Positions 1-64,000 of a stretch of DNA of 64,000 nt are shown in pieces. A program made the position numbers and the translations under genes. The stretch spans positions 1 to 64,000 of the forward strand of contig FLMG01003876.1 in assembly GCA_900088475.1 (NCBI GenBank), read 5' to 3'. Positions within the stretch are counted from its first letter, which is position 1. Every line of letters starts with the position of its first letter. The stretch comes from Hyphochytrium catenoides (Eukaryota > Protista > Hyphochytriomycota). The notes beneath the pieces are model-generated. The model saw only the letters and a list, made by a program, of their open reading frames with translations, did no database searches and had not been told where the DNA came from.

Positions 1-1289
1 CTCTCTCTCTCTCTGCCTTTTGAAAATGGTCTGGGTTGTCTGTCCGTTCGCCGCTTGGCTCCCATGTTCCTTATCTCTTGATGAGACGGTGGTCCAGGGT
101 CCAGCTCCTGATGCGAAGCCATCATCTTGGGGAGGACCTCAATAGTAGGATAGCTTGCCAAGATTAGCAATAGGCTTAACCGCAGTAGTAATAAGAGATG
201 ATGATGTCTGTAACGGATTCTCACCGTTCTCCCACAGGAAGGTTCCTTCTCCCTCTCCGGCCCGCCTCGCGCTCTCTTATCTACTGCCTGAGATTACCTG
301 CAGGAGCAAGGGCTAAACGCTTCTTAGTCACCGCGCGAACGAGCAGAATCCTTGCTGTTTCCCTCGCCTCTTCTATTCCCTCTCTCCTCTCACCCATCTT
401 GTACCCTTTAGCGGTCCGTCTTTGAGTAGAGCTTTTCAGTAGGATGCATCACAATGAAACTCATATCTTAAAAAGGGCTGTTGGGAGGATCGTCAAGATA
501 TGTCTTCGCCTTCAATGGCGTTGACTTGCCGACATACATAGGTGTCATGGGTACCCTGTTCCACTCGTTCCGTCTAGGTTCTTGTAGTGCTATTCGATCA
601 AATGGCGAATGTGGGATAGAGAGAGGTATAGTGCTCTTTTTTAAGATAGGAGACTCAGGTTGAAGCACCAAAGCAAGGCAGGAGCGAGTAAACGTAAGGA
701 TACACGGGCCAGTACTCGCAGAAGATGGCAGTCATCTAGATTGAATAAGACAGTTCACGTCGGACAATTGTCTTTCAGCAAAGACTCTAAGGGCTGTGGG
801 TTGCTCGAGCACGTTGGGCCAACGTTAGCACATGGTAACAGCCCCAGCAGATTGTTTATGTCAGTCACATGCAGCGCCATTTAGCTATTAAACCTTAACC
901 GCGTGTGAAGCATCTACGTGGTCCACAAAGAATGTACTCTTATCACAATTCTCCTTCGGATTCTAGGGTTCACATTCTCTGGCTCTTTAGTATCGAAAAA
1001 CAAGGCCTATCTCTGTCACAACTAGTCTTGTTAGCGAGACATATTGTTCCAGCAGTGGACCGCATCCTTAGGGATCTTCGCTCACATGGAGACGCCCTCA
1101 AATGCTCGAATAAGCCGCTGATTTCCACTCTGGGCACCATTGATAACGCCAGATCCGACGGGTCAGCGGATCTGTCGCAGTATGAGTGCCTGTTGCATTG
1201 ACTACCAAGCAATATTATCGATACAACAAGAGTGAGAAGATAACCCCTTTTATTCCGCCTTCATATTTGACAGACAGCAGCCGAGTCCT

Positions 1290-1847
1290 TTATTCAGCAG
1301 CCTCGCTGCTGATGTTGAAGTATCTGAGCTCATAGGTGTTCTTGCTGGAAGCAATTACGTGAAGGTAGTCACGGAGCTGTTGCTTCTTGAGGTACTTCTT
1401 GGTAAGGTACTTGAGGTATCTCTTGGAGAACGGGATGTTGGCAACCACGTGGATCTTGGTCTTGTCACGAGAGATGGTGACTGTGTATATTATAGGCAAC
1501 AACATCAGTCATGGAGTGACGGTACCCAGTAACAGAGAAAGCGCCCTCAAATTTACCTGCATCGCCAAGTACACCGGTCTTTCCGTTGACCTTGATGCGG
1601 TCGTGAAGGAACTTCTCGAAAGAAGCTGGGTCAAGAACGTGGTCCTCAACTGGGATGCTGCAGTCAAGGGTGAACCTGAGCACCTGCTTCTTCTTGCCCT
1701 TGCCAGCCTTGCCCTTGGCAGCGACAGCCTTGGAGGTCTTAGGAGTCTGCTTCTGTAGGGCCAGCGGAACAAACGAAGAGAATAGAGAGTTAGTGTTAAG
1801 TTACCCGCTTTCCCGCTCCCGCTTAGCAAGGCTAGGGTCGCCGGCAT
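1290..1847 (-). CDS. RPL22: 60S ribosomal protein L22e (3 exons; first exon uncertain)
   Basis: Spliced exons 1752-1557 and 1480-1290 (GT-AG intron 1481-1556) give KQTPKTSK...[34 protein letters not shown]...[40 protein letters not shown], a typical eL22. The start exon is probably ATG CCG at 1847-1842. Confidence 0.96.
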
Positions 1848-3020
1848 AGTCGCAATTCAGGCCCATTCAGCTGCATGTCGGTCACCAACAGAGAAGAGGG
1901 CTCTGTGATGGCAAAGCTTTCCACCACGTTGTGTCATTCTTGCCCTGTCAATCAAAGCAGTGCTGATGTCCACGAAGGATATCAGCCTTTAACAAAGATT
2001 GGGCAGAGAAGATGTCTCTGAGTGCCGTCCATACCAGAGAAGGGTGCTCTGAATGACGGTTATGGGCTTTCTGACCTCAACGACGTCCGTAGCCCTTCGC
2101 ACAAAACCACTTCAGGGCAGACCAATCTGTGCCCTAGCTATCTCTGCAGACGGCTAGGTCTCAGATTCAGTGCCAAGAAGAGTTTAAGGACGAGGATGGC
2201 AGACGTCAGATGGTGGCCTATTGGCCACTGCGCAGCAGGAGCAGGCCATCTTTATGTGACGACTTACAGTGACAGCCATTATTGTTGGGTGTAAGGGGAT
2301 ACAAGCTCCAAAAGGCTGCGTCTGCTGTGTCTCTCAATGCAAAGTGAGGTCTCCACTTCCAGACATCTGGTCCTCCAGGTGAAGCTTTCCTCTGCTGTCT
2401 GAAGCTCAAATTTCCATTGGATTTCCCCTTCAGTGGCACTCAACCAGTCACTAAAGACGGTGCCCCTTCCCTGGCTTGCGGTGTCACCCCCTCAGGCACA
2501 TCTAAGATAAAACCTGAGAGGGAATGGGGGCAGCCCCCGAGTTGGTGATTTGGAGAAGAGGGATGACCCTCGCTTTCTTCACAATCAACGCAGTCCAGCT
2601 GCAATACATGGATGATCAGGACTGTACAGATCAAGAATGTAAAGATAACGTTACCCGCTCCCTGACCTCGAAGCTCTGTATTCGACCCGAACACTCCAGT
2701 ACTACAACTACATCTCTCTCTCTACAGTACTGTACTGGTCTACCCGCGATCATGTAATAAGCTACGAACAACCGTTTTAGATTGCTGTGTGCGCGCTGTG
2801 TGTCTTTCCTTGTACAGTCATGGGCCCGGCCATTATTATTCTGAACAAGGGGCCCAAAGAATGCTTTTTTCAGTTCATCATCACACTAGAGGGCATACCC
2901 ATTCCGAACCGGCATATGACGTTTCGCTTTGACGCTGCTTGCTTCCTCCGTTCTGTCTCTCCCTCAGCTCCTGGTCCTGGGTCATGGGGCCTGGAGCTAC
3001 AAGCCCGCCAGCGGAGTGGC

Positions 3021-3050
3021 GCCGCCGCCGCCGCCGCCGCAGCAGCAGCT
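3021..3050 (+). repeat. (GCC)6(GCA)3 trinucleotide microsatellite upstream of the 3516 gene
   Basis: gccgccgccgccgccgccgcagcagcagct read directly. Confidence 0.85.
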
Positions 3051-3515
3051 GAGACCGGTGGGCGCGCGAGGAGAGAGCACGCAGTGAAGCCGCGGGCCTT
3101 GGTGGGTGCTGCCTCGGTCTCATTATTGAGCTCTCGCTTCAGGTTGCTCTTCTATCTGCTGCCTCCTTTTGGCTCTTCTATCAGTCCACTTTGGTCCCCT
3201 GCCATTCCTTGGTTTCTCGTTCTGAGGTTGGTACTTGGGGCGTGCGGCTCTCATCTTGAGCTTTCAATCTAAGATGCGAGAGGAGCGGACTACCTATGAC
3301 TTTAAGTGATTGGTTGATCCAAACTGTTTCTAATGCTTCTGCCTCTGCGCTTTGAAGCAATGGCTCCGCACTTGAAGTAGCAGAAGAGGAGCCTGCGGAT
3401 AATCTGTGACATGTTATCCAAGTCTCAGCTGGACTCGGCTGGCCCCAAAGCCCTGAGCCGCACTAGACTCGATAGCTAGCTCTATGTCTGCCGTCTCTTG
3501 TCTGTCCTGACCAAG

Positions 3516-6500
3516 ATGATGCAACCCACCCCCCGCTGGTCCGTGGGCATCCTTCTGCTCGGAGCTATCATCTTAGTCCTTCACAGCCACTTCAACGTAA
3601 CCTGGAAAGCCGTAGCCACGGGTTCTATCCCGCCGATAGACATCGTGGTCAAGCTCCAATATGACTACACAGAACTCGGCAAGGACCTTATCTTTTATAA
3701 GGAGGGTCAGACTCCTGATGGGGCCTACCACGGCTGGTCCATTCTCCGCCGAAACTTCGAAGCCAACTTCATTCAGGACCTTGCCAATAGCTTAGACATT
3801 CCGCCCGGCAGCATGTTTGTGGAAAATATTGTTCCGGGAGCCTATCATTATACCTGGACGGGAGAGGAAGGATCTTGGTCGGCCAATTTTGAGGAACCAG
3901 GGACGACGCTGCACACGCCGGTCATTTTGGTGCATTTCTCCCTTTCTGGCTTGGCTGTGGACCGCATAGCAAGTGCCGTAAAGACTCTAACACGTTACTC
4001 TTTAGATGTGTCGAGTCCCCTTTATGAAGGGCTAGTCTTCGATCGTCTGGAGGCTGACAGCACTGTTGGCATTCACGTTCGTCAGTGGGACACTTCCATC
4101 CGTATCCTTTACTCTATGGAGATTATTGGGACCAGAGATTCAGATAAGAGGAAAGTTTTCGATTCTCTCTTTATTGAAGACATTGCAAGGGCGCTAACCA
4201 TCTCAGCATCCCGAGTGGAAGTCCTTTATATCATACCCGACGGCGGGGGAGAGGACGTCACCTTTACAAGCCAAGTCATTGTCAAGTTCCGTCTCTACCC
4301 TAAGACCGACCCCTCAGGACCCAGCGAGTTATCTGTTGATGCAGCACTGCGGGTGTTGCTGTCACAAGTCCAGGATGAGGGCAGTTCCCTCTATAGTGGC
4401 AATGTTACCATTAGAACGGACCCAGCTTTTGGTCTTGGAGGGGTCAATGGCGTGCCACGGCGAAGGGCGCGACCGTTTGCTCCCATTCGTAGTCCCCTGA
4501 TAGGTAGGTTGGTCAAGAAAAGTCTAAACCTAACCGCCAGCACGCCTAATTGCCCTCTTACTACCCAGAGGAAGAATGGGTTGATCTGGAAGCCTGCTGG
4601 GACACCTTGCGATGCATTAGAGGCTACCAAGGCAAGGCCCATCTATCTAATTGCTCTCGATACATGGTGATAGGACTAACTTCTACACCTGTGCAACCAC
4701 CCCGATAGATTATGATCTAGAGCTCGGTCAGTACACAGGATTCTTTCATCAGATCTATCGCGATGGGGAGCGAAGACCATCTAGTCTCGTGGCTCTGTTT
4801 GAGCAGTGGAGAGCCGGAACCAGCGGCTGGCGAGAGCGTAACAGCATGTCAGCTAATCAAGAGCTCCCATTGATTGGAGGATCATTAGCTGGAGCACATT
4901 TTGATACCTTCGCTCGCCCTCTTTCGTCTCCTTGGAGGGATCTAGTGCTGAATAAAGCAGAACTGCAGCGTTCCCTGGATAATCTGCAGCGGAGGATCAA
5001 CAAGCTGCATCGACAGATGGAAGAATTGAAAGCCATAAACGCCTTCAACCGTGATCTCAACTTCGGCTTTCAGCCCAATCTTTTCAACTTTTCAGCATGG
5101 CAGAACCTCCAGCTTCCCGCCCAGGTTGACGGAGAGCCTGATGTGAACAATATCAGAAGAGCTACTACCCAGATGCTTGCGGAACTGGAGGAGACCCTTC
5201 AAGCGCTGAAAGTTGAACGAGATGCTCTGGCAGCTTCTGAATGTGAAACCTGTGAAGTGCTTATTGACACGAGCGCTCTGACCGTCACTTTGGACGGGAG
5301 TATAATCGCGTCAGGTGAGGGTTCTTCTTGGAAACGGCGCGACTGGATGCGCTGAGATCACCTTCCTCCCACAGGTATAGCAGCTTCGACGGAAAAGGGG
5401 ACTGAAGTGGCTGTCTTCAACTTTGGTGCCATAGACCTGGTAAGGCGAGGTTTGCTTTGCTGATGACCCCTGACTCTGGTCGGCCTAAAAGATCCTCCCT
5501 GCCATACTCCGGTATCATGGGCAGGGTCCGGAAGTCAATGTTCGTCTCTTTGGTCTTCGGGGCTTGGTGCTGATGAGCCGGAGCTCTGTTTGCCTTGACA
5601 CGAAGCTCAGTGCTCTTCCAGGCACTCTAGGCGGCTTTGCTGGGTCTTTGCGACTCCCTTCCGGTGACGGTTTGATAGATCCTCGAGGCAGAAAGGACTG
5701 GAGCCCCTTCAAACATAATGGACCGGGAGGCCCGTCTGCCGGACAGTTTATGTTCACTATCACCACCAGCGGAAGAGGTGAAGATGAGGTGCAGAGAATC
5801 CAAACCGAGGTCTGTCTCCATTCCCTTATCTTTGTCTGACAGCCGATATATTGACCCCTTCGCTTACACTCCTGCAGGCAGCGCCAGGGCAAACAATTTC
5901 GGGGTACTTCCGGTTGGAGCTGTGGCCTCGCTGTCACGATGCTGACCAGAGCCTTAGAAAAGTAGGTGCACTGACGGAAACGACCGTCTTGGAAGCCACA
6001 GCCTGTGGGCTCTCCATTCAGCGCACTGGTCCTCTGCCGAGTGATATATCCGCTTCGCAGCTACAGGAAGTGATAGAACAGGCACTGCCAGCGGCAGGCC
6101 GTGTGTCAGTCGCGAGGTCAAAGCAAGATTCCCAAAGGGGCTTTACATGGGATATCACCTTTCTCTCTGCGGTAGGCGATGTCAATCAGCTCACTGCCGT
6201 CAGTGAGCTGCACGGCATAGGTGCTAGAATCTCTGTGCAGACAGTGAGTGAGGCTAAGTCCATTCGTGGGACCTTCCAGCTACGAATGACTCTAGGGGCT
6301 CAAGGCGCAGCGAACTATAGCTCAAAGATACTGACTATTCCTTCCAATGTTCGAGCTGACGTCCTGCGGTCAGAGATTAGGTGTGCCTTTGCTGGGCTTC
6401 TATCTGTCGTTGCTGAAAGATCAGATCCGGTGGGGAGAGGAAAATGTGATGATGGCCGCTGTGTGAACGGACCCACACGCGAGGGAGGCTATACGTGGAC

Positions 6501-9500
6501 TGTCCTGCTGTCAGTTACGTCCGCTGCCAACTACAGCGTGCCCTCACCTTCTGCAGTTGGCGGGTCTCCCCGGTCACTACTGCAGAGCTTCGGCGCGGAG
6601 CACGGTCCGCCCCACTTGGAGCTTGTAGTGTCACAGTCGCAGCTTTCTGGCCCATCTGGTACCGCTGTGTCTCTTAGCACCGGCATAGCCTCACAGTCGG
6701 GTTTCTTTGGAAACCTGCAGGTGGACGATCATCTTCCCTTCTATATGAGCTATGGTAGGGAAACCTATTGGTGCATCGCTTATCCTCCTTCCCGTGCGTC
6801 ACATTTATTGGCCAGTGACTAACCTGTTCTTCGCTGTGTTCTTCTCTCGCGATTCTACCTTGTCAGGAGGAAGTGGGGCCAGCCACGGTGGACAGGGCGG
6901 TCTGTCGGGGATGGAAGTGGGTCAAGGCGAAACGAAGATGACGGGAGCTCCCTATAATACTGCGGTCAGTATTCAGGGTCTTAAGTAGATTGTGTCTCCC
7001 GTTTGTATGCAAGCTGTCGAGGGCACATCCTCCTCAACAGCCCTTGGGCAACTGAAGTCTTTTTCTCTCACAATGTTGTCTCTTAGAATCTCAGCGATGA
7101 TTTGATTGGCGGTAGTGGCGGCGCCGGGGGCGGCCGAAATGTCTTTGACATCCTTCCTATAGCGGATCCCTCTGGGAAGGGCGGGTCGGGAGGAGGAGTC
7201 ATAGAAATATCAGCAGTGAACGACCTTATCATCGGCCCACTTGGAAGTATCACACTTGACGGAGGCAATGGAACAGCAGGCGTTTGGGGAGGCGGAGGAG
7301 GAAGGTGAAGAAGCCTTCCCAGTATATGACGGGAGAACCTTAACCATCTAACGCTTCTCCCTCCTCACGGCGCAGTGGCGGCGCTCTGGTTCTGTCCTCA
7401 GGCGGCGTCATTGTGAACAGAGGAAAACTACTAGTCAGAGGAGGCAGTGGAGGCTCTAGCACTTCTCTTGCAATCAATAAGGGCGACTCTATCCATCCTG
7501 GCGGAGGAGGAGGTGGAGGCGGAGGCCGTGTCGCTATTTATGCAGAATCCTTCAGCGACTTTGGCGAGATAAACGTCAACGGAGGTGCTGGAGGAGCAGG
7601 ACCAGACGGAGCAGGAGGCCAGACAGGGGCCAAAGGGACAATATCCATGGAGATCCGGGCAACATCAAGCTTCTACATTGATCGAGGGCTTTCTCAAGGT
7701 GCAGAAGGCTCCAACTCTTCTTTGTTATTGCGGGTCAGTGACGAGGCGTTGAGGGGGCTGCCAAAGCAATTGAACCTGCAAACAGTTTCTAGGCTTGGGC
7801 CAAGCTACCTCCTGCCGCCAAAATCGAATCAGCGGCCATCCCGTGTGCTCTTCTATATCAAAGTTCGCAGGCTGCCGCAGCGCAATCCAGGAAGGAAGAG
7901 AGAAGGCTCTCTGGGCCAATCGTCAACAGCCAACCGCTGGATGGCTGCATTGCTACTGACCGGTTCAGAACAAGAGAGCTCAAGCTATCTGGGTTTTGCT
8001 GCCACTCACAGAGGCTTCCTGCATGGACAAAGCATTCTAGCTTTAGACGGTGCGGAAGCCTTCGTTTGCCTTATTGTCGGGCCTCTTTCCAAGTGTTAGT
8101 CGATTATTGTCTCTATCTATGGAACTGTCTATCATAAGCTCTGTTTCCTTCTTTTGGGATCGCGCTCTGCACCTCTTCCTATCTTTCTCCCTGACTGCCT
8201 GTTAACACTCCTGATTCACCAGAAACGTCCGACCTTGTGGGCGGGAATGCTGTCCTGATGGGAAAATGGTACAAAGTTGACATTCGCTTGAACTGGGCCA
8301 ATAGTTCCTACGACATCCTGCTGGATGACTGGGAAAAGGCAAGAGCCGCTACCAGGATTGGAGCTCTTCTTCTCCTATCTCTTTCTGTGTTCTCCTATCT
8401 TCTGATCCGTCTCCCATCTGCCCCCATCGGCTAAACGTGCCTGTCCAGGTCCATGGTGCCCCCTTTACAGGGCTAAGTAGTATCCGCTCTGTCAGAGTCC
8501 ATTCGATGCTCAGGGGAACGGTCTGGTTTGATCAGGTAAGAGGGCCTGGCAACAGTCCCAAGGCAAGGGAACATGGGATGGAGCGGCAAGGGTGCCTGAA
8601 CCTAGCTGACTGGTCCTTGTTATCAGGATAGTATTGTCCTCTCTGTTCTTCTCTCCTTCTTCACTCTTCTTTCTGTTGATTCTCTCTCGGTTTCCTGTGT
8701 GCTCTTTCTCATCACATATCCCCGTCTTCCTGGTTCCGCTATGTCCTTCGTTGTCTTTCTGATGCTTTCTTCTATCAGATCCATCTTGGCCCCGATCATA
8801 CGATGGGGTTCAGATGCCCCAACCTAAAAGCCGACAGCAGTGGATCTGGGCTGGATTCATCTTACCGAAGTCAAGAGACAGCCGAAGAGATAGCACTTCC
8901 TCTGGGCGGAGTCGATGTGTTTAGCCCTCGGCAGGTACCACACTCCTTACCACCAGACCCAACGTCGGGAACTAACTACCATCATTAACAACGTAGCGCC
9001 ACTCCTCCCATCTCTCGAAGCGTGCCATGTGGAGCACCGTCGGGTTGGTAGTAAACGAAGGGAAGAAGCATTTGGAAGTTAGAGATGACACACCCTTGAC
9101 ACCCAATGATGAGGACTTTCTTGGGCCAGAAGATGCATTCTCGGGCCTCCAACTTGGAGCTTTTGTTGACATCCCATTGGCAGAGATTGAGGATAGAGAA
9201 GGAGGAGGCCACATTGGAGGCGAGGCTGACGAAGGTAAGAGACTCTGTTCTGAATTTCAGGTCCCCTTTTAACTTTTCCGGCTCTCCGCAGACACCTTTC
9301 CTTGGGACCAGCCACCCATTGAGGAGACTGGAAGGAAGGTGTCGTCGGTCTGGTATGGCGTCCATACCAATCCCCAGCCTACGGTCTCAGAACCTAGTAA
9401 GGGAGGAATCTTCGCCTGCTCGACGAGAGATTATTTCACTTGGAGGCGTGAGGGCGTGATGGTAAGTGAAGGAAGACGCAGTCATAAAGCAACTGAGACA

Positions 9501-10965
9501 TTTGGACAGACCCTGAAGAGATACTATCTGGAACTGACGGATCTCTCAATTTCTTCCTTCAATTGTCTGATGGACTTCCTCTCAACTGTTAGTCGTCCCA
9601 CTTCATCTCTCGTCTGGGCGTGTGTCCCTCTCTACTTAGCCTGCTACGTTGTTGACTCATATTTCCTGCTTTCCCTTCCCACAGCTTCACTTTGAGAACC
9701 TCACGGATATGGTGAGAGGGACGCCCGACCTGCTACGACCAACTGATGTAAAAGTCATTCATAACAAAAAGGACCAACGTTACGTTCTGTGGATGGGGCT
9801 CGAAAGCTCCGTCTCCCGCCCTGGCCTGGCCGGTGTCGCTGTAAGCAGCAGTTATAACGGGCCCTTCACCTTCGTTCGTAGCTTCTTCCCTGACGGTAAC
9901 GCCACTTATGGTCATACCGTCGTACTGGATGAGGAGAGAGAGAGCGCATACCTAATTCAACCCTTCACGGCCTCCATTGAGATGGTTATTCCTGAGGCGG
10001 TCATGAATCCTCTCTGGGAGAGCGTGAAGGTCATGCCTAATAGTGCACCTGACGAGCCGGCCAAGGTGGACTTTGCCCTCAACTACCACCGGGCCAAGTA
10101 TGCTCCAGAGTACGATGACTATCATGATATCTACCTTCAGATCTGGAGACATGAAAATGTTGCGCAGGGCATCCTTTGCATTGACAAGAAGACAAGGGCG
10201 GTGCGAGAGCTGCAAGGCATTAGGACCTGCCTGAATAGTGAAGAGAAGGTGATCTTGGGGCAGGGCCAACCTGCTATTCACTCAAGATTCAAGGATCCCA
10301 CGGTACTCAAGAACAGTCTCTGGCGGCCAGATTCTGTGCCGACAGTTCGAGCCCAGCCTTGGTGGAACAACTACATAGACGGCGTCTGCGGCCGCAGAGA
10401 CTTCACTGATGGGTTAGATCGGTATGATCAGGAGCTATATCTGCGCAGTAGCGCTTTTTATCCTGACAGCAGCGGCAAGCTGGATGCTGGGACAATGAAG
10501 GGCAAGCTGAAGCGTAGAACGGTTCTTCCTGATCGTTCCAACTGCAGCAACATCGTCGATAATCCTGTCCATCCCACCCTGCCAGACTCCAGGATCGGCC
10601 CGCCAAAGAAAGTAGAGACACGCCATGCCAGGTTTATCGCTATCAGACAACTGACGTCTGACTTCCTGGACACCACGGGCGTCCTCCACCTTATTGAAGG
10701 AGGTTTCCAAAACAATAAGCTTCCGTCAGATCTCATCGACGTCTGCCGCCAGCTGTCATGGGACGCTGGAGCAGAGCTGCGGACAAGCTTCCAGCCTCCA
10801 CAAGTTATTCCTGAGTTGACAACGGCCCGTAACTGGAAAACTCGTTACAGCCAATACATCCTCCACTACAATGACAGAGCCTGGGACTCACCCGCATGCC
10901 TGAATGATAAAGACTGTCCAGTGAATTTCAAGGACCAGCTACTAGACATTAAGGAGGCAGACTGA
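3516..10965 (+). CDS. Large (~2000 aa) membrane-anchored/secreted mosaic protein: N-terminal TM, duplicated SEA-like segments, coiled coil, Gly-rich repeats, beta-sandwich, C-terminal GH43_24-like beta-propeller
   Basis: The + strand ORFs join in frame through about 14 introns (e.g. 4504-4568, 4632-4708, 5315-5374, 5440-5524, 5809-5877, 8339-8448, 9462-9684). N-terminal hydrophobic segment WSVGILLLGAIILVL. GGSGGAGGG repeats. GGIFACSTRDYFTWRREG / KVIHNKKDQRYVLWM / AGVAVSSSYNGPFTFVRSFFPDGN resemble GH43_24 blades. Confidence 0.75.
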
Positions 10966-11193
10966 CCTCCTTTGCGAGTGGAGGATGAGAGACGCTTTCT
11001 GTGGCGATGATGGCTAAAAGGGGGCCACGATAGGATAGAGCAAAAGCGAAGGAGGCGAGTGCATGGGGCTAGCGACCCGTTGACTGCTGCTCACGGCACG
11101 AGGCCTAGAAATTCTAGATCTGCTTGAGCTCTTTCTATTAGCAGCCATACAATAATAAACGAGATGGCCCTCTCATATCGCGGAAGTAACCAT

Positions 11194-13729
11194 TTAGTCC
11201 CAGGCGGATGCTCGATCTCCCACAGCGCCCCCGAAGGAGTCCTCTTCAGCAGTCAGTAAAGGGTTCTTGGGGTCGAAAGGCGCTGTAGAGTTCCGCTTTT
11301 TCCTCTTCTTGATCACCACCTTCACCACGCCTGATTGAGCTGGTCTCTGCAAAAGACATGTATAAGCGCCATGAAGGGAAGACAGACAAAGTGCAAGAGT
11401 TGTAATTGACTCACCTCCTCTGCAGCTTTTCGCTTGGTTCCTTTATTGTCGGCTACTGCTTTCTTCGACCCTTTCGCTTTAGCCTTCGGCTCTTCAGCGG
11501 GCTTGCCTGACTTGACGAGTGCTGCACCCAGAGGGAGAGTTTCAAGATCTAAATCCAGGTCGCTCAAGTTGTGGTCTCTGACATCGGATGGACCCTTTGA
11601 AACTGCTTGCTGGGCTGACTTCCCCTTCTTTGATTGGCCCGAGACCTTCTTTGACTTCAAGTTGAGACCGTTGGTGAGATTGCACACTGATACAAAGTCA
11701 GGAAAGTTGAAGCTGAGTCTCACCTGTTCCTCATTCGTATGCTTGATCCTCTCAGATTCCACTTGGGCGTCATTATCGGGTCTAGACTTCTGTGCTTCTT
11801 TTCCCCCGTTCCTTGGATTGGAAGAAGGGACTGCGGATGCAGTATTCTCGGAATCCCTTTTGGAGTTCTTGCTATCTCTTTGTTTCCCAAGCTTGTGCCC
11901 TTGACTGCTGTCGGCTACTTTAGCTGGTCTGGACTTCTCCTTTCGCTTGTCGTCCTCCTTGGAAACATCTCTCGGCTGCTGGTTATGTCCGGAGCCCCTT
12001 TCCTTGGGGTTGATCTTTCCCTGGGTTCTTGATTCCTTTCTCAAACTTTTGTCAACCGTTATTGAAGGGCTTCCTAGGTTCCTATCCTGCCTTCTCTTAA
12101 CATCTTTAGGCTTGAATGGCTCCTTCTTCCCTCTTTGTTCCCCTGGATAGAGCATTTAAAGTATAAGATGGCGTTTTCTTACTCTGGCAGGGAAGAAGAC
12201 ACTGCAAGCCTTACCTTCATTTGCCTTTTCCATTTGACCTTCCTCGTCAGATGCCTTTGATGCTTTAAAACTGTGACTGCGCTTTTCCATAACCCGGGTG
12301 CCATCTCTCACAATAAGCTTAGGGAAGAGCCTCTTCATCTTGAAGTTGTACTGCTTGTGCTTGGCATCAAGCCTGCGAGCCTCCTTGGAGTGCTTTTTCC
12401 CTCTCTTGTCACCGTCTGGAACGTCCTCCCCATCTGAGGTGATGGATTGCTCCCTCTTTGCCGCATCACCTTCTGCCGTGGCTCGTGATCCTTCGATGGA
12501 GACGCCGCAAATGGGGTTTCCTTTTAGTGAGAGCTGTCGCAGCTCTGGAAGCTCAGCCAGCTCTTCCACACCTTCCCAGTTGTCTATCAAATTATGGCCT
12601 ATTTCTAGAATTTTCAGCTTGGCTGCTCCGCAGCATAAAGGCAAAGAAAAAGCAAGGGATTAGTTTTTCAACAGTAAACACCAGCGGCCGCTAAAAGGAA
12701 CCTACTATTCTCCCTAAAAGCACCAGCAATTGTTTCAATCTTGTTATGGTTTAACCGGAGCTCTTGAAGATTTGGAAGCAAGTCCAGCGACGGTACCGCC
12801 TACAAGTTAGCCCGTTAGCGCCGCTAAGATATATAGTTGGAGTCACTGGCGCCCCATCTTTGCGATCGTACGAACCTCAAGTTCATTGTTGGACCTGAAT
12901 GCGGTTAGAATGGAGGCGCGAAGAGGACGGTTAATTCGAAGTCGGCTGGAAGAAGATCAGTCGAACTTACAAAGAGAGCTTTACAAGGGAAGGGAGCCTC
13001 TGCAACGCCTTTAGATCCAGTACTCCGATCTTATTGTGGGAGAGTACCAGCGTATTCAGCTCCTGTGAGCTGTGTATCAGTACAGATCACCAGTCCTCAG
13101 AAAAGATGCCCTTTGACTTCATACCTTCAGTTTAGGAATCCAGTCCATGCTATGGATTGCATTGTTATTCAGTATCAAGGCCTGGAAGGGGTCGAAGTCT
13201 TAGCAGCAGAGGTGGCAGTCATACCTCAAGATGAGTAGCGAACCTTGAGCCTGTGTAAGTCCTGCAACGTCTGGGAAGGGATCCGGGCAATTTTGTTATG
13301 GGACACGTTCAGTGTTACCAACTCTCGAGCAAATCTCACTTCTTGAAGGCCCTAGATATCGCGAGAGTAGGTCAGGAAGCCGTTTAGGTCGCCACAGTGT
13401 ACCCCTTTCCGTGTTGGTCCTACCTCCCCAGTGAGTTGGTTCTCTGCCAGGCTAAGCAAGGTGAGATGAGGGCAAGAGCGCACATCCTGAATCCTTGTTA
13501 GCTTGTTTCCGCTGAGGTCTAACTTCCGCAAATTTGGCAGGCGGCCAAAGGCAACAATGGTCTCAATGCCTCGTCCCTTCAGTGATATGTCTTTGGCCTC
13601 GGCCACAGCGAAACCGACTTCGTCTTTTAGCTTTTCTGCGGTGAGCTTCTTGATCTTCCGATGCTGTTGCTCCGAAGGACTAGTCCCAGCAACCCCGGCA
13701 CTTGCATCTGCCGAACGCCGGCGAACCAT
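11194..13729 (-). CDS. Leucine-rich repeat (SDS22-like) protein with Lys-rich low-complexity C-terminus
   Basis: LxxLxLxxNxI repeats (LRKLDLSGNKL, LNTLVLSHNKI, LQELRLNHNKI, LRQLSLKGNPI) span about 8 exons, including a 19-nt exon at 12894-12876. The terminal exon ends GVVVIKKRKKR...ASAWD* at 11194. Confidence 0.85.
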
Positions 13730-14696
13730 ATTGAAGGTGAAAGTTGGTTACTTTTCTAGCAGCTAATCTTGCTTTCACATTTGCAGCATTGGCAAATCCT
13801 ATCGCCAACCACTGATTCCTTGCAACTGAGCCTACTATCAAATATCCTTGTCCGAGGTTCGCATTACGCTTGTGATAGCTTGGCTCCTTGGTCCACCTTG
13901 GGCATCTGAGGACCCCCGATCAGCCTGGAAGTTCGCTGCACACTGCTGGGACATGGGAGCTCTCTAGAACTACCTCTGCTTAGCGATGCGATCAGAAGCC
14001 GCGCTTGTCATCTTATCAGGCGTTACCTGGCCGCGCAGGTTCGCATCCTCAGAACGGGCGCTCTTGGTCCATCAACCAGCACCTTCTCCCCCAACTAGTT
14101 CACGAAAGTAAATCCGACCGCAACCGAAATAAATGGGCAATGGGATAATCAACACGTCATCGGCTTGTATACAAAAATAGCCCGAGATTAGTGTGAGCAG
14201 GACCGAATAGATCACTTGTCACAATAGCGAAGGTGAAGAAGAATCGTAACTTATGATTCCTTGAATTGATCTAGCAGCGATAACTAATAGCAGGGGATTG
14301 TTCGTTACATCTCTGTCCATCTACAGTGAGAGGGTTGCTGGAGTGAGGAGGGCTTATATAATGATGTCTCAGTTTGCGATAATCCATCATGGATCTTGGC
14401 CCGCCCCGACCTCGGCTGCTCGGCCCTCGCCTCACTCATCAGCTTCTGCTTCGTGGCATGCTGCTAAACCTCAGCCTTAAAGCACCTGAGCGGGGCTCTC
14501 CCTTTCCATAACACTATTGTCATATCTGCCGTGTCCGGTCGGCCAATTCAATATACTGTCTCCTAGGGGTGGCGACCGACTCCTGTGTGGACCTCGGTGC
14601 AGCTAAGCCTGAGACCTCATTAAGCCATGTCAAGGTTTTGGGTTTGAATCTAGCCCAAGCCACTTTTAGCAAGTAAAGAGTCTATCAAGAGTAATC

Positions 14697-17600
14697 ATGC
14701 CGGCAGGAAAAGGAGAGAAAGCGCAGTCTCCGCAGGGTTCCCCGCCCCACAAGAAGGACAAGGAGGCTAGTAGCGCTGAAAAGGCTCCTGAAGCTCCAGC
14801 GGAACAACCAGCATCTAAACTGGACCCCAAGCAGGTGTTGAAGCTCCTGAAGGCAAAGGACAAAGAGGGCAAGCTGGAAGGGCTGGAGCAATGTGCTTCT
14901 GAGCTCTCAATTCTTCGAAATGGACCTATACTGGCCATTGTTATCGCGTTCATTGCCAAGCCAAAGGTAGAGACAGCACATAATCTGTAGTGGCGAATGG
15001 CTTCGTAGTAATCACACGTGATGTTGGGATGCATTCTACTTTCTTCTTAGGCGGTCGACACGATGCTCCCAGCCTTAAAGCTTATTCTTAGCTTTTTGAC
15101 GAGCCAGGGGACACCATACCAAGGAGTCAAACCATCAGGTAAAGTCGGGTTCTTTCTCGAAAACTCTCAGCAGCTTTCCCAGTAATCTATCTTACTCCTG
15201 ACGTTGCCCTGCTAACTCTATTACGACCCAGCCCATGCTCTGTTAGACCTTGATGCAATGAAAACCGACAAGGAGAAAGAAGCGCTCCGCACCTTCCCCC
15301 AGACGGTGTTGGGGTTGCTCAACAATAAGGATAAGGATGTCCAAGCAATGGCGATTAAGTGCTTTGAAGAGGCGATGGCCTACGTCGCCACTCTTCCTCC
15401 ATCAGATCTCTCTTACAGTCTTTCTATATTCTTGGGTTCCGAAGGCTCCAACCTGCTCCTGATAGCAAAGAAACTCGAGGATAAGAAACCTCAGGGAGAC
15501 GGTCTGGTGTGCTCCCTGATCCATTGCTTGGCGATGTTGCTGCAAAACAAAGAGCCTGATGCCCTGCCAAGCTCCACCTCTCTAGCGACTGAAAGGCTTA
15601 TCTCCTGCTTGTGGACTCACAGCTCCAAAGAGAATATTCCTGAGGCTAAACCTCACGCACTATCAGCCCTTGCTTGCCTTCTGCAGAATGGCGGCCCTCC
15701 TGTCCTGGAGTTGTTCTTAAAGGTGGTTGAGCTCTCGCATATACGCAAGTTCGTTGGGGACGAGTTGAGCGCTATGAAGGCTTTGTCTACAGCACATAGC
15801 CCTGATGTCACACATGCTAAGGAAAAGAAGTCGTCGCAGTTGACAGTAGACACAGACAAGATACCAAAGGTTGTCGAGCGGGCAGTGTCTATGCGACCTC
15901 TCTGTCTTATCCTCTTCAAACTCTGTCAACACTTAAACAATACGTCACAGACCGAGGAAGTGAAAGAGGATATCCGTTCACTACTGCTCGATTTCTATTT
16001 GGCACTATTCTCCTCTAGCGATTTATTGGCCTCAGAAGAGCTGGCACTTACGCTCTGCAAGACTTTGACAACTATCTGTGAAGCGGATGCCAGCTTCAGG
16101 CTCGCTCTCTGTGAGAAGAACCTGCTAGGAAGCCTTCTTACTGCCCTAACAGCCTCTTCTCTTCGTGAAGCTAATTCAGTCAAGTATGCTCTAGATAAAC
16201 TCGTGCACCACCTGCTGCCGGACGCTGGAGAACAGGTCAGAGTCTAAAGTGTGATTGTTTCACGGTTATCTCAGTGGTCTGACGCTCGTGGATTATCTGC
16301 CCCAGCAGGTTGACGAAGCCATCACCCTTCCCAGAGCGCAAGGTGATCCTCATCCCTAGCTGGTCATTTTAGCTACGTTATGACTCCTTCCGCTCCTCCC
16401 ATCGGTCCTGTCAGGTGCTCGAGCGTTCATTGAGGTGCCTGCCATTCTAGCAATGACGAAGGATTCGCAGGAATTTGACCTCTTGCTCTGTGGTATGAGC
16501 CTCTCTCTCTTTTAGCATCGGCTTATGAGAGTAACTAAACGCCCTATTCTGTAGTGCGACTAGTTGCGGTGCTCTCACAGCGCCAGAAAGACGCAGAGGC
16601 GATGGCCTTTGCTCTCTACCAGCCCTTAGTGTCGAGGCTTGAGCAGCAAGTAGCAGCACTGGCTCATCGGACAAGCTCAGAGTCACTAGAGGGGGAGCCT
16701 CTTAGAGCCATTTCCATCGCATTTGCTATTGTCAGAGGCATCACAAACTTGGCAAGGTTTGCATCAAAGATAGTGCAGGTAAGGAGCTTAAACCACTGAG
16801 TTACCACAAGCCCCTAATGCAGACCAAGCTAACGGACTGGAGTGACAGGAGAGCCGTCAAGACACCAGAGTTGCGGTGAATTCCTTGATTGGTCTTTTGC
16901 GGTGGTTGAGCCCCAATAACGGCACGGGCTCAGTGGCATCTCTACCGCTAGACCCACGCCGTTGCTCCTGGCAAGATAAGCAAGATCTGAAGGAGACGGT
17001 GAATATGGAAGTGGAGATTGCTGCGGCACTCGTCACCATAGCAGAAAGCTGCTCTAATCTTAGCCAAGGAACCGAAGGCCAGGAGGTGCAAGTCAAGGAC
17101 GACGGGGCCAGTGCTCTACGTGAGCGCACTGGGGACCTATTGGCACTGCTTGCCGAGTCCAAGCAGCCATCAGTGCGCCTGCTGTTCATGAAGATCATCC
17201 CTCCTGTCTACGGTACTATCGACGGCAAGCTCGCACTAGCTCAGGCTGCCCCGGTACCTAAGCCGGAGGCTGGAGGGCTTGCAACCACTGCTGAGCAGCA
17301 GAGACGCTACTTCGGAACCAACTTGGAATCGGACTCAGCGCAGCTCTACCTTTGCCTTCTCCGTCCCATTTTGTCAGTGTTGGAATCCTCTTCCAGCCAG
17401 GAGGATATTCTCATATCAGTTCGTGCTCTGTTTGCCCTCTGCCACGACTTGGCTCCGGACGGATCACCTCCAGAAACATCCCCCAGTCAATATGCCAACT
17501 TCTTTGCTGGTTATGCCATGAGGCTAGGAGCGTTAGTCCATCTGATCAGCCTGCTTGCCAGCAGCGGTGAATTGCTGGGAACGGCAGAGACCAAGGATGA

Positions 17601-20013
17601 GATGGAGAAGGCCATGGATCTATTAGCTCACAATTTAATAGCCCGCGGGGAGACGATGCAAATTGCAATGAAGAAAACATTGGAGGCGTATGCTCAGAGC
17701 CCGCCAGAGCCGATACCAGCTAAGGGAAAGGACGTTAGCAAGCCGAATGCCGCACGACCAAATTCTGCAGCCAAACCAAGTAGTGGGGGTCCTAAAGGCA
17801 AGGATAAAGAAAAAGATAAGAAGGAGTCACACGCAACAGATAACCTCAACGCCGGGTTGCCGTATGACAGCTCTGCCGTTTCGCCCGCAGACGTTGTCAC
17901 TGTGAAAAAGGAGTGGGAGGATCTTCTCAACAACAGAGTAGACAACAAGCGCTACGACTTCGGGGGCTGCACAGCACTCATTGCAGCCATCAGTGGCGGC
18001 CTGACAGAGATCGTATACTCCCTCCTCCGTTCAGAGGCGGATCCGAACATCACAGATGATGAAGGGAACAGCCCATTAATGCATGCGCTTAGCAATGGAA
18101 TGATTGAGGTCATCGGGGCGTTGGTCTCCACTGGAGCACTTGTGGACCACGCTAACAATCACGGGGATACTGTCCTGAAGTTTGCACTGGCGACGCCCAC
18201 AGTCACGATTTTGAAAGAGCTGGAGGCCAAGCGCCAAGAGGAAAGGCCACAGGAGATCCATGAAGTTGGACCGCTTGCCCTCTCTCTGTTACTTGAAGAA
18301 GACGCAGATCCTGAGATATCAGACAATGAGGGTAACTTCCTTATACATCTCCTGCTCCTAGGGGCGCAGGTGCAGGGCCGGGTCCGCCTGTCCCGCCTTA
18401 GGCTATGCTATAGCTCGAGAGATGCACAAAACGCCGAACAAGTTGCCTTCTACCTGCAGGAAATCTTGAAGCGTAAACCAGACATCAATGTTTGCAACCT
18501 TCAGGGTCAGACAGCCCTCCATATCGCTATTAGAAAGGGACATCTGGCCGCCGCCAGGATCCTTTTGGAAGCGGGCTGCAACCCTAATGTACGGGACCAG
18601 AATGGGCTCCTACCTCTGCATTACGCCTCGGCGGGTGCATGCCCGGACAGCGTCTCCTTGATCAAGGAACTGTTGCGGGTCGGTGTGAGATGGCCTATTA
18701 TTGATGGTGCGCATGTGGACAAGCATAAAGGAAGAAGTGCAGCATACAAGCAGCGGCTGGCCGTGACTGAGATATTAGATTTTGGGCTTGCCAGTTTGCT
18801 AAGCCCCGCGGTGGTTGTCCAGCCAGCGGCCACATTGGAAGACTTGACGACATCTCAAGGAAAGGATGGAAAAGACCTCTTCCTTTCGGCTGGGGGGGCT
18901 TTGGACGATCAGCTTCAATTTTACCTCCAGTCTGATGCAGCCGTGGACTCGCTAATGCCAAATGAGCGGAGCAAAGTTCTCGCTTTCCTACTCAACGAGC
19001 TCAAATTGCAGCCAACCAAGAGGATGGCAGATGGCCGTAACATATTGCACGTAGCGTGTATGATGGCTGGCCCACGAGCGGTGGACGTATCTCTCATGTC
19101 TACGATTGCGAAGGCTTGGCCCTCTCTACTGACACAAACTGTTGATGGAAGAAAGGACCTGAGCTTGGACAGAAGGCTACTGCTTACCCCTCTCCACATT
19201 GCACTCAGACAGGGCGAGGCAACCTTCCTCACTCTAGTAGGAGAGAACTTCTCAGCGCTTCTCCTAGATACATTCCCAAGCCTACTGCACGAGGCAATTG
19301 GGGTTGAAGTATCAAGAGCGACCCTACATGCCCTGGCAACTCCTGAGGCTATATCTAAGGCTGCCGAGGTGGCAGAAATGTCAGTGGAAGCGTACTCTGG
19401 ATATCTGATGACACGAGCAGCATGGCTTCGGAAAGCAGAGCACCTGGAGTCCTTTCTTGACTTACGTATCTTTTCAGTTGATGCTCGGCATCCGGTCAAC
19501 GGGCAGACAGCGTTGCACGTCACTTGTGAGAGTCGGGAAGAAGGGCTTACAAGCCTTCTTCTAGACAGAGGAGCACGAATAGACATAGAAGACCAGGATG
19601 GGATGACGCCTCTGAAGCTTGCTTTTGACTTAGGTTTTCAGAACTTTTTCCGGCTGCTGCTTGAGAGGAAGAAAGACCTCCCACTAGACACTATATCTAT
19701 GGTGGTAAGGGAAGCAGAGCAACGGAGTATCAGTTTGGGACAACGACAGAAAGATGAGCCAATGACTGAACAGCTTGCCCTCGAGGGTCCTGAGGCCATT
19801 ATGCGGTTGGTCCTTAAACTTGCTGAAGATCTTCCGGTCCAGCATGTGCATCCATGTTTTGCGGCTGGCCTCACTTATAGCGAGCACCTCAAACGTGAGG
19901 AGAGTGGGTCTGCAACTGGTTTGCTGGAGGGAAAGGACCCCTGCTTAGTCCCCGTAGATGCACTTCGAGCGCCAGAGAGTCCAGCAGGAGCGCTAGGCAC
20001 TGCCGGCCAATAA
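14697..20013 (+). CDS. ARM/HEAT-like helical repeat plus ankyrin-repeat protein
   Basis: About 7 exons joined by GT-AG introns, the last about 3.1 kb. Ankyrin motifs GCTALIAAISGG, GNSPLMHAL, GQTALHIAIRKGH, GLLPLHYA, GQTALHVTC, GMTPLKLA. Leu-rich helical N-terminal half. Confidence 0.8.
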
Positions 20014-20181
20014 CCGGCTCTGGAAGGGCACGTAAACATTGAATAACTAATCTATCTATGCGAGGCTCGACCTCATTTTCTGAAGATGTGCTCGGTAATT
20101 GCTTCCCGTGCCCATAGCTTAGAAGTTACGCCTTTTCACTGACCCCTGCGACAATTGCAGTCTAAAGAGTCACGCATTAGG

Positions 20182-23100
20182 TCACTCCTGAAGGTTTTTC
20201 TCGATCATTCGAGCTAGCTCCACCACCTCATGGGGATACCCCGAGAGCTCGGCGACGTGGATTCCAAAGCTTTTATCAGTAGGACCCGGCGCAAGTTGGT
20301 AGAGTAACGTGAAAGTGGAGGCACCAGTCTCTGCTGCCATGTGAAAGTTCTTTATGCCAGGATGTGTACTCTCCATAGTAGTGAGCTCATGGAAGTGTGT
20401 AGCGATGAAGCAGAAGCATCCGAGATCTTTGTAGATGCTCTCAGTGATGGCGAAGGCCAGTCCAAAGCCGTCATGTGAAGAGGTTCCCCGTCCAAACTCA
20501 TCTATAAGAACGAGGGAAGAGGGTGAGGCGTTCTTAAGAATGGCAGCAATGTCGAGCATCTCAGCCATGAAGGTAGAAATCCCTTTAAACTGATAGTCTT
20601 GAGCCCCGAAGCGTGTAAAGAGACAGTCAAAGATTGGAAGCTCCGCCACTGTACAGGGAACGAAGCTACCGATCTGAGCCATCACCGCGAGAAGCCCTAC
20701 GGTGCGCAGAATGGTGCTCTTCCCACCCTACAGGGAAGTTCAATGGTCAGTTGCTGTTCTGGTTTCCGGGCTCTCTCCAATTCCCTTTCTGGAGTTCTCC
20801 CCTATCACTCTCTCTCTCTCTCTTCTCTTAAACAAGCTACTAAAGCAGGTGTAAGGACTAAAGACTTGGCTCCCATACCATGTTTGGCCCTGTAATGATC
20901 GCTATCCTTGAGTCATCCGTAGAGCAACTAACCGAGTTGGGGATGAAGTGCACCCCGTCCTGTCCTTCAATGCACGGATGACGAGCCAGTTGAAGTTCAA
21001 TTCTCCTCTCTTTTTTCTTGACTGAGGAGGACAGTTGGGGACAGCAATAACCCTGCACTGCCGCAACTTGTGCAAGGGATGAAAAGGTATCGAGGTCGGC
21101 TACGATCGAGGCAGCCTCTTGAAGCGCCTTGGCGTACGTTTGGACCACCTGGAGGCACTTTTGAGTCAGCTTATGTTGAAGCTGAGTGTACTCTTCCACT
21201 GTAGAGCGGTAAGCATGACTCAAGTCTCGCAGAGTCGCCGTAGTAAACAAGGTGCCCGCCTTCTGTATTGAGAGAACTATCAGAGTGTTCCTCTTCTTCC
21301 GCAAAAGAGCCTCATCCTTTTTGGTCAGGCGTAGGTGATAGCCGTATGTTTGATGATTCTCGAGCCGAATGCGATCACTTTCCAGCCCAAGAAGTGTGGT
21401 CACTTCTTCTTTCTCCTTCTCTATCCTTTCCTTCAAGGACAGACGCTTGGTATGTAGAAGAGCAAGAGGATGATAAAAAGTTGGCTTGATAAGGCATAAC
21501 CGGTCCTTGGTATAGCTCTCCAGGTCCACAGCTTCTTGGACCATGGCGTAGAAGCCCTGTAGCTCCTTAGATATCTGCTCCGTCTTTTCCAAGAGTCGAA
21601 CGATAGGACTTGTTCCATCCTCCCCTCCTGCTATGTCGACTGATGTCGCCGATACCGCTTGGCCGAAGGCAACAGTGAGATCAGGAATGCGTATCAATGC
21701 AACGTAGAGTTGAATGACGTCACGTAGGCTCCCCATTCCCTTGCGGATCTTCCACCGCAGTCGATCCACATCAACTAAAGACCTGAGGAACTGGTCTCGA
21801 ATGTAATCTCGTAGTAATGGGCTTTCAACGAAGAACGCTACCACTCGTTGTCGTTCCAAAATGGACGCTAGCGAAGTAAGAGGAAGCTTCATCCACTGCG
21901 GAAAGCAAGGGAAAAGAACATCGAGCGGGAGGTAAGCCAAGATTTGCTAAGGGTCATCCGTAGCGCAGCGTTTCTATGTATGGTCTAGTACCTTAAGCAG
22001 CCGACGAGAACCCATAGGAGTCTTGCATCTGTTCAGCAGCGAGAATAGTGAAATATCTCTACCCGCACCTATGCCAGAGGGGGAATTCTCATGATGAGAG
22101 GATAGATGGTGGCAGTGACGGCTGTGGCAAAGAGACAGCCAGATTACCTCTTTTAGGGCCCGGGAAGATGTTCAGCGACGTGGATGCTGCTTGGTCATAC
22201 CTAACATTAACATTATAGCGTTCGGGTGCGGTCACAGAGGGCAGGAAAGATGAACAGTACTAGCAGAGTTAAAGACCTCATATAGCCTTGCAATGAAAGC
22301 TCTATCAACTCATAGCTGCCCTGGGCCGATGGATTGTCCAGCAAGTCCAAATAGGACAGCAGAGCGGACACTGCAGAGGAGAGAAGACGGGAGCCTCGAA
22401 GTTTCTCGACGGCCAATTTCGTGTCTGATAGCAGCGCCTCGTCTTGGACAGCTAGACAATGTTAGGGCAAAAAGGGGATGAGTGATACAAGGACAAGCAC
22501 AGGCGATATATGAGATCTGATTACCATGGAAAGTCCTGCCAAACAAGAGCATGTCCAGAGGATCACCCGCACCCTGGGGTGAGAAGTCCTTCCTTTTTCT
22601 AGACACGCTAACTATACCACTAGAGTCCATGAGCTCTTTAAGCCTTTGATAGAGGTTGGGTTGATGCTCTAATTGCAAAGGAGAAGAAAGACGTCAACGG
22701 TTGCTTAGCGAAAGGCGTTTCTCCAGCTGTATGAGCGATAGGGTTGGACAGACAAAGAAGGAAAAGCAAGAAGACTGCGCGATAGAGTAAAGAGGCTCTT
22801 CTCAAAGGAGGAACAGTCCGCGAGAGGGATAGGAAGAGCCGGCTACGGCCGCAGGGGTGGAAGCCATCATGGTCTGGCCACGGCGGTGGGAGGTGTTGGC
22901 CTCACCGCTGCACAAGACGCATTCTTTCACGTTAAATTGGTTTAGTGCGCTCCTAAGAAACCCAAAATCTTCCTGGTCTTCAAACTCCATGAAGCCCAGC
23001 GTCTGCTCTACTGTGTGCGCTGCCACCAGCGACAAGCGTAGACTGGTCTCCTTCTCTACCGCCATCAGACTGGCAACAGTGCCATAGGCCGACAAAGCAG

Positions 23101-23921
23101 AAGGGACATTATCCCGCCCTTGATCGCTAAGTATAAGGTGGAAGTCCTAGATGGCGCGAAGCCAACTGAGAGGTGGAAGCCACAGAAGAGGATGACAAAG
23201 CTCCACTCACCGCCACATTGCCGGGTGACCCTCGTAACTTCCGCCGCCAGATAGAGCCCTCAAGTTCCCAGGTCTATTGTGGCCAAGAGAAGGAACGCGT
23301 CATTCTAACTTCAAGCAACGGGAGAAGGAAGGTTACGGAATGCGCAGAGTCGAGAAAAGCTGGGATGAGCAGAAAACCAGAGAATCGGAACTATGGGAAC
23401 CAAGAGCCAAAGAAGAGGAGACTTGAGAAGAGCTACCGTCAAGCCGACCAAGATAAAGATCGTGGAAGATGAGAGAAAGAGTGTGTCAGAGACTTGATCT
23501 TCAGTCTCAAAAGCTTAAAGAAGCGACTCAGGCCATTACCTCGACGCAATAGCCCCGAGCAAGAAGCAAGTCCTTTACTATTGTTCTGAACAACGCCTCG
23601 CTGAGAGTGACACTGCGTGAGGCCACCACGTCAGTTTAGCAGCAGCGGTATGCAAAGTCTAGAGACTGCGGTTTGCAGGGCTTACCATCTGACGGTGTCA
23701 CCCTTGGACAATGATACTTCCTTCAGGGCGGCCTTGGACTCGTAATACTGACGAGCGATAAGCTCTGCGTCCTCCTCATACACGCAGTAGTACAAGGACG
23801 TGAGATCATTCTTGCGCTTGAAGAAGCGGATGAGCCGTGCGCTGTCAAAATCTGCAGCTTTCTCTTGACAGAAAGCTGCAAGCTCCGCCTCTGCTACCTG
23901 CCCTCTCATCCCAGCTGGCAT
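20182..23921 (-). CDS. MSH2: DNA mismatch repair protein MutS homolog 2
   Basis: Spliced motifs GSPGNV, SLLNRCKTPMGSR, ARHPCIE, ITGPNM|GGKST (Walker A), MAQIGSFVP, STFMAEM, IDEFGRGTS, ATHFHEL, SFGIHVAEL. About 9 exons, all GT-AG. Start codon approximate. Confidence 0.93.
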
Positions 23922-24514
23922 CACGCTTGTCAAAGCCTCCCACAGCGGAGGCCAGACTAGCGCAGGTGGCTACAAGCCAACATATTCCTGGATAGGCGAC
24001 AGCACTGAAGCCCTGATAGCTGCCAAGTGGGTCTTTCAGAGGCAAAGAGGCTATAAGCACTGTCCAAGGACCTCTCCTCAGCGCTCAGCGTCCGGCAGAC
24101 TGACAGACGGCATTAGCGTAGGAGGAGGAAGTCGAAGAGCAACTCCCTCCGCATCTGCACCTTTGACCACATTCTGATGGCGCTTCTGTCTCTCAAAGAT
24201 AAGCCGCAGGTAGATAAACGTATTAGTCAATATGCTATACGGTACCTGATCATCTTCCGCCTTCGATCTTTTCTTGATGGCTTTTCATCGCTCGAGGCGG
24301 CGAGGAAGAAGATCGGTGAGCGTCATCAAGCCAGAGCAAGCGGCTTAGTAAGCGGAATGATCTGGCTCTTGACACTCATAGAACACTGACATGGAGACCG
24401 CCACACATCGTCCAGAGTCGTTGAGCCTTCGCGCAGGAGGTCTATCGGAGCTGACATGAGAAGGCTTTGTACAGATCTGTGTGGCTTCATCGGTGGCGCT
24501 GAATATAAGCTGCC

Positions 24515-27500
24515 ATGAGACCTCCGCGTGAGGCGCTGCTGCTCACAGCAGGCGTCGCACCGTTAGGATGCCTGTGCTGGCTTTATGGCCATGCCCTTAA
24601 CGTGGCCATTGTACTCTCCGTGGTGGTCTATTTTGGTTCTCTGATGTTTACTCGTTGGACTCGAGCAACCAGGAAGGGCAAACAACTAGCTGATGGCGGA
24701 GAGACACCACTGCCAATCAACTCTGAGGAATGGCTCCAGAGCTCCGCCCCTGTGCAAGGGATACTTGTTCTTTCTCTTCTCTTCTCTTCGCTCTCCGGTG
24801 GCGGACGCACCTTATCTTTATCCTCTACTCTTCTTTGTCTTAGCGGGTTGGTGGCGTCTACGTTTCTGCTCTCGTTTACCTCCCTGACTACTCTGGTCCA
24901 CTGCCTAGCACGTTCACACCTGCAGGGGGCTTTGAATGGCCAAACGAAGTATCCTAGCAGTTTTCAAATGACCCTGCTGCCACTCTTGCCTCTTCTGGTG
25001 ATGCTATCTGGAGGCCTGATACTTGCAGGAATGTCAATCCTGCTCTGTGGGATCGACAGCTCTAGCTACCTGCTCGCGTTGTATCTACTGATTAACCTAT
25101 GGATGGCCCAAGAATCGCCCGTGCTGAAAACATGGTATCGAAAGGGTCAGCAGACACTGTGGGCAATCGGAGATGATCGGACTCTCCGACTCGGGGCTGT
25201 CATGGTTCTCTCAGCACCAGTCGCTCTGGAGCTCCTTCTTCTTCTAACACACTTTGGGTTTCACTTGGAGCTCCTCATACTTCGCTTGCTACCTCTTATC
25301 TGCTTCTTACTCCTCGCTCTAACCGCAATATCTCCTAATGAACCGAGTGCCGTCTTTCGGGTGCCGCTCTATCGCTGGCTCTCCTCTGACTCACAGATGC
25401 TGGTTGTCCGTCGTCTCATGATGTTTCTCCCTTCCGTCCTTTGCGCTTCCCGCTACATTGTCCACCATCTGATCCCTGTCGCTCTAATGGCGGGAGCTAT
25501 CTCCGTAGTAGAGGCTAGCATACTTGCTTCAGGCTGTTGGGCATCTAGCTCTAGGCCGCTTCAACGCCTGAGCGAGGCAGGAGCCCTCTCCATTCTAACA
25601 GGAAGTCTTGCTTTGAGTGGAGGATGGTGGTCACTGTTGGAGGTCTACGTGGGCCTAGCAGCCGGCAATCTGCTGCAGCACATTTGGCAAGACACTAAGC
25701 CTTCATCATTTGACGGAGTCAGAGACTTTCGGCAGCTTGGAAGTCTTGCATTGACAGCCAGCGCATGCCTAGTAATCCCATGGATTGGCAACCTCATTGT
25801 CAAATGGGGAGCTGCAACTGATCTTAGTGAAGCCAACGCCCTCGAATCTTTTCTGATCCTAGGTTTGGAAGGAATTGCCAGCTTGCTGTTCACTTCTGGG
25901 GCGAGATTGGAAGGTTTCTCTGCGGGGTTGGTGACCTTCATGGGGGAGATGGTTCACGTCCGACTGCTGGCATCCAAACAGAACGATGAAGAGTCACCTC
26001 TCTTCCTCTTCTGGGCCCTCCCGTCCTTACTGGTAGCTCTCGCTGCTCTCCAGTGCCAGGTCCTGCATCGCTATTGGAGAGGAAGGTGTTCTTCGTCGCT
26101 CCTTGCACTAGTCACCGCGATAACAGTGTCCCAGTCTCTAGGCTGTCGAGGTAGCAGGCGCTTGAGGTTGGCACTGGGCATTCACATGGCCGTAATACTT
26201 CTGCCTGCGCTATGTTACAAACCAAATCATCTCAAAGACAGCCCTATGGTGTTGGCAGTAGCCTCTCGCTTTGACGATAGAATCCCTGCCAACACTCCTC
26301 TTGTTCTGCTTCATGCCTTGCTCTTTCCCTTGACATCACTCTTCCTGGTCAGGCAAGTGGATGCTGAGCTTTCCAAAGAGCTCATAACCTACTTCCCAAA
26401 GATTTGTTGTGCAGTTTACACCTGTTACATCTTCTTAGCGTTGGGATGGCTGTGCAGGCGATACTTTCCCAGAAAAGTCCTTTTCCTTAGAATTGGAGCT
26501 GGAGCCGCATTGGGCACAAGTCTGATTATTTTGATGGCTCCAGCCCATGAAATGCAGGCCTTGCTGCACTCTGCGACGACCCTAGAGCCTAGCAGCAGTG
26601 GAGACGACAACGCTTGGCAGGACAACGGACTCCAACCGCAATTACTGGTTCGACTGTGGCTCGCAGTTTTAGCAGGTTGCCATGCCCTACTTCTAAGCCA
26701 CTCAATTGCCAAGATGGGTCGGTCAGCTCGATCCGGCGCCTCGCTAGTGCTGTGTGGGCTACAGATGAAGGCCCTACTATCTTTGCTTCCAGTTGAGCCA
26801 TCACTGTCTCTCTTGTTTCTCTCACTTAGCTGGGTAGGCTTGTCTCTGCTCCTCAGTAGTCTGATGGGCCCTGGTGCCATCCTATGGACGGAAGTAAGAG
26901 GACTGCACTTGGCATGGAACGCATTCATTGCACTATCTTTGCTTCTGGTTAGCGAGAGCCCAATAGAAGTATGCATCATGTGCGGGGTTGTGGCTCTGAG
27001 CGGAAATATCCTGGTCATTTTGGTCGCGGGCTGGAGCGTTGCCAGGGCAGAATCCTTGTATACGCGACGCTATAGGGTTGACAGGGACCGCCGGAGCTGG
27101 ACGAAGCTTCATAATATATCCTTGTCATGTATGGCCATGCTCCCAGTCCTTTGGCATGCGGCACAAGCTCTAGAGCAAGCCCTCGTCTCGAGTGGTGCTA
27201 CCAAGTATACCTTCCGTGTTTCCACGTTTCTGGCTGCAGGTTCTCCTTCGCTACTTTACTTTCTCAAACAGGGAAGGCTGAGCGGATTACGAGGTCCTTT
27301 CTCCCGCCTTGCGCCCATCGCCTCGCTAGCCCTATTTCATCTCTCTCTCTCCGCGCTGCTTCATCAGTGGGTGGCTCTGGTGGACGGACTACACCGCTAT
27401 CATGCGATGTTGCCTTTGCTGCTAAGGGTGACCTTCGAGTTTATTTGTTTGGGTCTTGATGTGATGTTGGCCATCAAGAATCTGAAGCACTTTTGGCTGC

Positions 27501-27679
27501 CGAATAGACTGAGATTTTCTTATCGGCAGTGGCTCCGCCAGTGCTCTTTGATGGCCTTGATTGGTTATGTGACAAATTCCTTTGCTACGCGACTGCTTGT
27601 TCTGGGTTCTATGGCTCTTTGGGCCACTCTTGGCTTGCAGAAATGGGCGAAGCGAGAAGAAAAGAGGTTGCTCATCTGA
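24515..27679 (+). CDS. Intronless polytopic membrane protein, NO EXINE FORMATION 1 (NEF1)-like
   Basis: 1054-aa ORF with more than 20 hydrophobic segments. Segments GIDSSSYLLALYLLINLW, LYRWLSSDSQMLVVRRL and RRYFPRKVLFLR...LIILMAP recall plant NEF1 (from memory, not aligned). Confidence 0.6.
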   Translation: MRPPREALLLTAGVAPLGCLCWLYGHALNVAIVLSVVVYFGSLMFTRWTRATRKGKQLADGGETPLPINSEEWLQSSAPVQGILVLSLLFSSLSGGGRTLSLSSTLLCLSGLVASTFLLSFTSLTTLVHCLARSHLQGALNGQTKYPSSFQMTLLPLLPLLVMLSGGLILAGMSILLCGIDSSSYLLALYLLINLWMAQESPVLKTWYRKGQQTLWAIGDDRTLRLGAVMVLSAPVALELLLLLTHFGFHLELLILRLLPLICFLLLALTAISPNEPSAVFRVPLYRWLSSDSQMLVVRRLMMFLPSVLCASRYIVHHLIPVALMAGAISVVEASILASGCWASSSRPLQRLSEAGALSILTGSLALSGGWWSLLEVYVGLAAGNLLQHIWQDTKPSSFDGVRDFRQLGSLALTASACLVIPWIGNLIVKWGAATDLSEANALESFLILGLEGIASLLFTSGARLEGFSAGLVTFMGEMVHVRLLASKQNDEESPLFLFWALPSLLVALAALQCQVLHRYWRGRCSSSLLALVTAITVSQSLGCRGSRRLRLALGIHMAVILLPALCYKPNHLKDSPMVLAVASRFDDRIPANTPLVLLHALLFPLTSLFLVRQVDAELSKELITYFPKICCAVYTCYIFLALGWLCRRYFPRKVLFLRIGAGAALGTSLIILMAPAHEMQALLHSATTLEPSSSGDDNAWQDNGLQPQLLVRLWLAVLAGCHALLLSHSIAKMGRSARSGASLVLCGLQMKALLSLLPVEPSLSLLFLSLSWVGLSLLLSSLMGPGAILWTEVRGLHLAWNAFIALSLLLVSESPIEVCIMCGVVALSGNILVILVAGWSVARAESLYTRRYRVDRDRRSWTKLHNISLSCMAMLPVLWHAAQALEQALVSSGATKYTFRVSTFLAAGSPSLLYFLKQGRLSGLRGPFSRLAPIASLALFHLSLSALLHQWVALVDGLHRYHAMLPLLLRVTFEFICLGLDVMLAIKNLKHFWLPNRLRFSYRQWLRQCSLMALIGYVTNSFATRLLVLGSMALWATLGLQKWAKREEKRLLI

Positions 27680-28015
27680 TGGAGGACACTAGGTGGAAGC
27701 AGATATATAGAGTCACGATAGCTCTACGATTCATCTCCTCATCATATTTATGCTTATTTATAGTGAGAAAAGCTTAGCACAGACCCGCTGGAACTGGCCA
27801 CGCACTATTGAGTCCGCCAAATAGAGCTTACAAAGGCTAAAGAAAGGGTAATACTCTACTCTATTTCTAAACTCCGTCCCTTAATATGTCTAGGAGCTCA
27901 CGATTCTCCATAGCGGCACCACCACTGCAGACGGAGAGGGCACTCTGTGTGTCCCACAACATGAATTCGTTCACACACACAAAAGCTTTCCATAATCCTA
28001 CCCGCATAACGCCTC

Positions 28016-29398
<1,383 letters not shown>

Positions 29399-29879
29399 CT
29401 TCAAGCCTCACGTACACCAACGCAGAACGCCTGCCTACCAAGCAACACGCATTCCCATCACCTCAAAGGCAGTGACAAGATGGGCGATGACGGAAGAACC
29501 GATGAGCTCTCAAAGCCGTCAAGCCTTTCCAAGACCAGCTGGACTCTATCCTGCTTCCAGATTGCTCCTGCTTCCCGATCGGAGTGCGGCTTCGCGCATC
29601 AACAAGGCCATCAGAATCAGCCTAGGAAGAAAAGCGATGACATTTACAGCCGCTAACCGCCACCAGTCCAGTGGTTTACAGGTCTCAGTTCTCAATGTCT
29701 GCAGCCCAATGAAGAGCTCTCGAGGATGGCTCGGGCGATAGCGTAGCACGCTAGGGGTTGGTCGAGCCTTGAGCAGCGCAGTCACTTGTGCAGACGACTG
29801 TAGCGTGAGTCTTCAGTGGACAAGGGAAGGGTGTCCTTTGCCCTCCTCCTTGGACAGCGGCCAGAGCAGGCTGGGCAGG

Positions 29880-31479
29880 ATGAGGGCGTGGGTGGCCCTT
29901 GGGAAGGCAGCGCTATGGCGCTCGGCGCGAGGCGCACGACACAATCCAGTCCTCAGCTATCGCGCCACTGAAGTCTCTAGAAATCAACTTTATATGCCCG
30001 GTCAGTGCCGCGCCCTACATGCAGGAAGCAAACCCGATCGAAGGATGAAGGCGGATGATGACCAAATCGTGCTTAGAAAGCTCGTTGCGAGCGTGTTCCT
30101 CAAAGTTCACCCAGATCTTCTCAGATCGCGCGGAAAAGAGGTTCAATCCACAAACGAAGCATCGCTGCAGGTTGGGCTTTCGGGCCTAGATCTCTCTTCG
30201 TCTTAGCTGCCGCTGCCTAATGACCTCTATGCTATGTGCACCGTAGGAGCTGAATGCCTTCCTGGACATTGCGGAGAAATGCTGCAATGGGAACTTTGAC
30301 CGCGCGGCTCTCAATGGACTGAAGACTCATTATGTTTTCACCTTCTACTTCCTCGAAACGTCCCAAGAGAGGACAGGAAGGAATGATGAGGACGAACAGC
30401 AGGCTGAAGGGGAGGCAGACCTGATGAAGGTCTGACGTCAAGAGTCTTATCGCCATACCACTAGTCTGATACTTACTTCTCCTCTCTCTCTCTCGCTCTC
30501 TCTCTCTGTTCTCTTCAGCTTCGAATGCCTGTCAAGCTGCCTCCTCTGCTCTATCAGTCGACGAACAACGTTAGACCTTCTGGCCGAGAAGCTCTTCAGG
30601 AGCAATGGAAGGCGTTTACTGATGAGACTCTTAAAAAGATGATGAAGAAGCTCCGTGTACCCTTGCCCCAAGCCGGCTATCTGCTGAAGGTGCGTGGGCA
30701 TATCTCTTCCTCATCTATCTGACGCTTGCTTTGTAAGGCTGACTGACAAACCCAAACCTGGCTTCTCCAGTACGATGCTGAGCCTATAAAGCCAAGGGCG
30801 TTCACTTTGGAGGAGAAGCTAAGAGCCCAGCGGTTAGTGAGACAGTCTCTCGTTTGTCCCCTCGACCCTAGTGGCTAGCACTAAAGTCCCTCTGACCTGG
30901 CAATAGCGCAAAAGCGGATCTTGACAAGTTTTACTCGGAGGCAATGTTCAAGGAGCTGACAATGCATGCGGAAAGAGACATAAGGGACAGAAGCATTCAG
31001 GACATGCAACTGAAAGGTTCGTTGTGTCGGGCAAGCACTAGCCTGCCAACCCGTCCTCATCGTCTTCTTTCCCTCAGTCGCCGGCTTCAGTGTTAGGCGT
31101 AACTTTGTCATGAACACTTTCGTCCCTCAGTGTGTCATCGTGCAAGACCTTCCCCCTCAGCAGGTAAGCTCCTTCAGAGGAAATTGTGGCTTTACTACCT
31201 AGGAGATGAACGCAGATACTCCGTTGACAGGCAGCAAAGGCCTTAGGACAACTATCAGCTGTTCTACTGGAGCATGATACCTACCTCTCCCTTTCGTCGC
31301 CAATGTGGCGAAGAGTCAGAATTGTCATTTCTGGCAAGAAAGAGTTCTCTTCAAAATGGGATACCAGGGGCATACTATGGCTCTTTTGTCCTAGCGCTTT
31401 TGACTCCGGCGAGGCTCTTGACTTCATAGCCAGCAAAGTCTTGAAGACTGTAAAGCCTCCCACCGATATGTTCGTCTAG
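29880..31479 (+). CDS. DUF4460-domain (TCAIM-like) protein, probably mitochondrial
   Basis: Arg/Ala-rich presequence, then LRKLVASVFLKVHPDLL...NEASLQ|ELNAFLD. Seven exons join in frame to TAG at 31477-31479. Confidence 0.65.
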
Positions 31480-33129
31480 CTGGGTTGTGGGCAGAGAGGA
31501 CCGAGAATCCGACAGCTCGGTACACCTGCGGATGTTTGGGCTCATGGACGCTGCAGAGATGGTGTACCACCTATAATCATCCTCGCTTCTAATCCAGCAT
31601 ATCGGAACACGGACTTCTCCCCTGAGCACTTGGAACGGGGCTACAGCTCTGAGAGGTGATGGGCCTGGAGAGTGGCTCCTCTTATGTAGCTTCTCCTGGG
31701 AGTTCCCAGATTATCGTTTGGGGATCGGCCGGCGGCAAGACGAGGTAGCTTCGGAAGGTTCCTGGGGTCGGTCGCCTGCCTATAATGGCTGGAAGATTTT
31801 CTGCCTCCAATGGTCTCAACCTTGACCAGAGAGTAACTAGAGCCAACTTCTTGCGTCCTGATCGCTAATGGCAAACGTGGGGAAAACTTCTCTTTTCAAC
31901 AAACTCCAGAAGCCATCAGCGAGACGGAGCTGTCTCACACTCTTGAACTCCTTGCCTCGCCTCCTATTTGATCATTAGCAACACATGCCAACTGCTGACT
32001 AGGACATGCCGGAACAGCTGACAAGACCAATGTCTGGTGCGTGATCTGGGAGATGTAACGAGGGACGACGGCAGTCGAGGTATCCGCCTAGTAGTTTGGC
32101 CTTGCCAGATCTAGATAGGACACAGATTGCGGTTCAAACAGTTGCACTCGGGTAGGACCTCTATTCATGCCAGCCATATATAGTAACCTCCACCTGCTTA
32201 GCAGCAAGCGCTCTCGGTCTGAACCGCTATCTATGCCGATATTTCCCCTACCCCTCGTAAGACTAAGGTAGCCTAGGCGATGCGAACAAGACACTCTCGG
32301 CGAGCAACAGTAGTAGCCTTGTCTTACGTTATGAGGATCAACTGAAAGGAATAATGCTGCTCTCATGTCTGTCTATGGCGAGAGATGAGAAGGCTTTTGG
32401 CAACTCCAGCCGCTTACGACAGGGCCTTGAGCGCCTAGCCTACGGCATTGATAGGCAGGCTTGGTGTCCTCTCGCTTCTCACTATCCTTTCAGGACTCAC
32501 CCATCATGGGGGCTCCGTTGACTGATGCTGCTGAGCTTTCTCTTCTGACGCCTCACCATCCTGACTGTCCCGTAGTTTGTCTACTCTTAACTCCTTGTTG
32601 TCACTCGGTGTCCTCTTCCGTTAGAACATCATCAAGCCATCTTAGACGGCTCTCCTCCTCTTGCTCTTCTCATCACACATCATATAGCTGCTGCTGCGGC
32701 CTGACTTCCCCTGGCTCATGTTCTGTTCTGTCTGCGGTGAAGGAGGAAGAAAGGAAACAGGGCACCTGCGGGCTACTATTTACCCTGTCCTCCGTCTTAT
32801 CACTCATCACACCGTCAGTGCTCCTCTATGTGCAAGCGCACAGACCAACTGATGAAGGCAAGTCGACAGTAGCAGGCGAGGAAGGGAGGACTTTCATTCG
32901 CATCATTTTCATTCGCATAGCGAGGCTGTTTGTTAGTCTTTCCGATCTGCTTTCTCCTTCCGTCATGATGATAGACTACTGTTTGTCTTCTGTCGGTCTT
33001 CAAAGGGCGACGCCTGGCATTTCGCTATCATATCGAGGAAAATCTGAAAAGAATGCTCCTGAAAGTCGGGAAGCAGGCGCTTGAGACGTAAGGCCTTAGG
33101 CTGTGAAGCAGCAGGGCAAACGGGAAGAG

Positions 33130-33760
33130 CTTAAAGAGAAAAGATAGGTTCGTCTCGAAGGAAGGAAAGAACAAGGGAGGAAAGAAAAGAGCAAGATCCC
33201 AACGGAGGAGGAAGAGAGTGCAATGAGATGAAGGGGCCAAGTCGCAGGGAAACACTATGAAAAGAGGAAGAGGAAAAGCGGAAGGAGACTCGAAAGGGGC
33301 CAGGCAAGTTCTGGACACGGGCAGAAAGAGAGAGACGGAGAGAGAAAGAGATAGATAATATAAGGAGAGAGAGACAGCGAAAGATAGTGATGGTAGAACT
33401 AAGTGTGAGAGAGATAACAGAAAGAAAGAAAGAAAGAAATGGAAGTGCCAAGACGATGACAGAGCTCCGGGAGAGCCGGCAAGGGGAGAACAAAGTCCTG
33501 CTTTCTATTAGAGACACAGAAGAAACCCACGAGGATCTCATTCCTCGAGAAAGGAGAGAGATTAAGCGGAGCAGTGTGGAAACGGGAACTGAAGAGTGAG
33601 TGAGATGAGAGAGAGGTGTGAGAGAGAGAGAGAGAGAAAGAGCGAGAGGAGAAAAGTCGAGAGAGAAAGAGAGAGAGAGAGAGAATGTAAGGAGAGGGAC
33701 AGAAGCAAGGACGATCCCTAACATTTGTCTTGTAACGGATGGAAGTGGCCGTTACAGTCA

Positions 33761-33792
<32 letters not shown>

Positions 33793-34135
33793 GCGCGCTC
33801 TTCCCCTCTAGTTCTCCCTCACCCTCTGTCTCTGTCTCTCTCTCTCTCTCACTTTCTCAGCAGTGTGCCACGGTTCTACTCGAACAATGTACTTGGTTCG
33901 TTTCTTGCCCGCTCTGTCTCAATCCTTCTCCTCTCACCTTCTGCTTTCAACCTCGGCATTCAGAAACACCAGCTGCCTCTTCCTTCCACTTGTTCCAAAT
34001 CATATGCTTTTTCTCTCTCTTTGCTCTCTCGCGCTTTCACCCTGCTCTCTCTCTCGCCTCCCTCTCTCTCTCTCTCTCTCCCTCTCCCTCTCTCTCTGTG
34101 TATGTGTCACATCTCTATCGCTCTCTCTTTCTTTC
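33130..34135. repeat. Polypurine (GA-rich) tract ~33130-33712 abutting a polypyrimidine (CT-rich) tract ~33761-34135, with (GA)n/(CT)n microsatellites
   Basis: Composition read directly. The overlapping ORFs (RERE.../SLSL...) are repeat artefacts. Confidence 0.9.
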
Positions 34136-35105
34136 GGTGTCTGCCTCGTACTAATGAACGCTGACTCTCTCGCTGCTTTGGGTTCTTCGGCTTCGAGGCT
34201 AAGCGTGAGAGCAATGGCAGCATCAGCATGAATTGAACAGAAGATGGTCCACTGCTTCCATTTATCTCTTCTTCTTCTCTCTTAGCACTCAACAGCCATC
34301 AACAACTAACTGTCCCTCCCTCCTCGGTGCTGGTCCAATAGACAGAGCGTCGGGGACAGGCCATTAGCCACCAGACCGGGGGGAAGTTAGACACATGATT
34401 CAGTGTCAACTGCCAGAGTCAGGCAGGGCACGTGCACGGAGAGTTGTCTGTTGACTAGAAACCTAAGCCTTACAAAGACTAGTGGGGTAAGTCAAGCTAG
34501 CTGTTGAGCCAATGGATGAGTAAGAGTTAGAGGAGGATGGGGGACAATGGAGTAGCAAGTCGCAGAGGAGAGAATAGAGAGAAAGAGAGAGAGAGACCAT
34601 GGCTCTCTTGAATCCCCAGAACACGAGGATGTTCCTAGTCTATTAAAGGCTGTTGAGCTTACTTCTTGTCTGGGTTGCCTTAGCTGATGACGCTTATCGG
34701 CCGCTCATCCCAGCTCCTAGCTGAAGCATAAACTGGTCAGGTCCTTTGAGAGCAAACTCCTTTCCTTCTGCTGCTGTTGCCTCTTGACCTATTATTACAA
34801 AGAAACTTGGACTCAGTTCCCGTCAGCTGCTGCTACGTCAACGTCATCTTTCCTCGTCCCTTGTGATCATTGACTCCTCTTCTTTTACCGCAGCAGGGTC
34901 GCTGTCTTCCTCTCGTGCTGCTCATTCCTCCGTTCCGCTGTTCACCATTTTAAACCCCTTCGGCTTCTCAGCTAATCATCCCAGAGAAAGAGCTGAAAGC
35001 TTACCTGTCACGCAATCCGCATCTGGGTCTCTGTCGCTGATCACCGCTCACAACAGAAAGAGCGGTCTTCTACTCATATCCTTTGTCAATAGAAGCCTGT
35101 CAAGG

Positions 35106-38100
35106 ATGAGAAGAGGCAAAAAGGTTGTCACTTGTCCTCCCGCAAGAGGGCTCGAGGACTCGCCAATCGTGTCAAGTCAAAGGCACCTTTTTCTACCGAT
35201 TATTATCCTTGCTTGTGCCTGTTTCTCTTATGTCCCTGGTGTCGCTGCCATCTCGCCCTACTTCGGGACCAATACCTGTGGCGCCACCACGACCATCAAG
35301 TTTGCCCAGTCTTCTGATCAATCTGGCGCGCTCTCAGCCATTGGTATTGGCATGCGCTTAGGCATCGAAGCAGCATTCAAGGAAGTGAATAACTCTGGCG
35401 GCGTCAGAGGTCTCTACTTCCAGTTAGACTCCAAGGACGATGTCTACAATCCCGTTAACGCGAGCAAGAACGCCATGACTTTTACCAATCAAAGTGACGT
35501 CTTTGGGATGATTGGCTGGGTCGGCACAGCTAACGCTGAGGCTTCTCTGCCCGTCATTCTGCCCACTGGGATGCCCTTCATTGGCGTGTTTAGTGGAGGG
35601 AACCAAGTCCTGCGTGAGCCTTATAATAGACAGATTGTCAACTTCAGGCCCTCGTATTTGGACGAGACGGCAACCATGGTCGAGTACCTGATAAATGTTA
35701 GGAGGTTCTCCCGCATAGCCGTCCTCATGCAAAATGACTCCTTTGGAGAAGCTTGCAAAGAGGGCGTCCGGCTCGCACTGGAGTCCAACAATCTTCGTAT
35801 CCATAGCGAGGGTCGGTATGCACCGAGAACAACGGCGATAGAGCCTGCTCTGAAGATCATTACGGAGTCTGAGGTGATGCCGGAGGCTGTTATCGTGGCA
35901 GGAATTGCGGATCCTAGCGCATACTTTATCCAGCAAGCGAGCAAGGTTCTCCCAAGAGAGACTATCTACATGGTGCCATCCGTCGTTGCTCAAGCTTTCG
36001 TGGATATTCTGATGAAAGCCCCTGCAGACAGTCGTCCTGTGATGGAGAATATCATCGTCACGCAAGTCGTTCCCTTGCCTTATAACACTTCCTTGCCGAT
36101 CGTCTCTCGATACCAAGCCGCTCTCCGTCTAGTCAACTCCACCATTCCGTTTGACTTTTCCTCTCTAGAAGGCTACCTCGTCGGAAGGATGGCAATCGAT
36201 ATCGTTCGTAGGCTAGGGACCAATTATTTTACTCGGGAGATGTTTCTTGAAGCCGCTTATGACTCGGGATCTTTCAACTTTGATGGGCTTCGCTGTGGGC
36301 CCCTGCTGCCAAAAGAAGTCAAAGAAGGATGCAATGTTTGCATGAGAACCGTCGCAATGACGACGATCTCTCCTCAAGGCACTTATCAACAACTGCTCGA
36401 TCAGCCTGACTTGCGCTTTGAGACCTGCGGCTACCGAGCCAAGGTCTGGACCTTCTTGAAGTTTGGCCAGTCTGCGGCAATGAAAGGCTCACGCTCCAGC
36501 ATTCCTGTATCCTTCAATGCAGGTATCCGCGCCGCTTTTCAGGATGTGAATGACCGCGGAGGACTTCTTGGCATTAAGCTTGACATTGTTGCGAAGGATG
36601 ACAAGGACGATCCCACCATTGCCCGGCAGAACATCCGTGAATTTGCTAATGATTCTTCCATTCTAGCCATTGTAGGCTCTTCGCTCTTATCATCTCAGCT
36701 TTCTAAAGAGGCACTTTTGGCAGCTAAAGAGGTGGGCTTGCCCTTCGTGGGTTCTCCTTCAGGCGGCCTCTCTCTACGGAGCCCATTTGACCGTCACGCC
36801 ATCAACTTTCGGGCCTCGTACTTTGACGAGGCAATGGCGATGATAACCTTCCTCTACAAAGTGGAGAACATCACAAGGGTCTCAGCTGTCTTTTCAGATG
36901 ACAGTTTAGCCTTAGAAGGCAGAGACCTGGTGGCTGCTGCATTATCTTCAAAGAGACTGACTCTCTACACTGAATATAGCTTCAGTTCGCAACCTGCGGA
37001 CATCCCGACAGCCATAGCTGGGCTGGAAGGCGGTGAGGGAGCACCGCAGGCAGTGGTAATGATTGGTCCAGTGCAACTTCTCGGGTCTTTCGTTAAGCAA
37101 GCAAAAGCGAAGTGGAAAGAAAATGTCTGGTACTTGGCATTCTCCTCAGTCAACGCAGAAGAATTTGCTCAGACCTTAGCTCTGGGACTGCCTGGCAGCT
37201 CAGAGAGTGAGCCATTGATTTCTCAGAATGTCCTCATCGCTCAGGTTGTCCCACTGCCCACGGATACTAATCTTAAGGCCGTTCGGTCCTTCCAAGGAGC
37301 TATGCGACGATTAGACAAGGCTGCACCACTAAACTCTGCAGCGTTTGAAGGCTACTTGACTGCTTCCATGCTCATTAACGCCCTACAACGCTTAGGCGGA
37401 GAATTCAACCGTCCTGAGAAGCTCCTGGATGCCTTCTATGACTCTGGATCCTTCTCTATGGAAGGCGTACACTGTGGGCCCTTGCTGTCAGAGACTGGCG
37501 CTGATGGTGCAGGAGGCGAAGGCGGCGGCTGTAACCAGTGCATGAAGAAGGTTTGGTTAGCCGCTGTGGACCAGAATGGGTCTTTATACTTTAATCCAAA
37601 AGGAGAACACTCCTTCGAAGCTTCTTGTGGATCTCCTGTCGTTCCTAATGCGGACTTCAAGCTCGGAAGCGCCCGATTGGCCGTGGTGGTTGTCGCTGCA
37701 TTCCAGGTCTTCCTCACTTTAGTGCTGATGGCTCTTCTTTGCTACCATCGGCACTACATCCTCATTCGGGGCAGCTTCCGCTTCAGCTTGGTTACGTGTC
37801 TAGGCGGAGTCCTGTGCTATAGCGTGATCTTTGCTATGTATCCAATCCCTACCGACGCTGTCTGCCTTGCTCAGCCCTGGATTGGACACCTATCGTTCTG
37901 CTTTATCTTTGGTCCTCTCTTCGCGAAAACGAGGCGTGTAGCAATGATCTTTACTAACAAGAAGCTGTCCAGAGTCCTCATCACAGATGCACAGGTGATG
38001 GGGTTCTTCGCGGGTATTCTGCTCTTCTACCTGCTCCACCTCTGTATTTGGACAGGTTTAGATCCTCCCAGAATGGTGGAGGCCATAACTTCAGAGCAAA

Positions 38101-38612
38101 CTCCTCATCGCTACGAAGACTGCGCCTCCACTTACAGTTGGGGCCCATGGGGAATCGTGGTGGTTGAAGGTCTTATGCTTCTATGGGGCTGTCTGCTATG
38201 CTTCAGGGTCCAAGGGGTCAATGGCAAGTTTCAAAGGTTCAATGAGAGTCGGCAAATTGGCTTTGCAATCTATAACACGAGCTTCTTAGGCGCTTTGCTC
38301 ATCTTTCTCACGTTCATCGACTTCCATCCGAACGATGACTTCATCCTGACATCTACATTCATCATGATGAACACCACCGTGGTCCTCGTGGTGCTATTCG
38401 GAAAGCCTGTGTATTTTGCCGTCACAGGTGTCTCCATCACGGAAGCGCAACTCGCTGGAACTTCCGCTACGACCGGCCAGACTGAGGGAAGTGCCAACAA
38501 CAATGCCAGCAAGAAAGAGGGGGCCACGGCTCCCAAGGCTTGGAGTGCTCGGGACAAGAATCCGAAGCCGTCGGCGTCCGTTCAGCCCGTAGACCAAATC
38601 GCTCACCAGTAG
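35106..38612 (+). CDS. Class C (GABA-B-like) 7TM GPCR with two tandem type-I periplasmic-binding (Venus flytrap) domains; intronless
   Basis: Signal-like segment LFLPIIILACACFSYVPGVAA. Two homologous repeats (KFAQSSDQSG...GIEAAFKEVNNSGGVRG...DDVYNP...NFRPSY / KFGQSAAMKG...GIRAAFQDVNDRGGLLG...DDKDDP...NFRASY). 7TM with CLAQPW, LFAKTRRV..IF, FNESRQIGFAIYN, VLFGKP. ATG 35106 preferred over the ORF-track start. Confidence 0.9.
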   Translation: MRRGKKVVTCPPARGLEDSPIVSSQRHLFLPIIILACACFSYVPGVAAISPYFGTNTCGATTTIKFAQSSDQSGALSAIGIGMRLGIEAAFKEVNNSGGVRGLYFQLDSKDDVYNPVNASKNAMTFTNQSDVFGMIGWVGTANAEASLPVILPTGMPFIGVFSGGNQVLREPYNRQIVNFRPSYLDETATMVEYLINVRRFSRIAVLMQNDSFGEACKEGVRLALESNNLRIHSEGRYAPRTTAIEPALKIITESEVMPEAVIVAGIADPSAYFIQQASKVLPRETIYMVPSVVAQAFVDILMKAPADSRPVMENIIVTQVVPLPYNTSLPIVSRYQAALRLVNSTIPFDFSSLEGYLVGRMAIDIVRRLGTNYFTREMFLEAAYDSGSFNFDGLRCGPLLPKEVKEGCNVCMRTVAMTTISPQGTYQQLLDQPDLRFETCGYRAKVWTFLKFGQSAAMKGSRSSIPVSFNAGIRAAFQDVNDRGGLLGIKLDIVAKDDKDDPTIARQNIREFANDSSILAIVGSSLLSSQLSKEALLAAKEVGLPFVGSPSGGLSLRSPFDRHAINFRASYFDEAMAMITFLYKVENITRVSAVFSDDSLALEGRDLVAAALSSKRLTLYTEYSFSSQPADIPTAIAGLEGGEGAPQAVVMIGPVQLLGSFVKQAKAKWKENVWYLAFSSVNAEEFAQTLALGLPGSSESEPLISQNVLIAQVVPLPTDTNLKAVRSFQGAMRRLDKAAPLNSAAFEGYLTASMLINALQRLGGEFNRPEKLLDAFYDSGSFSMEGVHCGPLLSETGADGAGGEGGGCNQCMKKVWLAAVDQNGSLYFNPKGEHSFEASCGSPVVPNADFKLGSARLAVVVVAAFQVFLTLVLMALLCYHRHYILIRGSFRFSLVTCLGGVLCYSVIFAMYPIPTDAVCLAQPWIGHLSFCFIFGPLFAKTRRVAMIFTNKKLSRVLITDAQVMGFFAGILLFYLLHLCIWTGLDPPRMVEAITSEQTPHRYEDCASTYSWGPWGIVVVEGLMLLWGCLLCFRVQGVNGKFQRFNESRQIGFAIYNTSFLGALLIFLTFIDFHPNDDFILTSTFIMMNTTVVLVVLFGKPVYFAVTGVSITEAQLAGTSATTGQTEGSANNNASKKEGATAPKAWSARDKNPKPSASVQPVDQIAHQ

Positions 38613-39011
38613 GCTTTGAGGCACTGGTTTAGGACGCATGTACTTCCTCATTGGTCGACATCATCGCTCTTAAACACGCAGCGTTCATCCTTTATTTTGT
38701 TAACCACTAAGGTCTTTATTTTTTCCCTTTCTCTGACAAGTACTGGCACTCACTGACCCGAGAAACGCGAGGTTTGGAGACAACATCCACCAGTACTGAG
38801 AGCTGGGTCGTCCCTTGGGGCGGAGACATATTTATACACATCTATTACCTAGACCAGCATCGTTAGTACGTTGCCTGTGACTACTCAGTAGTTCGGCGCT
38901 CTATCCTTCATCCTCCGAAATGTCAACAGCTTCGGATGTCTTGACCTTCATAGCGGCCTTAAGGGCCTTGACGGTTAGAAATCCATTCACCGCTGAGCAC
39001 TGGAGGACGCA

Positions 39012-40508
39012 TCACCTCTCATCTTGTCTTCTGGTTGTAGACCATTCGCCATAGTTTCCGTCACAGCCCTCCTCTTCTCTGCGCATCTCGAGCCACCACA
39101 GCCTCCAAGTGCCCGAAGTACGCTGCCATTTCTTTTGCTGCCGATATGCAGCCTTTATCTCGGTTCTCATGCAGCCGCCGGACGATTTGTAAGTGTCCAA
39201 TAGCTGCTGCCTCATTCGTTGCACTAGTGCTACAGCTATTGATGGTCATGTAAGAACTTCACTACTTTCAGATGACAGCGGGTAGCCGCCAAGTCTATAG
39301 TTCTAGATGAGCACAACTCTGGATAATTCTCGAGAAGGTATTGGACAACCTCAAGATGGCCGTTGAGGGCAGCACTATCGATGGCTTGTCTGGTACAGCC
39401 CGCCGAGCGCTTTTCATGGAGAAAGCATAGAACCTCCAAATGGCCTCCTTCGGCTGCGCCGTCCATCGCCTGAACCGTGCATTCCCTCCCTTGCAAATGG
39501 AGCCATCTGACGACTTCTAGATATCCATTTCCAGCTGCGTACTCCATAGCACTGGCACCTCCTCGTATCCCTTGGCGATCAAGCCACTTCAAGATGTTAG
39601 GTGCCTCGCTCCTGCGGAAGCCGCCCAGCGCGGAAAGAGCCCGTCTCGGGCACTATGTCCAGGAGTTGAGGCATTTTGAGGTGGCCGCTCGCTGCGGCTA
39701 AGCCGATTGCTTCTTCAGTAGCCGTGAGTTCCAGCAGCCATCTTATGGTGTCAATATGTCCATGCCTTGCGGCTGCTACCATCGCTTTCTCAGTGCCGGT
39801 TCCCCCTGGTAAGGTTGGGCACTTAGATATCCAGCCGTCCTAAGTTTGCCGCCAGATCATAGTGCTCTACTTACCCCTTTAGCTGTGGCGCCTATTCTAC
39901 GGAGGAGCCTGAAGAGAGGCAAGACTCTGTTATAAAGAGCCCAATCTAGAGCATCGGGAGGATCTTTATCGGGCCCTTTCCAGCTGGCCCCTTAAGAGAC
40001 GGTAGAAATGCCGATTGACTCCTCGCTTCCAGGCGTCCCTTGAAGTCCGCCTGCTGGGAGGCATAATCTAGTGCCTGGCCATTCTGTGAGCGTTATCTAA
40101 GTTATACAAGAGCCATCTGAACACCTCCTCTTGCCCTGTGTAGGCAGCTAAGCCAAGGGTCGTGCTGTCCACGCACAGGTTCTTCTTCACTGGATATAGA
40201 GGTGTCCCTGCAGGATAGCGGCCTTGCCGTCGCGCCACCTCGTAAACGTTGGCATGTATCTAGGAGTTAATGGTAGCCCACATATCCATGTTATTTAGCA
40301 CTTTGTAAGGCGCTTGAAAGAGGCAAGAGGAAGAAAACAGATTTAGATCACATGCTCGTGGGGTTCCACGAGGTTGAGGATCCACAGGAACGCACCCTTC
40401 GTTGCGCTTCATATGCCGAAACGCTGAGGTCTTCGCCAGACCGTTTTTCTTTCTTCTTCCTCTTCGTTTACGATGCGCTATCCTCGTTCTCTTGTTCAAA
40501 GGGGACAT
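39012..40508 (-). pseudogene. Degraded ankyrin-repeat gene of the 'AMDGAA..GHLEVVKWLH' family
   Basis: Fragments in different frames (VLNNMDMWATINS*; RWRDGKAAILQGHL; LAAYTGQEEVFRWL; AAARHGHIDTIRWL; AMDGAAEGGHLEVLCFLHE; AAAIGHLQIVRRLHE), separated by stops and frameshifts without convincing splice sites. Confidence 0.75.
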
Positions 40509-41547
40509 TTGCGGGAGGCGATTTCAGCCTTCCAACTACATTTATTATGAGATCTAAAGATGGAACTGTTTGAGAGAAAGGTATTTGGAAGACCCTGCCC
40601 TAAGTGCGGCTAGGTAGGCAGTACGCGCGACGCAAAGTAGAGTCTTTCTTCTCTCCTTTTTCAAGTAGATCTGGGAGCTTAAGGGGCCATACTGCGGCTC
40701 GACCTGTCTCGAGCACCTTCTCTATTCAGGAACCAGGCCAGCATGGTACTCAAAGCACCCTGCCAAAGCATCCTGCCCTTTCCTCGATGAGCTAGAACCA
40801 ACTTGTCAGACCTATGGCGCTTACTAAGCAGCCAAAGGTTGAGAACGAGGATATTGAGAGAGGAAAGACAGAGACGAGAGAGAGAGAGAGAGAGAAAGAG
40901 AGGGAAAGATGGAAGGAGGAACGAGAGAGAAAGGGCAGGGTGCCGGTAGCCTGGAGCTAATGAAGCTCGGCTCAGAAGGTTGAAGATCTCTTCTGTTGAT
41001 TGTCCTGCCGCTAAAGGACAGCGCTTCCGTCACCGCCGCAACTCTCCCACAATCTCATCCATAAGGGTAATAAAGGTTACATAGGTCAACAGTGGCGTCC
41101 ACTTCAGACTAAAGAATACTACTGACCTCATTCAACAAAGGTATCATGGGTCTTTGGTACCCATTTATGGGTAACCTGGGACTACCGTTAGCGGTCAATC
41201 GGGTAACGCCCTTCATAGCTGGTGACACGAGGAAGGGAAGCTTCTCCAGTGCTGGCGCTGGCGCTGCGGCTGCTTGATGGAGGCCGCGGATGCTTCCTAG
41301 CGCAAGCTGATCGCAGCTCTGGGAGCCTGAAGCAGGCAGCAGGACAGAAGGAGAGCAAGTCGTCAACCTCGGTCAGGGTCACAAAGAAGCAGATGTAGAT
41401 GAAGCAAAGAGCTGTCCCAATGAGATCACATCAGCAGGTAGACAGCTGTAAGACGAAGTGCGGAGATGTGTTCTCTTTCCTGCCGTGCCAGAGTCTACCG
41501 ACAAGGCTTGCCGGACCTTGATGTGTCGTTAGTCTTTGGGATTTAGG

Positions 41548-44500
41548 ATGGCTGACCAAGCTGAAGACAGGGCAGCTGGGATGGCTGAAGTTCAGACCGA
41601 GCTTCAGACCGCGGAGACCGTGCTCAGCTACCTCGCGGCTGTGTATGGCGAGCGTGTTGATGCCGAAATACCTCTGCATCTCATCCAAAACTGCCGCGAA
41701 AAGGTGGCGCAGATGTCGAGTGTTTCTACTGCTGGAGCTTACTCTAGTCCCAAGGTGATAACTGAGCTTCTTGAGAACTTGTCCGGTGCCATGGACTACG
41801 CACTCGACCATCCTGTAGACCTGTACAAGTCTCTGGAGCTGGACCGGTGCTTCAAGTTAGGGTCTTCTGGAGAGACGAGCGAAGACGAAGGAAAGGATGT
41901 TAACATTGCTTATCTGGGAAGGGAAGATCTTCTTAGCTCCTTCGCTGAGACGAAGAGCTCTGAAATCATTGACTTACTGCTCGAACGGTGCTCCATGGTG
42001 AGAAGCCTGTTGGACCAATTAAAGACGGTAAGACGACGTCCATAAAGATGCGCCCGCGAGGTGGTGGCAAGAGCCTCATGACGTATTCTGCAGGAATGGC
42101 GCGCCACTAAAGAAAAAGAGCCTGTTCTACAGCTCTTATCAAGCTCCAAGCTCACTTCCCTCTCAGAAGAGCTGTATACAGCCTCAGAAGGGATCAAAGA
42201 GATTATTCAACGGCTTCTTCTCTCGTCAGTCTCTCTCCTGGAGGAAGGCAAAGACGTTTTAGCCGTTGCAGGAGATGCACACGGACTAGGTTGGGACGGT
42301 GCTATGGCTTCCGCTTCTACTTCTGAGGAGTCCCACTCGCCGCCAAACCAAAACAAGCTTCAGAATAAGCAAAGTATGAGTGAAGAAGATAGAAAGCTTG
42401 AGAGGGAGGAGCCTTCTTCGGTTAGAGTAAGTGAGGATGCTAACAAATTAGAGGAACAATCACCCGCTGACGTCCTCTCCTCATTGGTTTCTATGTCTTC
42501 CGCCGAACTATGTCAGCATACTCCATCAAGAATGGCTGAAGAAGCGCATGCGCAAGTGAGCTTGGTAACGTCAGACATCGAAACAGTAGAGCATGAGGAA
42601 GTCACAGCTGAAGCTGGTGGCGCAGCAAAAGGAGCAGGAGACGAAGACGGATTGAGAGGCGCCGAAGTAAGGCATGCAGATGACGCAGTATCACCTTCTA
42701 TCTCACCCGGCGAACACCTCCAAGAGGACGATATTGGCGGCATAGCCAACGTACTAGGAACCTCTTCTGCGATTGTTGATGCTGTCACTCTAGGTGACGA
42801 GGCGCAAAAAGATCAAACTCAGCATTCAAAGGAAGATAACCTACTGCCATCGCAAAACTCTCTGGCGGTCTTTAGCATGCCCGATGGCAGAGAACCCGAA
42901 GAGAGGCAGGCAGAACAGATAGAGGGGAAACGGGACGTTTTGGCCGCTTCTTTCCTTCCCGCCTCTCGGTCTCCGATGGCGGTGGAGCAGTCAGTCTTGC
43001 TGCTGGAGAAGCAGATCTCTGAGGAAGTAGCGGCAGAGACGGTAGAGCACATTTTCTCAGAGGCTGGGGCTAGCCAGAGTGGAGTATGTGAGAAGATGAA
43101 GGAGGCAACGGAACAAAGTCATCAAGGAGAACATGATCAAGGTTTCCCACCAATCCAAGTCCAAGGCATAGCGCCAAATAACAGGTGCGAGAGCTCCGTA
43201 TCAGGGGACACGGATGAGCCAACACCCTCTCCCGACGAGCAGCTGGATGTCCAAGAGGATAAGAGCCGAACGGGTGAGGGGAACCCGAATGCAGCAGGTA
43301 TGGAAGAGGGACAGCGCGTGCTCGTCAGCGCCAAGGGAGAGAAGGCGTCCTCTGCTGCCGAGTCTGAAAGGATTGACGTGGAGGTGGAAAGCCCGGCTTC
43401 CAACACAATTGAAGCTTCCGTGAGGCCGACAGTCAACGCCAAGGCTGTAGAAGACAGTAGATCCCAGACCACACATGACCCAGTACTCTCGACTAGCTCA
43501 AGCCTGGAGACCAAGAAAGTGATATGTTTACCAGAGAATTTATCAGAGAGCACTGTGGAGATGCCCGGCACTCACTCTGGCTACGCGGCTGCTCTTACGG
43601 ACCACAGTGTGTCTCTAGTCCTTACCTCTAGAGAGGTTAATATTGCCCTCTCGAGCCAGAAAGAGGAGATGTCAACCTTAGCAGAAGATACTGATAAACC
43701 GGCACTTGAACGAAAGGAGCAGACCCTCCCGATGACAAATTGCGAGTCTGGAAAAGAGCAAAGAGGAGGAGAGGCAGATGAGAAAGGCTCAGTTCGCCAT
43801 AGCCCAACACTGACTTCTGAGACAAGAGAAGAGTCAGGCTCCACCAGCACCAAGGATCACTCTACGATACCCATTGAGATACAGACAAAAGTTGGGAAAG
43901 AACCGACGATAGCTCTCGTGGGCATCACTGAGTCACTCGCAACTCGAGCAGAGACAGTGAAAGCAAGCAGCTCTCTACCTAGCTCATTTGTGTCCTCGCA
44001 GAGTGGTGGCGCGGATAAGCCCTCTCCCACTTTGACTCTTTCTTTGCAGGACAAAGATTGCATGCCATCTTTAGCTGTGTCGACTGCCTATAACTCCTCC
44101 TCGCCCAAAAACCTCCCAGGTCCTCAGCCCAAAGCTGCAGGGACGCAACCCGCTGTCCCAGCTGGAGCCGAGGCTGTCTCCACCGAGGTTTTCTCCCTTG
44201 TTGAGGAGCTCAAAAGAAAGGAAGAGGAGGACCAGAAGCGGAAGAAAAGACAAGAAGAAGAAGCTCTGCGACGCAAGAAGCAGAAGGAGGAAGAGGAAAA
44301 AGAGAATCAGCGACGTCAAGAGGAAGCCAAAAAGCAGGCTGAGGAAGAGGCGGCAGCTGCGGCAGAAAGAGAGCGTCTGGCTTTGGAAGAAAAGAAGGCA
44401 AAGGAGGAAGAAGTACTGCGCCAGCTCGAGGAAGAAAAGAGAGAGAGGCTCCGAGAAGAGGAGGAGCACCTCAGAAACTTACAGCAGCAGTTGGACGCCC

Positions 44501-46635
44501 AAATCGCTGCGGAAAGTCTTATCGGAGAAGGGCTGAAAGACAAGGTAGCACGGGAACAAACACCTTTGTCCCAGAGGCACCGACGAACAACACTGATTAG
44601 AAGGTCGGTCAGCTGTTCTCATTGCTTCCAAACCTTAGGCCACTCTCTCCTTTAGTCACACTCCACTCAGAATCCTGAGTCTAATTATGGCGCTGTTTGC
44701 CTGGTGTTGCAGCAAGAAGTCAGTAGCTGTGCAGGATTTGACGGTGGTTGGCTGGAGGCGGTTGACGGTCCAGCAGGAGCTAGAAGTCTTTGGCTCTGTA
44801 TGGGAAGCAGCCCGGAAAGGCTCATCCGTGGGGGCCTTCAGAGTGCTTCTCTCGGTATACTGCTTGCTGCTACCAACTCCAATAGTCCCCTCGCTTCTGT
44901 TCTACCATCTGTATGTCTTCTTGAGACCTTTCGTTTGATCTCTGCAGCTGAATGACTGTTTTGACCTTCCACTGCTATCGATCATTGCATAGCGGCTTTG
45001 GTTAGTTCCCTTCGTCTTGCTGTTGACTGGGCTTTTGAATATTAGCCACTTGTTCTCCCACTTTTCGTTCCCCGGAAGATTGAGATTTGTGGTGCTGGTG
45101 CTTGTAGCAAGAGATCCGGGGATGTACCATCCAGGAAGGTAGAGAATTTCACATCGATGAACGAGATCGAGTCACCGGCGAGAGACTGCTGCAGCTTGCA
45201 AGCTGGTGTGGGCATACGGTGCGATTGAAGAGTCTTTGCACGCTTGCACGGCCTCTGAGCTGCCCTACTTGAGTCTACCGAGTTTCCTCTTACAACTCCT
45301 ATCTTCACCATGTGATCATTATTTAGTACTTTCCGCTCATTCTTTGAGCATCTCTTTAACTAATCCCCATGTTTCCGCCTCTAACGTCTTTCGATTTCCC
45401 ATAAGCTCGATGTCCTGACAAGCACATACTTCCTTATTCTGACCCCTGCATCTGATTATCTTTGGGACCATTGGTGGTCAATTGGTTCTACAGGAGCTTG
45501 TTCGTTTCCTGGTGGAGGAAGCAGGTGCCAGCGTAAATTTAGTAGACGGCACCGTGAACCGACTCACGCCATTGCATGACGCCGCCCGAGGAGGCTGGGC
45601 AGATATCGTGGAGATTCTGCTGCAGGCGGGGGCACAAGTCGATGCTTTAGATTCTGGCGGGGATACAGCGCTGCACTGGTGAGAGAGTCGGTCTCAAGCT
45701 CCATATTTTATCCCACCCAGTCGCTGTCCTGAATATCTGCTCTGAGGACTCTCCCTTCATTAATAGCGTGCGTCCGTTCTCCGTATCCTATCGCCCACTT
45801 TTTGGCATCTACTCCTGAATAACGATGACATGTGACATCCTAGGGCTGCGCGAAGAGGTAATCTAGCGGTGGTCAAGCGAATGTTGCAGTGCTCGGCCAC
45901 TTTATTCACAGACCATGAAGGTATCAACAAAGCAGCATCACTTCAAGACGTGAACCTAGTTCTCCCTCTAACCTACTCTATTAGAGCTAAGGGCGTATTG
46001 CGCTGAATGTCGCTTTTCTTCTCACTCGGCCTTACTCTGACCATGTCCTTCTCTTTCGCTCATCCTTATCCACATGTTCCAGGCCGTAAGGCGGTATGGC
46101 GCATGCTTGGCACTCGTAATGGGAAAGGGAAGCTGCCTTTCGAGTTAAGCACGAAAGAGAGCATCCGGGAGACGATTTTGGAGTACGTAGTAACGCTTTC
46201 CAAGAAGGAACAGGACGAGGCCCAGCTTCACAGTCCTGCCACCGTAAAGAAGAATCTTTATGCCATTAGGTAAGCATGTGGTTTACCTCTGTCAGAACAA
46301 CTCGGCCGTCCGGTTAACCCTTGCAAAATAGCTTCAAGGACTACGGAAAGATCAACCGACTGGTGTCCCATACTATGCCCACATATCCTACCTCCCCATC
46401 TTACTTGGAAGCGGCAGAGGAAATTCTGCACTTTGATTCGCCGTATAGCACTGCGTACAGCATGATATCTCACACGTTCAAACGCTCTCGCACGAAGGAC
46501 AAGAGAAGTGATTTATTGAAAGGTGGGAGAAGACGGTCCGGGATAACGCGGAAGCTGAGTAGGCTACCGCAGAGCTTTCGCAGTGTAAACATGAACCAAT
46601 TGGCGGAATTAGAGCAGCGCCAGGCGATCCAGTAA
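41548..46635 (+). CDS. Large protein: long acidic/Ser-rich disordered region, E/K/R charged helix, C-terminal ankyrin repeats
   Basis: Exons 41548-42027, 42093-44543, ~44776-44844, 45493-45678, 45844-45920, 46083-46270, 46332-46635. Ankyrin motifs LTPLHDAARGG and GDTALHW|AARRG. Confidence 0.7.
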
Positions 46636-47085
46636 AACCCAGGGATCAGCCAGTTGAGTTTCCATCAGCTAGTCGACCAAGCTTCTCCAAAGCTACCGGG
46701 TCACATGTGATGTACCTATTCTAGGTGTTGAGGAGACCTCAAGGGTAGGCTATGAAAGATAAGGTGTTGAAGGGCAGCGTAATAGTCCTATTGATTCGTT
46801 CTGAGACATTTGCAAGACGGAACAGTGTGGGATAATGGGCAGCATAACTCCAGCAAGAGCAAAGTTCGGCCGGTCAATGGAATGACAAAAGGAACACCAA
46901 AAAAGAAACTAAGGGATCCATCACAATCTTTTCCCATTATAAAACTTGAAGGGACAGCCTTATTCTTAAGAAATATCTTTGAACTCTATAGCTCAGACTC
47001 TTCACTAGGAGTCTGCCGTCGGGTTAACAAAGTGAATGAGGGCTGAAGTGTATGTGTTATCTGCGTTGTTTTCATTAGCCTATGG

Positions 47086-49779
47086 TCACTCCATGTGTTC
47101 AAGGCTTAGCATTGACACGGCATGGACCAAACGCTTGTAGTCTGACAGCGAGTTATATACCTGGGCCGACAGACGGAACCACATCCGACCTGCAAAAGAG
47201 TAGGGAATAGCCTGCCAAGTTGGAGAGTGAATGGTTATTAGCCATTATGAGTTGAGACCAGCGCAAAGGAGAACGAGCATTCTCTGTGCTCTCATAGGGG
47301 ACACGCAGGAGAGAAAACCGAGGAACGAGAACGCCATGAACGCTGTCAACAGAAACCCCAGTACTAGCACAACATCGCTCAACTCTCTGGCTATTGGATG
47401 ATGTCCTATCGATCTATCCACCCGCAAAGAGATAAAGACAATTAGATCGGACCGGGTTGCCGCAGCGAAAGTCAGATGGAGATCTACATATGGGTTACCG
47501 TGATATCATAGTCCTCGAATAGTCTCTTGAAGAGATAAGTCTCGGCAGTCTCAGTCCCAAGTCCTCCTGCTTTCTCGAGATCCTTTAGCCTCCTTGCTAA
47601 ACCCTCGTCCACCTCTATAGAAGCCAAGCAGGGAGGGCAATGGAGCCTATCAGGGGCCTCCCTTTCCACCTCGGGTTCCCATAGTGGGACCATCAGCTTG
47701 GCTTGCCACTTTTGCTCGAACATCTTGCAGGCCTCTTTCAAACTCTGTGCGTTATACTGCCTTACAGCCCCGAAGCCGCCTGGAGATTGAGATGTATGGA
47801 AAGGTGAGTAGCTGTATAGCCTCTGCAGCAGACTTTTTGGAATCTCAAGACAGCGTAGACAATCAGCATGAAATGGGAAGTGCACTCGAACTGAATAAGG
47901 CCCAGGACGGTGCAGAGCCGTGGAAAGGTGCCCCTGCAGGCCGTGAGATGTGCGCCCCAAGAGACGAGTCCATAATAAGCAGCTCATTAATGTGTAGCTT
48001 GCAGTGATTGCTTAGTACCGAGCGCCTTCTCAACGAACTCTAAGGACTCCACAGCTCCAATGTAGGAGCTGTCGTCCCTGGTACCCTGCATGAAAAACTG
48101 GTCCTGAAAACATGCCCTTTTATTAGCTTGAGCAACTCATTGACAATGACACTTTCCTTTCCTAGGCCGGAGATTGACAGTACCCAGACGCCTTTGCACT
48201 TGGGAAAGGAAGCGGCTCTTACCTGGAAGGACTTGTCATGATTGTGTGACACCACAAGGGGTTGAACCAACGACTGACGCTCAGGCTTGACGTAGAGTAT
48301 TGCTGCTCCTTTAGGCGCAAAGGCCCATTTGTGCAGATTTCCAGTGTAATAGTCTACCCTGCTCGCGAGACGGTGAGGCATATACATCGAGACAAAGAAG
48401 CGGTAGCGTGGTTTAGAGGGGCATGGGAGGTCCAGTTCTAGGAATAGATGGGCATCAATTGGCTGACCCTAGATCTTGCAGGTCCAGCTCCAGCTGTCCT
48501 GGAGCATGAGCGCCATCCACAAAGACCTAGGATCACGATGGCAGAGGTAATGTGCGGGGGTTTGAGGGCATCCTGAAGGACAGACTTATACTCTAAACGA
48601 GAAGCTTTATTTTACCTGCACTCCCCTCTGGTGGGCTTCTCTGGTTATGGCCTTCACGGGCAAGACGAAGGATGGAATGGAAGATATGTGATCGATGACA
48701 AGTAAAACATCGCCTTCTCCTGGTTGGGCGTTCGCTTCCTCCATGGCCTTATTTAACTCTCGCAGAAGATCTGCGACTGGCAACTCCAGTCTGCAGGGAG
48801 AAGAAGGATCTGACAAATAGGGCAAGAGAACAAATTTTAGGGTAGACACGAAGACCTGTTACTTTGCCATGGGCCAGGTGGGCGGCAACAGTTGCTATCA
48901 TGAGGCTAACCCTGGCGTTGAGGCTTCTCAAAGCGATGAATAAGGCTTGAGTCGATGGCAAACCAGCATTTACAAAGCAAAGACAAAACAGATGGCAGCG
49001 ACAAAATATCGATAAAGAAGTCTACATGTAGGGAGCCCACCTTCAGCTTCGCGGACCGGAATGACGACTGGAATGTGACGGATCTTTCGTCGATTGCACT
49101 CGGCAAGGACAGACTGTGAGGTGGACACCTTAGAGTNNNNNNNNNNNNNNNNNNNNNNNNNNNNNNNNNNNNNNNNNNNNNNGTTATGCTGGTGGATATG
49201 ATCGCCTTCCAGCGGGCACATCTGGACTGGAGAACGCTGTTAGCCCCTGTTGTGGCATTCTGGACGAAGACGAGACTTCCAGGTTGTGCATGAAGCCACT
49301 TGCCAACAGTCTCCGCTGCCTCCTTCCACAGTCGCTCGTTGTGATGCCGGAACCAGTCGTCGGGGTGGCTTTCGATCAACCTTCTAACTTCCTCTTGGCG
49401 GGCAAAGACCTAAGGCCAGGATAGGACGGAGCAGTCTGGAGGGTAAGTTTATTTTGAAAAACACCAGCTGTGAGGAAAACTGATGCTTTGGTTGCTGCTT
49501 TACCTGTTTGGGGAGCGTGCCAAAGCTGCCATGATTAAGGAAGCAATGACCATCGGTACGCAGGAAGAAGAGTTCCCGGCAAGCCTGGCTGCCCAATGTT
49601 ACAGCTTTGTACTCTTGAATCGAAGCATTGGAAGACTGGGCTCCGCCTGCAGAATGAAGTTGCTCTCCTTTTCCTTCTCTCCTCTTCGCGTCAAGGAGGA
49701 AGTACAAAGACCAAAATGCTAAGGAAACAGCGAGACCAGTTGCCAAACCGGCGATAGAAGCCGACGTGCCCTCCATCAT
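47086..49779 (-). CDS. PLP-dependent aminotransferase class V (Egt2 / L-cysteine desulfhydrase / isopenicillin N epimerase-like) with N-terminal TM
   Basis: [44 protein letters not shown] (PLP Lys), [19 protein letters not shown]. Assembly gap at 49137-49182 leaves one junction unresolved. Confidence 0.88.
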
Positions 49780-50347
49780 ATGCTATTCACGGAAGAGGTA
49801 GCCCTGGCGTCCACCGTCAAGTGCTCGAAGCTCTGGCGGCGGAGGAGGTCCCTCACTGAGCTATGTTTATACGGCCTGCCCTGGTAGCGGTAAGAGCTGC
49901 TGAGCCCTGCTGAGACACTTGAAGACTGGCGGCAGGGCACGAAGGAAGAAGCTTCAAGGTGATTGCGGGAGGATGGCCTCAGATGATCATCAGAAGAGAA
50001 CAGCCTTGCCATCAGAATCCTCCTATGGCCTAGCTTTCTCAATGACGACAAACTATGGATGACAAGCAAATATTACGACGAGTTAATTCCAGCGGTTATA
50101 GTTTTAGGTACATTTCTATGAGGACGGTGTGGCAGATGACATGCAATTGACCCTTATAATCTGTCCGAGTTCCTTATTATGAGAATCTATGGATTATAGG
50201 AATGAATGATTGTCATCTGCTGAAGAAGAAGATTCAATGAAAGAAGAGAAACTTCAACTTGCAGCTTCTCAACTTCATCTCTCTCTGATCTGGGGGTTAC
50301 TTCCAAGCTCTATGATAGCAGCTCTTGCTCAGCCTTCAAGTCAATCG

Positions 50348-50768
50348 TCATGGGCCTGCTGATGATAAGAGGAAGCCTCCTTCTCATCGCGGAGCCTGCT
50401 CCTTCTTGTATACTCTACTTCATCCGTAGGTAAGGAACTTACAATCTGACATTGACGGGCACTCGGAATCTCAGATTAGTATCCCAGAAGACATCTTTAT
50501 GGGCCCTGCTGATAAGAAGATAAAGCCTTCCGATCCTTGCAGAGCCTGCTCCTCCTTGTATACTCAACTTCATCCGTAGGAAAGGAACTTACAATCTGAC
50601 ATTGACGGGCACTCAGAATCTCAGATTAGTATCCCAGAAGACATCTTCATGAGCCCTGCTGACAATAAGAGGAAGCCTCCTTCTCGTTGCGGAGCTGCTC
50701 CTACTTATATACTCTACCTTATCGGTAGCAAATAAAGTGGCAATCTGACATTGACAGACACTCAGAAT
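50348..50768. repeat. Degenerate tandem repeat, 150-bp period, about 2.8 copies
   Basis: ctgctga recurs at 50356, 50506 and 50656. The block catccgtagg..aggaacttacaatctgacattgacgggcactc.gaatctcagattagtatcccagaagacatctt is nearly identical in copies 1 and 2. Confidence 0.95.
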
Positions 50769-50801
50769 AGTATTTTAAAGGCTTTTCTTATAAGATAATG
50801 A

Positions 50802-51830
50802 TCAATAACTTGGATAGGCTGTCAAATTTTGATCCAACTTCACTGGTGAGATGACTTGAGGGCTCCAGTCCACGGGAATGGCGACAGGAACTTCGTATGG
50901 CTCTGGCTGAGCAGGCGGCGACTGAAGGATCTGAATAGGGAGCTCAAGAGTTGGCTTGAAGGTGCCCAGACGAAGCTTAACTTCCACGTGATAGCTGCAC
51001 CTAAAGTTATGGATTTCTGGACCCGTACTAGGAACAAACCCATTTTGTCCATCTGGAGGAGCAACCGGAAGCTGCAAGTCGCAGCTCTTCGATTCTCCAG
51101 GCTGGATTAGTTCGTCAGTCTCGACGTACGAACAGACAAATGTGGAGGTCTCAGAATGGCCGTGGGCTCGGAACTCCATCCGGCACACGAGGCTGATCTT
51201 GATGCCCTTTGCCTTCAAGCTAGAGTTATTGCGAGCTTCGACATGCACCTGTAGCTGCTCGTTGTGAGTATAGGTGTCCGTGAGAAGACTGGCTAGAAGA
51301 AACCCTGAACCCCTGGTAAGGCAGCAGTATTCCTTAATAATTTCTGTACACTCCGATGCAATAGGCCTCGGCGGTGCTCCTGTCCTTTGGCTAATGACGC
51401 CAAATGACATCTTTGACTTGATATCCGATCGAAACATCCCTTTGACGTCACAGATCGCCTTCATTTTGTAGGTAACTGAAGCCTTCTTGTTGGGTCTGGA
51501 GATACAAAGGGAACTGGGGAGGTCTGGCGGCAGACAGAACTCAAAGTTCACCTGATAACTCCCAGGCATAAGCGTTCCTCTAGGCGTAAAGAGTGGAATC
51601 TGAACCTTCAAAATGGTGCGCTTAGCTGTATAAGTCTTTCTCTCAGTCTTCCCGTCATGGGTCACTTGGCGACTTATCTCTACAGCTTCAACACCTTTGA
51701 CTCGGAGGTAAACCACATGTGCTTCTAAGGGTTTGCCAATCACAAGGGCTACAGTCCCTCTCACAATCTCCCCCGCTACATAGACAGTCTTCTCAGGAGC
51801 AATGAGCAGAGAAGAGTCCGAATTTCCCAT
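50802..51830 (-). CDS. Arrestin-fold (alpha-arrestin-like) protein, intronless
   Basis: YVAGEIVRGTV, LRVKGVE, LMPGSYQVNFEFCLPPDLPSS, VTYKMKA (Arrestin_N); FVPST, CSYHVEVKL, LELPIQI (Arrestin_C); Pro-rich tail. Start MGNSDS at 51830. Confidence 0.9.
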   Translation of the reverse strand: MGNSDSSLLIAPEKTVYVAGEIVRGTVALVIGKPLEAHVVYLRVKGVEAVEISRQVTHDGKTERKTYTAKRTILKVQIPLFTPRGTLMPGSYQVNFEFCLPPDLPSSLCISRPNKKASVTYKMKAICDVKGMFRSDIKSKMSFGVISQRTGAPPRPIASECTEIIKEYCCLTRGSGFLLASLLTDTYTHNEQLQVHVEARNNSSLKAKGIKISLVCRMEFRAHGHSETSTFVCSYVETDELIQPGESKSCDLQLPVAPPDGQNGFVPSTGPEIHNFRCSYHVEVKLRLGTFKPTLELPIQILQSPPAQPEPYEVPVAIPVDWSPQVISPVKLDQNLTAYPSY

Positions 51831-52769
51831 CTTGGCCACAGAGATTCGTTCCCTGCGACGAAGAGTTTACCGACTACACTCCAAGTGTGGGTCAAGCGGG
51901 AAGTATGGCGATTCACTCAAAGGGGGTTGTTGCCGGTTTGGAACTCAACAGGGTAAAGCGCCATCAGCGGGCCATGACTAGCTCCTTTCGAGCTCCTTTC
52001 GATAGTAGCACTTGAAGACTGGACATGCCAACACCTTGCACACGGAAGCTGCTGAGTCTGCTCGTGCCGGATGCTAGATACACTTACCGTGGGATAAGAT
52101 GCAGCAAGTTAGCTCCCTAAACGCACACCCGTAACCACCACCAACACGCTAGATTCTGGCGCCTGTCTCTCGCACTGACCGAGTTGACTGTTCTTGGTTC
52201 CCTTCTTCTTGGCTAAGACTCTTGGCTCTTCTGCATGTGCGATCTTTCCTGCTGCTTCCGTCCCTCACATCCTACATCTTCGTCCCATCCTTCAACATGG
52301 TCCATCCTCCTCCTCCAGCGTCAACGCAAGTGTTGCCGATCTTCTAACTCTGCTTGTCCGTTTCTCCCTAGAACCTGGAAGATGACAATGACAATCCATC
52401 AGAAGTTCAATTTTTCCCAAGAAATGTACGATACCCGAAGACAGGGGTTCCATGATAACTGAATACTGATAATCGGCTAGGTTGGAGAAACGAACGCAGT
52501 GAGCTGAATGATGATGTCTCAGAAAGATATGTCCGGAAGGGCAAGAGGTCCAAGACTAGTCAGGTGCACATAAGTCTAAGGATCTATGAGAGGATAGACC
52601 ATCTGCTGCTGGTCCCATCGCTCACTTGGTCGCTCACTTGTTCGGAGGAGGCTTTACCAGCGTCTCTGCAGTGCCAGCGACTGCTTAAGGACTCTCGGTG
52701 GCCAGCGGGAGTGGACAACATTTTCCTGGTGACGGAGATGAAGGTGGGCTTTAAGCTTTAAACCGTGAA

Positions 52770-55700
52770 ATGGCAGTCCTCAAAGGTCCAACCTTTCGGA
52801 GGGTGATGCTGCAACGTTTAGCTCTCTTCAGTTATTCGTGGCCCCATCGGATCCGCAATACCCGTTTACATGGGTCCCTCCGTTCTTCTCGTGGTCTGTT
52901 ATGCCCCTGCTTGGCACCGACTAGTTATAGTGGATTGACTGGTAGCTACAATGATCGGACCGCCAAGGCTCTCTCCTACTACGTGGTTGCACGTCATTTT
53001 AGCTCAAAGGAGAGCGCACAAAAGACAGACGAGTTCAGCGTACCTCAACGAGTAGTAGAAAAGCTTCCTGATACGGTCTGGCGACCCGATGAAGAATTTG
53101 ACCGCATGATGAGCTGGGAGATGAAGATGCGACGCCGAGTGGAGATGGGAGCTTCCATCCTTAAGCTCTCCATCTTTTCCTTCTTTCGTCCCCTCTCCGT
53201 CTTCACCATAGGTACGATACGCTAAAGAGTAACTCTTCTACGCAATAGCATCTTTCTCACCCTGAGAAGGAGTTTGTGTCTCCTCCGTGCTTGTTATTGG
53301 GTTGTATGAGGGTTACCTCCTCTGTGACATTAGCCGGCCGGAGTCGCTAGGTTTCGTTCTCTCCTACGCGTACAATCAGGTGATCCCTAGTACAGTATGG
53401 GACACAATCCCAGCAGAAGTCATTGCTCTGTCAAAAGGCTTGGATCCTGAAGTGGTAGGAAGCTCCTCCATCGCACCTCGAAGTGCTCAAGAACCATTCC
53501 AAGCTCCTCAATGTGCTTATCATTTGTCATACGATCTGAAGTCGGGCCTTCTTTTAGGTACTTCAAGGCATGGCGAGTCCGGTGGAGGAGGCTAGGAGAC
53601 AGATTAGCCTCCAGCGCTGTCATCACTTTCGTGCTATGATGGCGGGGTTGATGATGATCACACAGGTACAGAAGTGCTTGTTTGATTTTAGAATCCGAAA
53701 GCAGTGCATTTNNNNTCCAGCCTGAAGGCTGTGGAAAAATACTCCCATCTGGTGAGCCAAGGCAGAGTCCCACCTCTTCCAGGCATCAATGAGCGAGTGA
53801 TAAGGTGCCCCAACGTCCTCTATTTGGCGGGACTGGGTTACATTGACATCGCGTCGCATTCGCACTCTCACAGACTGTGCGGGACTACAAGTACCACCAC
53901 GGAGCTATCGATGGAAAGATATGGCGAGCACATTCTCCCGGTTTTTGAAAGCCCCGAACAGTTCAGTCGGCCAATTGCTCTATCACTTTTAGCTGCTGGC
54001 CATTCATCTTCTTTCCCTTGATCTAGGATCCGGCATGTGCTGGAGAGATGGACGAAGTCCTTCTCGATCCCTACAATATGGGTGGTAAGACAGTGTATCA
54101 ACCTCCACGCGTCCTTTGGGGGCATTACCCATTGTTCTAAGCCCTAGATGGTATCTATTTAAAGCTCAACCTTTCGCGTAGGTGCACCCTGACCAGTATG
54201 GGATCAAACACTCGTGGAGTCGACTGTCAATCTCAAAGGATTATATGCTGAAAGCCACCACGGGCAGGTAGTGCACCCGCTCGTCTTTCATCGTTCAAGC
54301 TCAGAAGACCCGAAGCTCACCGACCTACCCCTAATGTTCCGGTTGAATGGTTCTTTAGGCTCACGTTTTTCCTGGAGGCGGATGGAACAAGCTCAGAACT
54401 CTCAATGTCACATAGAGCAGATCGAGAGGAGTATCTTTCAATTGAGGTAGGAGTCGTGGCCCTTCTACCCTTCCCGGCCAATCGCCTTAACTCTATTGAG
54501 CCTGCAAGACCGTGTCAAAAGTACTTCCTCTCGTGGCCCACGTACACTAACTTTGTTTCCATTTAGACTGTGCATTCTTTCTCAGAACCTTTGGTAACGG
54601 TACTCACCCTCAACTTCTGCTTCATCTGTTGTTAGAAAGCGTCCCAGGGCTTCCGAATGCTTGAAATTCAAGCTTCCCAAACCATTCCCAAGCCCTTTAG
54701 AACCCTTAGAGTGTACCTTGGAGACTCCTTAGAGGTAAGAGAACTTATGATCTGGTGGCGCCTAGAGGTTAGCTAACAAAGGCGTAGAGGATCCACAATG
54801 GAGGGGCTGGAGAGGTGACTCTTCGCCAGAGAGTGGATCTGCGAAAGGTATGTCTTGAGCATGAACATCTTGGGCCATGGGCCATCCTTTGTTGGTTCTA
54901 GCTGCCCCAAAATATGTATCGGAGCCCTACTGCGTATCCAGGGTGTTACTCCATGAGATTAAACAGAACTGTTCCCTACCAGATGCCCGGCTATATAAAA
55001 CATTTTAACTTGTTCTCACCTTCTACAGGAAGCTGACATATTTGTGGACTCTCGGGCGCCTATTGCTCTTGCTGTACTTCGATGGTGTGATCGAGTTGTT
55101 GGTGTGTGCCCTCTCGGATGGCTACAATTTGAAATCTCTCTCCACTACTTAATACTGCTGAAGCTCTTAGTTCTCATACTTAGCTCCTTGCTGTCTTTAG
55201 TCCTCGTGGCACGGCCAGGTGCATCCTTCGAGGTCCTCTTATCCCTGTTCTTTTCCTGCACTATATAACGAGTTGGGTGGAGAGTACCTAGTCTAATACG
55301 TTGGGCTAGGAAAGCCTGGGAAAGAGAAGTCTGAGTCTGGCGGCGTTACTGGGGTACTCATCCTAGATGCAGATAAGCATACTTATCCTCTGGCCTTCAA
55401 TCTCCTGACGTCGTACGGTGAGACCTCTACCTGCCCTCACCTACCGCCGTCCTCACGTTCCTAATATATGCCCACCTCACCATTTCAACGCCTTACAACG
55501 TTAGGATACACGGTTCTAGACCAGGGTTCAATCAGCGAGTCGATGCTTCAGTCGTTGGCAGAAGGAAAGGATAACTCTTTCTCCTTTGAAGAGTATCTAA
55601 GGGCTTTTTACGATCCACCAGAAAAGGAAGAGAAGAAAAGCATATCGATGAAAGATATACCCCGCCTTATTTATCATAGGTGAACTGTCTCCTATACGTA

Positions 55701-56520
55701 TCCCAGCTTCACACATCGTATTTCGTCCGTTTGCTTTCCTTTGCCGCACTTGGAAACTATTCTAATACTTCTGGCCCAGCAATACAGCGGCCACAGTCAA
55801 CGCTGTTCACGCCCTTGTCAAGGCGAAAGCTGCTGATCCTGCAAGGTGCTGCGTGGTAATCGAGAGGTGAGGTTTTCCCTTTACTGGTTCTGGATTCCGC
55901 AAAGTGTTTGAGTTCCGCTCGCCTTCTGCAATGTAGTTGACTTCGCCTCGACTCAACTTGTGTCCTCCCCTTGTTCCTTCAACTCAGTCACAAGGGCCTA
56001 GAGTACTTGGATGATCTAAAGGATGAAGGAGGGAACAGATTTGAGGCCATTTGCACGGCTGTCATCTATGACGATCTGTTCAGAAAGGTGAGCGGACGGC
56101 CTGATGTGGTGCCTGGACAGCCTGGCGTTTGACTTCCACTGTAAAGTGACTGGAGCTCTGCTTTTCTACCATCGTCATTTCAGAGCTTATTCTTTCTCTT
56201 GCTGCTCTGTCTTGGGTGTTGACTCTTCTTGGTGTGCTCTTCGTGCACTTTTACGCCACCGTTGACAGGTGAGGGTCTGGACGCGCATGGGATACAGTTC
56301 GTCAGCTATCCAAGACGAGCTGGATACACGCTTTAAACCAGTCATTGGAAAGAGACTAGCGGCCATCATGAAGGTGGAGCAGGACAAAGAGGAAGGGACT
56401 GTTAGGTCCGTGTCTACGCTTCCTCCCACTCCAGAGCACGACAAGGAGGGTATCCTTTACCGCTTATTTATCGGAGCGAAGACATCGTTTCAAGCTCTCA
56501 TGCAGATAGGAAAGAAGTAG
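52770..56520 (+). CDS. Hypothetical multi-exon protein: organellar-type presequence, ~2 TM segments, alpha/beta C-terminal region
   Basis: About 15 exons join in frame through GT-AG introns (e.g. ...EYLSIE|KASQGFRML...DSLE|RIHNGG...DLRK|EADIFVDSRAP...IYDDLFRK|VRVWTRMG). Small gap at 53712-53715. Confidence 0.6.
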
Positions 56521-56716
56521 AATAAGTCCAAGCCTTTGTAGACCATTCTCCTCTCAGTAGGCTCTACGCTGCGTATATTCACATGAAAGCGGCAAGGTCT
56601 GTCCGGTGCTAGACAAGGCCTGGCCCCAAACGGAACTGGCGAAGCGAAGACAGTTTGACGATGCGGTGTCGTAGTGGGTGTAAAGCCGTTTCGAGTTCTC
56701 GGCAGCTGTGTCATCG

Positions 56717-59700
56717 TTAGAACTTGAAGACCTTGAGCTTGATGATATCCTCTGGGGCGGGTCCCGTTACCATTGTCATCTGGACCTTTCCCGTCTTTTC
56801 TCCCATGGACCACTTCCCTTCCTCTTTCAGTTGGCCATTTGCGTAGCTAAACGTAGCAGTGAGATGGAGAAAACGAGAGTTAATGGACGAGAGTAACGTG
56901 AGGTGTGGGGTCAATTCGATAACAAAATATCGAGATATTTACCACCGTTTCCACGGTCTGATAGTAGAGCGACTTACATGGTTCGCCCCTCGCCATCCTT
57001 TCTCCCTTTATAGAACTTTCCCTCGTAGCGAATGCCGCTTGCCTCCGTTAGAGAGCCGGTGCCATGATACATGCCGGCTACGAAGTCTCCCTCATACGTT
57101 TCTCCTGTAGGAAAGGTCTTCTTCCCTCTTCCCTGAGGAGCATCATCCAACCACTCGCCTGACGGAGAGGTAACGACGCTGATTAAGTCCAAGAGGCTTG
57201 AAGTTAGAGTCTGAATGACGCCGAAGGCCTATTACCTTCATAGACAGTTTGATCGCTGTAAACCATTTTCCCTTTGCCGTGTCTCTTCCCATCCATGACG
57301 GCACCATCGTACACGCCCCCATCATAGTACTGAATGGAGCCATGGCCCTATCGGGTAAGGAGAATAGGGAAGCCAAGAAACAGGAACACCAAGGAAGATA
57401 ATGAGTTACAGAAGATCTGAACAGCAAGTAGGGAAATAACTTGTGTTATCAAAGACCAGGAACGAGGCGCCGCCGAGGTCGTCGCCGCAGGAGGAGCCGA
57501 CGAAGCTGTGCAAAGAGTCTCAATTGGACAAAGGACAGAGTAAAGACGACGAAAGGCCAAGTGACATAGTAGAATGTAGTCAGTAACACAAGCCTTGGTA
57601 CCTCTCTTCGTCCTTCCTTGAATTCTCCTTCATATTCCTTCCTCAGGCTTCCTTCAAGAGAGAGATAGTAGACGCCTCTTCCGTGGCACACGTTGTCACG
57701 CCAGTCTCCCTCATAAACATTTCCATTGTGATATCGCATGCGGCCCTTCCCGTGTCGCATATCCTTCAGGAATTCCCCTTTATACTCTCCTTCATCCTCG
57801 TAGCAGTAGGTGCCTTCTCCCTCCTTGTGATTATTTGCCCACTCTCCCTCATACTCCTTTCTAAGACCACCTCGCTCCTTTCTCCAGTATGTCCCCATTC
57901 CATGGCGCTTGTTCTGCTTCCACCAGCCCTCGTACCGCCCTCCGTCTTCTGCAGAGGAAGATAGTCATGGAGAGGTGAGACTACGAAATGGTGAACTATA
58001 TCAGTTGCATGACGGTTCAGTTTGGGACGCATTATGGTTGCGGAGGAGGCAAGACATGGCTGCAGGAGGCGACATGAATACTGAGAAATGCCCCAGAGCC
58101 GACCCAAACATTTCTTTTGGACAGTAATAAGCCATTCGCCACCATAGCTCCTTACCAAGTTGAAGGGTCCCATAACCGTGCAGATCATTAGCCTTGAAGT
58201 GACCCTCGTAGCGTGCACCACTAGGCCAGACGAGGACTCCCTGTCCCTGGCGCTGGTCAGCGCGCCAGTTCCCGCTGTAGATCATCCCCGTGGCCGCAGA
58301 AACATGCACGCCGTAGCCTTTTATTGGTGGGGGAGGAAGAGTATCAAGTTACTTAAGAGAATGAAGGGAAACTCGCAAACCAACAGGTAGCAGGCAGTGG
58401 ATCTATCGGTAAGCCTTAAACTCATCGGCCCCGCCAGAGACACGGTTGTATTCCCCAACGCAAGATGATGTAGGAAAAGAGGATTGAGGAGAAAGGGCAA
58501 CCAGCACAGAGGATGCTGACTATGGGCTGAACTGTCAAACAAGAGCTGTCGAGGTGTGCGCAAGAGATACCTTGCGCCAGATCATTGACAAAAAAGCCAT
58601 CGTACTTGTCCCCGTTTTTGAAGAAATATTTCCCTCGCCCATGTTTCCTGCCGTTGTGCCATTCTCCCACGTACTGCTCTCCGCAGTGGGACTCGAAGAT
58701 GCCAAAGCCTTCATGGCGGTTGAGGAGCCTATAGAACATAACGACGAAACGACGAAAACTAAGCAAGGAGAGTGTGACTGACGACGAAGCAGGTACAGAA
58801 GACACAGGAAGAACGAAAGTTCCCGCTGTCTATGAGGTGTAATCGGTGCCAAAAGGGCTGATTGATTTGACAGCGATGCGTTGATGAAAACAAACGGCGG
58901 GGCGCAATATACCAGTTGCCAGAGTACTTAGACCCATTTGGGTACACCGACATTCCCTTGCCGCACCGCCTGTCCTCCTCGAACTGGCCCTGCGCATGCA
59001 AGATGTTGACAGAGAGCATGAATGAGACAGAGCTGGTAAGGTCTATCGCCATCGCGGACAAGGCATCTACCTAAAGGAGGTAGAGAATTGTGGACTTCGT
59101 AACAGCTAGACGTGAACGCGGATGTGGCTCACCTTATATATCTCCCCACCGGATAAGCGCAATATACCCTTTCCATGAGCCTTACCCTTTCGTATCTCTC
59201 CGACATAAGACTCCCCAGTAGCCTAATGTGTGGAGCGCTCAAATAAGTGCCGGGTCTGATTGAGCACTCTTTCTATATGCCTTGCTGTACACCAGGAGAC
59301 ATCACCCTCTCATTGCCTCCCCTGCGTTCACAGGATTGGCTGCAATAGCGGAGCGCACATGGCTCTTTTTGAGCATTCTGAACGCATCACCTGCGGCGCT
59401 CCTTCCTTGATTTCTATTGCTAAAGACTCGTCATGCATTTTGCACTACGTACCTTCTTGAATGTTCCTTTCCCGTCGTATATGCCATCTTCCCACTCTCC
59501 TGTGATTTTGGACGGTGCCCGTAAGCCGATGGTTGGAGGGAAAAAGATAGCAGGAGCATCAGCGTTGACTAACCCAATCAGTTCCATGGTGGAATGGCGG
59601 AGCAATAGATGAGGTAAAAAAAATCAAGGAGGGCTCAAGTTAACGGAATATTGGCAACCACCGCACATCTCCGAGTGAAGGCAAACTCCAAGCAGGCAGT

Positions 59701-61742
59701 GCAACAAAGGAGGCCTGCATTAGAAAATAGAGAATGACGTTGCTAACCTTCATAGAAGTCGCCATTTGCGGACTCCAGCTTCCCTTTCCCAGTCAGTTTC
59801 CCATTCTGGAACTCGCCCACAAACCGCTCACCACTGGGAAAACGAAGCTCTCCGATGCCATGCTTCACACCATCCTCCCACTTTGTGAGGAGAAAAAGAG
59901 AGATCCAGTTTGCCCGTAAGTGCAGGCCGAAAGACGTAAGGGCGAACACAAGGTATGTAATGGTATGGAGGGTCAATGGCTGTGACATGGAGACAAAAGA
60001 AGTAAACAAGGCCACATTGCATGTGAAGAAGGTCATCGAATATCTAGGGATCATGAGGCTGTGCGAGAAATAGCGCCAGGCCCCAAGGTCGTGAGAACTT
60101 ACCTGCCCGATGTAAGTGACTCCGTCAACCCGGCACAAGACTCCTCTCCCATGTCTCTTGTCGCTTCGCCATTCGCCAGTATACTTAGAACCATCTGCGT
60201 AAGTCATTACCCCTTCACCGTGACATTGTCGACCCTTAACCTCTCCTTCATAAACAGCACCCGAAGAATATGTCTTTCTTCTCAAGGCAGGCTTGCCATC
60301 TTCATCTTCCGCTTTCTCATCCTTCAATAGCGGTGAATCTTCTTGTCCGTTTGCCTCAATTGTAGAACTCATCCACGATTGATGCAGCGAACCCATTGAC
60401 GTAGAGGGCAAGAGGGATGACAGAGCTCCCAACATGCTTGCTTGGTTGTCTCCTCTTTCTGTAGCGTTACCTTCCTTGCTCCGGTATAATGGTGAGAGAA
60501 CGGCCTCCGCACCACGGTAGAACTTACGGATAGCCTTCTTTGGCACTTTTGCGCGTCCATATACTTTCATGGCTGGCACCGGGCTCTCCCTCAGCTCGAT
60601 ACTGTTCTTCTTGTCCTCGCTACTCACGGTGGGTGAGTCCAAGGTAACGGAGTTCCCCAGGAGGTTTCCATTTTCCGTTAGATTATTTCCACATACAGAG
60701 CAGCGAGGGTAAACAAGTGAGTTGTTCTTATGGTGACAAGCATCGCACCACCAGCGATGGGCGCTGACTTTGTGCACGTTGGCTCCTACGAAGAGGGAAG
60801 GCAAGAGAAATTTAAAAGAGTTATGCGTACTTATACAGTCTTGCTATGACAATTATTGGCAGGTGAACCGAAGGGCACAAGGCCGAAGCAGCGCGAGCTT
60901 GCGGAAGGGGGCCAAAGGACATTGAGAATGTAGCAGTTTACCTGTAGCGCTGTCAAAGGTAAGTTCGCAGCCCGGCCAGGTGCATCTAAGAAAGTCCTTA
61001 TAGCTAGATGGAGGGTCCCATTGAGTGTCTTTAGTCGCCTCCTGGTAGTAGTAAAGTGCGCCTGTGTGCTCATCATAGAGCTCACTCCAGCCGCCTAGAG
61101 ACCTGACAACGTGTGATCGCTTTAAGAGATCTTTAAGGGCTGCCTCAGTTACCACGACCTTCTGCCTCTTCCTCCTTTCAAGCTTGGCAATGATCCGTCC
61201 CAGAAAACCCCTAGCAACTCTTTGCAGGGTTAGAGTTGCCCTGTGCCTTGTAATGGCCTGAGATCCAAGGTTAGAGACCAAGTGAGCACGGTAGAGATAC
61301 TAGCACCACGACATCATAAGGAGTAGTAGAAAGGTAACTAGCAGAGCATCGTCGATAGTGAATGATCCTAGTCGGGCTATGCAGCGGGACGTATATCCGA
61401 GAAGATAAAGAATCGTCAAACAGCAAATAGCAGGCTAATTCTCTTCCTCCGAAGGTGTGTCTGACCAACAAGAAGTGAGGCTTGCGAGGAAGAAGGGAGG
61501 AGGTATATATATATCGTTTAAGCTCACGTTCGTACCTCTCGGTATAGTAACAGCTGTCGCCTGCCCCTATAGAGAGCTTGAATAATGGCTGCAGCAGCAT
61601 AGATCAATTTGTCGTCTTTCTTCAACTCATTCGTAGTAACTGCGGCCAGCTGAATATGAGCGGCGCTAATCTTAGAGGTTTTTGCTTCGAGCTCCTTCCT
61701 GGCTCGGACCCTTGCCGCCCGACGATCAAGCGCTAAGCTCAT
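56717..61742 (-). CDS. IQ / WW / C2H2 / RanBP2-zinc finger / MORN-repeat protein
   Basis: IIQALYRGRRQ and LQRVARGFLGR (IQ); GWSELYDEHTGALYYYQEATKDTQWDPP (WW); CTWPGC-x12-H-x4-H across an intron; WWCDACHHKN..YPRCSVC; more than 20 YxGxWxxxxxHGxG MORN repeats over many exons. Confidence 0.85.
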
Positions 61743-61992
61743 AGTGACCTAGACAGAGACATGAGGCACCACGACTGCCCCAGAACTTTTGGGTGCCTAG
61801 AAGCTCAATGTATAAGACATCAAGCGTCCATGTCACAGCCCACTCAGGGTCAGACTCTTCCATCGCATACTGGAGCCATCCTTTCGTTCAATCCAATGCA
61901 AGCAGGATCCTGACTCCCTCTATTCCATGGCCCCTGCCGCTGTCTCATGGGAGGAAGGAACGCTAGGAGCCACTGTCTCTCGCTGCTCCCTT

Positions 61993-62037
61993 TGCCGCTA
62001 ACTTCTCTGCCTGCCGCTAACTTCTCTGCCTGCCGCT
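61993..62037. repeat. 19-bp tandem duplication (tgccgctaacttctctgcc x2.4)
   Basis: Read directly; lies in the divergent intergenic region between the MORN gene and GCDH. Confidence 0.9.
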
Positions 62038-63111
62038 CTCCGTCTCCAAGCTCGCCTTATTATGGCTGATGATCAGCCAGCCAGCCAAGTGCCATCATCC
62101 ATCAACCCAAAAAAGATCAGAACCCCAGCAGCTTCAATGACACTGGACAACCGCCCAAAGGTCTGCCCCGAAATCAACTGTAATCCTTAGGCATAGGGCA
62201 CAATTTCTGGGAGGAAGATGGCAGAATTGCTGATGGGTGACCTTCTAGTAATCAAATAGATCAGTTCTTGCCTGTCACTGATTTTCCGTTTCAAACTTTC
62301 GCGGTACGGATGGAAATATTGCCTTGAAAGTTACGTCGCACATTTCTTTCTCCTTGATTTTACGCGAACCTTGTCAAAAGCTTGGGACCAACTCAGGGAG
62401 TCTTCCCCCAAGGTACCATGAGTTTGATGGTAGGTCCCCCTCGATAGATAGAGCGGCTTGTGAGGATGGTGAGTGGCTTCGCTCAGTCGGGGTAGCGGCG
62501 TCGTTCCGGGTGGGACAGAGCTTCAAGTTACCCTTTAGTGCAAGGAATCCTATCGTATTCCGCCGTCAGTTGTAGAATAAGGTTGTAATTAGCCATAGCA
62601 GCCTTGAGAAATTCCTCCTGGTCGTCACTCAAAGCAAATCAAGAAACAACTATATCTCTATTGCTCCTCATCCTATCTCTGTCAAACTCTGACTGTTTCG
62701 GTTTGTGGCAGACTAATAAGGTTCTCAACATTCTTTCTTGCAAGCGCATTATCTCCGACTACTCTGTCTGTCGCACACCCCACTCTGTGTTGCTATGAGT
62801 GGTTCACTCCGCTGTCAGAAGTCAGAAGGATCCTTGGAGTCTGTGGGCTCTGAAGCGTTGCTGCACACAGTCAGAGACACTTCGGCTTGAGGCTTGAGCT
62901 TCTCCTCCTCCTCATCGGGTTCTCATCACCTCGTTGTCTCTCCATCACCTCAGCCGAGTCTCCCTCAGTCTGCCAATCGACTTATTGCCACCCTTCATTG
63001 TCGCCCAGCAAGCCTTGCAAGCAACGGACTCATTGACAAGAAGTTTAGTTCAGCTTCCACATCCCTTGAATAGATCACTTCGAAGTCTTCTTTTGAGCAT
63101 CTAAGGTCACG

Positions 63112-64000
63112 ATGAATGGTCTTAAGCGAACTCTTGGCCACTCCCTCCAGCTGGGCAAAGCCCATGCGAGGCAAATGTCAGCCTTCAGCGGCACCTATAA
63201 CTGGCAGGACCCCTTAAACATGAACTCCCTTTTATCCGAGGACGAGCGAATGATTCAGGTTAGTAGTCTTCCCAAGATGGCCATACCAAAGCATGAATCC
63301 CATCGCTAACCTAGTCCTGGTTTCTCTTCTAAGGAAACGGCCAAAGCCTACTGCCAGCAGAGTTTGCAGCCTCGGGTCCTTGAAGCTAACAGACATGAGA
63401 AGTTTGATCGAGAAATCATGTCAGAAATGGGAGAGATGGGGCTCTTGGGCCCACAGATCAAAGGTTACGGCTGTTCGGGAGTAAACTATGTTTCTTACGG
63501 CCTCATTGCCAATGCTGTCGAAAGTGTAAGAAGCCTAGCTGGTGTCTTTTCGTTTTACTGGCACTTAACTCATCCACTCTGTGTTATCCTATCTCTTTTC
63601 TATCCTCCGGCTCGTTTGTCTCTGTTACCCGGATCTACAGGTCGATAGTGGCTACCGCTCTGCTATGAGCGTCCAGTCCTCGCTGGTAATGCACCCAATC
63701 AACACTTTTGGTACAGAGGAGCAGAAGAAGAAGGTGATGATACAAAAGGCATCATTCTAGAGTCTCGAATCTGTGTCCATCGCTCTCTTTTTACCAATTA
63801 GCTCTTCTTTCTCAGCGCTTTATTTCCCAGATCAATGCTTTTCCTTATCGCTGGGTATTGCGTCCTCTCAGTTTCGTCTCACACAGCCTCATGCAATGAC
63901 TGACGTTAAAACTTTCAGTTTCTGCCTGAGCTGGCCAAGGGGAAGCTAGTGGGCTGCTTCGGCCTTACAGAGCCTAATCACGGCTCAGATCCTGGAAGGT
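63112..64000 (+). CDS. GCDH: Glutaryl-CoA dehydrogenase, mitochondrial (5' part, truncated by window end)
   Basis: [21 protein letters not shown]|[15 protein letters not shown]...[30 protein letters not shown]|[27 protein letters not shown]|[25 protein letters not shown]. Confidence 0.96.

Follow-up and report, generated by a model that had tools for sequence, protein, structure and literature searches.

A probable GABA-B-like class C receptor with two tandem LivJ-type Venus-flytrap domains in Hyphochytrium catenoides

A single open reading frame on contig FLMG01003876.1 of Hyphochytrium catenoides appears to place two Venus-flytrap (VFT) domains in series in front of a seven-helix membrane domain, which raises the question of what kind of receptor it encodes and how this architecture arose. 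The analysis was carried out on a window of 64,000 nucleotides, i.e., the whole stretch of DNA examined, to which all positions refer. A first-pass annotation, made from the sequence alone, had described a signal peptide, two homologous repeats and a GABA-B-like seven-transmembrane (7TM) domain, and this description was borne out by the open frame, Pfam, hydropathy and the AlphaFold2 model. The features are collected in Table 1.

Table 1. Features of the receptor locus, with positions in the window and the basis of each assignment
Feature	Position	Strand	Basis
Complete single-exon CDS, 1168 aa + stop	35106-38612	+	Open frame, first ATG; AlphaFold2 model confident in all three domains
Predicted N-terminal signal peptide or signal anchor	35106-35249	+	Charged n-region, hydrophobic core aa 28-46, small residues at about aa 45-48
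VFT1, membrane-distal Peripla_BP_6 / LivJ-type clamshell, aa 56-444	35271-36437	+	Pfam, phmmer, Foldseek
VFT2, membrane-proximal, more diverged second clamshell, aa 445-845	36438-37640	+	VFT1 identity, Pfam, pLDDT
Class C seven-helix domain (7tm_3), aa 857-1107	37674-38426	+	Pfam, GABA-B2 match, model helices
Cytoplasmic tail, Ser/Thr/Ala-rich, disordered, aa 1108-1168	38427-38609	+	pLDDT <50 for aa 1118-1168
AG/TC dinucleotide microsatellites	33593-34097		Tandem Repeats Finder; about 1 kb 5′ of the start codon

The frame starts with an in-frame ATG at 35106, ends with the stop codon at 38610-38612 and contains no internal stops, so that the encoded protein of 1168 aa comprises, in this order, the signal peptide, VFT1, VFT2, 7tm_3 and the cytoplasmic tail. 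Hydropathy peaks at 2.2 in aa 28-46, and the N-termini of the paralogs described below are similarly hydrophobic. The predicted signal peptide would be cleaved near the small residues at aa 45-48, and the N-terminus behind it would be extracellular. Structure prediction, a check suggested in the first-pass annotation, resulted in a full-length AlphaFold2 model with a mean pLDDT of 87.1 that contains two clamshells and seven helices. No Rfam matches were found in the window.

The gene had also been described as intronless in an intron-rich neighbourhood. The first part holds and applies likewise to the three paralogs, whereas the second is only partly apt, as further long uninterrupted ORFs of 1045, 1054 and 783 aa are located in the same window. 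The genome mean is 3.64 introns per gene (PMC5795050).

A profile search recovered all three expected families, Peripla_BP_6, ANF_receptor and 7tm_3. Peripla_BP_6 (PF13458) reached 205 bits in two stretches and passed its cut-off, with ANF_receptor at 62.8 bits; in VFT1 the Peripla_BP_6 stretch covers aa 63-394, and the second Peripla_BP_6 / ANF_receptor stretch falls in VFT2. The two flytraps share 32% identity across 379 residues (E 4e-70), a similarity far beyond chance. Furthermore, the end of VFT1 is formed by a short beta-hairpin that carries Cys397, 409 and 412, to which a segment with Cys790, 809 and 812 corresponds in VFT2. The pLDDT of VFT2 is mostly >90.

The best solved relative of the flytraps is 4kv7, a binding protein of Rhodopirellula baltica, with a phmmer E-value of 1.5e-39 for VFT1 and an alignment spanning residues 17-340 of the 381 in the chain. 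Foldseek target TM-scores of 0.88 against 4kv7 and 0.89 against 3lop were obtained, both with the type I two-lobe fold. LivJ itself (1z15) aligns with the N-lobe alone (E 5e-4), and the LivJ and urea-binding matches in NCBIfam are weak and sub-threshold. The comparison with animal flytraps rests on sequence searches of solved structures and on Pfam scores: in the former, VFT1 and VFT2 matched bacterial proteins only and no animal flytrap at E<=1, and in the latter Peripla_BP_6 far exceeds ANF_receptor. The earlier statement that the repeats are nearer to bacterial LIV-type ABC binding proteins than to animal VFTs is in agreement with both. Among the 65 conserved positions of the bacterial subfamily, 53 are kept in VFT1 and 38 in VFT2. 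The trypanosomatid-cyclase-type flytrap profile PF25493 scored 24.0 bits for the query protein, which is under the cut-off of 27.2.

For the membrane domain, 7tm_3 (PF00003) scored 134.1 bits against a cut-off of 33.5 at aa 857-1099, and hydropathy and the model agree on seven hydrophobic helices between aa 855 and 1107. The best solved match is GABA-B2 (E 9e-21); the HMMER alignment matches the TM3/ECL2 cysteines, the motif FAKT.RV..IF.N.K at the end of TM3 and N[ED]S..IG..YN in TM6. The functional roles of these cysteines and of the basic TM3-end and acidic TM6 motifs are established for class C receptors. With 7tm_3, seven helices, a type I flytrap and the conserved motifs, the protein is a class C (Glutamate / family 3) GPCR. 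A cysteine-rich NCD3G domain between flytrap and 7TM is a feature of the mGluR / CaSR / T1R subgroup. No Pfam match to NCD3G was found in the protein, and the gap from Cys841 to TM1 is only about 15 residues; by this feature the receptor would be placed outside that subgroup. Pfam likewise detected no GBR2_CC coiled coil, and the tail is disordered in the model. Class C receptors are constitutive dimers that activate a heterotrimeric G protein, and at least two G-alpha loci are present in the same genome, of which one has an open frame without interruption (364.7 bits).

In total, four tandem-flytrap 7tm_3 paralogs including the query were identified in the genome, all with uninterrupted ORFs, and two of them exceed the PF25493 cut-off of 27.2 (34.5 and 33.9 bits). 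Class C members of the PBP_like_2 type are present as well. The only close homologue, P0001, was dropped as a candidate orthologue from a second species because, with 99% identity to paralog C2594, this sequence is a conspecific copy of that paralog. The two conspecific copies of C2594 have a pN/pS of 0.15, which shows purifying selection on this paralog.

Relatives in other eukaryotes were retrieved by an exhaustive protein search, as the word-index search was nearly blind (4 matches for the full length, 1 for the 7TM). The same flytrap type with 7tm_3, in one, two or three copies, was found in Ceratiomyxa, Clastostelium, Amoeba proteus, two species of Paulinella, Lobulomyces and Clydaea. Tandem flytraps combined with 7tm_3 occur, besides the query, in Amoebozoa, Paulinella and chytrids, i.e., in three other eukaryotic supergroups. 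Tandem flytraps were also found on other partners, namely a cyclase (P0022 carries the catalytic domain), Ephrin_rec_like repeats and, in one protein, a TRP-like region that matched weakly and under the cut-off. The Clastostelium protein P0023 passes the PF25493 cut-off with 53.5 bits. The earlier view of an undescribed system peculiar to this locus was not supported, given the four paralogs and the same design in amoebozoans, Paulinella and chytrids.

The explanation that is considered likely as a whole is a functional plasma-membrane GABA-B-like class C receptor with tandem LivJ-type clamshells, one of four paralogs. It builds on the domain order, the folds, the class C hallmarks of the 7TM, the G-alpha genes of the genome and the purifying selection on a paralog. 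The distal VFT1, which keeps most residues of its bacterial relatives, would be the main small-molecule sensor, with an amino-acid-like or organic-acid nutrient or cue as a guess at the ligand. The diverged, proximal VFT2 may bind a second ligand or pass the closure of VFT1 on to the seven-helix bundle; hardly any linker separates it from TM1, an arrangement shared with GABA-B receptors. The bundle would in turn activate a heterotrimeric G protein; the receptor most likely acts in dimeric form, as do the rest of class C. The flytrap itself would come from an ancient eukaryotic line of Peripla_BP_6-like sensor modules, which were put to repeated use on GPCRs, cyclases and further membrane proteins. 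The tandem copy in this lineage would date from an internal duplication that preceded the divergence of the four paralogs.

The arrangement of the two flytraps allows for another reading, which we regard as unlikely: VFT1 and VFT2 could pack as an intramolecular pseudo-dimer, so that the receptor works as a monomer or carries the GB1/GB2 division of labour fused in one chain. In GABA-B receptors, the GB1 flytrap binds the ligand and the GB2 flytrap is non-binding, and the combination of one conservative and one diverged flytrap recalls this pair; the near absence of a linker between the domains points in the same direction. In type I binding proteins, however, the chain begins in lobe 1 and finishes in lobe 2, and judging from this fold topology a head-to-tail stack seems more natural than a side-by-side pair. 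When VFT1 and VFT2 were co-folded as two chains, the score was 0.05 (mark 0.34), which counts neither way on pairing. A similarly low probability is assigned to an activation geometry distinct from that of all studied class C receptors, in which the distal ligand-binding flytrap would act on the diverged proximal flytrap in cis, as a fused GB1/GB2-like or BvgS-like relay, maybe without the canonical flytrap dimer, and in which several protist lineages would have arrived at the design separately, each through an internal duplication.

The first-pass annotation had favoured an independently assembled receptor: this lineage would have taken up a bacterial binding protein of the branched-chain-amino-acid type, doubled it and joined it to a eukaryotic 7TM that it already possessed, independently of other class C ectodomains. 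The exclusively bacterial matches among solved structures, the lack of introns and the identity of up to 40% between VFT1 and bacterial single-domain binding proteins, which is above the 32% between VFT1 and VFT2, would fit such an origin. The flytrap domain trees, drawn from the 150 best matches to the query, without animal, diatom and Dictyostelium flytraps, argue against it. All eukaryotic flytraps in them fall outside a single clade made up of the bacterial binding proteins (98* in one tree, 100/94 in another), and neither VFT1 nor VFT2 is sister to any bacterial sequence. Together with the same fusion in three other supergroups, this makes an independent import and fusion very improbable.

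The duplication, in contrast, may indeed have been independent. VFT1 and VFT2 of all four paralogs fall in one clade (94/95) and are each other's nearest relatives, a grouping by lineage that would fit the acquisition scenario as well. A single origin of all second flytraps received p 0.024 in an AU test for which the group was named after the tree had been seen. In the other lineages the second flytraps have long branches, and the bootstrap of the tree is not fully settled. The internal duplication thus looks specific to the Hyphochytrium lineage, and because of the post hoc AU group, the long branches and the unsettled bootstrap, gene conversion between VFT1 and VFT2 could mimic this pattern.

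That the ORF is not a working receptor at all and represents a decaying paralog or a G-protein-free signaller, e.g., a nutrient 'transceptor' or scaffold, would suit an expanded family and is nevertheless highly improbable in view of a 3.5-kb frame without a stop, the retained class C motifs, high pLDDT in all domains, a pN/pS of 0.15 in a sister paralog and G-alpha genes in the genome.

To our knowledge, the mechanistic understanding of class C receptors rests wholly on dimers of chains with a single flytrap each. Having two or three serial flytraps and a spread over at least four eukaryotic supergroups, the present natural family can be used to test how closure of a clamshell reaches the seven-helix bundle. 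Its sensor domains are modular and, owing to their closeness to bacterial binding proteins, may lend themselves to expression and screening. In Hyphochytrium, the tandem-flytrap family and the PstS-type paralogs together constitute a large chemosensory repertoire that is still unstudied. Should the ligands be nutrients, bacterial-style solute recognition would be wired directly to G-protein signalling in an osmotrophic protist.

Non-metazoan class C GPCRs were surveyed by Krishnan et al. 2012 (PMC3251606), by de Mendoza et al. 2014 (PMC3971589) and for the Grl receptors of Physarum and Dictyostelium (PMC10445921). According to the available text of these surveys, 7tm_3 is combined with ANF_receptor, Peripla_BP_6, PBP_like_2, BMP, OpuAC or similar domains in N-termini of up to 1667 aa. 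The receptor described here follows the general principle of these 'Glutamate family' GPCRs, a 7tm_3 bearing a periplasmic-binding-protein ectodomain. Two or three tandem flytraps on one class C chain are not stated in the same survey text, which does not cover Hyphochytrium, and GPCRs are not mentioned in the Hyphochytrium genome paper (PMC5795050). When the literature was searched for class C receptors with tandem or double flytraps, the only matches were the bacterial BvgS, EvgS and CdgH; in the papers found, it is these proteins to which the terms 'tandem Venus flytrap', 'tandem VFT' and 'two Venus flytrap domains' are applied. A class C receptor with tandem flytraps was not described in any paper found. 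Varied binding-protein ectodomains on non-animal class C receptors are already known from the surveys.

Like the BvgS and EvgS sensor kinases and CdgH, the receptor has distal and proximal binding modules in series before a membrane-spanning signalling domain. In these bacterial proteins the flytraps have the type II binding-protein fold and are coupled to histidine kinases or diguanylate cyclases, and the resemblance would be functional only. With the bacterial LivJ-type ABC binding proteins (4kv7, 3lop) the flytraps share the fold, with a near full-length alignment between 4kv7 and VFT1; those proteins are soluble single-domain transport components, whereas in the Hyphochytrium receptor the domain occurs twice, has additional cysteines and precedes a 7TM signalling domain in the same chain.

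GABA-B (GB2, GB1) provides the nearest solved 7TM. As in GABA-B, the flytrap joins TM1 directly without NCD3G and the TM3-end and TM6 motifs and TM3/ECL2 cysteines align; Foldseek aligned about 730 columns with the full-length GABA-B chains. Unlike GABA-B, each chain has two flytraps instead of one and lacks the GBR2 coiled-coil tail. In the solved-structure search only the 7TM matched GABA-B chains, with no detectable sequence match between the GABA-B flytraps and those of the query, and the receptor is not a GABA-B orthologue.

The first-pass annotation had pointed to the trypanosomatid receptor adenylate cyclases as a case of tandem VFTs, which is correct, as these carry two extracellular flytraps (PMC6027212). 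Like the Hyphochytrium receptor, they are eukaryotic membrane receptors in which two type I flytraps stand in tandem, and paralogs and relatives of the query pass the PF25493 cut-off. The effector differs, being a single-pass cyclase in the trypanosomatids and a 7TM in Hyphochytrium.

The tandem-flytrap receptor of Hyphochytrium catenoides is encoded by an uninterrupted frame, and the architecture proposed in the first-pass annotation, with a signal-like segment, two homologous repeats and a 7tm_3 domain, was confirmed by Pfam, self-alignment and hydropathy. Peripla_BP_6 was assigned to two stretches of the ORF (205 bits) and ANF_receptor reached 62.8 bits. The membrane-distal flytrap (VFT1) and the membrane-proximal flytrap (VFT2) share 32% identity across 379 aligned residues (E 4e-70), and the helices of the seven-helix bundle are visible in the hydropathy profile. 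A Cys-Gly is located just before each repeat (C58, C441) and a third ahead of TM1 (C841), while three cysteines in a short beta-hairpin segment close each repeat (C397/409/412 in VFT1, C790/809/812 in VFT2). The receptor contains neither the mGluR/CaSR-type cysteine-rich domain NCD3G nor the GABA-B coiled coil. Due to the absence of NCD3G, VFT2 reaches TM1 via about 15 residues, which resembles the linker of GABA-B receptors.

Features of the receptor and its surroundings (nt, window positions; aa, residues of the receptor)
Feature	Position	Strand	Remarks
Ankyrin-repeat protein	nt 16876-20013	+	1045 aa
MutS domain III/IV exon	nt 20858-21940	-	
Long uninterrupted ORF	nt 24515-27679	+	1054 aa; no Pfam family at E<=1e-4
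AG/TC dinucleotide microsatellites	nt 33593-34097		three, long, 42-49 copies each; ~1 kb upstream of receptor gene
Receptor ORF	first ATG nt 35106, stop nt 38610-38612	+	1168 aa
Signal-like segment	aa 28-46		hydropathy
Flytrap repeat 1 (VFT1)	aa 56-444		Pfam, self-alignment
Flytrap repeat 2 (VFT2)	aa 445-845		Pfam, self-alignment
7tm_3	aa 857-1099		Pfam, 134 bits
Long uninterrupted ORF	nt 42304-44655	+	783 aa; no Pfam family at E<=1e-4
Arrestin_N + Arrestin_C ORF	nt 50802-51839	-	344 aa; ~12 kb downstream of receptor
MORN-repeat protein	nt 59743-60804	-	

The full receptor was modeled with AlphaFold2 from an input alignment of 50 sequences, resulting in a mean pLDDT of 87.1 and a pTM of 0.63, with low confidence limited to the leader at the N-terminus and the final 50 residues. 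The top Foldseek match was the Rhodopirellula baltica binding protein 4kv7 (target TM-score 0.88), followed by full-length GABA-B chains (around 730 columns aligned) and then by mGlu receptors. For the 7TM domain, the closest solved relative by sequence is GABA-B2 (E 9e-21), ahead of mGlu7, GABA-B1 and GPR158/179. In the alignment to GABA-B2, the motif at the end of TM3 (FAKTRRV..IF.NKK against FAKTWRVHAIFKNVK), the TM6 motif (NESRQIGFAIYN against NDSKYIGMSVYN) and the cysteines of TM3 and ECL2 are kept. The receptor displays the computationally testable features of class C membership. G-alpha proteins are encoded in the same genome, one of them at an uninterrupted locus (364.7 bits).

The genome (4759 contigs, 61.0 Mb) was searched for related genes. 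The design of two Peripla_BP_6 domains and 7tm_3 was found in four paralogs, namely the studied gene and those on contigs C203, C3894 and C2594, all with uninterrupted frames. The C2594 copy is broken by an N gap in this assembly; its complete form is present in a Logan assembly (run SRR28521206; L011:1083-4598 versus L015). The Logan protein P0001, the sole "close homologue", was rejected as evidence of a second organism, since it is 99% identical to that of C2594 and therefore a conspecific copy. The two copies differ by 23 synonymous and 11 non-synonymous changes in 968 codons (pS 0.033, pN 0.005, pN/pS 0.15). This ratio, the 3.5-kb open frame, the confident folds, the class C motifs and the paralogs indirectly support a live receptor gene. 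A distinct 7tm_3 clade in the same genome carries ectodomains matching PBP_like_2 (PstS phosphate-binding type), with two matching stretches in some members (contigs C3424, C4239, C2629, C2457 and C1638; loci L012, L013, L014, L017 and L026). Another, tight clade with about 560 aa of N-terminal sequence comprises genes on C3702, C2229, C788 and C3832 (loci L019-L024), three copies being grouped on C3832; in C3702, the member scanned, no ectodomain family was detected with Pfam at E<=1e-4.

Among solved structures, VFT1 matched bacterial binding proteins only (4kv7, 1.5e-39; 3lop, 1.6e-19; LivJ, 5e-4) and no animal flytrap even at E<=1. An exhaustive homologue search of 1.84 billion representatives revealed 8799 matches at E<=0.001, of which 334 reached E<=1e-30. 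Single-domain proteins of about 380-440 aa are 36-40% identical to VFT1, and those with a traceable source are all bacterial, coming from a Thermodesulfobacteriota MAG and from megabase-sized contigs. Both searches therefore uphold the earlier statement that the repeats are nearer to bacterial LIV-type binding proteins than to animal flytraps.

Flytrap-domain trees were calculated from the best 150 matches, a quick one with 133 domains and a careful one with 60 domains, in which the bootstrap was unsettled and long branches are involved. The VFT1 and VFT2 domains of all four paralogs fall into a single clade (SH-aLRT 95-96 in quick trees, 94/95 in the careful tree), and the second flytraps from amoebozoan and other proteins occupy other positions, on long branches. 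When all second flytraps, a group chosen post hoc from the tree, are constrained to be monophyletic, the tree loses 48 log-likelihood units (AU p = 0.024). For these reasons, the tandem state most likely results from an internal duplication in this lineage that predates the split of the four paralogs. Gene conversion between VFT1 and VFT2 could yield the same tree picture as such a duplication. A recent lineage-specific import of the flytraps from bacteria is argued against, as neither VFT1 nor VFT2 has a bacterial sister sequence in either tree. Single-domain proteins from bacteria are united in one clade (98* with 133 domains, 100/94 with 60 domains), which in the larger tree also includes kinase-fused proteins and giant arrays of four to seven Peripla_BP_6 domains (P0006, 3020 aa; P0015, 2821 aa; P0034, 1845 aa) nested on a long branch; all sampled flytraps linked to GPCRs, cyclases or Ephrin repeats are found across the branch from this clade.

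Outside this genome, the best 150 of the 8799 matches include flytrap-7tm_3 proteins in which the number of flytraps ranges from one to three, the nearest relatives from other species being 22-37% identical. Such proteins occur in Paulinella chromatophora and P. micropora (three flytraps), Ceratiomyxa fruticulosa, Clastostelium recurvatum, Amoeba proteus and the chytrids Lobulomyces angularis (KAJ3390371.1) and Clydaea vesicula (KAJ3226582.1, annotated in UniRef as [quoted passage not shown]). Tandem flytraps of a related kind are also joined to a cyclase catalytic domain (P0022) and to Ephrin_rec_like repeats, as in P0021, which has an additional TRP match under the Pfam cut-off (25.5 versus 28.5 bits). 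With four paralogs and these proteins in Amoebozoa, Paulinella and chytrids, the receptor is peculiar neither to this locus nor to this lineage. Of the independent assembly from a bacterial import proposed in the first-pass annotation, the bacterial-like, duplicated flytraps are retained, and the independent import is made unlikely by the trees and the wider occurrence.

The two flytraps were compared at 65 alignment columns selected by conservation alone (shared by 80% or more of 40 bacterial relatives). Of these columns, 53 are retained in VFT1 and 38 in VFT2; Tyr114, the Gly140-Thr141 loop and Gln209 are among those lost in VFT2, which keeps the N.R.SY..E and EGY motifs. This asymmetry agrees with a distal VFT1 acting as a conservative sensor and a diverged proximal VFT2 that may bind something else or pass the signal on.

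[quoted passage not shown] In the running text of the open literature, no description of a class C receptor with flytraps in tandem was found. The receptor represents a variant of the class C architecture that is so far uncharacterised and is recorded in databases from several groups of protists. Its tandem-flytrap design is relevant to class C receptor activation, a new mechanism not yet being demonstrated by these data. Non-metazoan Glutamate-family GPCRs have N-termini of 57-1667 aa with ANF_receptor, BMP, LysR_substrate, PBP_like_2, OpuAC or SBP_bac_1 domains (Krishnan et al., 2012, PMC3251606), both conserved and species-specific 7tm_3 architectures are noted (de Mendoza et al., 2014, PMC3971589), and Peripla_BP_6 and PBP_like_2 are among the domain labels of an amoebozoan survey (PMC10445921). 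A literature search on tandem, two or double flytraps yielded no sensors other than bacterial BvgS, EvgS and CdgH. Two flytraps are described for trypanosomatid receptor cyclases (PMC6027212).
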